Assembly (NCBI GenBank): GCA_963813025.1 | Contig: CAWEXO010000014.1 | Coordinates: forward strand, 438,481 to 502,480 | DNA length: 64,000 bases | Reading direction: 5' to 3' | DNA from: an uncultured Verrucomicrobiae bacterium | GTDB lineage: Bacteria; Verrucomicrobiota; Verrucomicrobiia; Chthoniobacterales; JAFAMB01 | Shown here: positions 1 to 64,000 of the stretch, piece by piece | Layout of the letters: the number at the start of each line of letters is the position of its first letter | Position numbering within the stretch: the stretch's first letter is position 1 | Notes under the pieces: model-generated | Database searches by the model: none | The model's input: only the letters and a program-made list of their open reading frames with translations | What the model was told of the DNA's origin: nothing | Position numbers and translations under genes: made by a program

Positions 1-296
1 CGCTGCGCAAACTCTTTGCGGCCCTTCGTCCCGGCGGTTTACTCCTGGTTTTCGAACACAACCCTTGGAACCCAATCACCAGCTGGATGATTCGCCGGAC
101 CGAGGTTGATCGTTACGCAGTGCTCCTCTCACCGGCCACCATGGAGCATTTGGTGATCGAAGCTGGATCGCAGGTGGTTGCCAAGGAATTCTTCCTCTTT
201 TTCCCACCGCGATTTCGCTGGCTTTCCGCTGCGGAGACTTGCCTTCGAATTATCCCGTTGGGCGGACAGTACCTTGTAGCCGCGAGAAAACCGTAG
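1..296 (+). CDS. class I SAM-dependent methyltransferase, 3' part (runs off window start)
   Basis: Frame open from position 3: LRKLFAALRPGGLLLVFEHNPWNP...GGQY; the LxPGG and FEHNPxNP motifs are typical of glycan-locus methyltransferases. Confidence 0.75.
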   Translation, partial: LRKLFAALRPGGLLLVFEHNPWNPITSWMIRRTEVDRYAVLLSPATMEHLVIEAGSQVVAKEFFLFFPPRFRWLSAAETCLRIIPLGGQYLVAARKP

Positions 297-337
297 AAGT
301 TTTGGGAGTGCGCGCGAACAAGTGGTACAGGCTTCCA

Positions 338-675
338 GGGCGTGTCGGACTTTGGGTGATCTGTGGCGCGCGCAATCGAGCTATGGTTCGAAGCGAGGTT
401 AGAGACATGTCTCAACCCGTTTTTGTTCCTGCGCCGGTAGGGCGAAAATTTATTCGAGCGTTAGCGAGAACTTGTTTGAGCCTTCTGGAGCGGGTGGCTC
501 ACCCAAGCGTCCGGCTCGAATAAAGAGATCGTCTCGCAGCACCCAAGGTCGGTAGGGTCAAGCTCCCGCTTGACCTCCTTGGTGTTGGATCAATCTGGAT
601 CCGGACGAGCTGGAGCTCATCCCTACCGCCAATCGACTTGATGGAGCGCTACAGATCCCAAAATCCGACACGCCC
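338..675. mobile_element. non-autonomous MITE-like element (copy 1) inserted in a REP loop
   Basis: TIRs GGGCGTGTCGGACTTTGGG.. (338) and ..CCCAAAATCCGACACGCCC (675), flanked by the direct repeat TTCCA (333-337, 676-680). Removing it restores the hairpin ACAGGC-TTCCA-GCCTGT. Confidence 0.85.
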
Positions 676-766
676 TTCCAGCCTGTCCGATTTTAGGACC
701 GGCAGGATGCCGGTATCACTTTCACGCGCTTGAGAAAGGCTCTAGCCGTCCAGGTAGTACGCCGAT

Positions 767-790
767 GTAGCGCGGACGGCCTCGTCCGTA
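767..790 (+). repeat. REP family B (GTAGCGC[G/C]GACGGCC..GTC) palindrome
   Basis: GTAG foot plus imperfect hairpin; related copies at 3519-3542 (-), 11468-11493, 11575-11600 and 18749-18774. Confidence 0.8.
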
Positions 791-1029
791 TTCCTGAGGG
801 TGCACCGGTGCACCGCGGGTCTCGACGCCGTCATACTCAGAGCGGCCCTCCCTCCCTCGCTAGAGCTATGGCGGACACAGCCAGGACGCGAGCCGCGGGG
901 TGACAGGATTACCGGCGCTAAAGCAGCAGCCTATGCTCTTTCTGCTCCTCCGGAGCGAAGTGGGCAACGCACTGGCGGAGCCAACAGGTTACGTCCCAGG
1001 CCGTCTGCGCTACTTCGTTGCTCAGCTAT

Positions 1030-2595
1030 CTAATTGCCGGGATCAGGCTGCGGACCCCAATCGGGTCCCGGATTGAGCGCAATACCCTGCGGGTTGACGT
1101 TTGTTCCGTTCAGGAACCAGGCGCCCACCGAATAATTCTGTGTGTTAACCCAAAAAATATCAGAAACGGAGCTGCCATCCAGGTTTAAGCCCCCAAAGGC
1201 CTGCCAGCCTGGCGGCGCGGCCATGTTGAGCATCGGCGTAGAGAAGCTCAAGCCGCCGGTAAATGTCCAGAGGCCGACTTGACCGGTCTCCGTGTTTTCC
1301 CAAAGCAAATCGTCACTCGCCTTTCCACTGAAATGCCCGATTCCGCGCAGTCGCCAGTTTAAGGGGGGCGAAGCAAGCGAAACCTCGTTGACGACCTGAA
1401 AGTTGGAAACAAACCATGCACCCACCAAGCCGCTGGTCCTGTTTCTCCAGATAATTTCCGGTATTCCGTCCCCGTTAATGTCCGCCACTCCGACCAAAAC
1501 CCAATCTGTTGGAATTGTGACAGCTGACTTCTCAACGAAAGTTAAGTTGCCGAGGTTTTGGGAGATTACGGCTGTGCCGGAGCTCGGGTCGTATTGCACC
1601 ACGTCCGGATTTCCGTCTCGATCGAAATCCGCAAAAGCTAAAACAGGATAATTGACCGGAAGATTAAAATTTTGGATCGAAGTGACGGTCGGTCCGTTCA
1701 TAAACCAAACTCCGAAACTGCCGCCGGAGCCCGTGTCATGAAACACAATATCCGTCTTACCGTCGTGATTTAGGTCCGCTAACCCCACGATCTGCCAATT
1801 GCTCGACGTTGACCCAATGACCGCGATCTGGTTCACGGTGGTCCCGTTCATCAACCAAACCCCGATTTGGTTGGTCTGATAATTGCGCCACAACAGATCG
1901 CTTTTCCCGTCGCCATTAAAATCCGCTGCCGGAAAGACTTGGCTGACGGCTGCAACTCGCGGTCCATAGAGATATTGTCCTCCGGCAATGTCGTCGGCTG
2001 TAAGATCGTCCGTGTTGCTGATACGCGAGTTCATGATGGCGTTCACCGTCTGGCCTGCTTGGTCGGGATGATCGAGACCAATGAAGTGGCCGAGTTCATG
2101 GAGTGCCACCCGACGGATGTCGATCGGCGATTGCACCAAATCGCCCCGGTACGAATTCCAGGCATCGCTGCTACTAAAAATGATGTCGGCTTCGGCGAAC
2201 GTTTGGGGATTGCCCGTATAATAGTAAATTTCGGTAATCGCCAGCGTTTCGCCTCCCAGGCTATCTCCTCCGGCCGAGGAGCCAAAACCGATCTCATTGA
2301 CACCATCGTTCAATTCGAAGCCATTCGGGTTGGAACCCTCAATCGTCCCGATCTGGAGTCGCTCCAGGTATTGATTCCAGTCGGCGACGGCCGCATCGAA
2401 AACCTGGTCAAAGCTGTTCGAACGGTCGTAGAGCGGGAATGCGGGCAATAGTCCCCCGAGCTTGGACTGCGAAGCGTTCAGGTTAGTATAAATCGTGGGG
2501 TTGGGAATTCCCCAAACGATTCCCTCTAACACGTAGGCCGATGCCTGGGAACAGAGCGCGACCAGCGCGAGAAAGGCTGAATGATAAACTTTCAT
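1030..2595 (-). CDS. secreted matrixin-family (M10-like) zinc metalloprotease with C-terminal FG-GAP/VCBS-like repeats
   Basis: Signal peptide; HELGHFIGLDH zinc motif; Met-turn AIMN; repeated D-x-N/D-x-D-G-x-x-D motifs (ADFNGDGKSD, ADLNHDGKTD, ADFDRDGNPD, ADINGDGIPE). Confidence 0.9.
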   Translation of the reverse strand: MKVYHSAFLALVALCSQASAYVLEGIVWGIPNPTIYTNLNASQSKLGGLLPAFPLYDRSNSFDQVFDAAVADWNQYLERLQIGTIEGSNPNGFELNDGVNEIGFGSSAGGDSLGGETLAITEIYYYTGNPQTFAEADIIFSSSDAWNSYRGDLVQSPIDIRRVALHELGHFIGLDHPDQAGQTVNAIMNSRISNTDDLTADDIAGGQYLYGPRVAAVSQVFPAADFNGDGKSDLLWRNYQTNQIGVWLMNGTTVNQIAVIGSTSSNWQIVGLADLNHDGKTDIVFHDTGSGGSFGVWFMNGPTVTSIQNFNLPVNYPVLAFADFDRDGNPDVVQYDPSSGTAVISQNLGNLTFVEKSAVTIPTDWVLVGVADINGDGIPEIIWRNRTSGLVGAWFVSNFQVVNEVSLASPPLNWRLRGIGHFSGKASDDLLWENTETGQVGLWTFTGGLSFSTPMLNMAAPPGWQAFGGLNLDGSSVSDIFWVNTQNYSVGAWFLNGTNVNPQGIALNPGPDWGPQPDPGN

Positions 2596-2616
2596 GAGTT
2601 CCGATTCTTGGGGACC

Positions 2617-3225
2617 CTATTGGTTCAGCGCTTGGCGAAGTCGACCGGCAAATTGATCCACTGTATCGGCTGACCGCAGATAGCTTCGCGTCGTTGTGTC
2701 CGCCGTTGCCGGGAGATGAGACTTGAAATCCACCTGGGCGGAGACTGGTTGCCCCCAGTACCGATAAACCCGGTCAACCTGGCTTTCATTGTCGTGAATG
2801 ACACGCAATGCGCCCTGTTGCATTCCTAAAACTGGGCTGACCATCGATTTTTCCGGTGAATAAGAGAAGAGAATGTAGCGCTCCCCTACCGCGAACTGGG
2901 GAACCCCGGGAACTTTCAAGCCCCGATCGCCGACTTCGCCGCCGAGGAATTCCAGGGATAAGGTCTGCGCCGCTGGACCTTTGATCGTCGCATTCACTGT
3001 GAAATTCACCCTGGTACGAATCGATTTTACTCCGACCGGCGCGACCCAGTAGGAGTTCACACTCTGGACCGTAGCGTCGACAATCACATCGGCTTGCTGG
3101 GCAATTTGCGGTAGATCCAGGGTTCTGACCGTCGCGCCGTGCACGGACCAGCAGGTGGCCGTCCAGAGGGTTGTGCAGATGAGCAATGACCGTAGATCGA
3201 AGTAACACCGTTTGTTCTGGCTCAT
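2617..3225 (-). CDS. secreted hypothetical protein co-oriented with the protease (resembles N-terminal pre-domains of matrixin-like proteins)
   Basis: Signal peptide, then ATVRTLDLPQIAQQADVIVDATVQSV...GGEVGD..LKVPGVPQFAVGERYILF; 21 bp upstream of the protease. Confidence 0.75.
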   Translation of the reverse strand: MSQNKRCYFDLRSLLICTTLWTATCWSVHGATVRTLDLPQIAQQADVIVDATVQSVNSYWVAPVGVKSIRTRVNFTVNATIKGPAAQTLSLEFLGGEVGDRGLKVPGVPQFAVGERYILFSYSPEKSMVSPVLGMQQGALRVIHDNESQVDRVYRYWGQPVSAQVDFKSHLPATADTTTRSYLRSADTVDQFAGRLRQALNQ

Positions 3226-3360
3226 AACGAAAAGCTTAGACGCCGGTTTTGGAAAAAAGTGACGATATTATTGAAAAGAATCCGAGAGCAAGCCTGCATC
3301 GTTCGCAAATTCCTCGTGATTTGCCGGGCGATGCAGGCTTGCCGCTTTTTTTGTGAAGAA

Positions 3361-3412
3361 TTTTGGAGTGCGGGCGACTTGTCGCCGCTTTAGGATCCGC
3401 GCGGAGCGCGGA
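3361..3412 (+). repeat. GGAG-type REP-like repeat (family D)
   Basis: TTTTGGAGT.CG.GCGACTTGTCGCCGCTTT.GG..CCGCGCGGAGCGCGGA; second copy at 6212-6262. Confidence 0.75.
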
Positions 3413-3562
3413 TGACAGAAGGACGGAACACGAAGCCGGAGTTCCGTGAAGAAGAAACCTGCCGGGTAGCCGCGCTCCGCGCCGGTCTAAAGGCGGCGAG
3501 CATCCACTCGCCAACAATTACGGACGGGGCCGTCCGCGCTACGGCTCCAGCCGCTCAGATCC

Positions 3563-3644
3563 CCGGTAGGGCGAGAATTTATTCGAGCCGTCTTGGGATG
3601 TGGCAACCTCTCCGTGCGGCTCGAATAAATTCTCGCCCTACCGG
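3563..3644. repeat. REPIN, family A (GGTAGGGCGAGAATTTATTCGAGCCG inverted doublet)
   Basis: Perfect 28-bp inverted arms around a short spacer; same sequence as the REPINs flanking the RAYT. Confidence 0.9.
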
Positions 3645-4696
3645 CGCTGCGCCCTCTGAACCCAGGACTCGTGGATTTCTTCAAAGGTCTTTCGAAGGCC
3701 CTTCGTGATCGTCCAGCCGGGGTAATGCGCTTTCATTTTGCGCAAATCAGAAATGTAGCAGATATGGTCGCCGATCCGGTTTTGCTCGACGTATTCGTAG
3801 CGCATCGGCAGACCGGAAATTTCCTCGATCAGTCGGAAGGCTTCCAGGATTGAAATCGAATTTTCGCGGCCGCCTCCAAGGTTGTACACCTCGCCGACTT
3901 TCGGATTCATAAGAAACTGATCGATAAAGCTGGCGACATCGGCCGAGTGAATGTTATCGCGGACCTGTTTCCCTTTGTAACCGAAGACTTTGTACACTGT
4001 GCCCTCGAGATTGCACTTGACTAAGTAGCTCAAAAAACCGTGGAGCTGGACACCGGAATGGCTCGGTCCGGTCAGACAGCCTCCCCTTAAACAGCAACTC
4101 GGCAGGCCGAAATAGCGGCCATACTCCTGAACCATCACGTCGGCAGCCAGTTTTGACGCCCCGAAAACAGAATGGAGCGTCTGGTCGACCGGGAATTTTT
4201 CGGAGATTCCAAAAAAATCCTCGGCATCGGCATAGTCCCAGCGAGTCTCGCGCTCAATCAATGGCAACTGATTCGGGCCATCGCCGTAGACCTTATTGGT
4301 TGATAGATGCACGAATGGCGCTTCGGGAGCGTGACGTCGCACCGCTTCCAAAAGGTTCAACGTGCCTCCGGCATTCACATCGAAATCGTCGAAAGGCCGG
4401 GTGGCAGCTAGATCGTGGCTTGGTTGAGCGGCTGTGTGCACGATTGCCTCGGGCCGTATTTCTGCCACCAACTCGCTCACACCTGACCGATCCCTGATAT
4501 CCAGCGAAAAATGGCGAAACGTCTTGAACTTCTTTTTCAGGTGTTCGGTATTCCAGGACGTATCACCGGCTGGTCCGAAGAAGTCCGCCCGCATGTTGTT
4601 ATCAATGCCATGAACCTCCCAGCCTTCTTCGGCAAAGTAGGTTGCGACCGTGCCGCCGATCAAGCCGCCTGAACCGGTCACCAGAACCTTTCGCAT
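3638..4696 (-). CDS. NAD-dependent epimerase/dehydratase (CDP-paratose 2-epimerase-like extended SDR)
   Basis: GSGGLIG Rossmann motif, [22 protein letters not shown]; start chosen at MRKVLVTG. Confidence 0.88.
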
Positions 4697-4747
4697 TGGA
4701 CCTGATACAGGCAGATGCGGCTGGAAGTCAAGGAGTTGCACTAGTTG

Positions 4748-4804
4748 CAGGAGTCAGGAGTCGAGAGTCAGGAGTTCAAGGAGTTCAAGGAGTTCAAGGA
4801 GTTC
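4748..4804 (+). repeat. short tandem repeats (CAGGAGT / GGAGTTCAA)n
   Basis: Direct 7- and 9-mer repeats; reverse-complement tract at ~7954-8008. Confidence 0.8.
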
Positions 4805-4824
4805 ACCCGCTCAACCGCTGGCCA

Positions 4825-4878
4825 TGGCACCGGCATCCTGCCGGTCCTGAAAACCTGACAAGCTGGAAGCTCATCCAC
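4825..4878 (+). repeat. REP family C doublet (GTGG-type: GGCACCGGCATCCTGCCGGT...ACA.GCTGGAAGC)
   Basis: Related to 321-337+676-721, 6372-6418, 6917-6940, 13330-13382 and 21921-21967. Confidence 0.8.
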
Positions 4879-4906
4879 CGGCATTTGCGATTTGTGATAT
4901 GCGATC

Positions 4907-5069
4907 TGCGCGAAGCGCGACAGGAGGTCCGGACTCACCGGGATCACCGAATGATCATGGACGAGTCAATTGTAAGCTTCGGCGCTCTCGCGCTACATCC
5001 CTCCGCTGAAGCCGCTCCCGCCGCTCCCTCCGCTCAGTTGACTGATCCGTTCCCTGGCTGATCAGCTGC
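4907..5069 (+). repeat. ~160-bp repeat, inverted partner of 7776-7937
   Basis: 4907-5047 matches the reverse complement of 7797-7937 with about 4 mismatches by eye; partial third copy at ~12760-12830. Confidence 0.9.
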
Positions 5070-5115
5070 TAACTTTCCCCTTGTGCCTGGCCCACACTTC
5101 CACCACCAATCTAGC

Positions 5116-6186
5116 ATGCGAGTTCTGGTAACCGGCGCCTGCGGGTTTGTCGGATCGAACCTGGTTTCTGCGATTCGGGAACATTCTGCGAGTAACCAGG
5201 TAATCGGGATCGACAATTTTATTCGCCTCGGCACTCACCTCAATCGGAAACGCCTGGAGGCGCTTGGGTGCCGGATTCTATACGGCGATATCCGCTGCCG
5301 GAGTGATCTGGAAAACGTCCCAGCGGTCGACTGGGTGATTGACGCAGCGGCCAATCCCAGCGTGTTGGCCGGGGTCGACGGCCGCTCGACGTCGCGTCAG
5401 GTAATTGAGCACAATCTTTCTGGTACAACCAACATTCTAGAATACTGCCGCGAACATCGAGCTGGACTAATTTTGTTGAGCACGAGCCGAGTTTACTCCG
5501 TGCCGGCATTGGCGGGATTGTCTCTTCTAGAAAAGGAATTTCGCTTCGAGCTGGACTCTGACTTGGCCCAGCCTGTCGGGACGAGCACAGCGGGTCTGAG
5601 TGAGGAATTCAGTACCACAGCCCCAATCTCGCTGTATGGCGCAACGAAGCTGGCCTCGGAAACATTGGCACTCGAATTCGGCCATGCGTTCCAGTTCCCG
5701 GTTTGGATCGATCGCTGCGGAGTGCTCGCTGGGGCCGGACAATTCGGAACGGCCGAGCAAGGCATCTTTGCTTATTGGCTGCACGCCTGGAAAGCGAATC
5801 GCGCGCTCCGCTTTATCGGGTTTGGCGGATCCGGGAAACAGGTCCGAGACGCCTTTCATCCGACCGATCTTGCCCGCTTGGTTCTCTCTCAGCTGCAGGA
5901 TACCGACTACTCCGCGGCCGAACGGATTTGGAACGTCGGAGGCGGTGCGGCGAACTCGATGTCGCTTGCCGAACTCTCTCAATGGGCTTCTCAACGGTTT
6001 GGATCGCGCGAAGTCGCTCGCGATTCGCGGATGAGGCCCTTCGATATCCCCTGGGTGGTGATGGATTTCGCGCGAGCGGCTCACCGGTGGAAATGGGAAC
6101 CCGCGATTGTGCTTCCTGCCTTGCTCGAAGAAATTGCTGAGCACGCGGAACGGTTCCCTGACTGGCTGCAAGTCTGCGCAGCCTGA
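5116..6186 (+). CDS. NAD-dependent epimerase/dehydratase (CDP-paratose 2-epimerase-like SDR), paralog
   Basis: GACGFVG, STSRVYS, YGATK catalytic motif, GKQVRD. Confidence 0.88.
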   Translation: MRVLVTGACGFVGSNLVSAIREHSASNQVIGIDNFIRLGTHLNRKRLEALGCRILYGDIRCRSDLENVPAVDWVIDAAANPSVLAGVDGRSTSRQVIEHNLSGTTNILEYCREHRAGLILLSTSRVYSVPALAGLSLLEKEFRFELDSDLAQPVGTSTAGLSEEFSTTAPISLYGATKLASETLALEFGHAFQFPVWIDRCGVLAGAGQFGTAEQGIFAYWLHAWKANRALRFIGFGGSGKQVRDAFHPTDLARLVLSQLQDTDYSAAERIWNVGGGAANSMSLAELSQWASQRFGSREVARDSRMRPFDIPWVVMDFARAAHRWKWEPAIVLPALLEEIAEHAERFPDWLQVCAA

Positions 6187-6419
6187 CGATCGGAACATGA
6201 TAGCCAGCGGCTTTTGGAGTACGCGCGACTTGTCGCCGCTTTCGGACCGCGCGGAGCGCGGACAGGCAAAACGGAGTGGCAGGGAGAACAGTCAAAGTCA
6301 GATCAACCGATTTTCACAGAAGAACACGGCGCGGCGTAGCCGACAACCAAAGCGGCTGTGCCGAGTCCAGTGACAGGCTGGAAGCCTGTGCCACTTTCCA
6401 CCGTGACACCGGCATCTTT

Positions 6420-6752
6420 GGGCGTGTCGAACTTTGGAAATCTGTGGTACGCCACGACGTGATCGGCGGTAGGGATGAGCTCCTGCTCGTCCCGATTTAG
6501 ACCTGATCAGCATTAAGGAGGTCAAGCAGGAGCTTGACCTGAGCTTGACCTGAGCTTGACCTGAGCTTGACCTGAGCTTGACCTGAGCTTGACCTGAGCT
6601 TGACCCTACCGACCTTGGGTGTCGTGAGACAGCCTCTTTAATTCGCGCCCTACCGGCGCCGGACCAAAGACCCATTGGGACAAGTCTCTAAGCTCCCTTT
6701 TGAACCATAGCTCGGCTGCGCGCGCCAGAGATTTCCAAAGTCCGACAGACCC
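6420..6752. mobile_element. MITE-like element (copy 2, opposite orientation) inserted in a REP-C loop
   Basis: TIRs GGGCGTGTCGAACTTTGGAAATCTGTGG and CCAGAGATTTCCAAAGTCCGACAGACCC; flanks ATCTT(T)/ATCTT; homologous end to end to 338-675; empty site at 13260-13427. Confidence 0.85.
6530..6606 (+). repeat. 11-bp tandem array (GAGCTTGACCT)x7
   Basis: Directly visible; present as a single unit in the homologous element at ~556-575. Confidence 0.95.
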
Positions 6753-6952
6753 ATCTTGCCGGTGAACCTGCAAATTGTCCGGCTTCTCTGAAATCTTCGC
6801 AAAAAAACAACATTTTCACGGACAGTAGTACGAATATCGCTAAGAAGAGAAATCAACTTTGTGCAAGCGAAGCGAAACTTTGTGACCTGTGCGGCCTTCT
6901 GTGGTAAGTCCGACAGACCGGCAGGATGCCGGTGTCACTTGACTTTTGAAAA

Positions 6953-7810
6953 ATGAACAGTTCACCAACGGCTCTGACCCCGGTTGCGGCATCCGATAAT
7001 GCTCCTCTGAAGCTGCTTTCAGTCATCATCCCCGCTCTGGATGAAGAAGGCTGCATCGCCTCGACCGTGGAGCATCTTGACGTCGCGCTGCGGCTTCACG
7101 GGATTCCGCACGAAATTGTTGTTGTGGACGATGGGAGTACGGATAGGACCTGGGCCATCCTCGGTGAGCTGCAGGATCGATTGCCGTCGCTAAAACCGGT
7201 TCGGAACAACGGTGAACACGGCTTTGGACGAGCGGTCCTCTGCGGGTTCCAGCAGATGGCCGGCGACGCTGCCGTGATTATGATGGCCGACGAATCCGAC
7301 GATTGTCGTGATGTGGTTCGTTACTGGCAAAAACTGAATGCGGGTTTCGATTGCGTATTCGGCAGCCGCTTTATCAAAGGTGGCGGGGTTATCGATTATC
7401 CCTGGTTAAAGTTGCAGGTAAACCGCCTGGCGAATTTGTTCTTGCGGCTGCTCTTTGGTATCTCGCTCAACGATACGACCAACGCTTTCAAAGCTTACCG
7501 GCGGACCGTGATCGAGGGCTGCCAGCCTCTCATCGCGCCGCACTTCAATCTTACGGTCGAAATTCCTTTGAAAGCGATTGTTCGAGGATATAGCTGGACC
7601 GTCATCCCGATCACCTGGCGCAATCGCCGGAGCGGCGAAGCCAAGCTGAAAATCAAAGAAATGGGCAGCCGCTATCTCTTTATCTGTTTGTATGTCTGGT
7701 TGGAAAAGTATTTCAGCCGCGGTGACTATCGGAAACGCGCCACTCTTGCCGACACAAACAACGCGGGCCGGGAGGCAGCTGATCAGCTGGGCAACAGATC
7801 AGTCAATTGA
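6953..7810 (+). CDS. GT2 glycosyltransferase (polyprenol-phosphate sugar synthase-like)
   Basis: LSVIIPALDEE, VVDDGSTD, MADESD, GSRF, DTTNAFKAYR. Confidence 0.9.
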   Translation: MNSSPTALTPVAASDNAPLKLLSVIIPALDEEGCIASTVEHLDVALRLHGIPHEIVVVDDGSTDRTWAILGELQDRLPSLKPVRNNGEHGFGRAVLCGFQQMAGDAAVIMMADESDDCRDVVRYWQKLNAGFDCVFGSRFIKGGGVIDYPWLKLQVNRLANLFLRLLFGISLNDTTNAFKAYRRTVIEGCQPLIAPHFNLTVEIPLKAIVRGYSWTVIPITWRNRRSGEAKLKIKEMGSRYLFICLYVWLEKYFSRGDYRKRATLADTNNAGREAADQLGNRSVN

Positions 7811-7937
7811 GCGGAGGGAGCGGCGGGAGCGGCTTCAGCGGAGGGATGTAGCGCGAGAGCGCCGAAGCTTACAATTGACTCGTCCATGATCAGTCGGTGA
7901 TCTCGGTGAGTCCGGGCCTCCTGTCGCGCTTCGCGCA
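7776..7937 (-). repeat. inverted copy of 4907-5069, overlapping the GT2 3' end
   Basis: Reverse complement of 4907-5069. Confidence 0.9.
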
Positions 7938-8048
7938 AAGCGCGGATGCCGGAGGAACTCCTTGAACTTCCTTGAACTCCATGAACTCCTTGAACTCCTT
8001 GACTCCTGATTGCATACCGCAAATCGCCATGCAATATCCGCCTTAGGA

Positions 8049-8714
8049 ATGAACCAAGAGACAGGCAGCGAACTGGCAGTTGAGTACCGGCTCAGGTTTG
8101 CTCAACACGCGGATTATCGGCGCAAAGTTTGGCAGGAGCTATATCGCGTTTACTTTCACCAATTCATCCGAAAGGAAGACACTGTTCTGGACCTTGGATG
8201 TGGGTGGGGAGAATTTATTAACGTTGCTCAGGCCAACAAAAAATACGGGATGGACTTGAACCCGGAATCGGCCAAAATCCTCAATCCTGACATCACTTTC
8301 CTTCATCAGGACTGCTCGACACCTTGGCCAATACCGGCGAATTCACTCGACGTGGTGTTCACGAGCAATTTCTTCGAGCACCTGCCTTCGAAACAACATC
8401 TCAACGCCACAGTGAAGGAAGCTTGGCGAAGTCTGAAGCCGGGCGGCGTATTGATCTGTATCGGCCCAAATATCCGTTACCTTTACAATGACTACTGGGA
8501 CTTTTTTGATCATTATCTGCCTCTCTCGGACCGGGCGATGCAAGAGCTTATGCGGATGACGGGCTTTTCCCGAGTAAAGGTCATTCGAAAATTCCTGCCG
8601 TATACGATGAGTCGGGGCTGGCAACCGCCCTTATTCGTTGTCCGTGCGTACGCCAGTTTGCCTTGGCTATGGCCGATTTTCGGCAAGCAGTTTTTGGTCG
8701 TAGCTACCAAATAG
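8049..8714 (+). CDS. class I SAM-dependent methyltransferase
   Basis: VLDLGCGWG, DVVFTSNFFEHL, LKPGG. Confidence 0.9.
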   Translation: MNQETGSELAVEYRLRFAQHADYRRKVWQELYRVYFHQFIRKEDTVLDLGCGWGEFINVAQANKKYGMDLNPESAKILNPDITFLHQDCSTPWPIPANSLDVVFTSNFFEHLPSKQHLNATVKEAWRSLKPGGVLICIGPNIRYLYNDYWDFFDHYLPLSDRAMQELMRMTGFSRVKVIRKFLPYTMSRGWQPPLFVVRAYASLPWLWPIFGKQFLVVATK

Positions 8715-8733
8715 AGACTAACAAAGGCTTTCC

Positions 8734-8999
8734 GGGTCCGTTACACTTGCCGCTGTTGGTAGGGCGAGAATTTAGAGGCTGTCTCACAACGTGGCCTCGG
8801 CCCTGCTCCGGTAGGGGCGAAAAGTTATCCGAGCTTTAGCGAGGACTCGTTTGAGCCGGTCACAGGGGGTGTGCCAAATCTCCAAGACGGCTCAAACAAG
8901 TTCTCGCTGACGCTCGAATGAATTTTCGCCCTACCGATCTTGTCCGACTCGCAAACAAATATCAAATCGCACCGGCGTGCTCCAAAGTCCGATACGCCC
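8734..8999. mobile_element. probable third, degenerate MITE copy carrying family-A REPINs
   Basis: Right end CCAAAGTCCGATACGCCC; left end degenerate GGGTCCGTTACACTTG; flanks AAAGGC-TTTCC | TTTTC-GCCTGT. Confidence 0.6.
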
Positions 9000-9083
9000 T
9001 TTTCGCCTGTGACAAGCGGACCCGACAAGGCAGGGCTGCGCATCTCAGTGGACCGCGCCTCCTCTTCTCAAAAGAACGACAAA

Positions 9084-10331
9084 TCATGCCGCACCGAGAT
9101 TCGCGATACGGCAAATGACAGACTCGCATTCTAAAACCATGATTTTGGAGCGTTCTCTGAACTCCTGCATGGCCGTTGGCGTCGAGCGCTCACTTGCGGC
9201 TGATTCGAGGATATCGGCAAGTTTTCTTACCTCGTCTTTCCAGCTGAATCTCTTCAACTCCTTGTCTCCTTTTTCCACTAGTTCCTCTCGAAGCCCGGCG
9301 TCGACGGTCAGGCGCTCCATCGCATGAGCTAACTCGCCGGGGTCTTCTACATTGACATAGAAGGCGGCGCTCCCGGCTATCTCGGTCTGACTGCCGCCTC
9401 GTCCGCAGATGACGGGCAGGCGGAAGTACATCGCTTCAAGCAGCGGGATGCCGAACCCCTCGTACCGGGATGGGAAAACCAGAGCGGAGGCGTCGCTGTA
9501 GGTTTGCGCGAGCTCCTGGTCGCTGATCTCCCCAAGAAACTTTACGTAGTTATCGACGCCAGTTTCGGCAGCGAACGCCTGGAGTTTCTGAATCCTGTCG
9601 CCGCGTCCAGCGGTCAACGCCAGGTTCCAGGCGTTCTGGCCGAGCCGTTCCCTATAGAGCCGGTAGGCGCGAAAAAGATTTTTGTGATTCTTGTGCGGCC
9701 AGGGTCGGGCGGGATATAGAAAATAGTGTTCGCCATTGCGCGGCGTGCAGCGAGCCAAGCGGCCGTGGATCGTCTGATAGGTCCGGTAGATTCGCTGCAG
9801 CGGAACCGCGTACGAAGTATGGAGCCGTTGGCGAGTAAAGTCTGAGGGTACTTGAAAAATAGCTCCGCAGACGCTGAGCTTTTTGAGATTAAAATGCCGC
9901 CAAATGCGGTCCGATTTGCTGAGCGTACCGGGATAATCCAGTTGAATCAAATCCGGTACTTGAACGACCAGCGGCACGCGGAGCGGGAGAGTTAGAAATC
10001 GTCCGAGCGGCGAGTACATGACGTCGATCTGATGCCTTCGGCAAAACGTCGCGATCCGCTGCCGGCTTCGAAGCTCCTCGATGGCATCGCCCATCGCATG
10101 AGTACGGTCGCGCCCGAACTTTGTACATATGACCTCCGCCCGGCCGGCGAAACGACCCTCGATTTCGTCGAGAGCGATCTCCGAACAAAATAACGTTACC
10201 GTAAACTTGCTCGAAAAATAACTGAGGAGTCCGTCGATAAACTCGAACGTGGCGAACTTGATTCCGCCATTCTCCGCGTCCGGCAGGGTCGGCGTGAGAT
10301 CGACGCCGACTCGAATAACAGCCTCTTGCAT
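9084..10331 (-). CDS. GT4 glycosyltransferase
   Basis: YPARPWPHKNH, FPSRYEGFGIPLLEAM; start uncertain (ORF extends to 10409; the ATG at 10331 has GGAGG upstream). Confidence 0.88.
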   Translation of the reverse strand: MQEAVIRVGVDLTPTLPDAENGGIKFATFEFIDGLLSYFSSKFTVTLFCSEIALDEIEGRFAGRAEVICTKFGRDRTHAMGDAIEELRSRQRIATFCRRHQIDVMYSPLGRFLTLPLRVPLVVQVPDLIQLDYPGTLSKSDRIWRHFNLKKLSVCGAIFQVPSDFTRQRLHTSYAVPLQRIYRTYQTIHGRLARCTPRNGEHYFLYPARPWPHKNHKNLFRAYRLYRERLGQNAWNLALTAGRGDRIQKLQAFAAETGVDNYVKFLGEISDQELAQTYSDASALVFPSRYEGFGIPLLEAMYFRLPVICGRGGSQTEIAGSAAFYVNVEDPGELAHAMERLTVDAGLREELVEKGDKELKRFSWKDEVRKLADILESAASERSTPTAMQEFRERSKIMVLECESVICRIANLGAA

Positions 10332-10353
10332 AACCCTCCTGTCCGGTTCCGAT

Positions 10354-11343
10354 TCAGTTCGCGCGAACGCGATCATCTGTCCTGCTTTGCTCCTTAAGAA
10401 TCGCTTCAATCATCAGTTTAACCACGTCTTCCATGTGATGTTTAGGCGTCCACCCCAACTCACGAGCGGCTTTGGTCGGGTCGCCCTTACCTATCATGAT
10501 TTCTGTAGGCCGAAAGAGCGCCTTGTCGATGACGGTATACTCTTGCCAGTCCAGGCCAAGCTGACCGAATGCCGTCGCCACAAACTCCTCCAGCTTTCTG
10601 CTTTTGCCGGTGGCGATGACATAATCTTCCGGTTTCTCCCGCTGCAGCATGAGATACATCGCCTCCACGTAGTCCGGCGCCCAGCCCCAATCTCGCTGGA
10701 TTTCGATGTTTCCCAGCTGCAGCCTTTCCTTTTCACCCCGGGCAATCCGGCAGGCTGCCGCTATGATCTTTTTTGTAACGAACCGTTCCGGCCGAAGCGG
10801 CGACTCATGGTTAAAAAGGATACCGGAACAGGCAAACAGCTTGTATGCCTCCCGATAGTTGGCAACCTGCCAGAAAGCAGCGGATTTTGCGACCGCATAA
10901 GGACTTCGCGGACGAAATGGTGTTTCCTCGTTAGCGGCGGCTCCACCGAGATCCCCGAAGCATTCGCTCGAGCCCGCATTATAGAGCTTGGTACCCGATC
11001 CGGTAAAACGGATAGCTTCCAAGAGGTTCAAAGTTCCGAGATAGATGCTATCCTGAGTTTCCACGGGTTGCTCGAAAGAGAGCGAGACTGAGGATTGACC
11101 GGCCAAGTTGTAGATTTCGTCTGGTTTAACCTTAAACAAAACTTGGATCACGCTTCGGAAATCGTTCAACGCGACGGACTCAAGTCGAACGTCTTTGCGG
11201 ATCGCGAGCCTTTCCAGGTTCTTGAACGAAGAAACCTGGGCATCGCGGGATGTGCCGCAAACAGTGTACCCCTTACCGAGGAGAAACTTCGCCAGATACG
11301 CCCCATCCTGTCCTGACACCCCGGTGATCAACGCGATCTTCAT
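10354..11343 (-). CDS. gmd: GDP-mannose 4,6-dehydratase
   Basis: ALITGVSGQDGAYLA, NLAGQSSV, PRSPYAVAK, GILFNHESPLR, RDWGWA. Confidence 0.93.
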   Translation of the reverse strand: MKIALITGVSGQDGAYLAKFLLGKGYTVCGTSRDAQVSSFKNLERLAIRKDVRLESVALNDFRSVIQVLFKVKPDEIYNLAGQSSVSLSFEQPVETQDSIYLGTLNLLEAIRFTGSGTKLYNAGSSECFGDLGGAAANEETPFRPRSPYAVAKSAAFWQVANYREAYKLFACSGILFNHESPLRPERFVTKKIIAAACRIARGEKERLQLGNIEIQRDWGWAPDYVEAMYLMLQREKPEDYVIATGKSRKLEEFVATAFGQLGLDWQEYTVIDKALFRPTEIMIGKGDPTKAARELGWTPKHHMEDVVKLMIEAILKEQSRTDDRVRAN

Positions 11344-11431
11344 GAAAGCCTCAATCTGTAGGTTTACGTCCAGACTTGAGCAAGCGATTGTTTGGCGCCG
11401 GTTTGCACTTGGCTTGCCATGATTTTCTACT

Positions 11432-11646
11432 GCTGTTTGCAATTCTGTGCAAAACCGATCGCGTCCTGTAGCGCCGACGGCCGCGTCGGTATCTGGGACG
11501 CTGACGCACGAGGCCATACGTCTCATTCACTAGTGCTAGCTGTTTGCAATTCTGTGCAAAACCGATCGCGTCCTGTAGCGCCGACGGCCTCGTCGGTATC
11601 TGGGAGGCTCACGCACGAGGCCGTACGTCTCATTTCACTAACGCTA
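11432..11646 (+). repeat. 107-bp tandem duplication containing REP-B, in the divergent gmd/GT4 intergenic region
   Basis: Units 11432-11538 and 11539-11646, few mismatches. Confidence 0.92.
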
Positions 11647-12767
11647 TGAAGATCGGGTTTGATGTCGCTCAAACCTGTTCCCCAAGAGCCGGGTGCGGTT
11701 GGATGGCTGATCTTTTGGCGCGAGCATTGGTTGAGGCTGCGCCAAGGCACAGTTTTTTTCTTTACCATCAGTTCGGCCGTTGGCTGAGCTGGAATACCGT
11801 TTGGGGAACGCACATCACAGCGAAAAATGTGCGTGAACCGTTCCGCTGGACAGTCCCGCCGGTTGCCAGACGGATTTGGGATCGGGTTGCCGAAGGAAAC
11901 GGCGGGTTGCCCGGTAATCCGGATATCGTTCATTCCAATTCGTTTCAAGCGCCGGACGCAGGTCGGGCACGGCTGGTCTACACTGTCTATGACGTCAGCT
12001 TCTGGGTGCACCCTGAATTCAGCACTGAGGAAAACTGCATCCGGTGCGAGCGGGGCACCCGGCAAGCATTTGAAAACGCAGCCGGCCTGCTCTTTATCTC
12101 CAGGAGCACATTGGCGGAGGCAGTTCGCTTATTTCCCGATTTGTTGAAGCGGAAAGGCCTATCGTCGGTTGTGGCGCCGCTCGCCTCGAGGTTTACTCGG
12201 GCCATCGCTCCGCGTCTCGGTGCCCCAAGAGGAGATTGGCTGGCGGTCGGCTCGCTCGAACCAAGAAAGAATTACGAATGCCTGCTCTCCGCTCTGGAGC
12301 TTTACTGGAGTGCCTCCAAGCATCCCCGAAAACTGCTTATTGCCGGAGGGAAAGGATGGAAATCGGAACAGCTGCACGAACGAATTGCTCGTCTCCAGAG
12401 GAAGGGAATGGTTCGCTATCTCGGTTACGTTTCGGACCAAACTTTATTGGAGCTTTACCGAAGCTCCTTCGCTTTGGTGTTCCCCAGCCACTACGAAGGC
12501 TTTGGTCTGCCGGTAGTGGAGGCGTTCAGCCAGGCATGTCCCGTTATCACGCGACCGGAAAGCAGTTTGGGTGAGATCGGAGGATCGGCTGCCGTCTACA
12601 CCGGGAATGACCCTGAGCAAATCACCCAAGCGATGTTGCGGCTGGAGCAGGATCCGGAGCATTACCGCGAAGTCTCGCGAGCCTCATTAGCGCAGGCCGG
12701 CAATTTCAGTTGGGAAAAAACCGCGCAAACGGTCCTGGAGCTTTATGAACAGATCGTTGACAGCTGA
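11646..12767 (+). CDS. GT4 glycosyltransferase (WbpY/MtfB-like)
   Basis: MKIGFDV, VGSLEPRKN, FPSHYEGFGLPVVEA. Confidence 0.9.
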   Translation: MKIGFDVAQTCSPRAGCGWMADLLARALVEAAPRHSFFLYHQFGRWLSWNTVWGTHITAKNVREPFRWTVPPVARRIWDRVAEGNGGLPGNPDIVHSNSFQAPDAGRARLVYTVYDVSFWVHPEFSTEENCIRCERGTRQAFENAAGLLFISRSTLAEAVRLFPDLLKRKGLSSVVAPLASRFTRAIAPRLGAPRGDWLAVGSLEPRKNYECLLSALELYWSASKHPRKLLIAGGKGWKSEQLHERIARLQRKGMVRYLGYVSDQTLLELYRSSFALVFPSHYEGFGLPVVEAFSQACPVITRPESSLGEIGGSAAVYTGNDPEQITQAMLRLEQDPEHYREVSRASLAQAGNFSWEKTAQTVLELYEQIVDS

Positions 12768-13259
12768 ACAATTGGCAGATGTCAGTCAGTCGAGCGGTGG
12801 GAGCGGCGGGAGCGGGTTCAGCGGGGGGAGCGTGGACAGTAACTGTCCGTGAAAATTCGTGCAGTTCGCGAGTAATTAATGCTGGGAGCCGGAATTTAAG
12901 TTCATCGGCATGATGGGCCTTTCGGATTTCGAACATAACTCCGCACCTAGCGCAGCGATGCTATTGTAGCAAATCGGGAATTCGCCGGGCTCAACATGAT
13001 AGCATTAGAGTCGCGCACGGAGGTCGCGCAGCCACAGAGGATCTCTGATCCCGCGCCGGCAGGGCAAAAATTAATCCGAGCCGCAGGCGAGGACTCGTTT
13101 GAGCTGGGCGCCGGAGTTGCCACCGCCCAAGGCGGCTAAACAGGTTCTCGCCTGGCGCTCGTCCGCCAAGGCTGGATCGGTCTACCAGTAGTGGGCCGGC
13201 GGGATGTTCAAGAGCAGTACTCGATCAACGAAACAAATTGTAATATAAGTCAATCACTC

Positions 13260-13427
13260 CGTACTACGGTCCGTGAAAATGCTGTTTTCCTGCGAGGATT
13301 TACGAGGAGCCGAAACAGTTTGAAGATTGACCGGCAAGATGCCGGTGTCACGGTGGAAAAGTGGCACAGGCTTCCAGCCTGTCAGTGGACTGCGCGGCCG
13401 CTTTGGTTGCGGCTCCGCCGCGCCGTG
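13260..13427. repeat. composite repeat (two REP-C hairpins); empty-site allele of 6325-6832
   Basis: Its reverse complement equals 6325-6418 joined to 6758-6832. Confidence 0.85.
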
Positions 13428-13462
13428 CACTCCGTGGCCTTCGTGCGAGGTCCTCTCTCACT

Positions 13463-14755
13463 TCACACTCCGGGAACCCGGGCTACTAAATCGATCTCCG
13501 TCGGCTCCGGCGCAAGATTCTGCTCGATCGAGATGTGCGCCGGCAGATTGAGGAGCCCTGAATAGGACTCATTGAGCTCGGAGTGAATGGTCAGCTCCGG
13601 GGTTGCGCGGAGAAATGCAACTGGATGTCCACTGCGGAAAATCGTGCAGCTCAGGATGTACTCACCGGGTTTCAACGGGAGACTAGGCAGATGCAGGGTA
13701 AGCGCGATCTTCCCGACGGCTGCAGTCAACAGCTGTTCCTGGTGGGTCAACAGCACCAGGCCTTGAATATCGGAGATCGAAATGGCGACTTGGCCATCCA
13801 TGATGGTTTCCAGCAGCTCAATCTCAAATCGAAAGCTGAACGGGTGCTGGCTCGGAGCGATCAAGTGCTTATCCGGCCCGTTTTGGGGCTCGATTGTCCA
13901 ACCGACGAGGCGAGCCGGCGGTTCCGGTTGTGCCGGATCAGCGTTCTCCGGCTTATGCTCGTACAGTGACATCACTTCCTGGGTGGTTTGCTTTTCGTAA
14001 GCGGAGACCACTTCGTGCGTAGGTCCGAACATCTCGATCCGGCCGTGCCGGAGCCAGAGACAGACCTGACTCATCTTCCGCACAGCACCCATGCCATGAC
14101 TGACCAGGATGGCTGCGTGGCCTTCGTCGATGATCTCCTCCATTCGATCAAAACACTTCTTCTGGAAAACGGCGTCGCCAACCGCTAACACCTCGTCCAG
14201 AATGACAATCTCCGGGTTGAGATGCGCTGCCACGGAGAAGGCCAATCGAACGTACATGCCGCTCGAGTAATTCTTGACCGGCACGTCAAGAAACCGTTCC
14301 AGGCCGGAAAACTCAACGATGCGGTCGAAGCGGTCTTCGACCTCTTTTCGAGAGAGACCGAGCATCGCCCCGTTCAAATAGATATTGTCACGGCCGGAGA
14401 ACTCCGGATGAAACCCGGTACCGACCTCCAGCAAGCTGGCTAGCCTACCATAAACTTTCACCCGGCCCGTCGTTGGCTGCGTGATCCGGGATAAGACCTT
14501 CAGGAGCGTCGATTTTCCGGCGCCGTTCTCACCGATGATCGACAAAGTCTGTCCCTGCGAAATTTGGAACGAGACATCGCGCAACGCCCACAGCTCGCGC
14601 CGCGAGGCGCCCTGATCTTCGTTCGCCTCCGGCTGCAGAAGCTGTCGGATCGCTCTCTTGCTCCGGTAAGCAACATCTTCGAAAAAAGTGCGTCGGTTGC
14701 GTTCCCCCAGGAAGAAACGTTTCGACAAGTTCTGCGCTTGAATGACGACGGACAT
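13463..14755 (-). CDS. wzt: polysaccharide ABC exporter ATP-binding protein with C-terminal Wzt-C-like domain
   Basis: GENGAGKST, YSSGMYVRLAF, LDEVLAVGD; start overlaps the wzm stop. Confidence 0.92.
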   Translation of the reverse strand: MSVVIQAQNLSKRFFLGERNRRTFFEDVAYRSKRAIRQLLQPEANEDQGASRRELWALRDVSFQISQGQTLSIIGENGAGKSTLLKVLSRITQPTTGRVKVYGRLASLLEVGTGFHPEFSGRDNIYLNGAMLGLSRKEVEDRFDRIVEFSGLERFLDVPVKNYSSGMYVRLAFSVAAHLNPEIVILDEVLAVGDAVFQKKCFDRMEEIIDEGHAAILVSHGMGAVRKMSQVCLWLRHGRIEMFGPTHEVVSAYEKQTTQEVMSLYEHKPENADPAQPEPPARLVGWTIEPQNGPDKHLIAPSQHPFSFRFEIELLETIMDGQVAISISDIQGLVLLTHQEQLLTAAVGKIALTLHLPSLPLKPGEYILSCTIFRSGHPVAFLRATPELTIHSELNESYSGLLNLPAHISIEQNLAPEPTEIDLVARVPGV

Positions 14756-15597
14756 CAGATCGAATCGGTGAACGTGCCTTCGGCTTGAACGAAAGAAAAA
14801 ACTCCGATCACCAGGAAAAAGATGGTCATCAACGTTGCGATCAAGGCTGGTTGGATGGGAACAACTTCGGCGCCGAAAAGGCTCGCTCGATACCACTCCA
14901 CCATGCTGGCCATCGGGTTAAGGTTCAAGAGCCATTGCAGATGCGCCGGCACCGTTGACCGAGGGTAAATAACACAGCTGCCGTACATCAGCAGATTCAA
15001 GCTGTAACCCACGACCATGTGCAGGTCGCGGTATCGGACCGTGGCTGCAGCAATCAGGCATCCGAGGCCGAGTCCCAAGAGAGAAATCTCCAGAAGAATG
15101 ATCGGCAAGAGAACGATGTGCGGGCTGAGATCAACTCTCCTGCCGATTAGATTGTACACCGCAACAACGACCAGGAGAACCAGAAATTGCGCCGCGAAGT
15201 TCAAAAGATTCATGCTGACCTGGCTCAGCGGAACGATCAGCCGCGGAAAATAGATCTTCCGAAAAATGCCGCTGCTTCCGAGGAAAGTGTAAGACACCTG
15301 GGTGACACAATTTGAAAAAAAGAACCAGAGAATGATCCCCGATAGATAGAAGACGAGCGGCGGAAGGTCCGTGGTGGGAAGCCGGGCGATTTGACTGAAA
15401 ATCACGACGAAGACGAGCGCAGAAAGGAAAGGCTGGAGGAAAAACCAAAGCGGACCAAGCACGGTCTGCTTGTAAGCAGCTACAAAATCGCGTTTAACCA
15501 GCAGCAGATAAAGCTCGCGAAAGGCCCAGAGTTCCTTTGGGTCGCTACTCAGCAACTTCTCTGCATCGACAACATAGGTTGGGCTTGGGTTACTCAT
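14755..15597 (-). CDS. wzm: polysaccharide ABC exporter permease
   Basis: RDFVAAYKQTVLGPLW, KIYFPRLIVP, RYRD, LNPM. Confidence 0.92.
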   Translation of the reverse strand: MSNPSPTYVVDAEKLLSSDPKELWAFRELYLLLVKRDFVAAYKQTVLGPLWFFLQPFLSALVFVVIFSQIARLPTTDLPPLVFYLSGIILWFFFSNCVTQVSYTFLGSSGIFRKIYFPRLIVPLSQVSMNLLNFAAQFLVLLVVVAVYNLIGRRVDLSPHIVLLPIILLEISLLGLGLGCLIAAATVRYRDLHMVVGYSLNLLMYGSCVIYPRSTVPAHLQWLLNLNPMASMVEWYRASLFGAEVVPIQPALIATLMTIFFLVIGVFSFVQAEGTFTDSI

Positions 15598-15726
15598 GCG
15601 CAGGCCGAGACTCGGCCTTGCCCCACCAATGCACGCAGGTGCACTCTTTGCAATTTCTTGCAAGGACCGTTCGGAATCCTCTTATAAGCCGAATGGCGTA
15701 TCTCGCAACATTGCCCCGGCCTGTGC

Positions 15727-16091
15727 CGGTAGGGCGAAAACTTGTTTGAGCCGTCTTCGCCATAGCTTTAGCGACGGAGGAGCCGTCTTGAACGCGCCTA
15801 CCCGGATAAAAAAAAGCGCCTCCCAACATTGGCCCTTGCCGGCAGGGCGAAAATTTAGAGGCTGCCTTGCAACATGGCCTCGCCCCTGCGCCGGTAGGGT
15901 AAGCCCCTGGCGGTAAGGCGAGAATTTATTCGAGCCGGACGAGAGGTTGCCACATCCCAAGGCTGCCTCGCAACGTGGCCTTGGCCCTGCTCTGGTAGGG
16001 CGAGAATTTATTCGAGCCGTCTTTGGATGTGGCAACCTCTCCGGACGGCTCGAATAAATTCTCGCCCTACCGCCACAGGGCCCGCCCTACC
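15727..16091. repeat. cluster of family-A REPs/REPIN on the 3' side of the RAYT (perfect doublet 15994-16071)
   Basis: Multiple GGTAGGGCGAGAATTTATTCGAGCC copies and fragments. Confidence 0.9.
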
Positions 16092-16128
16092 GCCACAGGG
16101 CCGATAATGTTGCGAGTGCTTAGAGCCG

Positions 16129-16593
16129 TCACCACCAATCAGCAAATCGGGTCATCTCACCTTGGAATCGCCAACGTGCTGGCTCGTCCGTCAAGCCCGC
16201 CCTAATCGGATTCATGAGTATATACCGGTACCTTGCTTCAGCGCTGTCGTGGGCGCGAATCCGATGATGGAATGCCCCGGACTGCCATCTGCACCCTGGC
16301 TGATCGAATCGTAGTGAGACCCGCGATTTCCAAATCTTGATCCAAAGATCCAGTCCGGCTTGGCCTGAGCCCGGCCAAGCAAAGAAATGCAGGTGATCAG
16401 GCATAATCATGTAGCGCCCGACGTGCCAGTCCGTTGCTTCTCCCCACGCTGCAACGAGCAATGTGTGTACCGTATCGTTAGCCAGCCATCTGACTCGCTT
16501 TCGGGTGCACACGGTGACAAGCACCAAAGTGGGCTGTTCGTGGACAAAAAGAACACCTTTTGCCGGGTGCTTCCGCTGCGGTCGGTAATACAT
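16129..16593 (-). CDS. rayT: REP-associated tyrosine transposase (RAYT / TnpA-REP, Y1 HUH nuclease)
   Basis: VTVCT, HUH motif MPDHLH, WQ..AFHHRIR, catalytic Y..NP.RAGL; flanked on both sides by GTAG REPINs. Confidence 0.92.
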   Translation of the reverse strand: MYYRPQRKHPAKGVLFVHEQPTLVLVTVCTRKRVRWLANDTVHTLLVAAWGEATDWHVGRYMIMPDHLHFFAWPGSGQAGLDLWIKIWKSRVSLRFDQPGCRWQSGAFHHRIRAHDSAEARYRYILMNPIRAGLTDEPARWRFQGEMTRFADWW

Positions 16594-16656
16594 AAAACAG
16601 AATTACTAGTTGTGTTTTAAATCGACAATTTAAAAATACTCTTAATGTTGAGCTCT

Positions 16657-16799
16657 GGCCCTGCGCCGGTAGGCCTCGGCCCTGCGCTGGTAGGGCGAGA
16701 ATTTATTCGAGCCGTCCGGGGAGATTGCCACATCCCAAGACGGCTCGAATAAATTCTCGCCCTACCAGCGCAGGGCCGAGGCCTACCAGGACAGGGCCC
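16657..16799. repeat. long family-A REPIN hairpin upstream of the RAYT (core 16689-16766)
   Basis: About 60-bp inverted arms with nested GGTAG feet. Confidence 0.92.
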
Positions 16800-16975
16800 A
16801 AGAGGGGGAAGGAGGGTCGCGCGCACTACTAGACACGCTCCCACCGCTTGACAGCGGTCCTCCGACAGGCAAACTCTTGGCCACACTGGACCAGCACAAG
16901 GAGCAAGATGTTGGGAAACATTCCGCTGTGGAGGAATTGCCAGAGATTAAGAGGATGCCCGGCTCTCCTTCTATA

Positions 16976-18133
16976 ATGCCATTCATATCCAATAGTGGGA
17001 ATTTCGAGGATGTCCTTCTTTGGCGGGCATTCCGGAAAACTGAGGCCGGCTTCTACATCGATGCAGGAGCTTTTGAAGCTTCCGGCCCGGAGCTCAATTC
17101 GGTGACCCGGGCCTTCTACGAGGCGGGCTGGACCGGCATCAACATCGTTTCCGACCCGCGGTGCTTCGAACAGGTCAGGCAACTTCGCCCCCGCGACTTG
17201 AACATGCTCGGTAAACTCGGACGGACGCCGGGATATACCGGCTCACCGACAGTTCCGCTCTTATCGTTGAAAGAATTGCTCGAGGACCATTCACCGGAGG
17301 ATGTTCAATTTCTGCGGATCACCGCAGATTCTGCCTCGGCCGACACGTTCGCTGAGCCGCTCCCAAAAGCACCTGCCGTTATTCTTTTCTGTGGAAGATT
17401 TGCCGAAAGTTTCGATCGCTCGCTCAACGATCGAAGTTACGATTTAGTCTACACGGATGGCCTGAACCGGTTTTATCTGAAACGAGACAAGCTCTCGCTT
17501 CGTACCCATTTCGTTCTGCCGCCGAATGCCGAAGATAATTTTGTCTCGCGCGCGCAATGGGATGCAGAGCAGCGTTGTATGGCTCTCGCGGCGAAGATCA
17601 AACACCTGGAAAAGCAGACGGCCGATCTGCGGACTGCCTTCCAAGATGCTTCTTCGCATGCGGAAAGCCTGGCAAACGCGTTTGCCGACGCCCGGGACAA
17701 TCGTGCTCGGCTTCGTCAGCGGCTGACGGAAGAGGATGTCTTTAAGAACTACCTGCTCGAGCGTGTCCGCCAGCTCGAGATCGATCTACGCCTTAAACGG
17801 AGTCGTACGGTCCAGGCACGGCTGCAGGCCGCGGGTCAGTGGACAACGAGCGGCGGCCCGCGTCGTCTTTTCAATCAAACCGTCTTGGCCGGAATGCGGC
17901 GAGCAGCCCGCCAGCCGATCCTGCTGAATTGGGGACGCCGCCTGCTGCAGCCGTTTCCCAGGCTCACCGCCCGAGTTTCGCAGGCGGTGGCGCCAGCGCT
18001 GCCTCTCGCGAAGGCGTCTGCCGTCGGAGAGTTGAGTTCTGAGGACCCGTATGAGGCCGGTCTGCCCGCACCTGCCCGATCGATCTATCGCAAGCTGCAA
18101 GCGGCACTCTCTCCCGAACTTCGTTCCCGATGA
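16976..18133 (+). CDS. FkbM-like methyltransferase with C-terminal coiled coil (putative O-antigen chain terminator)
   Basis: MPFISNSGNFEDVLLWRAF..GFYIDAGA..SVTRAFYEAGWTGINI, DGLNRFY, followed by heptad-rich helices; overlaps the next gene (ATGA). Confidence 0.8.
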   Translation: MPFISNSGNFEDVLLWRAFRKTEAGFYIDAGAFEASGPELNSVTRAFYEAGWTGINIVSDPRCFEQVRQLRPRDLNMLGKLGRTPGYTGSPTVPLLSLKELLEDHSPEDVQFLRITADSASADTFAEPLPKAPAVILFCGRFAESFDRSLNDRSYDLVYTDGLNRFYLKRDKLSLRTHFVLPPNAEDNFVSRAQWDAEQRCMALAAKIKHLEKQTADLRTAFQDASSHAESLANAFADARDNRARLRQRLTEEDVFKNYLLERVRQLEIDLRLKRSRTVQARLQAAGQWTTSGGPRRLFNQTVLAGMRRAARQPILLNWGRRLLQPFPRLTARVSQAVAPALPLAKASAVGELSSEDPYEAGLPAPARSIYRKLQAALSPELRSR

Positions 18134-21100
18134 GAATTTTACTGGATGTTCAGTCGGCGCAGGTCGGTCGCGATCCGGAAAAGACTTTGGCTTTTGCTCG
18201 GGCCCTGATCAAAGAGGGTGCCGTCCACGAATTCTGGATCGTCCTGAATGGGCGTATTCCTGATTCCGTGGAGCCTTTGCGGGAGTCCTTTGCTGAACTG
18301 GTCCCGTCGGAACGCTGCCGAGTCTTTGATCTCCCCGGGCCGCTCGCGGAGCAGTTACCGGCAAACTTTTCCCGAAGACAGGTAGCGGAACTCGTGAGGG
18401 AGGATTTCCTCGCGAGTTTGCGACCGGACATCGTTTTTGTGTCCACTCTCTTTGAGGGGATCCAGAACGAAGCGGTCGCTTCGATCGGCCGGCTCAACAC
18501 TATCCCGACAATAGTGAGTATTCCGGCCGGCCTGGGGACGATCGATCTGGAATCCGCGAATCCTGTGATTGCTCGCGCTTATATCCGAAGGCTCGAATCG
18601 CTCCGCCGAGCCGATCTTCTAGTGGCGGAAAGCCAGGACACAGCCCGACAGATTGCACAAAGATTCGAGATCCCGATTTCACGGTTTATTATTGGCGAAC
18701 CATCGCGTAGCGCCGAACTTGTCGCGCCGAAGTCCCGCGAACCCGCGCGTAGCGCCGACGGCCTCGTCGGTATCCCTGCCGTGCAGGATCACGAACTGCG
18801 GTCCGAAATGAAGCAGGCGGCTCAGGAGACGCTGCAAGCAATGGAAGCCTTGCTTCCGCCGCCGGTTAAAACAAATGTGTCGGCGGGCCGGCGACCGCTG
18901 CTGGCCTTCGTCGGCCCGCTGCCGCCCGAGCGCTCCGGGATTGCCAATTACTCGGCGAAATTGCTGCCGCACCTGGGGCGCCACTACGATATCATCTGCG
19001 TTGCTGATCAAGGGCCCGTCGCCGATTCTTCGATCAAGGCGAGCTTCGCCATTCGCGATCTTGCCTGGTTCGAGGAGCACGTCTCGAGCTTCGATCGGAT
19101 TGTTTACCAGTTTGGGAATTCACCCGCGCACAAACACTTATTTGAACTGGCGCGCCGTCACCCGGGGATTGCTGTCCTTCATGATTTCTTTCTCAGTGAT
19201 GCGTTGGCCTGGATGACCGATTACCAATACGCTTCGAACGCTTTTCTGGCCGAACTCTATGAGTCCCATGGCTTTTCGGCGGTTCAGTACGAGCGACAGA
19301 ACGGCCGGGACGCTGCCCGATCGCGTTATCCGTGCAACGGTACCGTGCTCTGCGAGAGTCTCGCCGCCATTGTGCACTCCAGGTACTCTCGTGAGCTGGC
19401 TCGGGAATGGTATGGCGACGGAGTTGCCGACAAGATCCGGGAAGTACCTTTCATTCCTTACGGCCCAACCGCAACGGACCGGGTCTCCGCTCGTCGACGT
19501 CTCGGCCTCTCCGAGGATCTTTTTGTGGTTTGTAGTTTTGGCTGGATCACCCGCCCAAAACTCAGCGACCGTCTATTATCTTCCTGGTTGGAAAGTGCGT
19601 TGGCGAAGGACCGGAAAAATGTGCTCGTCTTCGTCGGCGAGACCCCGGATTCGGAATACACCACGCAATTGTTCAAAAAAATCCGGACCGCCAAGGCGGT
19701 TTCCCCGATTCAGATCACCGGATTTGCCGACGACGCGACCTATCGCGATTATCTCTCCTCTGCTGACGTGGCTGTGCAGCTTCGGGCGAGCAGCCGGGGT
19801 GAAACTTCGGGAACGATTTTCGATTGTTTGCGGTGTGAACTACCCGTGATCGCCAATACTCACGGTTCGTCGGCTGAGTTTCCTGACGGCGTTATTTGCA
19901 AGATCAGCGAAGAGTTCAGCCTTGAGGAACTGGCGGACGCTTTGACGCATTTCCGGACTGATCACGACCAGCGAAGCCGCCTCTCTCTTGCCGGTCAGGC
20001 TTATCTAGAGAAGGCGCATCACCCGGCCATGGTAGCTGCCAGGTATCACCAGATCATTGAGGAAAACTACGCAGAAAGTCCGATCGCGTCTGAGAATCGA
20101 CTCGTAGCCGCAATTTCTCACAGCCCGGGGCAAATCGAACTCTCCGATCGGGATATCGCCGCGACCGCAGTCGCTATTTCCGCTAATCGGCAGCGGCTTG
20201 GTCCGAAGCGACTTTTCATCGATGTCACCAATGTAGCGGGAAACGATCTGCGGACCGGTATCGAACGAGTCACCAGGGCGATGATGATGGCTCTTATTAT
20301 AGATCCTCCGGCCAATTATCGGGTTGAACCGGTTCGGGCTGGTGAGTACGGCTATAGTTATGCGAGGGAGTTTGCCTTCGGTGCCCTCGGAATTGCGCCG
20401 CCTCCGTTACCTGATGATTTGATCGAGACTTTTCCGGGGGATCTTTTTTTGGGACTGGATTGGTCGGTTGGGTGGGTGCCGACTCTTGCGCCTTGGTTCA
20501 AGCGGCAAAGAGAACGAGGTACCCGGCTGTTCTTCGTGGTTTACGATTGTCTGCCATTGCTCAGACCTGAATTGTTTTTACTTGAAATAGAACCCCTCAT
20601 GCGCCGCTGGCTGCAAACTTTGGCTAGCCTGGCTGATGGGATTGCCTGTATTTCGCGAAGCGTTGCCGCCGACCTTTATAACTGGCTGAATGAGGCGCAA
20701 CCGTCTCGGCTGAGACCGTTGCCAATCAGCTATTTTCATTTGGGTGCAGATCTCAAAGCGACTGTGCCCACCGAGGGCTTGTTGCCCGGCAGCACCGAAT
20801 TGCTCGACCGGATCAAGGCGGCTCCAAGTTTTTTGATGGTCGGAACATTAGAGGCTCGCAAGGGGTATCGCCAGGCTCTGGCCGCATTTGATTTGCTCTG
20901 GGGTGAGGGTGTTGAGGTAAACCTGGTGATTGTTGGTAAGCAAGGATGGAAGATGAATGACATTGCCGACCGGCTCCGAACTCATCCCGAAAAGAACCGC
21001 CGGCTGTTCTGGCTTCAGGGTGTCAGCGACGAGATGCTGGAAGAAATTTATTGCGGTGTTCGGGCACTGCTGGCGCCGTCTGAAGGAGAGGGCTTTGGGC

Positions 21101-21444
21101 TGCCGCTGATCGAAGCTGCTCAGCACGGCCTGCCGATCATCGCCCGAGATCTCCCGGTTTTCCGAGAGGTCGTGGGTGAACATGCTTACTACTTTGAAGG
21201 AAATGAACCGGGTGTTCTGGCCGGCGCTCTTAAAAATTGGCTGGCCTCGTTTCCGGCTGTGCCCTCTTCGACCGGGGTAAGCTGGTTGTCCTGGGCAGAG
21301 AGCAGCCGTCAACTCATTCAGTTCCTGCTGGAGAGCCAACGTATTTACCGATTGTGGCCGAAGGAATCCACGTCTGTCGACAAGATTGGCCGGCCTGAGA
21401 AAGCCGGCTTTTCGGCGCACGAGTTAGTCGCCGGCAGCAGGTGA
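18130..21444 (+). CDS. multi-domain GT4 glycosyltransferase (WbdA/MtfA-like polymerase)
   Basis: PLPPERSGIANYS, SRGETSG, RTGIERV, VGTLEARKG, SEGEGFGLPLIEAA. Confidence 0.9.
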   Translation: MRILLDVQSAQVGRDPEKTLAFARALIKEGAVHEFWIVLNGRIPDSVEPLRESFAELVPSERCRVFDLPGPLAEQLPANFSRRQVAELVREDFLASLRPDIVFVSTLFEGIQNEAVASIGRLNTIPTIVSIPAGLGTIDLESANPVIARAYIRRLESLRRADLLVAESQDTARQIAQRFEIPISRFIIGEPSRSAELVAPKSREPARSADGLVGIPAVQDHELRSEMKQAAQETLQAMEALLPPPVKTNVSAGRRPLLAFVGPLPPERSGIANYSAKLLPHLGRHYDIICVADQGPVADSSIKASFAIRDLAWFEEHVSSFDRIVYQFGNSPAHKHLFELARRHPGIAVLHDFFLSDALAWMTDYQYASNAFLAELYESHGFSAVQYERQNGRDAARSRYPCNGTVLCESLAAIVHSRYSRELAREWYGDGVADKIREVPFIPYGPTATDRVSARRRLGLSEDLFVVCSFGWITRPKLSDRLLSSWLESALAKDRKNVLVFVGETPDSEYTTQLFKKIRTAKAVSPIQITGFADDATYRDYLSSADVAVQLRASSRGETSGTIFDCLRCELPVIANTHGSSAEFPDGVICKISEEFSLEELADALTHFRTDHDQRSRLSLAGQAYLEKAHHPAMVAARYHQIIEENYAESPIASENRLVAAISHSPGQIELSDRDIAATAVAISANRQRLGPKRLFIDVTNVAGNDLRTGIERVTRAMMMALIIDPPANYRVEPVRAGEYGYSYAREFAFGALGIAPPPLPDDLIETFPGDLFLGLDWSVGWVPTLAPWFKRQRERGTRLFFVVYDCLPLLRPELFLLEIEPLMRRWLQTLASLADGIACISRSVAADLYNWLNEAQPSRLRPLPISYFHLGADLKATVPTEGLLPGSTELLDRIKAAPSFLMVGTLEARKGYRQALAAFDLLWGEGVEVNLVIVGKQGWKMNDIADRLRTHPEKNRRLFWLQGVSDEMLEEIYCGVRALLAPSEGEGFGLPLIEAAQHGLPIIARDLPVFREVVGEHAYYFEGNEPGVLAGALKNWLASFPAVPSSTGVSWLSWAESSRQLIQFLLESQRIYRLWPKESTSVDKIGRPEKAGFSAHELVAGSR

Positions 21445-21477
21445 GAGTATCGGCACTCTGTCCTCCAATGCGATCAC

Positions 21478-23778
21478 GTGAGTACTCGTAATATTTCAGG
21501 AATAGAAGCGCCGCTGGCGTCCGGGAACCGGGACACTGGACGCTCAAACCGTTTCCGCCTTCCCGCTTTTATCCTTCCCGTTTTGCTCGGAGCACTCGCT
21601 TTCTTCTTCGTTACAGGCGGAGGGATTCTCCGTCCGACGAATCTCGGCTGGCTGATGGGCGGAGACCCGGGAATGGATCTGCTCGGATGGATGTTCTTTC
21701 GGGATACTCCATTTTGGCAGCAGCCAATCGGGGCAAACTGGCCCTTTGGCATGGAGCTGGGCAGCGCACTTATCTACACCGATTCTCTCTTGCTTTTGGC
21801 CTTCCCGTTCAAGCTTTTCAGCGGCCTCCTTCCTCCAAACTTTCAATATTTCGGATTCTGGATTCTCATCTGCTTCATCCTTCAAGCGATTTTTGCCTGG
21901 AAACTCCTGGGAAAGCCTTCAAGTGGCACCGGCATCCTGCCGGTTCTTCAAACTGACGAGCCGGAAGCTTTTCGTCCGACCGAACTCGGAGTAAAGGCCC
22001 TGGCGACTTTGTTCTTCCTGCTGGCTCCGTCGTTCCTGTGGCGAATGCAATGGCACATGATGCTGGCGGCCCATTGGCTGATCCTGGCTGCTTTATGCCT
22101 CTATTTCTCTGATCGCTTTCGGTACTTTCCCTGGCTTGTTCTTTTGGCGGTAGCAAGTCTGGTTACGCCTATTATCTTTACGATGGTCTTGCTGATTTTC
22201 GGAGCAGGCCTTTTGAAAGCCTGGCTCCGGAAAGAGCAGCCTCTCCCCTGGCTCATCGGGTCGAGCCTGGCCACTGGCCTCATTCTGGCGATAGTCATGT
22301 GGGAGGGAGGATACTTTACAGTCTCCGATGTGGGAGCCGGCGGTTTTGGAGATTACCGGATGAGTTTGGCCGGTTTTATCGACCCTTTGCCCGGAGTACC
22401 CGGAGAGAAAGCGGCCTGGTCTACGCTTCTGCCCAGCTTACCCAAAGACAGTGGAAATTACGAAGGTTTCTGTTTTTTGGGTACCGGAGTTCTCGTGCTG
22501 GTTGGCACCGCTATTTTCGCCCTGGTGAAAAATTGCCGTTCCTGGATTCCCCAGCTTTCCTGGCGTAACCGGAAACTCTGGTTCACGGCTATACCGATCG
22601 GCGCAGTCTTCATTTTCTCGATCCTGTTTGCGCTTTCGAATAACATTGGAATCGGGACTCACATTTTCGTCCATTACGACATTCCCGGCATCATCGCCCG
22701 TGAGATCGCCCCGTTCCGCGCCTCTGCCCGCTTTATCTGGCCCGCTTATTATCTGATCATCGCCGGTCTTCTGGCCGTGACCATGCGCGGGTTTAGGCCA
22801 AAGACGTCTTCGGCCATTCTTGCGGGCTGCCTTGTCTTGCAAGTTGCCGACTCTTGGCACGCGTTACGAGCTGTTCGGCATCGCTATCAGACTGATCTCT
22901 TCCATACCTCTCTTTCTTCTCCCTTCTGGCAACAGGCCGCCGATCGGTATCGCAAGGTCCTCTACGTCTTTCCGAGTGATGCGCCGCCCCCATATTTCGC
23001 TCTCTGCTATCTCGCGGCTTCTCATCATCGACCCATCAACATTGGGTCCTGGGCGCGCTTTGACGAACGGAAGCTTGACGCGGCTCGCGACAAGCTGGTG
23101 CAAGTTGTGAGAAGCGGTGCTTGGGATCCGAACGCGCTTTACGTCTTCGAAACGACTGGGATATGGAGCTCGGCGGTTTTGCGTATGAAACCCAACGATT
23201 GGGTCGGGGTCGTCGATGGTTTGCCCGTCCTGGCTCCCGGCTGGTTGCAAGGCCGGCGGCAAGATCCAGTCCAGATTTCGCATCAAAGCTTGCCCATTTA
23301 CGTTCTTGGCCGGACGTTATCATTTGCCGCAGCGAGTCCGGGACTGCAGTTCCTAGGGTACGGATGGGACGATCAGGACAATCAGGGACAGCTCCGCTCC
23401 TGGTCCGTCGGCAACTTTGTGTCTTTTAATTTTCAGTTGAGCAGCACTCCCACGACCGATCTGTTGCTCAGCTTAGATGCATTGGCAGTGGTAAACAAAA
23501 GGCATCCGGAGCAGAAGGTGGAAGTAACCGTTAACTCGCAGCCAGTCGGCTCGTTTTCGTATACGCAACAAGATCCGCAGGGCCGACGTACCATCAGGAT
23601 CCCCCGGGAGTTGGTGGTGAATAGAAATAACATCGTGGAGATCGAGCTTAATTTACCGGACGCGGTTTCGAGCGCGATGATCGGATGGTCTCAGCGCTGG
23701 GATCTGCGCAAGCTCGCGCTTCAGGTGAACGCCCTTGAATTGAGCCCTGCCCCAAACCAGTTGACTGGAACACTGTGA
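21478..23778 (+). CDS. polytopic membrane protein (DUF6311/GT-C-like) with C-terminal beta-rich domain; carries a REP-derived insert
   Basis: Many TM segments, FQYFG.W, GNYEGF.FLG.G, FRASARFIW; paralog of the next gene. Confidence 0.8.
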   Translation: MSTRNISGIEAPLASGNRDTGRSNRFRLPAFILPVLLGALAFFFVTGGGILRPTNLGWLMGGDPGMDLLGWMFFRDTPFWQQPIGANWPFGMELGSALIYTDSLLLLAFPFKLFSGLLPPNFQYFGFWILICFILQAIFAWKLLGKPSSGTGILPVLQTDEPEAFRPTELGVKALATLFFLLAPSFLWRMQWHMMLAAHWLILAALCLYFSDRFRYFPWLVLLAVASLVTPIIFTMVLLIFGAGLLKAWLRKEQPLPWLIGSSLATGLILAIVMWEGGYFTVSDVGAGGFGDYRMSLAGFIDPLPGVPGEKAAWSTLLPSLPKDSGNYEGFCFLGTGVLVLVGTAIFALVKNCRSWIPQLSWRNRKLWFTAIPIGAVFIFSILFALSNNIGIGTHIFVHYDIPGIIAREIAPFRASARFIWPAYYLIIAGLLAVTMRGFRPKTSSAILAGCLVLQVADSWHALRAVRHRYQTDLFHTSLSSPFWQQAADRYRKVLYVFPSDAPPPYFALCYLAASHHRPINIGSWARFDERKLDAARDKLVQVVRSGAWDPNALYVFETTGIWSSAVLRMKPNDWVGVVDGLPVLAPGWLQGRRQDPVQISHQSLPIYVLGRTLSFAAASPGLQFLGYGWDDQDNQGQLRSWSVGNFVSFNFQLSSTPTTDLLLSLDALAVVNKRHPEQKVEVTVNSQPVGSFSYTQQDPQGRRTIRIPRELVVNRNNIVEIELNLPDAVSSAMIGWSQRWDLRKLALQVNALELSPAPNQLTGTL

Positions 23779-26003
23779 CAATGCGTGAAGATCCCGTGAG
23801 AACGGCTGAGCCGCCGATTCCGACGCAATCAAGGCCCTCCAGCAAAGTCGAAGTGGTGCTCGGAAGGGTAGGCCGATCGGTGTTGCCGTTTTGTTTGGGA
23901 GCAGTCGTGTTCTTCCTCGTCAGCGGGGGATCGATTTTGCGGCCGACCAATGATCAATGGATGATGAAGGGCGATCCAATCGCCAGTCTGCTCGGCTGGA
24001 TGTTTTATCGGAACGCGCCGCTGTTGCAGCAGCCGTTCGGGGCGACTCCGGATTACGGTTTGCAGATCAGCAACTCGACCGTCTACTCCGATTCGGTGTC
24101 GGTCTTGGCTTTTCTTTTCAAACCGTTCGCCCATTTTCTCCCGGAACACTTTCAATATTTCGGCCTTTGGCTGTTGATCTGTTTCATGCTCCAGGCATTT
24201 TTCGCCTGGAAGTTGATGGGCGTTTTCGCTCCAACGCTTTGGCATCGCGCTGTGGCGACCGCGTTTTTTCTGATCGCACCCCCTTTCTTGTGGCGGACCC
24301 AATGGCACATGGGATTAGCTGCGCATTGGGTGGTCCTCGCCTCGATTTATCTATACACTCGACCATCTTTCAAAATCCTGCTTTGGCTAATCCTCCTGAT
24401 CGTGGCGTGTCTGGCCACACCGATCCTGCTGGCGATGGGCATGCTCATGCTCGGGGCGACCCTGGTGAAAGCCTATTTCCGGGACGAAGTGTCGCTTACG
24501 CGCGGTGTGCTCACCGTGGTGGTTACCGCAATCTGTCTGAGCTTTGTCATGTGGCAGGCCGGCTATTTCCTCATATCAACGGTCGGTGAAGGCGGATTTG
24601 GCTTTTATCGGGCGAGTCTTTACGGACTGATCGATCCGGGTGTAGGTGCCCCGGGTGATCCGTCGGTCTGGTCAAGCGTGCTGCCGGATCTGCCAAAAGC
24701 ACCGGGCAATTACGAAGGATTCGGTTTCCTCGGCGCCGGCATGCTCATCCTGGTGTTGACGGCCGGATTGCTGGGTTTGCATCAAGCGTCTGGCTGGCTT
24801 GGCTGGTTACGCTGGCGCGATTGGCGGAGGCGCTGGGCTCTGGTGATGCCGCTGTTGGTTGTTTTCGTTTTTTCCTTCGTTTTTGCCCTTTCCAACAATA
24901 TCGGGTACGGCAACCACATCAGCATTCACTATGACTTGCCGGGATTTCTAGACCGGTTGACATCACCGTTGCGCGCTTCCGGGCGATTTATCTGGCTCGC
25001 TTATTACATGATCATGGCGGCTGCGCTGATAATCGTTTTTACTCATCTGGGGCGCCGCATTTCGCTCTTCCTTCTCTCTTGGTGCCTGCTTTTTCAGGTG
25101 GTTGACTCATGGGGCGCGCTAACCGCCGTGCAGGCAAGATTCGCCGCCAATTTTCCGCGTCCGACGCTTTGGTCTCCTTTCTGGCAACAAGCGGCGGCTC
25201 GGTACCGCAAGATTCTTTATGTGCTGCCAGATAATAGTCCGCCGTCCTTCTTCCCACTTTGTTACTTTGCGGCTGAGCATCATCTGGGGATCAACATCGG
25301 CAGCTGGGCGCGCGTTGATAAAACCAGATTGGCGTCGAGTCGGAGAGATCTCATCGACGTGCTCAAAACCGGGCAATGGGATCCGAACGCGCTGTACGTG
25401 TTTGGGAGTGATCAGCTCCGGAACGTTGGTCTGCTGCGGATGCAAAAAGGCGATTGGATCGGGGTGGAGGATAAAATGAACGTGCTGGCTCCAGGGTGGG
25501 GTGAGGCGCCGCTCCAGGACCCTGAAGTTTTGCGTAGTCAGCTCATTCCCTCCTACAGTCTCGGTACTCGGCTGGCATTTGGTCCGGATGATCAAGGCAG
25601 CCGTTACTTGGGGTACGGATGGTCTAACCAGGAAGCATGGGGGCACTGGTCGGATGGTTATCGTGCTTCACTCATTTTCTCGCTGAGACCGGCAGCACGT
25701 TCTGATTTGGTGCTGGAAATCGATGGAATCGGTTTCGTCGGTCGGAGAAATCCTGAACAGAAGATTGAGGTTTACGCCAATGACCGCAGGGTGGGTGCGA
25801 TCGCCTTTTCGGCCTCCGATCCGAAAGGTCTGCGACAGGTGAGAATACCTCAAGAGATATTGGCAAATCGTGATTTCCTCGAGATCGAATTCAGATTCAA
25901 AAATGACATTTCACCCTCCGAGACCGGTCAGTTCTGGAAGCCTGACTCGAGGAAGCTGGCTCTCGGACTAAGAACATTGATCCTGCAACCAGCGAGCGGC
26001 TAA
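23775..26003 (+). CDS. polytopic membrane protein (DUF6311/GT-C-like), paralog
   Basis: Same motifs (FQYFGLW, GNYEGFGFLGAG, LRASGRFIW); GWS..E.WG.WS C-terminal domain. Confidence 0.8.
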   Translation: MTMREDPVRTAEPPIPTQSRPSSKVEVVLGRVGRSVLPFCLGAVVFFLVSGGSILRPTNDQWMMKGDPIASLLGWMFYRNAPLLQQPFGATPDYGLQISNSTVYSDSVSVLAFLFKPFAHFLPEHFQYFGLWLLICFMLQAFFAWKLMGVFAPTLWHRAVATAFFLIAPPFLWRTQWHMGLAAHWVVLASIYLYTRPSFKILLWLILLIVACLATPILLAMGMLMLGATLVKAYFRDEVSLTRGVLTVVVTAICLSFVMWQAGYFLISTVGEGGFGFYRASLYGLIDPGVGAPGDPSVWSSVLPDLPKAPGNYEGFGFLGAGMLILVLTAGLLGLHQASGWLGWLRWRDWRRRWALVMPLLVVFVFSFVFALSNNIGYGNHISIHYDLPGFLDRLTSPLRASGRFIWLAYYMIMAAALIIVFTHLGRRISLFLLSWCLLFQVVDSWGALTAVQARFAANFPRPTLWSPFWQQAAARYRKILYVLPDNSPPSFFPLCYFAAEHHLGINIGSWARVDKTRLASSRRDLIDVLKTGQWDPNALYVFGSDQLRNVGLLRMQKGDWIGVEDKMNVLAPGWGEAPLQDPEVLRSQLIPSYSLGTRLAFGPDDQGSRYLGYGWSNQEAWGHWSDGYRASLIFSLRPAARSDLVLEIDGIGFVGRRNPEQKIEVYANDRRVGAIAFSASDPKGLRQVRIPQEILANRDFLEIEFRFKNDISPSETGQFWKPDSRKLALGLRTLILQPASG

Positions 26004-26062
26004 AATCCAATCGCCAGCCTCGCCCCTGGGCGGGATGGAGTATGCTGCTGGCGTCCTGCGCC

Positions 26063-26185
26063 GGTAGGGCAAAAATTTATTCGAGCCTTAGCGAGAACTT
26101 GTTTGAGCCGTCTTCAGTGTGACCTGCCGCAGCACCCGGCTCGAACGAGTCTTCGCCGAAGGCTCAGATGAATTCTCGCCCTACC
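26063..26185. repeat. long-form family-A REPIN (last REP seen in the window)
   Basis: GGTAGGGCAAAAATTTATTCGAGC...GAATTCTCGCCCTACC; same layout as 8810-8937. Confidence 0.85.
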
Positions 26186-26211
26186 GATTTTGGGATGTTG
26201 CGATTTCGCGG

Positions 26212-26249
26212 TTTTGACTTGGACGGAGTTTCTGGCCAAGGTGCTGCTC
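26212..26249 (+). promoter_or_regulatory. duplicated 38-bp promoter-like element (also at 30682-30719)
   Basis: TTTTGACTTGGACGGAGTTTCT..CCAAGGTGCTGCTC, 36/38 identical; TTGACT is -35-like; weak -10. Confidence 0.45.
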
Positions 26250-26326
26250 GCATTCGAAAATGCCGGCGGAGGGCACTTCGTTTTTGCATTTTTGCGAAAC
26301 CCTCTTTTCTTTCTCGCCATTGAGCA

Positions 26327-27700
26327 ATGATAGACCAGCAGACAGAGACGCAAATTCCAAAACGGGTGTTGCCAAAGCGGCGGTCAGAACGATTTGCCGG
26401 CTATGTCATCCTGCTAGGCGCAGGGGTTCTTGCCACGCTGGTGTCGGTATTTTCTCCCGTATCGTATGCTTACAAAGGCTTGGATCCAAGTGCGACTACG
26501 CTGACAGCTCAAGCAATCATTCAAAGACGCAGCCTGCGTCTGGACGGCTACACGCTTCCCTCGGCTGAATGGGTCGTGACCAGGCAAAACGGCCACACTT
26601 ACAATAAATATCCGATCGGACCGCCCCTGTTTGCGATTCCTTTTGTGGCAATCGCTCTCCTTCAAGGCAAAGATATGCAAGCGCCGGCCGAAGATTATGC
26701 TGTTCAAGGGACGATCGCGGTTTTCACGGTACTCGTCTCGACGCTGCTAATTTACGCGCTCTTTCGTTCTTTCACCGATCCAATCATCAGCGGTCTGCTG
26801 ACCTTTGCCTGGACCCTCGGGACCGGTATCATCAGTACGATGGGAGCGGCATTCTGGAGCATAAACTTCACGGTCGTCTGGGAGCTTGTCGTTTTGCTGG
26901 TTCTCGCACGATATTACACGAGCAATTCGACCAATCTCCGGCCAATTCTCCTGGGATTTGCGCTTTTCGCAGGGTATCTGTGTCGACCGACCGCGGCGCT
27001 ATTGGCGATTCCTGCGACCATCATCGTCTGGCGCAAATCGCGTGGTGCTGCCGTCACAATCGTCGTCACCTTCGGTCTGCTGATGTTAGCTTTAATGGCA
27101 TTTTCGTTTTCCCAATTCGGCTCCGTTCTGCCCAAGTACTACAACCAACCCGAATTCCTGAAGTTCTCTCATTTAAGCTGGCGCCTGTTTCGAACAGCGA
27201 CTTACGGGCTGACCTTTAGTCCGGGGCGAGGTCTGTTTGTCTACCAGCCCTTCCTTATCATGATTGTGGGAGGACTCGTTCTCCGTTTCCGAAACCTTCG
27301 AAACAACACGCTTTTTTGGTTGGCCACAAGCTGGCTTGTGCTGAATTTTGCGGTCGTAGCGCGCTGGCCTATGTGGTGGGGTGGGGGCAGTTTCGGCAGC
27401 CGATTGCTGGTAGAATCGTTTCCCGGCTGGATTTTGTTGACCGCCTTGTTGGCAAGAGAGCTCGGTAGACTGCCTGCACAACGCGCAGCTGCCGGTGGAA
27501 TTGTCTTTGGGATGTTAACAGGAATCGGTCTTTTCTTACACTGCTATGAAGGTCTTTACAACCGGTCGACTGCGGACTTTAACGCTACGCCGGGCAGCTA
27601 CGGTGAAAACTCCGCTAATATGTTGGACTGGAGACACCCCCAGTTCTTGGCTACGCCTTACATGATCACTCAATTAAAAGGCTACAACGGCCGGCACTAA
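26327..27700 (+). CDS. polytopic membrane protein, GT-C/ArnT-like
   Basis: YPIGP, multiple TMs, CRP, FSPGRGLFVYQP, WWGGGSFGSRLL. Confidence 0.75.
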   Translation: MIDQQTETQIPKRVLPKRRSERFAGYVILLGAGVLATLVSVFSPVSYAYKGLDPSATTLTAQAIIQRRSLRLDGYTLPSAEWVVTRQNGHTYNKYPIGPPLFAIPFVAIALLQGKDMQAPAEDYAVQGTIAVFTVLVSTLLIYALFRSFTDPIISGLLTFAWTLGTGIISTMGAAFWSINFTVVWELVVLLVLARYYTSNSTNLRPILLGFALFAGYLCRPTAALLAIPATIIVWRKSRGAAVTIVVTFGLLMLALMAFSFSQFGSVLPKYYNQPEFLKFSHLSWRLFRTATYGLTFSPGRGLFVYQPFLIMIVGGLVLRFRNLRNNTLFWLATSWLVLNFAVVARWPMWWGGGSFGSRLLVESFPGWILLTALLARELGRLPAQRAAAGGIVFGMLTGIGLFLHCYEGLYNRSTADFNATPGSYGENSANMLDWRHPQFLATPYMITQLKGYNGRH

Positions 27701-27775
27701 ATAGCATTCGGCATATGAAAGTTGTTGCTGAAGACAGACCGCATCGAAGGATCGGCCCGCTTCCGCAGGCGAAAA

Positions 27776-30700
27776 ATGGCAAAACAGGATTCCGTCGTCA
27801 AAGCATCAAGGATTAGCCTCAGAGTTCAGCGGATCCTGCGAAGGCTCGCCGAAAAACTGGATCGTTTTCTGCCGGTCTTGCGGCGGTTCACGCCGGACAG
27901 AAGTCATTGCGCGGAGGTGATCCACTGCCTTTACCAGACTGCTTTGGGCCGGTTGGCAGATGATCGCGCGCTTGCCCACGACACAGCCCGGCTCCGAGCA
28001 GGTGACTCTATGACCGCCTTGGCCGCCGGCCTGGTTCGATCCGAGGAATTTCGTAAGCGGCACGGTGAGACTACTCAGGTTACCAAGGAACTTGTTCACC
28101 GGTTGTATCGGGATGCGCTCGGGCGTTCGCCGGATCCGGACGGCCTTCAGCATTGGCTCGACGCTCCTGCAAGAGGCGTAAATTTGAGTGCTCTAGTGGC
28201 TGACCTGGCGACTTCTGAGGAGTGTGTCGCGCGACACAGGCGGCAGGTAATAGAATCCCTCTATCGAACCGCGCTGGGTCGTTTCGTCGACCAGCCTGCC
28301 TTGATGCAAGCGGTGGCGAGTTTGCAAAACGGTACTTCGCTCGATCAGTTGGCGACTGGTATCGCCCGTTCAACAGAATTTGAGGCTTTCCACGGTAAAG
28401 GCGCCAGGATCTCCGATGCTTATCTCGTGTCGTTGTATCGGAACGGTCTCGGGCGCACGCCGAATGCTGAAGAGCTTCGAACCTGGAATAAGCCGGTAAC
28501 CAGGCTCGATCGACGCAGCGCACTTCTTGCAATGGCGACTTCGCACGAGGCGCTCAGTATCGCGAGGCAACAGCAAGGCTATTTTGTTCACGCCATATTG
28601 AAGGCTGCTTTCGGTCAGGTTCTCCACAGCCGTTTGCTGCCTGAGTATATGCGTCGGCTTGAATCCGGAGCCAGTGCGGATTCTCTGGTGAAGCAGCTCT
28701 GTCGTTCAGCGGAGTTCAAAACGCGGCATCCTGGTCCGGAAGCGGTCGACTTCCGGTTCTTGAGTCAAGTGTATTGGGACAGCTTTGAGCGGCTTCCCAA
28801 TTCCATGGAGCTCGCGCACTGGTTGTCCGATCCAGGTCACCGGGCAACGCAGGGGCAGGTAATCACCGCGTTTGCGCAATCGGAGGAGATGAAACGCCAG
28901 TTTACTGCCCAAGCACGGATTAAAGAAGTACCGTTCGCAGAATGGATTGCCAGATACGATGACCTGTCGGATCTCGATCATTCCGCGATCCGTTTGCACA
29001 TTCGGAATCTCCCGAAATGTCCGTTGATTTCACTCATTATGTCCACAGTTGGTGAGAGCGAGCAGGCTCTCCGGGTCTCCTTCGACTCCATTTTGCAACA
29101 ACTTTATCCTTACTGGGAGTTAATTCTTGTGGTTGAGGAGAAGGATGATCTTCTGGTCGCCTCGATCATCGAATCCGCGGGTTGTCGCGACCCAAGAGTT
29201 AAGATTGCGCGTCCCGGGTCAGTTCGAGGCTTTGGATTAGATCTCAACCAAGCTTTTGCGATTTCTACCGGCGAGTTCATCGGCTACCTATTGGCCGGGG
29301 ACAGCCTTTCGGAGCGGGCGCTTTACGAGTTTGCGGTCAAGGCTGGTCAACATGAACCGGCCGATCTGATCTACGCAGACGTGGATGAAATCAATCCAGA
29401 AGGGAATCGGGATAATCCCTGGTTTAAACCGGGCTGGGACCCGGAACTGCTCCTGGGATTGGACTACGTTAGCAATTGCGCAATTTTTCGCCGAGAGCTA
29501 GTTGAAGATTTGGGTGGACTTAGCAGTAGCTTTCCGGGCGCGGAGCTTTACGATCTTGCGCTGCGGGTCAGCCGCGCAACCACCCCGGACCGCGTCCGAC
29601 ATGTTTCGGCTATTCTGTGCCACAAAGCTTCAGGCAGAACCGACCAGAAACAGAGGAATCCGTTATCTAATTTGCAGACCGCCGACTCCTCGCGTCGTGC
29701 CGTGGCCGACTTCCTGAACACCGACGGGACGACAGGCGCGTTAGTGCATCCCACGCCATTTGATTTCACCACAAACCGGGTGGTTTGGCCGATTCCGGTT
29801 TCCGAACCACTGGTTTCGGTCGTCATTCCGACTCGAGATCGAGCCGATCTGCTTGCGCAATGCGTGAACGGAGTTCTGAACCAGACTAACTATCAGAACA
29901 TCGAACTCGTGATTGTCGATAACGAGAGTGTCGAACTGGCAACGCTGGAGCTTTTCGCTCAGCTAAGGAAAGAGGATGCTCGAGTCCGGGTAATTTCGTA
30001 TTCGGGAGCTTTCAACTTTTCCGCATTGAATAACTCGGCTGCTCGGGAAGCAAACGGGGAGGTGCTACTGTTGCTCAATAACGATATCAGTGTGCTCGAG
30101 CCAAACTGGCTGAGGGAACTAGTTTCGCACGCTTTGCGTCCGGATGTCGGAGCCGTCGGCGCAAAGCTGGTCTATCCGGATGGTCGGGTACAGCATGCGG
30201 GCATCGTTCTGGGGCCGGATGGAGAGGCCAGGCATGTGCAGCGGCTTTCTCCCAGATACGATCCCGGGTATTTTCGTCAGCTCGCCTTGGTCCGGACCCT
30301 TACGGCGGTAACGGGCGCATGTCTTTGCCTCCGAAAATCCGTCTTCTTCGAGGCAGGCAGGCTTGATGAAGTAAATCTTCCGATTAGCTATAACGACGTC
30401 GATCTCTGTCTTCGGATCGGTGACCTTGGCTACAGGGTCGTGTGGACTCCATTTGCCGAACTCTTCCATTTGGAATCTGCGTCGCGAGGCCTTGATGACG
30501 CCGATCCGATGAAACGCGAACGTTGCAGCCGGGAGTGGTCCTATGTGCGCAAACGTTGGGCCTCCTTTCTTGGAAACGGAGACCCCTTTTACAACCCCAA
30601 CGTGCTGCAAACCTGGGAACGATTTAGCGTTCCCGTCCCTCCGAGAGCCGCCCGCACCTGGCATCCTGGGCTCGCGCAAGCTTTTGACTTGGACGGAGTT

Positions 30701-30805
30701 TCTTACCAAGGTGCTGCTCCGAAATGTGCACGACAACTGACGACACAAAATCACAGGAATCAGGAGTTGAAGTTGGCTGCCTGTAGCCACAGTCGGCCTC
30801 TCTGA
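27776..30805 (+). CDS. DUF4214-repeat protein fused to tandem GT2 domains (putative rhamnosyltransferase)
   Basis: Repeated LY...LGR.PD..GL..W / SEEF units; FKPGWDPELL; VSVVIPTRDR, FNFSALNN, LLLNND, AVTGACL, NDVDLCLR. Confidence 0.85.
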   Translation: MAKQDSVVKASRISLRVQRILRRLAEKLDRFLPVLRRFTPDRSHCAEVIHCLYQTALGRLADDRALAHDTARLRAGDSMTALAAGLVRSEEFRKRHGETTQVTKELVHRLYRDALGRSPDPDGLQHWLDAPARGVNLSALVADLATSEECVARHRRQVIESLYRTALGRFVDQPALMQAVASLQNGTSLDQLATGIARSTEFEAFHGKGARISDAYLVSLYRNGLGRTPNAEELRTWNKPVTRLDRRSALLAMATSHEALSIARQQQGYFVHAILKAAFGQVLHSRLLPEYMRRLESGASADSLVKQLCRSAEFKTRHPGPEAVDFRFLSQVYWDSFERLPNSMELAHWLSDPGHRATQGQVITAFAQSEEMKRQFTAQARIKEVPFAEWIARYDDLSDLDHSAIRLHIRNLPKCPLISLIMSTVGESEQALRVSFDSILQQLYPYWELILVVEEKDDLLVASIIESAGCRDPRVKIARPGSVRGFGLDLNQAFAISTGEFIGYLLAGDSLSERALYEFAVKAGQHEPADLIYADVDEINPEGNRDNPWFKPGWDPELLLGLDYVSNCAIFRRELVEDLGGLSSSFPGAELYDLALRVSRATTPDRVRHVSAILCHKASGRTDQKQRNPLSNLQTADSSRRAVADFLNTDGTTGALVHPTPFDFTTNRVVWPIPVSEPLVSVVIPTRDRADLLAQCVNGVLNQTNYQNIELVIVDNESVELATLELFAQLRKEDARVRVISYSGAFNFSALNNSAAREANGEVLLLLNNDISVLEPNWLRELVSHALRPDVGAVGAKLVYPDGRVQHAGIVLGPDGEARHVQRLSPRYDPGYFRQLALVRTLTAVTGACLCLRKSVFFEAGRLDEVNLPISYNDVDLCLRIGDLGYRVVWTPFAELFHLESASRGLDDADPMKRERCSREWSYVRKRWASFLGNGDPFYNPNVLQTWERFSVPVPPRAARTWHPGLAQAFDLDGVSYQGAAPKCARQLTTQNHRNQELKLAACSHSRPL

Positions 30806-30822
30806 GAAATGGACCTGTCAAA

Positions 30823-33800
30823 ATGCGTGGTACTGGAACTCTGACCAAGGCTCTGCGAACGGCTCTAAGATCTGCTCGCCGAAAAAGGCGGTGGCCGAAA
30901 TTCGATGGGGCACCGAGGTTCGACTTGCTTTACAGGGCAGCTTTCGCCCGATTTACCGACGACAGGGCTTTTAGCATTAGCCTCAGCGCTCAAACCATCC
31001 TGCGAAGGCTCGCCGAAAAACTGGATCGTTTTCTGCCGGCCTTGGGGCGGTTCAGGTCCCACCGCAGTCGTGGCGCGGAGATGGTCCACTGCCTTTACCA
31101 GACCGCTTTGGGCCGTTTGGCAGATGACCACGCGCTTGCCCACGGCACAGCCCGGCTCCGAGCAGGCGGCTCTATAACGCTCTTGGCTGCCGACCTGGTT
31201 CGATCCGAAGAATTTCGTAAGCGGCACGGTGAGACTGCACAGGTTACGAAGGAACTTGTTTACCGGATGTATCGGGATGCGCTCGGGCGTTCGCCGGATC
31301 CGGAAGGCCTTCAGCATTGGCTGGACGCTCCCGCGAGAGGCGTGGATCTGAGTGCGCTGGTGGCCGGCCTGGCGACTTCTCAGGAGTGTGTCGCGCGACA
31401 CAGGCGGCGATTAATTCAATCCCTTTATCAGACAGCCTTCGGACGCTTCCCCGATGAGAACCGCCTGGCAAACGCTCTGCAAGGAGGTGAGCCGCTCGAG
31501 AAACTGGCAACCATTATCGTGAGTTCTCCGGAGTTCGAAAGTCTGCGTGGCTTAAATGGTGAATTAACTCCGGAGTATGTTAAAAGCCTGTATCATAATG
31601 GACTTTGCCGCGAACCAGGCGAGTCTGAGATGCAAACCTGGTTTGCTGGAAATGGTGCCTCCCTCGATCGAGGGCGTGCTCTTGTTGCAGTGGCAACTTC
31701 TTCAGAAGCCCTCGCTCGGATTGAGAAGCTGGGGCAGCGCGAAGAAAATGCGCTTCCGTTGCCTTTGCAGGACGTTCCGATGCTCGTGAATTCGTTCTAC
31801 AAAACCGCCTTCGGTAGACTAGCGGATCCGCCCGCACTGGCGCAAGGAGTACAGCAAATCGAAGCAGGAATCACTCTGGAACGGTTTGCTGATGTATTGG
31901 TACATTCGGCCGAGTTCGTAAGATTTCATGGCCCTCATTGGCACATCGATACCCAACGGATTTTGGCAATATATGCGAATGCGTTGGACCGACTTCCTGA
32001 AGCGACGAGCCTCTGTTTTTGGTTGTCTGAAGCCAAGCGCGGTGTTTCGATAACAAAGCTGATAACCTCAGTTGCTTCATCAGCTGAGGCGTTGTCGAGA
32101 ATCTACCATGCTCGCGATTTAGATCCGGTTACTCGTTACCAACGCTGGATCGCGGTTAATGATACCATTCGGGATGACGAGAGGTCAATTATTCGACGGC
32201 ATTTGGCTGGTTTAGCCTACCGTCCTTTGATCTCTGTTATTCTGCTGACCGGCGGGTCTCCGAAAGACATCTCGAAATCCATTCGATCAGTCACGGACCA
32301 GCTGTATCCGTATTGGGAGCTCTGGATTACTGCTTCCGGGAAAGGCAAAGGATCGACCGTCCCAGGCTTCTCTGCCGATTTCGATGATATTCGTATCAGG
32401 TCACGTGTTCCGGAAGATGATGATGAAAGCTCGACCGCGGCAACGAACCGTTGTCTCGATCTTGCAACTGGTGAGTTCGTTTGCTTCTTGGCACCTGGCG
32501 ATCTACTCGCAGAAAACGCGTTCTATGAGGCCGTCTACTCAATCGGAAAGCAGCAATCGACAGATTTCATTTACTCAGATTGCGACGAGATCACCGAGCA
32601 GGGCGTACGCGCCAATCCTTGGTTCAAACCGGGCTGGGACCCGGATCTTCTTTTAGCTCAGGACTATATTAACGGGCTCGCTGTTTTTCGTCGGTCACTT
32701 GTGCAGGCGCTTGGCGGATTCCGGGGGGAGTTCGAAGGAGCAGAGCTTTATGATCTTGCCTTGAGAGTTGCAGCAGCTACGAAGGCTGATCAGATACTGC
32801 ACCTTCCCGCTATACTTTATCACCGCGGGCAACCGCACGCTGGTTCCGATTCACGTAACGGATTGGAGCAATTAAAAACGTCTGATGCCCGCCGTAGGGC
32901 CGTCCGTCACCATTTAGATTCACGTGGTTACGCGGATGCCGCCATCCAGTCCGCGCCAAATGCGTCCGGTGGCCACCGGATAGTCTGGCCGATCTCGGAA
33001 GTGTTGCCCCTTGTCTCAATTATTGTTCCCACTCGTGATCGAGTCGATCTGCTAGAGCTTTGTTTAGACGGCGTCCTGAACCGTACTGACTATCGACAGT
33101 TGGAAGTATTGATCATGGACAACGAAAGCAGGGAAGCTGGTTCCGCCGCATTTTTCGAAAGAATGCGCGCCCGAGATAGTCGCGTAAATATCATAGAGTG
33201 CCCGGGTCCGTTTAATTACTCGGCTCTGAATAACTTAGGGGCGCGTCGATCGTCTGGGGAGGTTTTACTTCTGCTAAATAATGACGTAGTCGCGATTGAA
33301 TCCACCTGGCTGACTGAAGTGGTCAGCCAGGTAATGCGACCCGATGTCGGGATTGTCGGAGTCAAGCTGATTTACCCGAATGAACGTATTCAACATGCCG
33401 GGGTCTCCCTGGGGCCTGAAAATCAGATGATTCACCACTACCTTTTCGCATCCAGATTGGATCCTGGGTATTTTGGTCAACTGACGCTGGCCCGGACTCT
33501 TTCGGCAGTTACCGGGGCATGTTTAGCAATTCGCAAGGACGTGTTCTTTGAGGTTGGCGGTCTCGATGAAAACAATCTACGGATTGCGTTTAACGACATT
33601 GATTTATGTCTCCGGACAGGAGACTATGGATATCGAATCGTTTGGACGCCTTTCGCGGAACTATTCCACTTAGAATCGGCCTCGCGTGGCCTCGATGATA
33701 GGGATGCTGAAAAAAGGGCGCGTTTTCACAAAGAGTGGCGATTTATGCGCGAGACTTGGGGCATGATGCTTGAGTGTCATGATCCGTTTCACAATCCGAA

Positions 33801-33900
33801 CGTTCGATTTGCTGGACCGCTGACTGAAATTCCCTCTCTACCGAGACGGCGTAGACCCTGGTACGAGGAAGTTGAGGCATCTGCGCCTGAACAGAGATGA
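30823..33900 (+). CDS. DUF4214-repeat protein fused to tandem GT2 domains, paralog
   Basis: Same architecture and motifs as the previous gene. Confidence 0.85.
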   Translation: MRGTGTLTKALRTALRSARRKRRWPKFDGAPRFDLLYRAAFARFTDDRAFSISLSAQTILRRLAEKLDRFLPALGRFRSHRSRGAEMVHCLYQTALGRLADDHALAHGTARLRAGGSITLLAADLVRSEEFRKRHGETAQVTKELVYRMYRDALGRSPDPEGLQHWLDAPARGVDLSALVAGLATSQECVARHRRRLIQSLYQTAFGRFPDENRLANALQGGEPLEKLATIIVSSPEFESLRGLNGELTPEYVKSLYHNGLCREPGESEMQTWFAGNGASLDRGRALVAVATSSEALARIEKLGQREENALPLPLQDVPMLVNSFYKTAFGRLADPPALAQGVQQIEAGITLERFADVLVHSAEFVRFHGPHWHIDTQRILAIYANALDRLPEATSLCFWLSEAKRGVSITKLITSVASSAEALSRIYHARDLDPVTRYQRWIAVNDTIRDDERSIIRRHLAGLAYRPLISVILLTGGSPKDISKSIRSVTDQLYPYWELWITASGKGKGSTVPGFSADFDDIRIRSRVPEDDDESSTAATNRCLDLATGEFVCFLAPGDLLAENAFYEAVYSIGKQQSTDFIYSDCDEITEQGVRANPWFKPGWDPDLLLAQDYINGLAVFRRSLVQALGGFRGEFEGAELYDLALRVAAATKADQILHLPAILYHRGQPHAGSDSRNGLEQLKTSDARRRAVRHHLDSRGYADAAIQSAPNASGGHRIVWPISEVLPLVSIIVPTRDRVDLLELCLDGVLNRTDYRQLEVLIMDNESREAGSAAFFERMRARDSRVNIIECPGPFNYSALNNLGARRSSGEVLLLLNNDVVAIESTWLTEVVSQVMRPDVGIVGVKLIYPNERIQHAGVSLGPENQMIHHYLFASRLDPGYFGQLTLARTLSAVTGACLAIRKDVFFEVGGLDENNLRIAFNDIDLCLRTGDYGYRIVWTPFAELFHLESASRGLDDRDAEKRARFHKEWRFMRETWGMMLECHDPFHNPNVRFAGPLTEIPSLPRRRRPWYEEVEASAPEQR

Positions 33901-33922
33901 AAATACTTTCTTGGAATTTACT

Positions 33923-36871
33923 ATGAAAACTCAGTTGGTAGAAACGTGTCTTGAAAAGCTGGAAATCATTTGTGCCCGACCCTTAGATCCGCTTTTCTGG
34001 GCTTCGTCTCGAACTGGAGTGACCAGCAGTTGGTATGGCCATGTCCCTTTCGCGCACTGGTTAATCAGTGAGGTAAAGCCTGCGACCCTGGTAGAGTTGG
34101 GTACTCATAACGGAGTATCCTATTCTGCCTTTTGTGAAGCGGTGCGTCTGGGTCGACTCAGAACTCGCTGCTGGGCAATCGACACTTGGCGCGGTGACGA
34201 ACAATCCGGTTCTTACGGAGAAGACGTTTATTGCGACTTTCGCCGCTTTCATGATGAGCGCTTTGGCGCATTTTCAGAGCTCTTGCGCTGCACTTTCGAC
34301 GAGGGTTTGGCATTTTTCGCGGACGGCTCCGTCGACTTGCTGCACATCGATGGGCTGCATACGTATTCTGCAGTCAAACATGATTACCAGGCATGGTTGC
34401 CGAAGCTCTCGGACTCTGCCGTGATTCTCTTCCATGATACAAACGTGAGGGCCAACGGGTTTGGAGTTTGGCAGCTCTGGGAAGAACTCGCCATTCAATT
34501 CCCATCTTTTGAATTTCTTCATGGGCATGGCTTAGGCGTGCTCGCTGTCGGTCGTACCGCTCCCCCTTCTGTGGCGGCTCTATGCGCGATCGAAGATGAG
34601 GGAATTATCCAGACTCTTCGGCAGCGATTCGCAATTTTGGGCGAGCGTTGGATCGCTTTGGACGAACGAATCAAGCTTGAACAACTCCAGCATGGCAGTA
34701 TCGACATGCGTGATGCGCAGATAGAATCTTTGCGTTCTCGGCTGGAAGCTTCCGAAGCTGAGCTTAGAAAGCAGGCAGCAAAGTTAGCGGTCGAACAGCA
34801 ACTCCGAGCGCGGGCGGCACAGCGCTCAGCTCAGGCGCGCGCTGACGCCGTCAATGCGACTTTTCGAGCCGTGAACGCAGAATCGCAGGTGGTACGAAAA
34901 CGGGCTCAACTGCCGAATAGCGGGTCTCGCGTCGTTTACATCTCGGGTGAGCCGAAAGCCGCTGGACATTTTTATCGCGTTCTCCGCTATGTGGAAACGA
35001 TGAGGGCCTTAGGCTTCGCCGGATCATGGCTGCCGCAGGAAGAGATCTGTCAACGCTTGGAAGAGATCGGAAATGCTGATCTGGTGGTTTTCTGGCGGGT
35101 TCCCTGGAACGACGATGTAAAGACCGCGATCGAGCTTAACCGCAAAGCTGGCGGAAGACTCGCGTTTGATATCGACGATTTTTTAATCGATCCTGCCTTT
35201 GCTCGCGTTGAGATAATCGATGCGATTCGGACAAGCAGTTTATCTGAAGAAGACTGGAAGACGCAGGTTGGACGCTGGCAAACCACCATGTCGAATGTGG
35301 ATGTTTGCATCGTCCCAACTGAAGAGCTTGCCGCAGAGGTGCGGCGTTTTCGGCTTCCTGCGTTAGTGCTGCCAAACGGCTTTGATTGCCGAACATACGA
35401 GCTTTCTCGCTTAGCGGTGGGGCATCGGAAACAAAGAAAGGACGATGAGCTGATTCGCATCGGGTACGCCAGCGGTACGAAAACGCACCAGCGCGACTTC
35501 GCGGTTGCTGCCGATGCAATCTCGCAAGTATTGCGAGAGCGCAGTCAATGCAGACTAGTTTTGTTCCGGGACTCTGAGCTGAACAGTCCAACGCTGGAAT
35601 TAACCGAGTATGAAGGCTTTGAAGATCTTCAGTGCCAGATTGAGTGGAGAGAATGTGTTCCGATGACATCGTTGCCCGAAGAACTGGCCCGGTTCGATAT
35701 CAGCATTGCTCCATTAGAGATCGCTAACCCTTTTTGTGAATGCAAAAGCGAGCTGAAATTTTTTGATTCCGCGCTGGTCGACGTGCCCACCATTGCTTCT
35801 CCCACTGGCCCTTTTCGGCGAGCCATTCAGAATGGGAGCACAGGGTTTCTCGCTGAGAACCGGGAAGATTGGTATCGCATGTTGTTGCAGTTGGTGGACG
35901 ACCACGAGCTTCGGCGACAGATCGCTCGAGAGGCACACAACGAGTGCTTAGCCAGATTCGGGGAGTTGCGACGCATTAATGACACTTTGTCAGTGTTACC
36001 AAAATTATTGGGCAACGAACGGTTTGCCAGCCACATGTTTTGTCCGCGCCGACGAGAAGCATCTCTCGCAACACCGGCTGTGTCTCGAGTAACCCCGAAA
36101 ATAATTTTCGAGTCCGATCAGCTGAAGTCCTCGGATTTGTCGGCGATTTTGGTCTGGACCGCCGCGTCGGCAAATCTCGAGGAGGCGATCGGTAATTGTC
36201 GGATGCAATCGTCCGAACTGCTGGATTTGATTGTCGTTTCTGTCGGCTTAGCGCCGAGCGTTCTTGAGAGCGCTCTTTCTCAGCTGAAAATGAATCAGAC
36301 TCACTTTAACAGAATAAAGATGCTGGTGGTTGGTGGCGGAGAGGATCCAAGAAATGTGGGAATTGATTCGGCAGAAACGCCTTTCGTACTTGTGTTCGGC
36401 GACAGGGCTCCGCTGCCCGGTTGCGCACAACAATGCATTTCAGCCCTGAAAGACACCGGAGCGGCCGCTGCTTATCCTCGCTTGAGAAAGGCTAACAACG
36501 AAGCTGGCAGTGAGCCTAACTGCGCGCTCGATCAGGCCATGCTGATCAATCCGGCAGCCGTTTCCAGTGTCAGAGTGCTGAGGAAAGAAGCTTGGGCTGC
36601 CGTCGGGACCTATCGAATTCTCCCGGCTCCTTTTCAAGATATAGATTTTTGGTGCCGTCTGGTTGAACTCGGCATGTGGTGCACCGCCGTTGGAGACACG
36701 GCCTTGGAACAGGCCCAATCCTCTCAGGAAAAACAGACCGCGAACCCAGACAGCATCGATCAAGCATCTCGAGAGGTGCGTTCTTCCTTTCCCTGGTTAA
36801 AAATCGTTTCACCAAACCGTGAGAGTTTCTCTATCCAGCGTTCGGAACCTCGGACCGAAGTCTTATCATGA
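33923..36871 (+). CDS. Methyltransf_24-like domain + coiled coil + GT-B (GT4-like) + degenerate GT2 fusion
   Basis: VELGTHNGVSY, DLLHIDGLHTY, FHDT; helical linker; GYASGTKTHQRDF, KSELKFF; C-terminal RKEAWAAVG. Confidence 0.85.
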   Translation: MKTQLVETCLEKLEIICARPLDPLFWASSRTGVTSSWYGHVPFAHWLISEVKPATLVELGTHNGVSYSAFCEAVRLGRLRTRCWAIDTWRGDEQSGSYGEDVYCDFRRFHDERFGAFSELLRCTFDEGLAFFADGSVDLLHIDGLHTYSAVKHDYQAWLPKLSDSAVILFHDTNVRANGFGVWQLWEELAIQFPSFEFLHGHGLGVLAVGRTAPPSVAALCAIEDEGIIQTLRQRFAILGERWIALDERIKLEQLQHGSIDMRDAQIESLRSRLEASEAELRKQAAKLAVEQQLRARAAQRSAQARADAVNATFRAVNAESQVVRKRAQLPNSGSRVVYISGEPKAAGHFYRVLRYVETMRALGFAGSWLPQEEICQRLEEIGNADLVVFWRVPWNDDVKTAIELNRKAGGRLAFDIDDFLIDPAFARVEIIDAIRTSSLSEEDWKTQVGRWQTTMSNVDVCIVPTEELAAEVRRFRLPALVLPNGFDCRTYELSRLAVGHRKQRKDDELIRIGYASGTKTHQRDFAVAADAISQVLRERSQCRLVLFRDSELNSPTLELTEYEGFEDLQCQIEWRECVPMTSLPEELARFDISIAPLEIANPFCECKSELKFFDSALVDVPTIASPTGPFRRAIQNGSTGFLAENREDWYRMLLQLVDDHELRRQIAREAHNECLARFGELRRINDTLSVLPKLLGNERFASHMFCPRRREASLATPAVSRVTPKIIFESDQLKSSDLSAILVWTAASANLEEAIGNCRMQSSELLDLIVVSVGLAPSVLESALSQLKMNQTHFNRIKMLVVGGGEDPRNVGIDSAETPFVLVFGDRAPLPGCAQQCISALKDTGAAAAYPRLRKANNEAGSEPNCALDQAMLINPAAVSSVRVLRKEAWAAVGTYRILPAPFQDIDFWCRLVELGMWCTAVGDTALEQAQSSQEKQTANPDSIDQASREVRSSFPWLKIVSPNRESFSIQRSEPRTEVLS

Positions 36872-37431
36872 CGGTGACTGAATGCGATATTCCGGCGGTC
36901 AGGCACATCGAAGTACGCCGGTTCGAGGATGCGCGAGGCTCATTTGCCGAAACCTGGAGTGACCGGGCGTTTCGTAAATACGTGGATAACAGCACCTTCG
37001 TTCAAGACAACCATTCCATTTCAGAGCACCGAGGGACAATTCGCGGATTGCACTTCCAGAAACCTCCTTTTGCTCAAGGCAAGCTGATCTGGGTCGTACG
37101 CGGTGCCATCCTGGACCTTGCGGTGGATATTCGGAAAGGCTCGCCAACCTTCGGCCGTTACGTGGCGAAAACTTTAAGCGCATGCGATGGAAGACAACTC
37201 TGGATCCCCGCGGGTTTTCTTCATGGATTCTGTACGTTGGAAGATAAAACGGAAGTGTTCTATAAGGTCACTGACTTCTATAGTGCGGAGCACGATGCAG
37301 GGGTTCTCTGGAACGATCCGGATTTGGCAATTCCATGGCCGGTTGAGCTATCGTCCGCTGTGCTCTCCGAAAAAGACAAACGGCTACCTCGACTTCGAGA
37401 CTTGCCTGCCTTTTTCCGCTATGACGGATAA
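36868..37431 (+). CDS. rmlC: dTDP-4-dehydrorhamnose 3,5-epimerase
   Basis: [39 protein letters not shown]. Confidence 0.95.
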
Positions 37432-38521
37432 CCATTTTTCCTTTCGGCGAGTTGTTGTCACGGGAGGCGCCGGCTTTATTGGATCTTCCGTGTGTCGTCA
37501 CTTGGTTCGCCATAGCTCAGCCGAAATCTTCAACTTCGATAAGCTGACTTACGCTGGTAATCTGGAGTCGCTGCGTGAGGTCTCCGGCGACGGGCGCTAC
37601 CATTTCCAAAGGGGCGATATCACCGATAAATCCGCAGTAGAGAAGCTTTTTGCGGAAGTCGCTCCGGACGCATTGATCCATCTGGCTGCCGAAAGTCATG
37701 TGGACCCGTCAATCACCGGATCGCGCAACTTCATCGAGACTAACATCTTGGGTACCTACACGCTTCTAGAGTGTGCGCGGCATTACTGGAGCGGCTTGAA
37801 CGCGGAAAGGCAAAATGTGTTCCGCTTGCTCCATGTTTCCACCGACGAAGTCTATGGTTCGCTCGGGTTTGACGGTTTTTTTACGGAAAACACCGCCTAT
37901 GATCCCTCGTCACCGTACGCGGCCTCGAAGGCCGCGGCCGACCATTTGGCGGTTGCCTGGCATCGCACCTACGGTCTGCCGGTCATTGTTTCCAATTGTT
38001 CAAATAATTACGGACCGTTTCATTTCCCGGAAAAATTGATCCCCCTCACAATTTTGAATGCGCTCGAGGGAAAACCTCTGCCATTGTATGGTGACGGTTC
38101 AAATGTGCGAGACTGGCTTTACGTCGAGGATCACGCCAGGGCGCTGTCGCTCATTGCGGCAAACGGCCGGCCGGGTCAGACATACAATGTCGGCGGCCGA
38201 AACGAGAGAACTAATCTGCAGGTTGTGGAGACAATCTGCTCGATTCTCGATCAATTGCGTCCGGAGGGTTCTCCTCACCGGCGCTTGATCACGTTTGTTA
38301 CCGATCGTCCTGGGCACGATCGACGCTATGCGATCGATGCGACCAAGCTCACGAGCGAGCTTGGATGGCAGGCCCGAGAGAACTTTGAATCGGGTGTTGC
38401 GAAAACGGTTCGTTGGTTCCTGAACAATGAATGGTGGTGGCGACCCTTGCGAAAGAACGTCTACGCCGGCCAACGTATTGGTTTGTTGAGCGAGGAGAGC
38501 TGCGGATGCGGATTGTTGTGA
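37421..38521 (+). CDS. rmlB: dTDP-glucose 4,6-dehydratase
   Basis: [46 protein letters not shown]. Confidence 0.95.
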
Positions 38522-39391
38522 CCGGCACCAAAGGGCAAGTAGCCCAGGCATTAGTCAGCGCGGGCGGAGAATCGGAGGTAATCGCGGTGGGTAGGCCAAG
38601 CCTTGATCTCACTGATCCGGAGAGCGTTCGAAGTGCGTTGATGAGTGCCGAGCCAGATGTGTTGGTAAACGCTGCCGCCTATACAGCAGTTGACCGAGCC
38701 GAAGGCGAGTCGGAGCAGGCGTTCGCCATCAACGCGCGAGGAGCGGGCGCAGTAGCGGAAGCAGCCCGCGAGTTGCAGGTGCCCGTCATTCAACTTTCCA
38801 CCGATTACGTTTATGACGGAACAAAGACAGAACCTTACGTGGAAGCCGACCGGGTCGCGCCCTGTAACGTGTATGGAGCGTCCAAGTTGGCGGGGGAAGA
38901 TGCTGTCCGGGCGGCCACGCCGAACCATGTGATTCTGCGGACCGCCTGGGTATACTCCCCGTTTGGTAAGAATTTTGTCCGTACGATGCTACAGTTGGCT
39001 CAAACGAAAGAGGAGGTACGCGTCATTGCAGATCAACGGGGCTGTCCGACTTCAGCTCGGGAGATTGCGCGAGCGATAGTTTCCGTTGCTCAGCGGTTAG
39101 GTCACGACTCGAATCCGTCGCTCCGCGGGATCTACCACTTGGCAGGGAGTGGCGAGACCACCTGGGCCGACCTCGCAGACACGATTTTTTCTCAAATCGA
39201 ACGAAAGTGGAAACGGCGGCCGGCGGTGCGACGAATTAGCACGGAGGAGTTTCCCACTCCCGCCCGACGACCGCAAAACTCTCCGTCTGAACTGCGACAA
39301 GCTGAAAAGGGATTACGGTATCAATATACCTGACTGGCAGGAATCTTTGCGCGTCTGTTTGGAAGAGATTGATGGCGCGACAAAGCCTTGA
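38506..39391 (+). CDS. rmlD: dTDP-4-dehydrorhamnose reductase, +1 frameshift near 39282
   Basis: [36 protein letters not shown]; the C-terminus RLNCDKL...PDWQESL continues in another frame. Confidence 0.9.
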
Positions 39392-39467
39392 AAGCCTTCC
39401 TATTTCCAAAGGGATGGAAGTTGTTGAACCTGATTATCGCACTCTGGCTGCCGCTTCCTGATTAGCA

Positions 39468-40341
39468 ATGCGAGGTATTATTTTAGCCGGTGGCACCGGC
39501 ACTCGGCTTTATCCGGTGACTCTTGCTGCCTCAAAGCAGCTTTTGCCGGTTTATGACAAACCGATGATTTATTACCCCCTCAGCGTTTTGATGCTCGCCG
39601 GAATCAGAGAAATACTCGTTATCTCGACTCCGACCGACCTGCCGCAGTTTCGGCGTTTGCTCGGCGATGGCGCGCGATTGGGAATAAGCTTCTCCTATGC
39701 AGAACAACCGCAACCGGGCGGCTTGGCCCAGGCGTTTATCATTGGCAGAGATTTTGTTCAGGGAAAATGCTCTGCTCTGATCCTTGGTGATAATATTTTC
39801 TACGGTCATGGATTGCCTGAGCTGCTGGGCCCCGGTAAAATCAACCCAACGGGTGCCACCGTTTTTGCCTACCACGTCAATGATCCGGAGCGTTACGGTA
39901 TTGTCGAATTTAATGCGGCCGGCCGCGCTGTCGCTATCGAGGAAAAGCCGATCGTGCCCCAGTCAAATTGGGCAGTCACCGGGTTATATTTCTATGACGA
40001 GCAGGTCGTAGAAATTGCCGGGCCAGTTAAAACCTTCAGGCCGGGGTGAATTGGAAATAACCGATGTCAATCGTGCATATCTTGAGCGGGGTCAGCTCAG
40101 CGTGAAGCGGATGGGTCGGGGTTTTGCCTGGTTTGACACCGGTACCTACGACAGCTTACTGGAGGCCTCAAGCTTCGTGCAGACACTGGAAAAACGTCAG
40201 GGGCTTCGCATTGCTTGCCCTGAAGAAATAGCCCATCAGCAGGGCTTCATCACTCGTGACCAGCTAATAAAGCTCGGAGAACAATTCGCGAAAAGCGGTT
40301 ACGGGAAATACCTGCTCAGCGTTGCCCAGGAGGACCACTGA
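39468..40341 (+). CDS. rmlA: glucose-1-phosphate thymidylyltransferase, +1 frameshift near 40020
   Basis: [37 protein letters not shown] continues in another frame. Confidence 0.92.
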
Positions 40342-41352
40342 CTTTGCCAATTGACGAACGTCTCAGCGGGCCGGATTGAGTGCCGTCGCCTTGCCGGTCC
40401 GTTCAGTTTCGCAACGTCTTCTCTTAAATCAACTGCAATTGGAGTTAATTGGTCGGATCGATGATCGGACGGGACGGCGTCTGCGGCGCTCAAGATCCAG
40501 TCAGTTTGAGTGCGTATCTCGAGGAGCGAGCGTTTCAAGAGATCCATACGTCGAGCGGCTAAATCCTGATCTGTCATATTCGCTGCGACGTTCATCCCGC
40601 CGCGCTTGAGCCAGGCGTAAATTCGCAACCGCTCGCATCAGTAATGCGATCCACCAGCCAATCTGTCTGTTTTAATCTTGCTAGTTCTAGCATTATCAAT
40701 TCGAAGCGTGCCGGTACAAATCGCCAAGCGTGGAGATCAACATAGTCTTCTCCAATTCGATCGAGTTGAACAACGCAGTAGCTTGATCGAGCGTATGAAA
40801 GAAGGTGAGTTCTTTGATTGGGTGTTGCCCCCAAGCTCCGACGCCGTCATTCGCCACTACATACGCCATATGCTCGAATGCCGTTTGACATCTGTGCCGA
40901 GATCTTAGCTCTCTATGAGCCGCCAGCGCCTGGCCAGTCGTGCTCAATGCCTGAAAGTAGTCAAAGCAGTAACGCTTGTCCGGAATGGCAAGCACAACAG
41001 TGCCTTGTGGTTGCAACAAGGTTTCCGCGGCATTAAAAAAGGCCAGCAGATCTGGGGTGTGCTCAATGACGTGACTCGCGATGAGCGCGTCAAAGGTTCC
41101 GTGGAGGTGAGGCGGTACGGCATCGATCAGGGCGCCGCCCGACCAGACAAAGTCGACTTCCTCGATCCGATCCACCTCGACACCCCGATGACCGCGATAC
41201 TTTGTGACCAGTCCTTCGCGCGTTAGGTGATCAAGCACCTGAGCATTCCAACCATCGGCTTTCGGAGCAACTGGGTTAAAGCTCGGTCCAATTTCAATAA
41301 TGCGGGCTTGGCGCGGAATTCTCGAAAGAAGTATTTCATTTCGGCTGGACAT
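40299..41352 (-). pseudogene. SAM-dependent methyltransferase domain protein, split by two frameshifts
   Basis: IIEIGPSFNP, ASHVIEHTPD, PDKRYCFD; continues YVDLHAWRF (40592-40834 frame) and then in the 40299-40628 frame. Confidence 0.7.
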
Positions 41353-41910
41353 AGGACGGGACGTTCGTTTGCGTGGTACGCTATTTTCGCGCGATTGGGA
41401 AAGCAAATGAAACGTCAGATGGGTTTGAGGGACTCGGCTGGGTGGAACAGTTGGGCCTCGACGATTTCAGGTTATCGGTGGGCTGGTTACCGGGACAAAA
41501 CATGCCTGCGCAGTGCTTTTCGGATCAACTCCGAAGCGCTTACGAAAATTCGGTCTTGCGATGCTCATCCTGGCCGCTTACTCGCCCATTGATCCTAAAG
41601 AGCGGGCTAAGGTTCCCTTCCAAACGAGTTTTCGTGTCGGATCGTACTGAGGCGTGTCGGATGGCAAGATTTGTTTGATACGCTTTGGGCACCCCGTTTG
41701 TGCGCACTCAACCGTTCGGGTCGAAGCCAGCGATTACACTTCTGGTCTCCGACTCTGGATAGAATGCCTCTTGACCCCGGAGGAACATGCCTCCGTGCCT
41801 TTTCCAAAACGCTTGCATTAATGATTACTCGATCAAGAATCAACCACAACAGAAAAAAGCGAAAAGGGCTTAACGTTCCCGAAAGTGACGTTCACGGTGA
41901 ACCACGATAC

Positions 41911-43620
41911 ATGAAAGCGACAGAGAACACGTCCTGCATTCTACGTGAGCCGACGAGGCGACCGATTGGCAATTTCCCCTCAGTGAGCGCGTTTCTTTGC
42001 ATTGGAGTGCTCAGCCTTTGTCCACTGTACATTATCTTAAGGCACGGAGCTAATGCCCCATTTTGCGACGAATTGAGAATCCCACCCCTCGTCGAGGCCC
42101 TCAAAAATGGCCGAGCGAATCTTGATTTGTTCTGGGCCCCCCACAACGAGCATCGCATACTAATTCCCCGGATTCTATTCGCTGTTACAATCCTGGTCTT
42201 TGGGTACAACTCAAAGGGGCTGATGCTTCTATCTTGGATTATCGCTGTTGTTTCTGTAGCTTTTTTGATTCTTTGTTGGCGAAGATTATTCAATCCCTTG
42301 ACTCGCTGGTTATGGCTTACCGGAGTCGCGTTAACGTCCCTGCTGATGTTTTCCCCGATTCAGAGTGAAAACTGGCTTTGGGCATTCCAGCTCACTTTTT
42401 TTTGCGTGAACGCTGCTGTCGTTATAAGTCTTTGGGCAGTGTCATCTGATATCTCATTGGGGAAAAAGATCATTCTAGTCAGCTTGGCCGCTTGCGGTGC
42501 AAGCTTATCCGCTGCCCAGGGACTAATGGTCTGGCCGGCGGTACTAGTGACATTCTTCTTGAGTACAGATCGCAGTAGAAAGGCTTTGTTCGCTGGATGC
42601 TTTTTGCTTTTAGTAATGGTAATTTTATTCTCTCTCTATTTCACAAACTACCCGACGCATAATGTAGGGCAACTCGATCTAAAGATCGCGATAACCCAGC
42701 CAAGATTGGTGTTGTTTTACTTTTTCGGACTGCTGGGTTCGCCACTGGTGTTTTGGCTACCGACCGAGCAGGAGGCTTTTTTTTCTTGCCTCCTCGGAAG
42801 CATGTTGGTTTTCACGTATTTCTACCTTGCGATTCGGGCAGTAATCCAGGGGCAGCGCAAAAGAGCAGCTCCGTTTATTGGCCTAGGTATTTTCGTGTGT
42901 TCATTCGGCGTTGTCACGACGATTGGGCGGTCCGGCTTCGGCTTTAATAGAGCTGTGGTTAGTCGGTACACAACACATGAAATTCTGCTTGTAATCGCAG
43001 TTCTAGCCTTAAGCTATTTGCTAGTTTCCTCGCGGAGACGCGAGTTGAAGCAGAGCATCCTTTGTACGGCCTTCCTAGCGATTGCGAGTATGGTACTACC
43101 AAGCTATAACGAGGTCTTACACAGTAGGCATCCGGAGAAAAAGGCCAGGTTGCAAGCGAAGGAGTTAATTCCTTTTCTGCTTTATTTTGATCCTAGGGCG
43201 GATGGTGTGCAGAACGGTCCTTTTTATGCCCTGCTCCCGATACCTCATTTTAAGATGTTTCAGTCGTTACTTGTCTACGCGCAAATAACCAATACACCAG
43301 TTAAGACCGACCTCCACGATTCTACGAACAGCGACACTGTTGTCGGCGCATGCAGGTTAGCAACGTTACCCGGCTGTCCGGGAATGGCAGCCGAGGGCGT
43401 ACTAACAAGCGCTCGGACTCTACGGGTAAAATATGTATTTTTAAGATTCAAGGGACAGGTAAAATTCATTGCCGCAACCGCGGTGCGGCCCGAAGAACCG
43501 ACTCCGACCGAGGAAACGTATCGTTGGCAAACTTGCTTGCCCGCGGTGAACACATCCAGGAAGGGCGATGCTCTTGAAATGGCTGTCTTTACGAAAGAGC
43601 GAATACGTTCGTACAAGTAA
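41911..43620 (+). CDS. polytopic membrane protein (PHNEHR motif; putative GT-C-like transferase)
   Basis: WAPHNEHR, FSPIQSENWLWAFQ, QGLMVWP, SRYTT. Confidence 0.75.
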   Translation: MKATENTSCILREPTRRPIGNFPSVSAFLCIGVLSLCPLYIILRHGANAPFCDELRIPPLVEALKNGRANLDLFWAPHNEHRILIPRILFAVTILVFGYNSKGLMLLSWIIAVVSVAFLILCWRRLFNPLTRWLWLTGVALTSLLMFSPIQSENWLWAFQLTFFCVNAAVVISLWAVSSDISLGKKIILVSLAACGASLSAAQGLMVWPAVLVTFFLSTDRSRKALFAGCFLLLVMVILFSLYFTNYPTHNVGQLDLKIAITQPRLVLFYFFGLLGSPLVFWLPTEQEAFFSCLLGSMLVFTYFYLAIRAVIQGQRKRAAPFIGLGIFVCSFGVVTTIGRSGFGFNRAVVSRYTTHEILLVIAVLALSYLLVSSRRRELKQSILCTAFLAIASMVLPSYNEVLHSRHPEKKARLQAKELIPFLLYFDPRADGVQNGPFYALLPIPHFKMFQSLLVYAQITNTPVKTDLHDSTNSDTVVGACRLATLPGCPGMAAEGVLTSARTLRVKYVFLRFKGQVKFIAATAVRPEEPTPTEETYRWQTCLPAVNTSRKGDALEMAVFTKERIRSYK

Positions 43621-43791
43621 GTCCTCAAAAATAGCCCGAATGGGTCGAACAGGCGGGTCTTTAGTGAGACAGCGATCGCTGGCAAGAGCTGGCCGCGGCT
43701 TACGACGAGGTGCCATATTACCGGAAGCGTAAGGACTCAGAAGCTTGCCCTGCCTCAGATACGGCCAACGTAGTCAGTCAGCGCATCGGTA

Positions 43792-43965
43792 TGAACCTCC
43801 CCTTGATTTGACGGACACGGGAACGCAAGAGAAGAGAAAAAAGGAACCCGATGTCAGAAAAGAAGCCAGAGAAAGTGTTCAGCGCGGAGCTCAACCGCCG
43901 GGCGGTGGATCTGTTGATTCATAGCGGCAAGGCGCAAGCGCGGGTGGCCCGCGGAAAATGGGCTG
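43792..43965 (+). mobile_element. IS3-family left end with truncated orfA relic
   Basis: TGAACCTCCCC...GGACAC terminus; MSEKKPEKVFSAELNRRAVDLLIHSGKAQARVAR resembles the OrfA HTH N-terminus. Confidence 0.65.
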
Positions 43966-44186
43966 TAGCGAGTTGAGCCTGAGGCTCTGGAAGAAGAAGT
44001 ATTTGCAAGGTGGGCACCGGCCAACGTTTTCCGTTTTTCGGGGCAAGTACAAACATACACATGTAAGAATTTTTGAGACGATTTGAAGCGGAGTAAAGGG
44101 TCGCTCGCAGGTGAATCCTGGACACTAGCAAATCTGAGCGGTGGTGGTATGACGATGTCGAATTGCGCTTCACCAAAGGAAACTCG

Positions 44187-45932
44187 ATGAATCTGGAGCA
44201 ACAAGAGAAGACCCGCGCGTTATCGATCCACAAGACGAGCCACGATCTCTACCGAAGGGCAGGGATCGCTTTATTGCTTTTTTTCGCGCTGTTTCCGTTA
44301 ATCCTAATTCTAAGAATGCGAGTCAACGTGCCTTTCCAGGACGAGTTTTCGTGTCTGGCCGTAATGAAGGCGTTTCGGACGGGGCAGGATTTGTTTAATA
44401 CCCTGTGGGCACCCCACAATGAGCATCGACTGTTCGCATCGAAGCTTGCGCTTGCTTTTCTGATCTCCGGCTCTGGATGGAATTCGTTATTGATCATGAT
44501 CGTGTCCTGGGCATCGGTCTGTGCGACTAGCTTAGTGCTGTACAGGCGCTTCGCTTCGATGTTTGATCCTTCATCGCCTCGACTCTGGTTGCTTACCCTG
44601 GCGATTTCCCTCGCGCTTTTTTTTCGCCAAGTTCAGAGAGGAAAACTGGCTGTGGGCCTGGCAGCTCTCCTTCTTCCTTGCGCAGGTCACGGTCGTACTC
44701 AGCATATTGACCATCACTGAAAAGACGCTTGCTTTGCCCGCGCGCCTTGCACTTTGCCTTGTGCCGGCGCTTACAGCCAGCTTTTCGGCTTTACAAGGAC
44801 TTATGGTCTGGCCGGCGCTTTTGGCCGCGGCACTTCTCGCTGAGTCTACCGTGCGAAGGAAGGTGGTTGCCGGCGCGGTTTTAAGTACTGCTGCAATCTT
44901 CGTATTTTTTGTCTATCGGATCGGGTATACGACGCCTTCCGTCGGCCACCTCAGCATCGGCGAGATTGCCTCGAAACCCGCTGCTTTCGGTTTTTATTTG
45001 TTTGGGCTGCTCGGAGCGCCAATTGCATTTTGGGTGCCGCCCGATTTGCGAGCACTCGTTTCCTTGGGCGCAGGCTGTATGCTCTTTACAGTGTTCCTGT
45101 ATCTATGCGCCTTAATCTTTTGGCGACATCGATCGTTGACAGAGGCGGCGCCCTGGATCGCTCTGGCCGTTTTCTCCTTTGCATTTTGCGTAATCACCAC
45201 GTATGGAAGAGCTGGCTTCGGCATTGAAACGGCCGCCATCGTCAGCCGTTACACCACCCACGAGCTCCTGTTCACGGTGGCAGTCCTTGCGCTGGGATAC
45301 CTGGCAACAAGTGGACCGTCCGCGCTCGTCGACCGGAAGAACGCCTTTGGCAAAAATGCCATACCGTTCTGCTGTGCCTGATCGGCTTTCTGACGTTTCT
45401 TGGATACGTTGATGGATTCAAGCAGCCGGGTAATGATAGAAAGGAAAGGGCTTTGGCAAAAATGTTGATGCCGTTGTTCCCATACTTTGATTCCAGCGTC
45501 GATGGCTCAAAGACCGGCCCTTTTTTTGCCCTTATGCCGGTGCCAGGCTGGAAAATCTTTGATTGGTTACTGCGTCCGTATAGCGATCTGGGCTACGTTC
45601 ATCTGAAAAACGCCAGCTTTACCAAGTCAAGCGTTCCGTTGTCCGGCCGATATGCCATTTCGCCGGAACTGAGCAGCGGGGCGGGAGAAGCAAAGGTCAC
45701 GGGCACTCTCATCAGCGAATCGCCGGTGGCGTTCGCCGTTGTTTTCTTGAAGCCAGCGGGCTGGCCGAAATTCATCGGGGCTGCGTCCCTGCATCTGGCG
45801 AACTCATCTGGTCGGAAAGAACAATTTCGTTGGCAGTGCTCGTTACCGGCCAAATCATTTTTGACTGATGGTCGCCCACTTGAACTCTGGATCTATGACG
45901 AAGCGTCGAAATGGTTTGTTGAAGCGGATTAG
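44187..45932 (+). pseudogene. paralog of the 41911 membrane protein, split by frameshifts (~44620 and ~45350-45420)
   Basis: WAPHNEHR, ENWLWAWQ, QGLMVWP, SRYTTHE and YFD..DG..GPF.AL spread over three ORFs. Confidence 0.75.
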
Positions 45933-46100
45933 CTTTATCGAACGTGTTCTGGTTGAATTTCAAGCTTTTGACGTGATGAGAGAACTCGAGGGACGGGCTT
46001 TATTTGGGAATTGTTAGGACGCCGCCAAAACTTGAAAAAACTTCCTAGAATTCAGCCGGCGTCATACATTACCGTTCGAAGAATTCTCCAAGGACAGGAA

Positions 46101-47474
46101 ATGTCAGGACTGGGCTCTCCGGCTCGCGCTTTTGCTAATCTCGACGAACCGTTGGAGGGCCGCAATTTCGCCGGGGAGTATGTCTGCCTCGATGGCTGGT
46201 GTTTTTTTGAGGATAGTCCCCTGACAGGTTTCCTCGCAACCTGGCAGAGTTTGGAACTCCCGATTTGCTCCCAGCTTGATGGTGCGCGTCCGGATGTTTT
46301 TCAAATGTTTCGGAATCAGCATGCGGCGCACAGTGGCTTTCGAATCCATTTCTTTACTTACAGCATTCCTGAGGTCGAGTTCCCAGTTACGCTTTCCGCT
46401 TGTGCTTTGGACGGTACGGCTCAGCCAATTGCGGTCATTCAATTAATGCGTACGGAACTTCACCAAGCAAGGCGGCTCAGAGGCAGAAAAAGCAAGCTAT
46501 TTCCAATTGGCATCGCCGGCGCTGGACGAAGCGGAACGACCTTGCTGATGCGCTATTTTGATGCGCATCCTCAAATTGTGACCCACCGTGATTACCCTTT
46601 CGAGCGGTCCCTTCTTAACTTGGATGTGCATCGGTTTCATGAGCTCACACTTCCAGTAGCACACAATCGCGTGCGTTACCCGGATAGAGACTTTGCTACC
46701 CATGAATGGCGAAACGATCCGCAGGCATTTCCCGAGAACTTCGGTATCGACTCCATCGAAGGAAAGTGGCTTCTCACATTACAATTAAATACCGCCGCCT
46801 ATTTGCGAAAATGTACGGAGGATCATTACAAAAGAATCGCCGGTGCGCACCACAAACGAGCCGCGGCATTTGCAGAAAAGTTGTCCCGTTTTGACCACCA
46901 GTATCTGGAGTTCCTGAAGATCTATGACAGGGGTCGCTTGGTCATCCTTGTGCGCGATCCGAGAGATCGGTTTATTTCCCAACGCGATTTTGATCGGAAA
47001 CGGGGTTTTGCCGGCGGCTGGTATATCGATTCGGATGGTACTCTTGGGGGATTTCTGAAGAAGCTGAAACAGGAGTTATGGATGGACGCGCTCCTTCTGC
47101 GTCGATTTCCGGACCGAGTGTTCGTTATTCGATATGAAGATTTGGTTCAGGACCCACAGACCACTCTAGCAGAGTTGTTGTGCAAGCTTTCGCTTTCCTG
47201 CAACCGACCGCTGATCGAGCGCATGAAGGCAGAGATCGAGCGGACCGACCGGGAGTATATGGATCACCGAACAAGTGCGGAGCCGCAAAAATCGATCTCT
47301 CGCTGGAAAATGGAACTGGATCCTGAATTTGCTGCCGCGTTTTCAGCCGTCCTAGGCGGTGAATTGAGCGCATTCGGTTACGAGATGGATCCGAACGCGG
47401 GACAGCCAAGCGAAGCTTTGCTCCAAAGCCGTTTAATATATACCGCAGCTGGAACGCGCGGATCAGAGCCATGA
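46101..47474 (+). CDS. sulfotransferase family protein with an N-terminal beta domain
   Basis: GAGRSGTTLL (5'-PSB loop), LVRDPRD (3'-PB), RYEDLV, RWK. Confidence 0.85.
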   Translation: MSGLGSPARAFANLDEPLEGRNFAGEYVCLDGWCFFEDSPLTGFLATWQSLELPICSQLDGARPDVFQMFRNQHAAHSGFRIHFFTYSIPEVEFPVTLSACALDGTAQPIAVIQLMRTELHQARRLRGRKSKLFPIGIAGAGRSGTTLLMRYFDAHPQIVTHRDYPFERSLLNLDVHRFHELTLPVAHNRVRYPDRDFATHEWRNDPQAFPENFGIDSIEGKWLLTLQLNTAAYLRKCTEDHYKRIAGAHHKRAAAFAEKLSRFDHQYLEFLKIYDRGRLVILVRDPRDRFISQRDFDRKRGFAGGWYIDSDGTLGGFLKKLKQELWMDALLLRRFPDRVFVIRYEDLVQDPQTTLAELLCKLSLSCNRPLIERMKAEIERTDREYMDHRTSAEPQKSISRWKMELDPEFAAAFSAVLGGELSAFGYEMDPNAGQPSEALLQSRLIYTAAGTRGSEP

Positions 47475-47561
47475 CGTTTTGCGATCCTGTGCTTCTTAAG
47501 CCTGGTTCCTGGCTCTCAGGTATCTACTTCCTGAGTGAGGAATTTCGGACGTCTCATATCG

Positions 47562-47885
47562 TGTCAGGGGTCAGTCAAAACCAGCCACTAAAGGTCGAAA
47601 TTAAAGGAGTCCAAAACCGCCACTTTTTGGAACAGAAAAAGCTCCTCAGCACTGCCCGGATGCGGGAGCAATGGGGCGTGTCGAACGTCCTCAAAGCGAG
47701 TCTTCAAGTCTTCAGGAAACGATCTACACTTTATACGGCCGTGGCTGGTCCCCGGCGACATATTGCACGCTTGGGAGGGATCGCGAGACGGTTGGCCGGT
47801 ATTTAGCGTTAGCAAAACCAGCCATTCAGCCATTTCGACCACCGGCGTTGAAGGCGTTGGCGAAGTAAAACCAGCAAACCAGCGT
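47562..47885 (+). mobile_element. IS21-family left end with degenerate istA 5' fragment
   Basis: TGTCA terminus with repeated CAAAACC.GCCACT; fragments VSNVLKASLQ / ETIYTLYGRGWS / LGRDRETVGRYL / KPAI..TTG. Confidence 0.65.
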
Positions 47886-48312
47886 CAAAAAGCATTGGCC
47901 AATCGCCTTGAATGCAGCCTGCGTCAAGGCGCTCAAAAGCGGCACCCATCGCCTCAAAGTGCCTGAAGGGTCTGAAGAGATGAAAAGAAGTTCCGCCTGC
48001 ACTAACTCAGTCCCCAGAACTCTGCGCGTTCTTTTTGCGGCAAGAAACACTGGATTGATTGCCTTGGGCATCTCGACGTAGAAAGTAGGCAGCAGTGGGT
48101 CGGCAGTTAAGACCGGTGTGGCATTGGAGCTTTATGCCCGATAGCTAGTTTGGTTCCGAGCGTTTTGGTTGTTGCATTAGCGAAGCTCCAGATCGGGTTG
48201 TTTGCCGATCTGGAGCTATCCTGTTTAGGAGATTTCTCTCTTGTATCTACCAACTCGGGCCGATGCGCTGCAGTGTGAAGAGCAAGAACAACATCTTAAG
48301 CCCAAGAGAGGT

Positions 48313-49710
48313 ATGGCAAAGAAAACCACGACCAAGCCGAAAGAACAAATCAAAAACTCACCGGGAGTGTTCTGGAACGGATCAATCTCAAGGCCGCAGG
48401 AATCGATATCGGGGCGAATTTTCACCTGGTGGCCATTTCCGAAGACCGCGGCTCAGAAAAACGGTGCGCAAGTTGGCCCTTTTACGAGCGATCTGCAGCG
48501 GATGGCTGACTGGCTGAGCGAACACCACATTGAGACCGTAGTGATGGAATCAACGGGGGTTTATTGGATACCGGTGTTCCAGATTCTGGAGCAGAGAGGG
48601 TTGGAGGTAAAATTGGTCAACGCAGCTCATGTCAAGAATCTGCCTGGACGCAAAAGCGACGTCTCGGACTGCCAATGGCTTCAACAACTCCACACCTTTG
48701 GTCTTTTAAACGGCTCGTTCCGACCCAAGGACGAGGTCTGCGTCTTGCGCAGCTTCCTGCGCCTGCGCGACACCTTGGTTAAGGACTGCAGCAGCCATGT
48801 GTTACGCATGCAGAAGGCCTTAACCGAAATGAATATCCAAGTGCACCGCGTGTTGAGCGACATCACCGGTTATAGTGGCATGGCGATGATTCGGGCGATT
48901 TTGGCCGGAGAACGCAATCCGCTCAAGCTTGCCCAGATGAAACACCCCCAAGTGAAAGCATCCACTGATCAGATCGTCAAAGCCTTACAGGGAGATTACC
49001 GAGCCGAGCATCTCTTCGCCTTGCAAACGGCCCTGGAACTCTATGACACCTACCAGCTCAAGATCACCGCCTGCGAAAGCAAGATTGAGCAACAACTTGA
49101 GCAATTCGACACTAAACTAGATTTGGAGCAAGCCCCTCGAGCAAAGCGGGGCGGCCCCAAGCACGGTCGGCCCAAGTTCGCCTAGCCCCTGCAGCGCCGA
49201 GCGCATCTGGCCAGCGTTTGTGGTGTCGATCTGAGTCAGTTGCCTGGCTTGAGCACCTTGGCGGTGGAAGTCATCATTTCGGAAACGGGTTTAGACATGA
49301 CCTGTTGGAAAAGCGAAAAACACTTTTGCTCCTGGCTTAAACTCTGTCCGGACAATCGCATCAGCGGCGGCAAACTGCTCAATTCCAGCCCCAGAAAAAC
49401 CAAGAATCGCGCGGCGGCCATGTTCCGGCTGGCGGCCCAAGGAGCCATGCAAAGTAAGACGGCCATCGGCGCTTTTATCCGCCGCATCAAAGCCCGATCG
49501 GGGGCACCCACCGCCATCAACGCCGGAGCTCATAAACTGGCACGCTTGTTCTATCGCATGCTCAAGTTCGGAGCTGCCTATGTCGAGCAAGGGCAACTCT
49601 ACTACGAGAAAAAATACAAAGACCGCCTACTTCACAATCTCAGCCGATGAGCCAAAGAATTCGGACTCCAACTCACGCCTCTAGACCCAGCCACGGATTT
49701 AGTTTCTTAG
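48313..49710 (+). pseudogene. IS110-family transposase (DEDD recombinase), inactivated
   Basis: AGIDIG (shifted frame), VMESTGVYW, KSDVSDCQW, SGGK; N-terminal frameshifts plus in-frame stops at 49183 and 49648; natural stop at 49708-49710. Confidence 0.88.
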
Positions 49711-49859
49711 GAGACCGGGGCAATTTGCCCATCAAGGCTTTTTTGGAGCAAGCTCGGCCCCACCAAGTAACGAGGACGCCGAATTAAAACCCTTGCCCAC
49801 AAAGTCAAAACCGCGCAACCTAATGCGCGTCTGTCGGCTAGCCGCAGGAAACGATTATC

Positions 49860-50514
49860 ATGAACTTGTGGCCCTTATTCTTAAATCATCAGGGCAGGAT
49901 CGTCCATAAATGGGTTCATTATTTCCCCATTTACGAACGGCATTTCCAAAGATATGTGAATCGACCAATGACGCTTATTGAGATTGGATGTGGCGAAGGC
50001 GGATCATTGCAGCTTTGGAAACAATATTTCGGACCCTACGCAAGAATAGTGGGGTTGGACATCGACCAGAATGCAAAGAAATTTGAGGAAGATCAGATCC
50101 ATGTCCGCATTGGCGATCAATCTGGACGAACAGTTTCTGTCGTCGGTAAGCGACGAGGTTGGACCGGCGCAGATCGTTATCGACGACGGTAGCCACCTCA
50201 TGGACCACATCGCTGTATCGTTCCAATGTCTATATCCCAGGATAGCACCGGATGGCGTTTACCTGGTGGAAGACCTTCACACAGCCTACTGGGAGGAATA
50301 TGGTGGCGGGTTCCGCAAGCCGGGAACTTTCATCGAATTTTGCAAGGATTTGATCGACGAGTTAAACGCAGAGCATAGCCGCGGATCCGTGAATGAAACG
50401 CAGTTTTCGAAAACCACCTTGTCAATGCACTTTTATGATAGCGTGGTCGTATTCGAGAAGGGCAGTTATGGTCGAAAATATGCCCCTCAGATAGGGACAC
50501 GGCGGGAACGCTAA
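49860..50514 (+). CDS. class I SAM-dependent methyltransferase (Methyltransf_24-like), +1 frameshift near 50124
   Basis: HKWVHYFPIYERHF, LIEIGCGEGGSL, GDQS, then IVIDDGSH and YLVEDLHTAYW in the next frame. Confidence 0.8.
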
Positions 50515-50935
50515 TCCATGCGCACCGGGATGACGCCTCGCGATGTTGATTTTTTCTGGTATCCAGTTGAAAGCTTCGTCTCGCTGCCTTCAGCTGATGT
50601 GAAGATGTGAATAATAATGATAACGTTGAGGCAGGAGCCACGTGGTGTTAGTTTTTCCAACATTTCGGAGATAATGACTTTCCACTTTTTGGAGCGCGCC
50701 GTTGAGTCTCGAGGTCAAAAACCAGCTCAAACCTCACTTTTCAACAATAGTGCTTCGCCAAGCCACAGTTGCTAATTGTCTGGCTCCAACGGCTCGGCCC
50801 TACGCTTCAATGTCCCGGCGGGTCGGCGGTTCGAGAAAAGGCTCGAGGCTAACCCTCGAGCTACGGACAACGCTTAAATAACTCACGGCTATGTTGAACA
50901 TTGAGATTTGACCGCTCGCTCGTACCCTTTCCTTA

Positions 50936-51667
50936 ATGCTCTATTATATACACATTCCAAAGACAGGAGGGACGTCGCTCCGATCTTTTCTAAGAAGTAC
51001 AATTTACGGCGACAAGTTGTGCGAAGTATATTCCGATATCGGATATTGGAATGCGGCAGAGTATCGGGAGAGCGTAAAAGATCGAGAAATATTTTACGGT
51101 CATTTTACTTTTGGATTCCATAAATTACTGAATGATAAAGCTCCATCCTATGTGACCGTTCTTCGAGATCCGGTTGCCCGGGTATTGTCACTTTACAAAC
51201 ATAATAAGTTTAACCCAGATGCTCGCTGGTATGCGATAATCAATCGGGAGAATCTCTCCGTTTGTGATTTTGTTGAATTGTGTTTAACCCATGGAACAAA
51301 CAATCATATGGTTCGAATATTGTCGGCGGATTATGGTCGGTTGACCCGAATCAAACATAAGGCTCTCAATTTCTACTCAACTTTCATGTCGAATAAAAAG
51401 ACTTTTCAAATTAAATCGCGCCGCGTGTTGCTGCAGGCGTACAGGAATATCGACCGTCATTTTCTTTTTACTGGAAGCACCGAACGTTTAAAGGACGTAG
51501 CAGCGTTTGTTGCGGATTTGCACGGGATCAAAATGGATAACATATCCATTCCGATTGAAAATATTTCGATTGCCGAGGGTTTGACGCTGGATCGGTCGAC
51601 CCGCATGGCAATTGAGAACAGCAATGAATTGGATCTGGAACTATACAACAGGATTTCTAGTTTCTAG
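50936..51667 (+). CDS. sulfotransferase family 2 domain protein
   Basis: HIPKTGGTS, GHF, LRDPVARVLSLY, NELDLELY; visibly AT-rich. Confidence 0.85.
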   Translation: MLYYIHIPKTGGTSLRSFLRSTIYGDKLCEVYSDIGYWNAAEYRESVKDREIFYGHFTFGFHKLLNDKAPSYVTVLRDPVARVLSLYKHNKFNPDARWYAIINRENLSVCDFVELCLTHGTNNHMVRILSADYGRLTRIKHKALNFYSTFMSNKKTFQIKSRRVLLQAYRNIDRHFLFTGSTERLKDVAAFVADLHGIKMDNISIPIENISIAEGLTLDRSTRMAIENSNELDLELYNRISSF

Positions 51668-52056
51668 TCGCAACGGATGGATAAAAGGAGGTGGCGTGAC
51701 GTGATTCGCGCAAACGCTACCGAAAGGAAGGAGAGTTTGCTCTGCCCGTGCTATTATCGGTGTCTCTTCAACGCCGACTTTCTGTTAGCCATTCTCCCCG
51801 GCAGGCACTGAATATCCGCACCAAAAGATGTCTTCGGGGTTGAACGGGCGATCTGGATTGTTAGATTGGCGAGTTTCTTATGCAGCGATTCTCTGACGGA
51901 GGCACGGAGTTAAGAAGCCTTCGTCTTTAATGGCTGATGTCTACACAATCTCAAAAGCAAAAAGAGCTTACCGAAATAATTGGCTAAATGCTTCTTTAGT
52001 AAGCGTCACGCCTAGCACCTCTGTTCGAGTGGGCGGAAATGTCGTAGGAGGATTGC

Positions 52057-52463
52057 ATGACATTTGCCGCGGAGGAACCCGAACAAATCTTAAGTCAGGA
52101 CGCGCAGGGTCGTGTGCTGGTGAGGCGGGAACGCCGTGAGTCGCTGTTGGCGGAGTACGATCGCAGCGGGATGAGCGGGGTAAAGTTTGCGCAGTACGTC
52201 GGGATCAAATACTCCACCCTGGCCTACTGGCTGCAGCGCCGGCGACAGAAGCAAAAGTCGTTGATAAAAGCTGGCGGGGACACAGAACCGGGCAAGCGCA
52301 ATGGAGCCTGGATTGAAGCGGTGGTTCAGCATTCTATGGGCCTCGCTTGCCGGCAGGAGCCTTAAAGATTTGCTTTGCTGGAGGGGCTTACTGTCAGATC
52401 AGCAGCGCAGGGGAAGCGGCTTTGGCTGCGGAGCTGCTTGGTCGGCTCGGCGCAAAGCGATGA
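52057..52463 (+). CDS. tnpA: IS66 accessory TnpA (frameshifted)
   Basis: SGMSGVKFAQYVGIKYSTLAYWL HTH. Confidence 0.75.
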
Positions 52464-52812
52464 TCAGCTTTAGCGGAAGCCTGCGGATCTTTTTGTTGGT
52501 GGAGCGCTGCGACATGCGCAAAGGCTACAATGGTCTTTCCGGGCTGGTGAGCAGCAGTTTTGGGGAGGATCCTCGCAGCGGAGCGCTCTACGTGTTTTGT
52601 AACCGGCGTCATACCCGGATCAAGGTGCTTTACTTTGACGGGACCGGGTTATGGGTTTTGAGCAAACGACTGGAACGGGCACCTTTAGTTGGCCCAAGCC
52701 GAGCCAGGTAGAAAGTTCGACCTTGAGGTTGAGTCCGGAAGCCTTCGCGATGCTCACCGATGGAGTGGACTTGCGCGGGGCCAAATTGCGTCCCTGGTAT
52801 GAACGGGAATAG
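52460..52812 (+). CDS. tnpB: IS66 accessory TnpB (frameshift near 52680)
   Basis: DMRKGYNGL, YVFCNRR..IKVLYFDGTGLW..KRLE. Confidence 0.85.
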
Positions 52813-52883
52813 CGGAAAAAACGCGATTTATTTTTGAAGAAAAAGGTCGCTATTTTCCAGGAGATTTGGCACTATAACTAACA

Positions 52884-54452
52884 GTGTCAGAAGACGTTAG
52901 ACTCCAGGAACTCATCGCGCAAAAAGACGTTCAGATCGGGCACCTCCAAGCCGAGAATGAGCGACAGAGTCAGGAGATCAAGCTGCTCAAGGAGAAGATC
53001 GATTTACTCATCCGACGCCTCTTTGGAGCCAAGAGCGAGAAGCTCGATGCGGCTCAACTGGAGTTGCTCCTCAAAGGGATCGACTCGGGAAAAGCCGACG
53101 CCTCCGCTGAAAAGGCGGAGGCTAGTCCCATCGTCGAAAGTTTAAAGCCGACCGCTAGGCGCGCCGACAAGAATCAACGCAGAGAACGCTGGCCAGAGGA
53201 TCTGGCGGTCGAACAAGAAGTCATCGAGCCTGAGGAAGTCAAAGACGATCGAGAGGCGTTCCGCTGTATCGGAGAAGAAGTCACCGAAATGCTCGACTAC
53301 CAGCCGGCGAAGTTTTTCCGACGCCAGATCATTCGCCGCAAGTTCGTGCGCCGAGATCAAGCTGAGGTGGCTCCCGTCATCGCTCCGTTGCCTGAAAGTC
53401 TGCAGCAGCGCTGCATTGCTGCACCAGGTTTACTGGCACAAGTGATCGTGAGTAAATATTGCGATCATCAACCGCTTTATCGCCAGGAACAGATTTACTG
53501 GGACCGACATCGGGTCTGGTTGCCGCGGCAGAGCATGGCCCGATGGATCCAACTAGCCAGTGAATGGTTAAAGCCAATCTACCGGCAGATCAAAGACCAG
53601 ATGATGAGCGGGCCTTACATCCAGGTGGATGAAACGCCGATCAGGTACCTTGATCCCGGCAGTGGAAAGACAGGCCTGGGTTATCTCTGGGTGGCGCATC
53701 GGCCGGGTGAGGATGTGCTCTTTCCAGTGGTACACCACTCGAGAGGCGAAGTGTCTGGATAAACTGATCCCGATGGACTTTAGCGGTACGATCCAATGTG
53801 ACGGCTATAGCGCCTACGATCACTTCGCCAGGCATCGCGCCACCGAGGGCAGGCCGGTACTGTTAGCCGGATGCTGGGCCCATGCGCGGCGTGGCTTTTA
53901 CGAAGCCCTCGATCATGCGCCCAAAGAAGCCAGTTGGATCCTGATCCAGATCAGTCATCTCTACGACATCGAAAGAAGATTACGCCGTCAACAGGCTGGC
54001 TCAGCGTTGCGAGATGCTTATCGCATCAGTCAGAGCATGTCCATTTGCAACCGGATCCATCGGGTCCTGCAACGGTGGTACATGACCAGGCGCTTCCTGC
54101 CAAAAAGCGCGATGGGTAAAGCCGTCAGCTATGCATTGGCCAATGGGAGTCACTGGAGGTTATCTCAAAGAACCCGGAATCGAGATCGACAATAATCTCG
54201 TTCCAGAATGCAATCCGCCCAACCGCTCTTGGAAAGAAGAACTGGTTATTTTTCGGTGACGCCGAGGCCGGCGAACGCAGCGCGATCATCTACTCGATCA
54301 TCGAAAGTTGCCGGCGTCACGGCATCGAAGCCCTACACTTATCTGCACGACGTTCTGCGGCGCTGCCATCCATGACCAATCGTCAGATTAAAGACATTGT
54401 TCCAAAAGCCTGGGCAGCCGCCAGGAGAAACACTGCACTTAGAGCAGCGTAA
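52884..54452 (+). pseudogene. tnpC: IS66 DDE transposase TnpC, several frameshifts
   Basis: FGAKSEK, SKYCDHQPLYRQE, QVDETP, QCDGYSAY, GCWAHARR, IDNN, GKKNWLFFG. Confidence 0.88.
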
Positions 54453-54739
54453 ACATTGTAAATGTCGTAACTCAAAACTTACGACGTTTACAGTTCCTTC
54501 CAGTCAATAGCTCACTGCAAGGCGCTTGGCGTGACGCTTACTTTTGCTCCACTGGCTGGTTTTTGATTCGACCGCCGACAAACGAGGATGCGCCCGTCCC
54601 CAATACACAACTTTTGACAATATCTCTAGCAAGGATGCCGCTGACTCAATCGGATGATCCGATTTTCTAAACGCCCACTCTCTTGAGGGCTCTTTGTGAT
54701 AATAACTCGGACCGGGCTAATCCGATAGCTCGGCAGGTA

Positions 54740-55866
54740 TCAATGATCGCGCGTCTCGCGTTCTGAGATCGCGGGTTGCTGCCGTGCCGGGTCAGTTGGT
54801 GCAATGTTCTCTCCCTGCGTTCCGAGCTTTATTCCTCCTGGCCTTCCAGCGCCAGTATCTCCCTGATTGCGTTTGACCTGATTGGCTCGGTCCTCTGGCC
54901 CGACTGGGGTGCCATCGCCGGTCGGCGCCCGGCTGAAGCGCAACATGCCCGTGAGGTGCAGCAGCTGTTTTTTACTGCCCAACACACCGCCCGGGAGGAA
55001 GAGAATCAACAGCATAAAGGCTAAGCCAATGATGGTGGTGTAGTGCTGAGTGTACTGGCCGGCTATGCTGGTGAGGAGAACCGTGATAAACGCTCCGATA
55101 ATGCCTCCTTCAATGGACGAAACTCCACCGGCTACGGCGGCCATTACCACCAGCATGATCTGCGAAAGGCCGGTAGTGGCTGGGGAGACGCCGCCGTAAT
55201 AGAAAACGCCAAGGACACCAGCTATGCCGGCAAGGGCACCCGAAATGACTAGCGCCATCAAACGGTGAAGCCGGACATTGTAGCCAAGCGCGCCCATCCG
55301 CACGGGATCATCTCGGATTCCTTGGAGGGCGAGTCCGAATGGAGAGCGCACAATCCTCCCCAGCATAACATAGCAGGCGACGAACACAGTCAGGACCACA
55401 TAAAAGAGGGGGTTGGTTTCAATGAGGGACCACCCGAAGATTGTGGGCCGCCGTATTCCCGAGAACCCATCCCATCCTCGAGTCACAGACGCCCACTGTA
55501 GAGCGACCCCGTACGAAAGCTGGGAAAGAGCGAGTGTCATCATCAAAAAGTAGATCCCTTTGGTTCGAATCGCGATCAGAGCGAACGCCATACTCAGCAT
55601 TGTTGCCCCTGCCACGGCGGCAGGTATCGCTAGTGTGAACGGCCAACCGTGGATCATCACCCCCACGCCTATCACATAACCCGCCATGGCAAAGAAAGAC
55701 ATCTGCGCAAGAGATACCATCCCTCCATAGCCCGCCAGCAGGATGAAACTCATGGCGACAAGGGCCAGTATCAGGCTTCTGCTCGAGAGTTGCACATAAT
55801 AACTGGGCAGCCAAACCGGGGCGCTAAGCGCCAACAGAGGAGTAGACCGAGCAGACTCCGTTTCAT
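54740..55866 (-). CDS. branched-chain amino acid-type ABC permease (LivM-like); apparent 1-bp deletion near 55836
   Basis: GYGGMVSLAQ, RTKGIYFLMMTLA, SPFGLALQGIRDD; upstream MKRSLLGLLL is out of frame. Confidence 0.88.
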
Positions 55867-55884
55867 AGAGGACTCTCGGTCATT

Positions 55885-56751
55885 TCATTGAGCCCTTCCG
55901 AAAAGACCTTGAGGGCGAAAGGCGAGCACCACGAGCAGCGTGCCACTCAAAAGGAAAATTGAGGCACCCGCCATGTATGTGCGCCCGAAGCTGTCAACCA
56001 GTCCGACGATAAGGGCACCAATGGCTGAACCGACTAGACTGCCCATACCCCCCATGATGACGACTACAAGGGCGTAGGTAAGAATGTCGAAGTCGGTGCC
56101 CGACCCGAAGGCCAGGTATGAGCCACCAATTGTACCGCTGAAACCAATGAGTAAGCCGCCGAGCACGAAGACGAACACGAAAAGCCGGTCTATATCGATG
56201 CCGAGAGCTGATACCATCGCTCGGTTGTCGACTCCTGCCCTTATAATGCGGCCGATTTGCGTTCCGTGAAGCAGGTACCATAAACCCGCGCCTACCACCA
56301 CGGCGACAAGGAGCACGAAAAGGCGGAAGCCGGGGTACTGTATAATTCCGAAATCCACAAGGGTTTTAAGTTGCTGAGGAGCTTTTAGGGTCATGGGAAG
56401 GCCTCCCCAGATCCACAGGCATAAGTCGCCGATCAAGAGCGCGCCGCCAAGGGTCAGTAATGTTTGGGGCAGGTCGCCCTCGACCCGCCGTACAAGCCAT
56501 TGCAAAGCTAGAGCGGCGATGCCTACGGAGAGGGTGCCAACGAGCACAGCCAGTACCCAATTGCCTGTCTGGCGCTGCACGCTGTAGCCGATATATGCTC
56601 CGAGCAGATAGAAGGCTCCATGGCTCATGTTAACTACCCGCATAAGCCCGAATATTAGCGTAAAACCACTGGCTATGACGAACAGCAGTCCGGCATAGCT
56701 AACACCATTCAGCAGCTGCAATAAAAATTGGTCCAACGCGAAACTCTGCAT
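55885..56751 (-). CDS. branched-chain amino acid-type ABC permease (LivH-like)
   Basis: QLLNGV, GFTLIFGLMRVVNMSHG, GGMGS, RPQGLFG. Confidence 0.92.
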   Translation of the reverse strand: MQSFALDQFLLQLLNGVSYAGLLFVIASGFTLIFGLMRVVNMSHGAFYLLGAYIGYSVQRQTGNWVLAVLVGTLSVGIAALALQWLVRRVEGDLPQTLLTLGGALLIGDLCLWIWGGLPMTLKAPQQLKTLVDFGIIQYPGFRLFVLLVAVVVGAGLWYLLHGTQIGRIIRAGVDNRAMVSALGIDIDRLFVFVFVLGGLLIGFSGTIGGSYLAFGSGTDFDILTYALVVVIMGGMGSLVGSAIGALIVGLVDSFGRTYMAGASIFLLSGTLLVVLAFRPQGLFGRAQ

Positions 56752-56998
56752 CCTGGGACCTCCACACTATCGGCATCCGTTCTGCCGTGGAACCCGTTAC
56801 ATAACCTTCCGCTAACGTACGCTCCAGCGCCAAAGCCACGGAGGAGGCGTCGTTGAATGGACCGCCGTGTGCGAGCACGTCCGCCCCGCCACTCGCGGCT
56901 CCTCGAGCTGAGAGGCCGCTACCCACCCCTGCCACGATAACCGGTGTGCCGTTCGCCACTGCGGCACGAAGGCGGCCCATCGTCTCTGCCTTATACAT
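56699..56998 (-). pseudogene. internally deleted TIM-barrel (PEP hydrolase-family) paralog
   Basis: N-terminal PVIVAGVGSGLSARGAASGGADVLA joined directly to C-terminal HGGPF..GYVTGSTAERMP. Confidence 0.75.
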
Positions 56999-58259
56999 TG
57001 GACACCTCCACCTTGCTCGGGTGAGACTCTTGCCACAAACGCAAAAACGTTTCAAAAGTTGAGTCCGCAAAATCTGGGTCGTTAATGTTGTAAGGGAGCT
57101 CGGTTACCGGTATATCAGGGCGCAGTTTTGACTTGATCGCCTGGAAAAGGGCGTCGTCGGCTTCGGCATCGATCCAGGGCCCGTCCGGGGGCTGCTCATA
57201 CTTGTCGAGCCCTTTGAGCGGCAATATTACTGCGACCGGGCCTGTGGCCATGCTCACCTTCTCCGCAAAGATTTTTCCTAATTCTGCGCTCTCTTCCCTG
57301 TTGGTGCGAACTGCACAAACATTAAGGTTGTGTACGATGCACTTGCGCCCAGGCCTGTCGTACTTTTCAGGAACAGTTTTCCTTGGGCCAAAGTTCAACA
57401 CTTCCAATGCACCCGGTACTACCACCTGAGGAATGCCTTTGCGTCCCGCTGCTTCTAAGCGATGCGGACCTGCGGGAAAGATCCCTCCGAGAAGCTCATC
57501 CACGAGTTCGCTCGTCGTGTAATCGATCACGCCATCGATAAGGTTCTCGTCGATCATCTCCTCCATGGCGCGCCCGCCCGATCCCGTCGCGTGAAACACA
57601 ACAGGATCAAACCCGGCTTTCTCCAAGTGTGCCACAATGCGAAGTACCCCTGGCGTGGTGATACCAAACATTGTAATGGCTATCAGTGGCCGGACTGCTA
57701 CCCGTGCAGCCAAAGGCACACCTCGCGCCATCCCGGCGGCAGCGGCCGCCGCATTCGAGAGAATCTTTCTAGATACGCGGTTTAGTCCCGCAATATCGGT
57801 TATCGAATACGCGATAGAAATGTCTCGCGTACCGACATATCCGCCCACATTACCCGAAGCCATGGTGGACACGAGCAGCTTGGGCACACCAATGGGAAGG
57901 CTGCGCATCGCGCCGCTTATTACGCTCGATCCGCCCGAGCCGGCCATCCCGAGCACGGTATCGCAGCGACCCTCGGCTAACAACCTGGAGAGGATCGCAC
58001 TCACGCCCCGCTCCATTGTGGCCAAAGCTACCGCTCGAGTATCGCTCCCCTCACGAGTGAAGCGCAGTTCTTGAAGACTCGCTCCACCTGCGCGAGCTAC
58101 CTCGTCAGCCGTAAAGTTGGGCGTGAATGGAGGTTCGCCCAGCACGCCGAAATCTACTACTACCGGAGTCACTCCGGATGCCTGGAGACAGGCCTTCACG
58201 AACCCGTACTCCGGCCCTTTCGTATCGAGCGATCCTACAAGCACGACTGTTGGGGTCAT
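56991..58259 (-). CDS. Tm-1-like ATP-binding domain protein (UPF0261)
   Basis: GSLDTKGPE, LPIGVPKLLVST, DIAGLN, TMFGITTP, FHATGSGGRAME, NINDPDF. Confidence 0.9.
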   Translation of the reverse strand: MTPTVVLVGSLDTKGPEYGFVKACLQASGVTPVVVDFGVLGEPPFTPNFTADEVARAGGASLQELRFTREGSDTRAVALATMERGVSAILSRLLAEGRCDTVLGMAGSGGSSVISGAMRSLPIGVPKLLVSTMASGNVGGYVGTRDISIAYSITDIAGLNRVSRKILSNAAAAAAGMARGVPLAARVAVRPLIAITMFGITTPGVLRIVAHLEKAGFDPVVFHATGSGGRAMEEMIDENLIDGVIDYTTSELVDELLGGIFPAGPHRLEAAGRKGIPQVVVPGALEVLNFGPRKTVPEKYDRPGRKCIVHNLNVCAVRTNREESAELGKIFAEKVSMATGPVAVILPLKGLDKYEQPPDGPWIDAEADDALFQAIKSKLRPDIPVTELPYNINDPDFADSTFETFLRLWQESHPSKVEVSNV

Positions 58260-58299
58260 TAGTCCTCCTCACCACAGGTTCCGACCTGAGCATGCGTCC

Positions 58300-59154
58300 T
58301 CATGAATCCGAACTGTTAGGGTCGGTTTTCAGCTTTAACGCGCCGAATTCTTCGATCACCGACCTGATCGCTTTCTCAACTGGCAACCGCTCAATACTGG
58401 AAGCGCCGAGATATCCATCCACTGTAGTTTTTACAAAGGCCACCTGCACGCTCTTCGGGTCTTCGAAAGGGCCGCCGTGGGCCACCATAATAACGTTTGG
58501 CTGAGCGATTCGAGCTGCCTGGACCATTACTTCGGTTTTTTTACAGGCCTCGTCCAGGCTCAAAGCCGTTTTGGCACCGATTAGGCCACCTACAGTCAGT
58601 CCCACGTGGGCACCAATGATGTCGGCACCGGCGTCGGCCATGGCCCGGCACTCTCCGGGAGTGAATGCGTAAGCTACGGTAAACACCCCTTTGTCATGGC
58701 ACTTGCGGATCAGCGTCACCTCTTCTGGGTAACCTAGGTGGGTCTCATCAATGTGCTTGCGAAAGCTACCGTCGTAGAGACCCGCAGTGGGTACATTGGT
58801 GATGCCGGAGAAGCCTAGGGCTATCATCTCGTCGATAAGTCGATCGATATTGCGATAGGGGTCTGCTGCGCCAATGCCGCCGACCACCGGGGTGTTTTCG
58901 ACCACTGGTAGGACCTGGCGGGCTAATTGCAAAGTGATGGCGTTTGAGTCGCCGTATGCCAGGTAACCGGCCAATGAACCGTGGCCGTCCATGCGGAACG
59001 GGCCGGTATTATACGCCATCAGGATATCGATGCCTGCTCTATCGGCAATTTTTGCGACCAAACCGGTACCAGCACCGCCCATGATGATAGGCTTGCGCAA
59101 GGCGATTTTGGCTTTGAGTCGTTGAAGGATCTGGTCGCGTGTAAACTGCCTCAT
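58300..59154 (-). CDS. TIM-barrel phosphoenolpyruvate hydrolase-family protein
   Basis: IMGGAGTGL, YNTGPFRMDGHGSLAGYLAYGDSN, AHVGLTVGG, HGGP, GASSIERLP. Confidence 0.9.
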   Translation of the reverse strand: MRQFTRDQILQRLKAKIALRKPIIMGGAGTGLVAKIADRAGIDILMAYNTGPFRMDGHGSLAGYLAYGDSNAITLQLARQVLPVVENTPVVGGIGAADPYRNIDRLIDEMIALGFSGITNVPTAGLYDGSFRKHIDETHLGYPEEVTLIRKCHDKGVFTVAYAFTPGECRAMADAGADIIGAHVGLTVGGLIGAKTALSLDEACKKTEVMVQAARIAQPNVIMVAHGGPFEDPKSVQVAFVKTTVDGYLGASSIERLPVEKAIRSVIEEFGALKLKTDPNSSDS

Positions 59155-59231
59155 TTTCTGCTCGTTTTTCTGTCGACGAACAAGCGGTTCAAGTGCCGCC
59201 TATTCCACGGATTTGGGCCAGAGCTGCCAAA

Positions 59232-59978
59232 TCAGCCGTGCACGCCTTCTTGCCGGGCTACTCCAAGGAGTTGTTCCCGGACCTTATCATTTCGCAGCAG
59301 CGATTCCCTACTGACCTTCTGTACCGTCTTGCCTGCAATCATTACGTAAATATCATCCTCGACTAGGGAAACAGCTGTGTGAAGGTTTTGCTCAATCAGG
59401 AGAAGGCTAATGCCCGACTCTACTAGCGCCCGCAGGTTTGATATGAGGCCTTGCAGCGTCACCGGAGCCAAGCCCTCTGACGGCTCGTCCATAATGAGCA
59501 TCACTGGGTTGGTGACGAGTGCTCTGCCTATTGCAAGCATTTGCTGCTCACCACCCGATAAAGAGGCCGCGCCCTGTCTTGCTCGTTCTTTGAGCCGGGG
59601 AAACGTAGCGTAGACCCGGTTGACGGTCCATGAGTTCCCTGTTCGAGTTCGAACGGCCATTCGCAGATGCTCATCAACCGAAAGAGAAGGGAAGATGGCT
59701 CTCCCCTGAGGCACGTATCCCACGCCACGCCGGGCGATCTGGTACGGTTTGAGATTCGTAATGTCCTCGCCGCAAAACTGAATTGAACCGGCCCTAACAG
59801 AAACCAAGCCCATGATAGCCTTGATCAAAGTGGTTTTCCCCATCCCGTTGCGACCGATGATCCCCGTAACGCCGGAGGGCAGGCTCAGGGAAACGCCCTG
59901 AAGGACATGGCTTGGACCGTAGTAGACGTGCACGTCGTCGACGCAAAGCAATACAGTAGCGCCGCCAGGATCAGCCAT
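59232..59978 (-). CDS. ABC ATP-binding protein (LivF-like)
   Basis: GRNGMGKTT, LSGGEQQMLAIGRAL, DEPSEGLAP. Confidence 0.92.
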   Translation of the reverse strand: MADPGGATVLLCVDDVHVYYGPSHVLQGVSLSLPSGVTGIIGRNGMGKTTLIKAIMGLVSVRAGSIQFCGEDITNLKPYQIARRGVGYVPQGRAIFPSLSVDEHLRMAVRTRTGNSWTVNRVYATFPRLKERARQGAASLSGGEQQMLAIGRALVTNPVMLIMDEPSEGLAPVTLQGLISNLRALVESGISLLLIEQNLHTAVSLVEDDIYVMIAGKTVQKVSRESLLRNDKVREQLLGVARQEGVHG

Positions 59979-60720
59979 GAAGCGCGCCTCCAAGATAGAC
60001 TGTTTGGACCTGGCTGTCTGAAGTGATCTCGGTGGGAGAGCCTTCGGCTATCACCCGGCCCTCGTGCAACACGGTAACGCGGTCAGATACGCTGAGAGCG
60101 ACGTCCATATCGTGCTCGATAAGCAGCAGTGTGATCTCTCGGGATAAGGCTTTCAATAGCTTCACCAGTACTTTGCGCTCTTCCGGGGAGAGGCCAGATG
60201 CCGGTTCATCAAGCATTACCATTCTAGGTTCCCAAGCAATCGCCAGGCCGAACTCAAGCTGCCGCTGCTCACCATGAGAGAGATGGCCGGCCGCGGTCGA
60301 AAGCTTACTGGTTAAACCGACAGCCTCTGCGATTTCGCGCACCCTGGCCATCCCCTCCATGTCCCGGCTCGCCAGCTTGAACATGTTCAAGTGGCCTTTG
60401 CGAGGACCGGAGACTCCAAGATAGAGGTTCTCTCCGACCGTCAGAGCGTTGAACAGTGCCGAAGTCTGATAAGTGCGGCGAAGGCCAAGCATCACCCGCC
60501 TGTGAACGGGCATATGAGTAACGTCTTTGCCCATCAGGGTAATGCGGCCGCTCGTGGCCGGCAAGTCCCCGGAGATAATGTTAAAAAGGGTGGTCTTGCC
60601 GGCACCATTAGGCCCGATGAGTGCCCGGCGCTCGCTGAGCGCAATGTCCATATCGACGTCGCGCACAGCTCGAAGTCCTCCGAATCGTTTGGACACCTGG
60701 CGCAAGCTCAGTGAATTCAT
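59971..60720 (-). CDS. ABC ATP-binding protein (LivG-like)
   Basis: GPNGAGKTT, LSHGEQR, LDEPASG, IEHDMD. Confidence 0.92.
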   Translation of the reverse strand: MNSLSLRQVSKRFGGLRAVRDVDMDIALSERRALIGPNGAGKTTLFNIISGDLPATSGRITLMGKDVTHMPVHRRVMLGLRRTYQTSALFNALTVGENLYLGVSGPRKGHLNMFKLASRDMEGMARVREIAEAVGLTSKLSTAAGHLSHGEQRQLEFGLAIAWEPRMVMLDEPASGLSPEERKVLVKLLKALSREITLLLIEHDMDVALSVSDRVTVLHEGRVIAEGSPTEITSDSQVQTVYLGGALHG

Positions 60721-60738
60721 CCGTTCCGCTCTTGGCTA

Positions 60739-62028
60739 TCACGGGCAGTTCGGGTGGTCTCGGTCGTACGAAGGTTTCTTTTGGTACTGCTCGGGGTCAA
60801 TCGTCCAGAATTGGCTAACATGAGGATATGTTTTGATAACGGAGTTGCGCCACTCGCCATTAATGTTCTTAACCTGGTTGAGAAACGTGTCGGTGACTAC
60901 GTTATGGTACTGGTCGAAGGACACGTGCGAAGCCGGGGCATCGAACGATACATTCTGAAGAGCTTCACGGAACGCCTTTTGGTTCTCGATCTCGCCGTTG
61001 ATTTTTTGCAGAGCCAGAATGCCAAACCTAGCTGCCCGATAATAGTTCTCTACAAACACAGAAGGGGGTCGCTTTCGCAATTTCTCGAAAGCAGTGTCAA
61101 GCTGCCTGAATTCCGGCGTGTCGATGTCTCCCGACATGATGGAGCCCGACACTACGCCTTTCAGCTTCTCCCCAACCGATGCCAACTGGCCGGCATCAAC
61201 GGTCACGGTGCCACCGAGTATCGGTTTCTTGCCAAGCTGTCCGTACTCGTCCATCTGATTGACGAAGTTTACTGCGTCCGTTCCCCCTAGTGCGACAAAG
61301 ATGGCATCCACGTCTTTTGGAATCTGAGGAAAGATGGAGCTGTAATCGCTCGTGCCGATTGGCACCCAGAATTTCTTAACAACCTTGCCGCCCGCCGCAC
61401 AGAATGTGGTCATGAAGCCGCCTACCTGAGCATAGGGGAAGGCGTAGTCCTCGGCTATCGTAACCACTTTTTTGTAGCCTGCTTCTTTGTAGGCCCAATT
61501 GCCCAAGGCGAACGTTGGCTGGGCACCTGTATAGGAGGTGCGCCACACGTTTGGCTTAATGCCCCGCATAGTAATGTTCTCGGCAGCGGCACCTGCCACT
61601 ATGATCGTGGTGTTAGGCCATTCGTCCGCGTTGTCTTTGATCGCTTGCCCCTCTGCGCCTGAGAGCGGGCCGAGGATCAATTGAACCTTGTCTCGATTTA
61701 CCAAGGCTCGAGCTTTGTCGAGCGCCGTCGAGGCGCTGGCATCTGTGCCTTCGACGAACAGCTGAACCGGGCGACCGTTGATCTGATTTCCTATTTCATC
61801 GAACGCGATCTTCACACCATCCGCACCGTCCTGGCCTAGTTGAGCGAAAGGGCCTGTCAGAGTAACGAGCACACCAACGCGAATCGGCTCTTTCGAGCTG
61901 CTTGATGTGCTACTGGGTGGACTTGAACTGGCTGAAGGCGTCGGTGCGGCTTCGCTGACAATCGAATGCAGCAACATGAGGCCGACCGCAAACGAAGTGG
62001 CAAATTTAAAGGCGGTCCGTTGTGTCAT
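60739..62028 (-). CDS. periplasmic substrate-binding protein (LivJ/K-like)
   Basis: Signal peptide, Ser-rich linker, IRVGVLVTLTGPFAQLG, DYAFPY. Confidence 0.9.
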   Translation of the reverse strand: MTQRTAFKFATSFAVGLMLLHSIVSEAAPTPSASSSPPSSTSSSSKEPIRVGVLVTLTGPFAQLGQDGADGVKIAFDEIGNQINGRPVQLFVEGTDASASTALDKARALVNRDKVQLILGPLSGAEGQAIKDNADEWPNTTIIVAGAAAENITMRGIKPNVWRTSYTGAQPTFALGNWAYKEAGYKKVVTIAEDYAFPYAQVGGFMTTFCAAGGKVVKKFWVPIGTSDYSSIFPQIPKDVDAIFVALGGTDAVNFVNQMDEYGQLGKKPILGGTVTVDAGQLASVGEKLKGVVSGSIMSGDIDTPEFRQLDTAFEKLRKRPPSVFVENYYRAARFGILALQKINGEIENQKAFREALQNVSFDAPASHVSFDQYHNVVTDTFLNQVKNINGEWRNSVIKTYPHVSQFWTIDPEQYQKKPSYDRDHPNCP

Positions 62029-62032
62029 ATGT

Positions 62033-62071
62033 TTTCTCCGAAACGAGAATTATTCATCGCAAACGATTAAC
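62033..62071. promoter_or_regulatory. candidate LacI-family operator(s)
   Basis: TTTCTCCGAAACG at 62033-62045 is repeated at 62341-62353; adjacent GCAAACGATTAAC; AAACG half-sites resemble LacI-family boxes. Confidence 0.35.
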
Positions 62072-62444
62072 TGCTCGGTGACAGGCGGCTCTTATACTCC
62101 TTCACTTGCCCAAAACCCTTGAGGGACACCCAGTTTCGCTTCGCTTCGAGCAACAGTGGAGCAGTCAGCTGACATTGGCCGAACACCAGCGTCAGAAAGA
62201 AAAGAGGATCGTTCAGTAATCGGGGATTTCTTAATGGAGTTTTCATTTTGGGGGGATAGACAGTGTTTTCGTGGCACACGCTGCCGTCTTAGAGTCTTTT
62301 GCAACTGGACGTTACGGCTGTCAAGCTAGAACCTTATAGATTTCTCCGAAACGCACTTTCTTTTGCTTTCGCACTTTAGTTTTTCTCACCGTGGGGGAAG
62401 AATGTGCTTACTACTGGCGGGATTCCCGGTCATCATTTTTTTCA

Positions 62445-63512
62445 ATGGCGATCCGTCTCAAAGATGTGGCGCAGCACCTTCGACTCTCGGTTTCGACGGT
62501 TAGTGCTGCGTTGCAAAACCGTGAAGATATTGGGGAAGCAACCCGGCAGCGTGTCGCCGAAGCTGCGGAGCGACTCGGCTATCATCCCAATTCGCTCGCC
62601 CGTGGGTTGATCACCAGAAGAACTTTTATTCTCGGTGTCATTGTGCCTGATCTGTCCCGCTCATTTTTTGCCGAAGTTATCAAGGGTATCGACTCCATCA
62701 CCAGCCCGGCTGGATACAATCTGCTGGTGTGCAATACGGAAGAGGATGCGAAGCGGGAAGAGGCAGTTTTGAAGATGCTTTTGTCAAATCAGGTTGATGG
62801 TATCCTGTTGGCTTCTGCACATCCATCGGACAATACTGATTGGCGATCACGCCTCGAGCGATTGGCCGTTCCGATTGTCCTGCTAGACCGTCGAATGGCT
62901 GGCATGCCCTTCGTGGGCGGCGACGATGACGCGATTGGTTTCTTAGCTACCCGGCATCTATTCGAGCAAGGCTATTGTCGGATCGCTCATATTGCTGGCC
63001 CGAAAACCATCAGCACCGCGCTAGGACGATTGAAAGGATATCAGCGCGCACTGAAGGAACTACGATTGAGGCGGCGAGAAGACTTCACCATCGAATCCCC
63101 CTACCACGACGAAGCAGGCGGTTACGAAGCGATGCGGCGACTCTTGCGGCTTTCGCCGGCTCCAGACGCAGTATTTGCCGCCAGCGATCCGATCGCAATT
63201 GGAGCCTTACAAGCTGCTGTCGAAGCAGATTTACAGCTTCCACGCGATCTCGGAATCATAGGGGTGGGCAATCATCGTTACGGTCGTTATTTGCGGGTTC
63301 CATTGAGTACGATCGATCAACAGCGGGCCACAATCGGTCATTCTGCAGCTAACCTGATCCTTAGGCTTATCGAGAAAAAGCGGTTGCGCGCTCGCTCGAT
63401 TCTCGTGTCGCCCAAATATGTCATCAGGGACTCATCAAAGCGTCTCGAGCTGATGCGGCGCAGTCCAACGTCTCGCTCGTCGAGGTCGGAGTCGGCAATT
63501 ATCCGTCGCTGA
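62445..63512 (+). CDS. LacI-family transcriptional regulator
   Basis: IRLKDVAQHLRLSVSTVSAAL HTH, LGYHPNSLARGL, PDAVFAASD, PLSTIDQ. Confidence 0.93.
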   Translation: MAIRLKDVAQHLRLSVSTVSAALQNREDIGEATRQRVAEAAERLGYHPNSLARGLITRRTFILGVIVPDLSRSFFAEVIKGIDSITSPAGYNLLVCNTEEDAKREEAVLKMLLSNQVDGILLASAHPSDNTDWRSRLERLAVPIVLLDRRMAGMPFVGGDDDAIGFLATRHLFEQGYCRIAHIAGPKTISTALGRLKGYQRALKELRLRRREDFTIESPYHDEAGGYEAMRRLLRLSPAPDAVFAASDPIAIGALQAAVEADLQLPRDLGIIGVGNHRYGRYLRVPLSTIDQQRATIGHSAANLILRLIEKKRLRARSILVSPKYVIRDSSKRLELMRRSPTSRSSRSESAIIRR

Positions 63513-64000
63513 AGTTCGCCCTATTGGTCCGCTCCCATGTTTGGGCAAAGTGGTTGATGAAGCAGGGACTTCAGCCGGTGATCGCTTCGAGCTGAACGAA
63601 GGAACACACGCCGCCAGGTCTCGTTTTCAAGAGTGGACAAAGGCGACTCCAGAAATGTAGCGGCTAGAACCTTCTAGCTTGACTTGCAGACCTTTAATAA
63701 GGTAATGGATAGCCAGGACTCCCCCAGCTCTTGTGAGAGAGTATCCAGCCGCGAACAGTACAGAGGAAACATTGTTTCATGGCGCGCATCGATCCGCAGA
63801 ACAATGACTGTTAGAACGCCTCGTTGGTTTTTTGGAACAAACTGGAAAATGGGGAACATACCTCTTCCGCAGACTTTGGAATACGTTCGAATTCTGGCTA
63901 ATCGCTTAGACGGGTTGCCGTCTAAGACCGGCGTCACAATCTTTGTTTTGCCCCCGGTGACGCTTCTTCGAGAGATGGTCCTGGCCTGCGGGAATGCAGG

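Follow-up and report, generated by a model that had tools for sequence, protein, structure and literature searches.

The 64-kb window analysed here (the whole stretch of DNA, of which positions 297–766 are shown above) belongs to a 4.42-Mb genome of 16 contigs (G000, 80% complete) and holds three copies of a short element with inverted ends, a set of REP hairpins and a gene for a RAYT-like tyrosine transposase. The features are listed below by window position; G001 is a second genome of the same genus.

322–337, plus strand: 5′ half of a target REP of family C (GTGG tag; arm ACAGGC, 327–332) with the first TTCCA (333–337); the intact form is at 13361–13384
338–675, plus strand: copy 1 of a putative IS1182-type MITE, 338 bp, terminal inverted repeats 338–355 and 658–675
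435–461, plus strand: family-A REP within copy 1; REPs of this family also border the RAYT-like gene
551–630, unstranded: two more GTAG-tagged hairpins in copy 1, found in inverted orientation in copy 2
676–686, plus strand: second TTCCA (676–680) and 3′ arm GCCTGT (681–686) of the split REP
697–720, unstranded: intact family-D hairpin ACCGGC-AGGAT-GCCGGT, an unused target, kept in G001
767–790, plus strand: intact family-B GTAG REP with a 4-nt loop, genome-wide the commonest target (6-bp duplication)
6408–6419, plus strand: left-hand flank of copy 2, made up of the 5′ half of a family-D hairpin, ATCTT and one extra T
6420–6752, minus strand: copy 2 of the putative MITE, 333 bp, orientation opposite to copy 1; an 11-bp unit is expanded in tandem at 6519–6617
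6753–6763, plus strand: right-hand flank of copy 2, made up of ATCTT and the 3′ arm GCCGGT
8734–8999, unstranded: copy 3, decayed, with family-A REPs inside; its flanks TTTCC and TTTTC belong to a family-C-like hairpin
13329–13384, unstranded: empty doublet of a family-D and a family-C hairpin, the pre-insertion state
15983–16082, unstranded: doublet of family-A REPs on the downstream side of the RAYT-like gene
16129–16593, minus strand: RAYT-like tyrosine transposase, 154 aa (NF047646, E 6.8e-19, 68.2 bits, under the cut-off of 80)
16680–16775, unstranded: doublet of family-A REPs on the upstream side of the RAYT-like gene

The ends of copy 1 pair over 18 nt with one mismatch, and removing the copy reconstructs an empty site identical to 13366–13382. 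An earlier note on this DNA had described exactly this, copy 1 in a GTGG-type REP with TTCCA doubled, and both its coordinates and its empty site agree with ours. It had placed copy 2 in the loop of ACCGGC-ATCTT-GCCGGT, which is the right site, without mention of the extra T on the left, and had called copy 3 degenerate between TTTCC and TTTTC; the left end of that copy is indeed badly decayed, and the copy belongs to another subtype of ends. The claim that the elements carry GTAG-type REPs, family A among them, holds for copies 1 and 3, while copy 2 has GTAG hairpins only, with no full family-A REP at up to 4 mismatches. The 11-bp unit of copy 2 is repeated about seven times (6519–6617), which may reflect slippage or an assembly effect; a related contig in sequencing run X1 omits 66 nt of the array. 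Other repeats in the window include a 96-nt direct duplication between divergent genes (11432–11527 and 11539–11634, 96% identical), with a REP in each copy, and two sites (11467–11492 and 11574–11599) of CCGACG, a family-B variant that differs from the main target by one base pair. An inverted pair of 169-nt repeats (4901–5069 and 7775–7943) and 9-bp tandem runs (4770–4805 and 7969–8005) both bracket part of a polysaccharide gene cluster. An Rfam scan of window positions 1–17000 gave no match.

The three window copies are members of a genome-wide family. A profile of the ends, used at 18 bits or more, found 114 ends in G000 vs 1 in the reversed genome. These comprise 33 two-ended elements, 27 short (133–403 bp) and 6 long, and there are 52 orphan ends. 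Three pairings that enclose host genes (C8:59548, C8:251547, C1:211446) were left out of the 33 as chance events, and two wide pairings (C4:41824, C9:86932) were also excluded. The short elements have the properties by which a MITE is recognised: they are small, dispersed in many copies and hold no transposase. Exact duplications of 5 bp flank 7 of the 33 and exact duplications of 6 bp another 6; six more have one mismatch, three are inverted, and 11 have none. For the copy on contig C15 the right boundary was placed one base inward manually, since that end has lost one base. The 13 exact duplications of 5–6 bp compare with 23 in 10,000 random pairs, and with a mean of 1.15 and a maximum of 5 in 2000 flank swaps. 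The earlier note had proposed this genome-wide search for the termini; a third of the elements have no duplication, and 65 of the 114 ends fail a strict hairpin test (below).

The insertions are mutually independent, because few end pairs share flanks (9 of 6441 share 30 nt or more) and because G001 has intact hairpins where copies 1 and 3 sit in G000; the copies are therefore not one insertion multiplied as a block. Distal sequence is in common in 1 of 2145 pairs, and none of the 33 two-ended elements has long flanking direct repeats of the kind left by duplication of a whole hairpin. Mismatched and inverted flanks could possibly stem from recombination between copies, from attack on both hairpins of a doublet or from template switching. 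A search for reciprocal recombinants that might explain the mismatched flanks found only four candidate split duplications. Inverted duplications, in which the loop copy on the right reads as the reverse complement of that on the left (L318, L322, L327 (G001), L096 (G024), L148, G000:C1:194305), are frequent in several genomes. At G000:C4:24593 and G000:C11:576041, one-ended or end-truncated copies still have the target duplication on both sides.

Perfect hairpins of G000 were catalogued blind to element positions, and 49 of the 114 ends lie exactly at loop plus one nucleotide of an abundant hairpin, vs 7 of 1000 random positions; five other offsets from the loop hold 0–4 ends each, again of 114. 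The assigned ends fall in family B (GTAG type, 4-nt loop; 28), family C (11) and family D (10), so that three REP families are hit, not one as had been claimed, and the commonest had gone unnamed. The six duplications of 6 bp all belong to family B, whose loop has 4 nt. Among the seven 5-bp duplications the first and last bases are paired in five and unpaired in two; an exact 5-bp duplication at C15:134770 lies outside any hairpin. What is duplicated is the minimal loop together with the base pair that closes it, so that a 3-nt loop gives 5 bp and a 4-nt loop 6 bp; this loop-dependent length takes the place of the fixed 5 bp of the earlier note. Two copies that are 97.9% identical, C1:190361 in family D (5 bp) and C5:298503 in family B (6 bp), have different duplication lengths; length is therefore set by the target and not by the element. 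Both in G000 and in G007, a genome of the same family, the insertion point is fixed relative to the palindrome, whatever the loop sequence.

Hairpin structure does not account for every choice of site. The CCGACG hairpin, a family-B variant different by one base pair, has 49 intact copies and no ends, whereas CGGACG (family B) has 57 intact copies and 23 ends (Fisher p 6e-6, with the two ends of each element non-independent). CCGCGC (28 intact) and TCAAGC (18 intact) are likewise never used. As several abundant hairpins go unused, structure alone is insufficient, or timing matters: either arm sequence counts, or the unused hairpin families spread after the element had stopped moving. The suggestion that the target is a hairpin stem or structure is accordingly borne out for the loop-plus-one position and the indifference to loop sequence, and falls short where structure is taken to suffice. 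It is possible, though we think it unlikely, that the same element reads its target as duplex sequence, with inverted G-(G/A)-C arms around a flexible 5–6-bp spacer and no extrusion. The last three arm positions are biased accordingly (G at 82, G/A at 90 and C at 84 of 114 ends), which, like the perfect but unused hairpins and the CTAG target of a related element in genome G055, favours such a reading. However, duplication length tracks loop length between near-identical copies, and CCGACG matches the G-R-C arm yet has no ends. In G007 the arm ends in GTCC and several loop sequences are used, which also speaks against recognition of a duplex motif, although the G007 transposase may differ.

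A comparison with relatives for empty sites had been proposed in the earlier note, and G001 has intact hairpins at the sites that match copies 1 and 3; at the site of copy 2 it is not alignable. Beside the intact hairpin at the copy 3 site, G001 (L256, ~4100–4330) has an element with different cargo dozens of bases off, with a 5-bp duplication. The intergenic gap of copy 3 has thus been struck independently in the two genomes. There are 30 end matches in G001, and 20 surrounding regions taken from these yielded 8 two-ended elements with the same ends. Their cargo consists of GTCCC-N3-GGGAC hairpins, with no family A; by eye, 15 of 16 ends lie next to family D and one next to family C, and the duplication is exact in only 1 of the 8. 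Contigs from sequencing runs, with one low-coverage run carrying the element, contained no clean empty-site joint. In G055, L227 (G055:C80) is a full IS1182 element with related ends and a 4-bp CTAG duplication, and L055, L063, L076 and L175 have related ends next to CTAG or similar sequence; these are short and resemble L227's MITEs in other phyla.

A metagenome scan for the core of the ends returned, among the matches listed, two full-length elements of 1461 bp, L148 and L177. At least 73 ORFs lie by the end matches listed in that scan; 24 of these and one partner ORF were scanned, and 2 of the 25 are IS1182. The proteins of L148 and L177 are 424 aa long with DUF772 and DDE_Tnp_1_6 domains (PF05598, PF13751), and against the IS1182 model NF033551 (cut-off 270 bits) P0001 scores 319.8, P0002 318.2 and the G007 copies 318.5 bits. 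A core of 15–16 nt at the ends is common to the MITE and the elements of L148, L177 and G007. The likeness extends to the target: L177 has a 5-bp duplication within a GTCC/GGAC hairpin, L148 has an inverted duplication, and half hairpins flank all nine two-ended copies in G007, whose transposase is 83% identical to these proteins. Duplications in G007 are exact and 5 bp long in 4 of the 9 copies, with three different loop sequences, and not exact in 5. MITE and full-length IS1182 elements alike sit at the tips of short REP hairpins. L239 (G007:C2:5033589-5037704) is an IS1182 copy nested in an older element with similar ends, the interior of which holds the target hairpin.

Several candidates for an autonomous parent were rejected. 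The earlier note had advised a search for a long copy with the same termini enclosing a transposase, and such copies exist elsewhere (L148, L177, G007); in G000 five of the long copies hold IS110 sequence in their interior and the one on C12 a deleted IS110. A 2-kb pair in G024 also holds IS110. G000's own DUF772/IS1380-type transposases were considered as drivers, and the closest ends at their 14 loci have 5–6 mismatches of 18; the DUF772 proteins of G000 score best as ISNCY. ORFs beside end matches elsewhere encoded no DDE transposase (0 of 22 in the genome scan, 0 of 15 in relatives). No cognate transposase was found in G000 (80% complete) by tblastn at E<1e-3, nor any NF033551 match above the cut-off, and no cognate IS1182 transposase was found in G001; one occurs in only 1 of 43 genomes of the family. 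The link to IS1182 consequently rests on similarity of the ends together with matching target behaviour, and mobilisation in trans is something that we infer. Taken together, the element is very probably a non-autonomous MITE derived from an IS of the IS1182 family, which would insert at loop tips, carry REPs and be mobilised in trans. The earlier note's TIR/TSD element of DDE type has in this way acquired a likely parent, with duplications far above the controls. The MITE family is presumably decaying, its transposase missing from G000 or unassembled.

A mechanism for this element can be proposed from the sequence comparisons. An IS1182 DDE transposase would act in trans on the MITE. On both strands of a palindrome, which is probably extruded as a cruciform, it would join the 3′ ends of the element immediately 5′ of the pair that closes the loop, with some arm sequences perhaps preferred in addition to structure. 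Gap repair would afterwards copy the loop and so give rise to the duplication. The interior may have acquired REP doublets of another RAYT family (A), in which case every jump would copy REPs too, and this cargo could in turn draw in two IS110 families. Loop duplication is reportedly mentioned in a review by Siguier and colleagues.

Family A has 128 hits in G000 at up to 2 mismatches, of which 30 are in two-ended elements (32 of the 33 used, 18 kb in total) and 51 when the 350 nt inward of any end are counted as well (23–40% across both counts); the remaining 77 are elsewhere. The inference that the element spreads other REPs is upheld by these 30–51 cases. Family A is carried by 22 of the 27 short elements and lies inward of 63 of the 114 ends and outward of 2. 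Near-identical copies, cargo included, sit in different hairpin families: five copies with pairwise-linked identities of 91–98% have the same cargo at unrelated B and C sites. Family-A REPs are thus inherited cargo. None of the hits to the target families (91 for B, 22 for C, 6 for D) falls inside a two-ended element; the interiors consist of GTAG-tagged REP doublets, mosaic in arrangement and variable in REP number. Families A, B and D flank RAYT-like genes; none was found for family C.

It is improbable that the MITE has had no meaningful part in the spread of family A, the RAYT having dropped A REPs singly into resident MITEs. The 77 hits that are neither in nor just inside an element, and the mosaic interiors with their varying REP number, would fit such a history. 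The first A tag, however, lies at a fixed 81–99 nt from the left end in 32 of 41 left ends, and the five linked copies have the same cargo at unrelated sites.

Family-A REPs also serve as insertion sites for two IS110 families, at two fixed points and about ten times each, inside and outside the element (for example L001, G000:C14:355532-357202, and L002, G000:C8:159722-161737, among many other sites); a third IS110 uses other sites. Members of the IS110 family are not known as TIR/TSD elements.

One copy of the element holds a RAYT-like gene. At G000:C15:123519-125458 (L275, L309), both ends are present and flanked by a perfect TGGAA duplication in a family-C loop, and the interior contains, besides a deleted IS110 and a family-A doublet, an intact RAYT-like gene (G000:C15:124764-125225), the 154-aa product of which is 95% identical to that of window 16129–16593. 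A third copy of the gene (G000:C11:605054-605458) carries a frameshift close to its end, and no ends of the element lie in its vicinity. The three close copies are 94–100% alike at unrelated loci, with similarity stopping at family-A REPs. The four RAYT-like proteins scanned score 67.9–76.1 bits, all under the NF047646 cut-off of 80. No close homologue is present in G001 (best 48%), where each of the three corresponding intergenic sites is either shorter or occupied by other DNA, with no RAYT copy, and none of 28 RAYT loci of relatives has MITE ends. The RAYT-bearing MITE is a single copy; its insert has its left junction in a family-A REP and its right junction at a short shared stretch. That IS1182 MITEs form a second, RAYT-independent vehicle for REPINs, able to carry a whole RAYT-REPIN cassette, and that the C15 RAYT jumped as a passenger, is a doubtful proposal; entry of the gene into the C15 copy by recombination after insertion explains the data equally well. 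If true, passenger transposition would be a route for duplication of supposedly immobile RAYTs, and REP families could move between lineages by MITE.

HUH transposition is not known to make direct duplications, and the element has exact ones at 13 of 33. That the unit is a compound REPIN, its 'TIRs' being outer arms, which a RAYT of HUH type moved or which was multiplied as a block, is very hard to credit: the interior of GTAG-tagged REP doublets, inverted flanks as in REP doublets (3 of 33), the RAYT-like gene in one copy and the existence of tyrosine transposases flanked by long TIRs (PMC3733652) would accord with it, but the ends are not GTAG-tagged REPs and match IS1182 elements that encode a DDE enzyme, the flanks are independent, the cargo varies by genome while the ends are constant, and the idea is largely refuted by the autonomous IS1182 parents, which share both the ends and the choice of target.

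The IS1182-derived MITE can be compared with several known systems. IS1272 and TnSha1, IS1182-family elements of staphylococci, target hairpins with little conservation of primary sequence (PMC4923244; PMC5678879), and these papers credit Siguier and colleagues with palindrome targeting in the family. The transposase family and the hairpin targets are the same, but IS1272 as described deletes the stem-loop and makes no duplication, whereas the G000 element duplicates the loop and closing pair, is non-autonomous, carries REPs and targets RAYT-associated REPs. Duplication of the loop only is drawn as a possible outcome in PMC5678879 (Fig. 13, pathway c), and the G000 family would be natural, countable evidence for loop-duplicating IS1182 insertion, sketched there as a model. 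Its testable rule is that duplication length equals loop plus two, and a transposase that chooses intergenic hairpins could serve as a gentle insertion tool.

MITEPye1 of Paracoccus yeei shares 18-bp IS1182-like ends, intergenic location and short direct repeats, but its repeats are a fixed 4 bp, it is present in 1–3 copies per chromosome, and its description includes no REP targeting or cargo (PMC11578231). Among elements that insert into REPs, ISRm22 (assigned to the IS4 family) and ISPsy8 do so at the palindrome axis, with repeats of 6 bp and 3 bp respectively (PMC1525189), and IS1397 and IS621 also insert into REPs (PMC3184786). Hybrid repeats in 3 of 9 copies of ISRm22, ascribed to recombination, resemble the mismatched copies seen here (PMC1525189). 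Unlike the G000 element, all four are described as autonomous, each tied to one REP consensus, and without cargo. The ssr9 modules of ISPpu9 are likewise small non-coding modules of a REP-inserting IS (PMC12288879). ISPpu9 belongs to the IS110 family, which is not known for TIRs and TSDs, whereas the G000 element has both.

As in REPIN-RAYT systems (bioRxiv 2021.07.10.451892, 119735), RAYT-like genes are flanked by the cargo family and by two of the three families that serve as targets. REPINs are said in these accounts to depend on a non-jumping, single-copy RAYT, though 7.7% of RAYTs had recent duplicates in one survey. In G000, by contrast, 23–40% of family-A hits are in or just inside a MITE of putative DDE type, and there are three close copies of the family-A RAYT, of which the MITE encloses one. 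Since a quarter to two fifths of the hits lie in or just inside such an element, REP copy number need not be the work of the RAYT alone, which bears on models in which RAYT alone drives REPIN populations; movement of the RAYT-bearing copy in one piece, if it took place, would provide a missing route for RAYT duplication. In the openly accessible literature, no IS1182 MITE that targets REP loops and carries REPINs was found described. The novelty that the earlier note saw in the layered system was nevertheless overstated, as both IS1182 palindrome targeting and IS1182-derived MITEs have been published (PMC4923244; PMC5678879; PMC11578231). The hairpin-targeting habit is already attributed to the IS1182 family; added here are the loop-plus-two rule with its internal control, the lineage-specific REP cargo, which accounts for a large part of one REP family, and the single RAYT-bearing copy.
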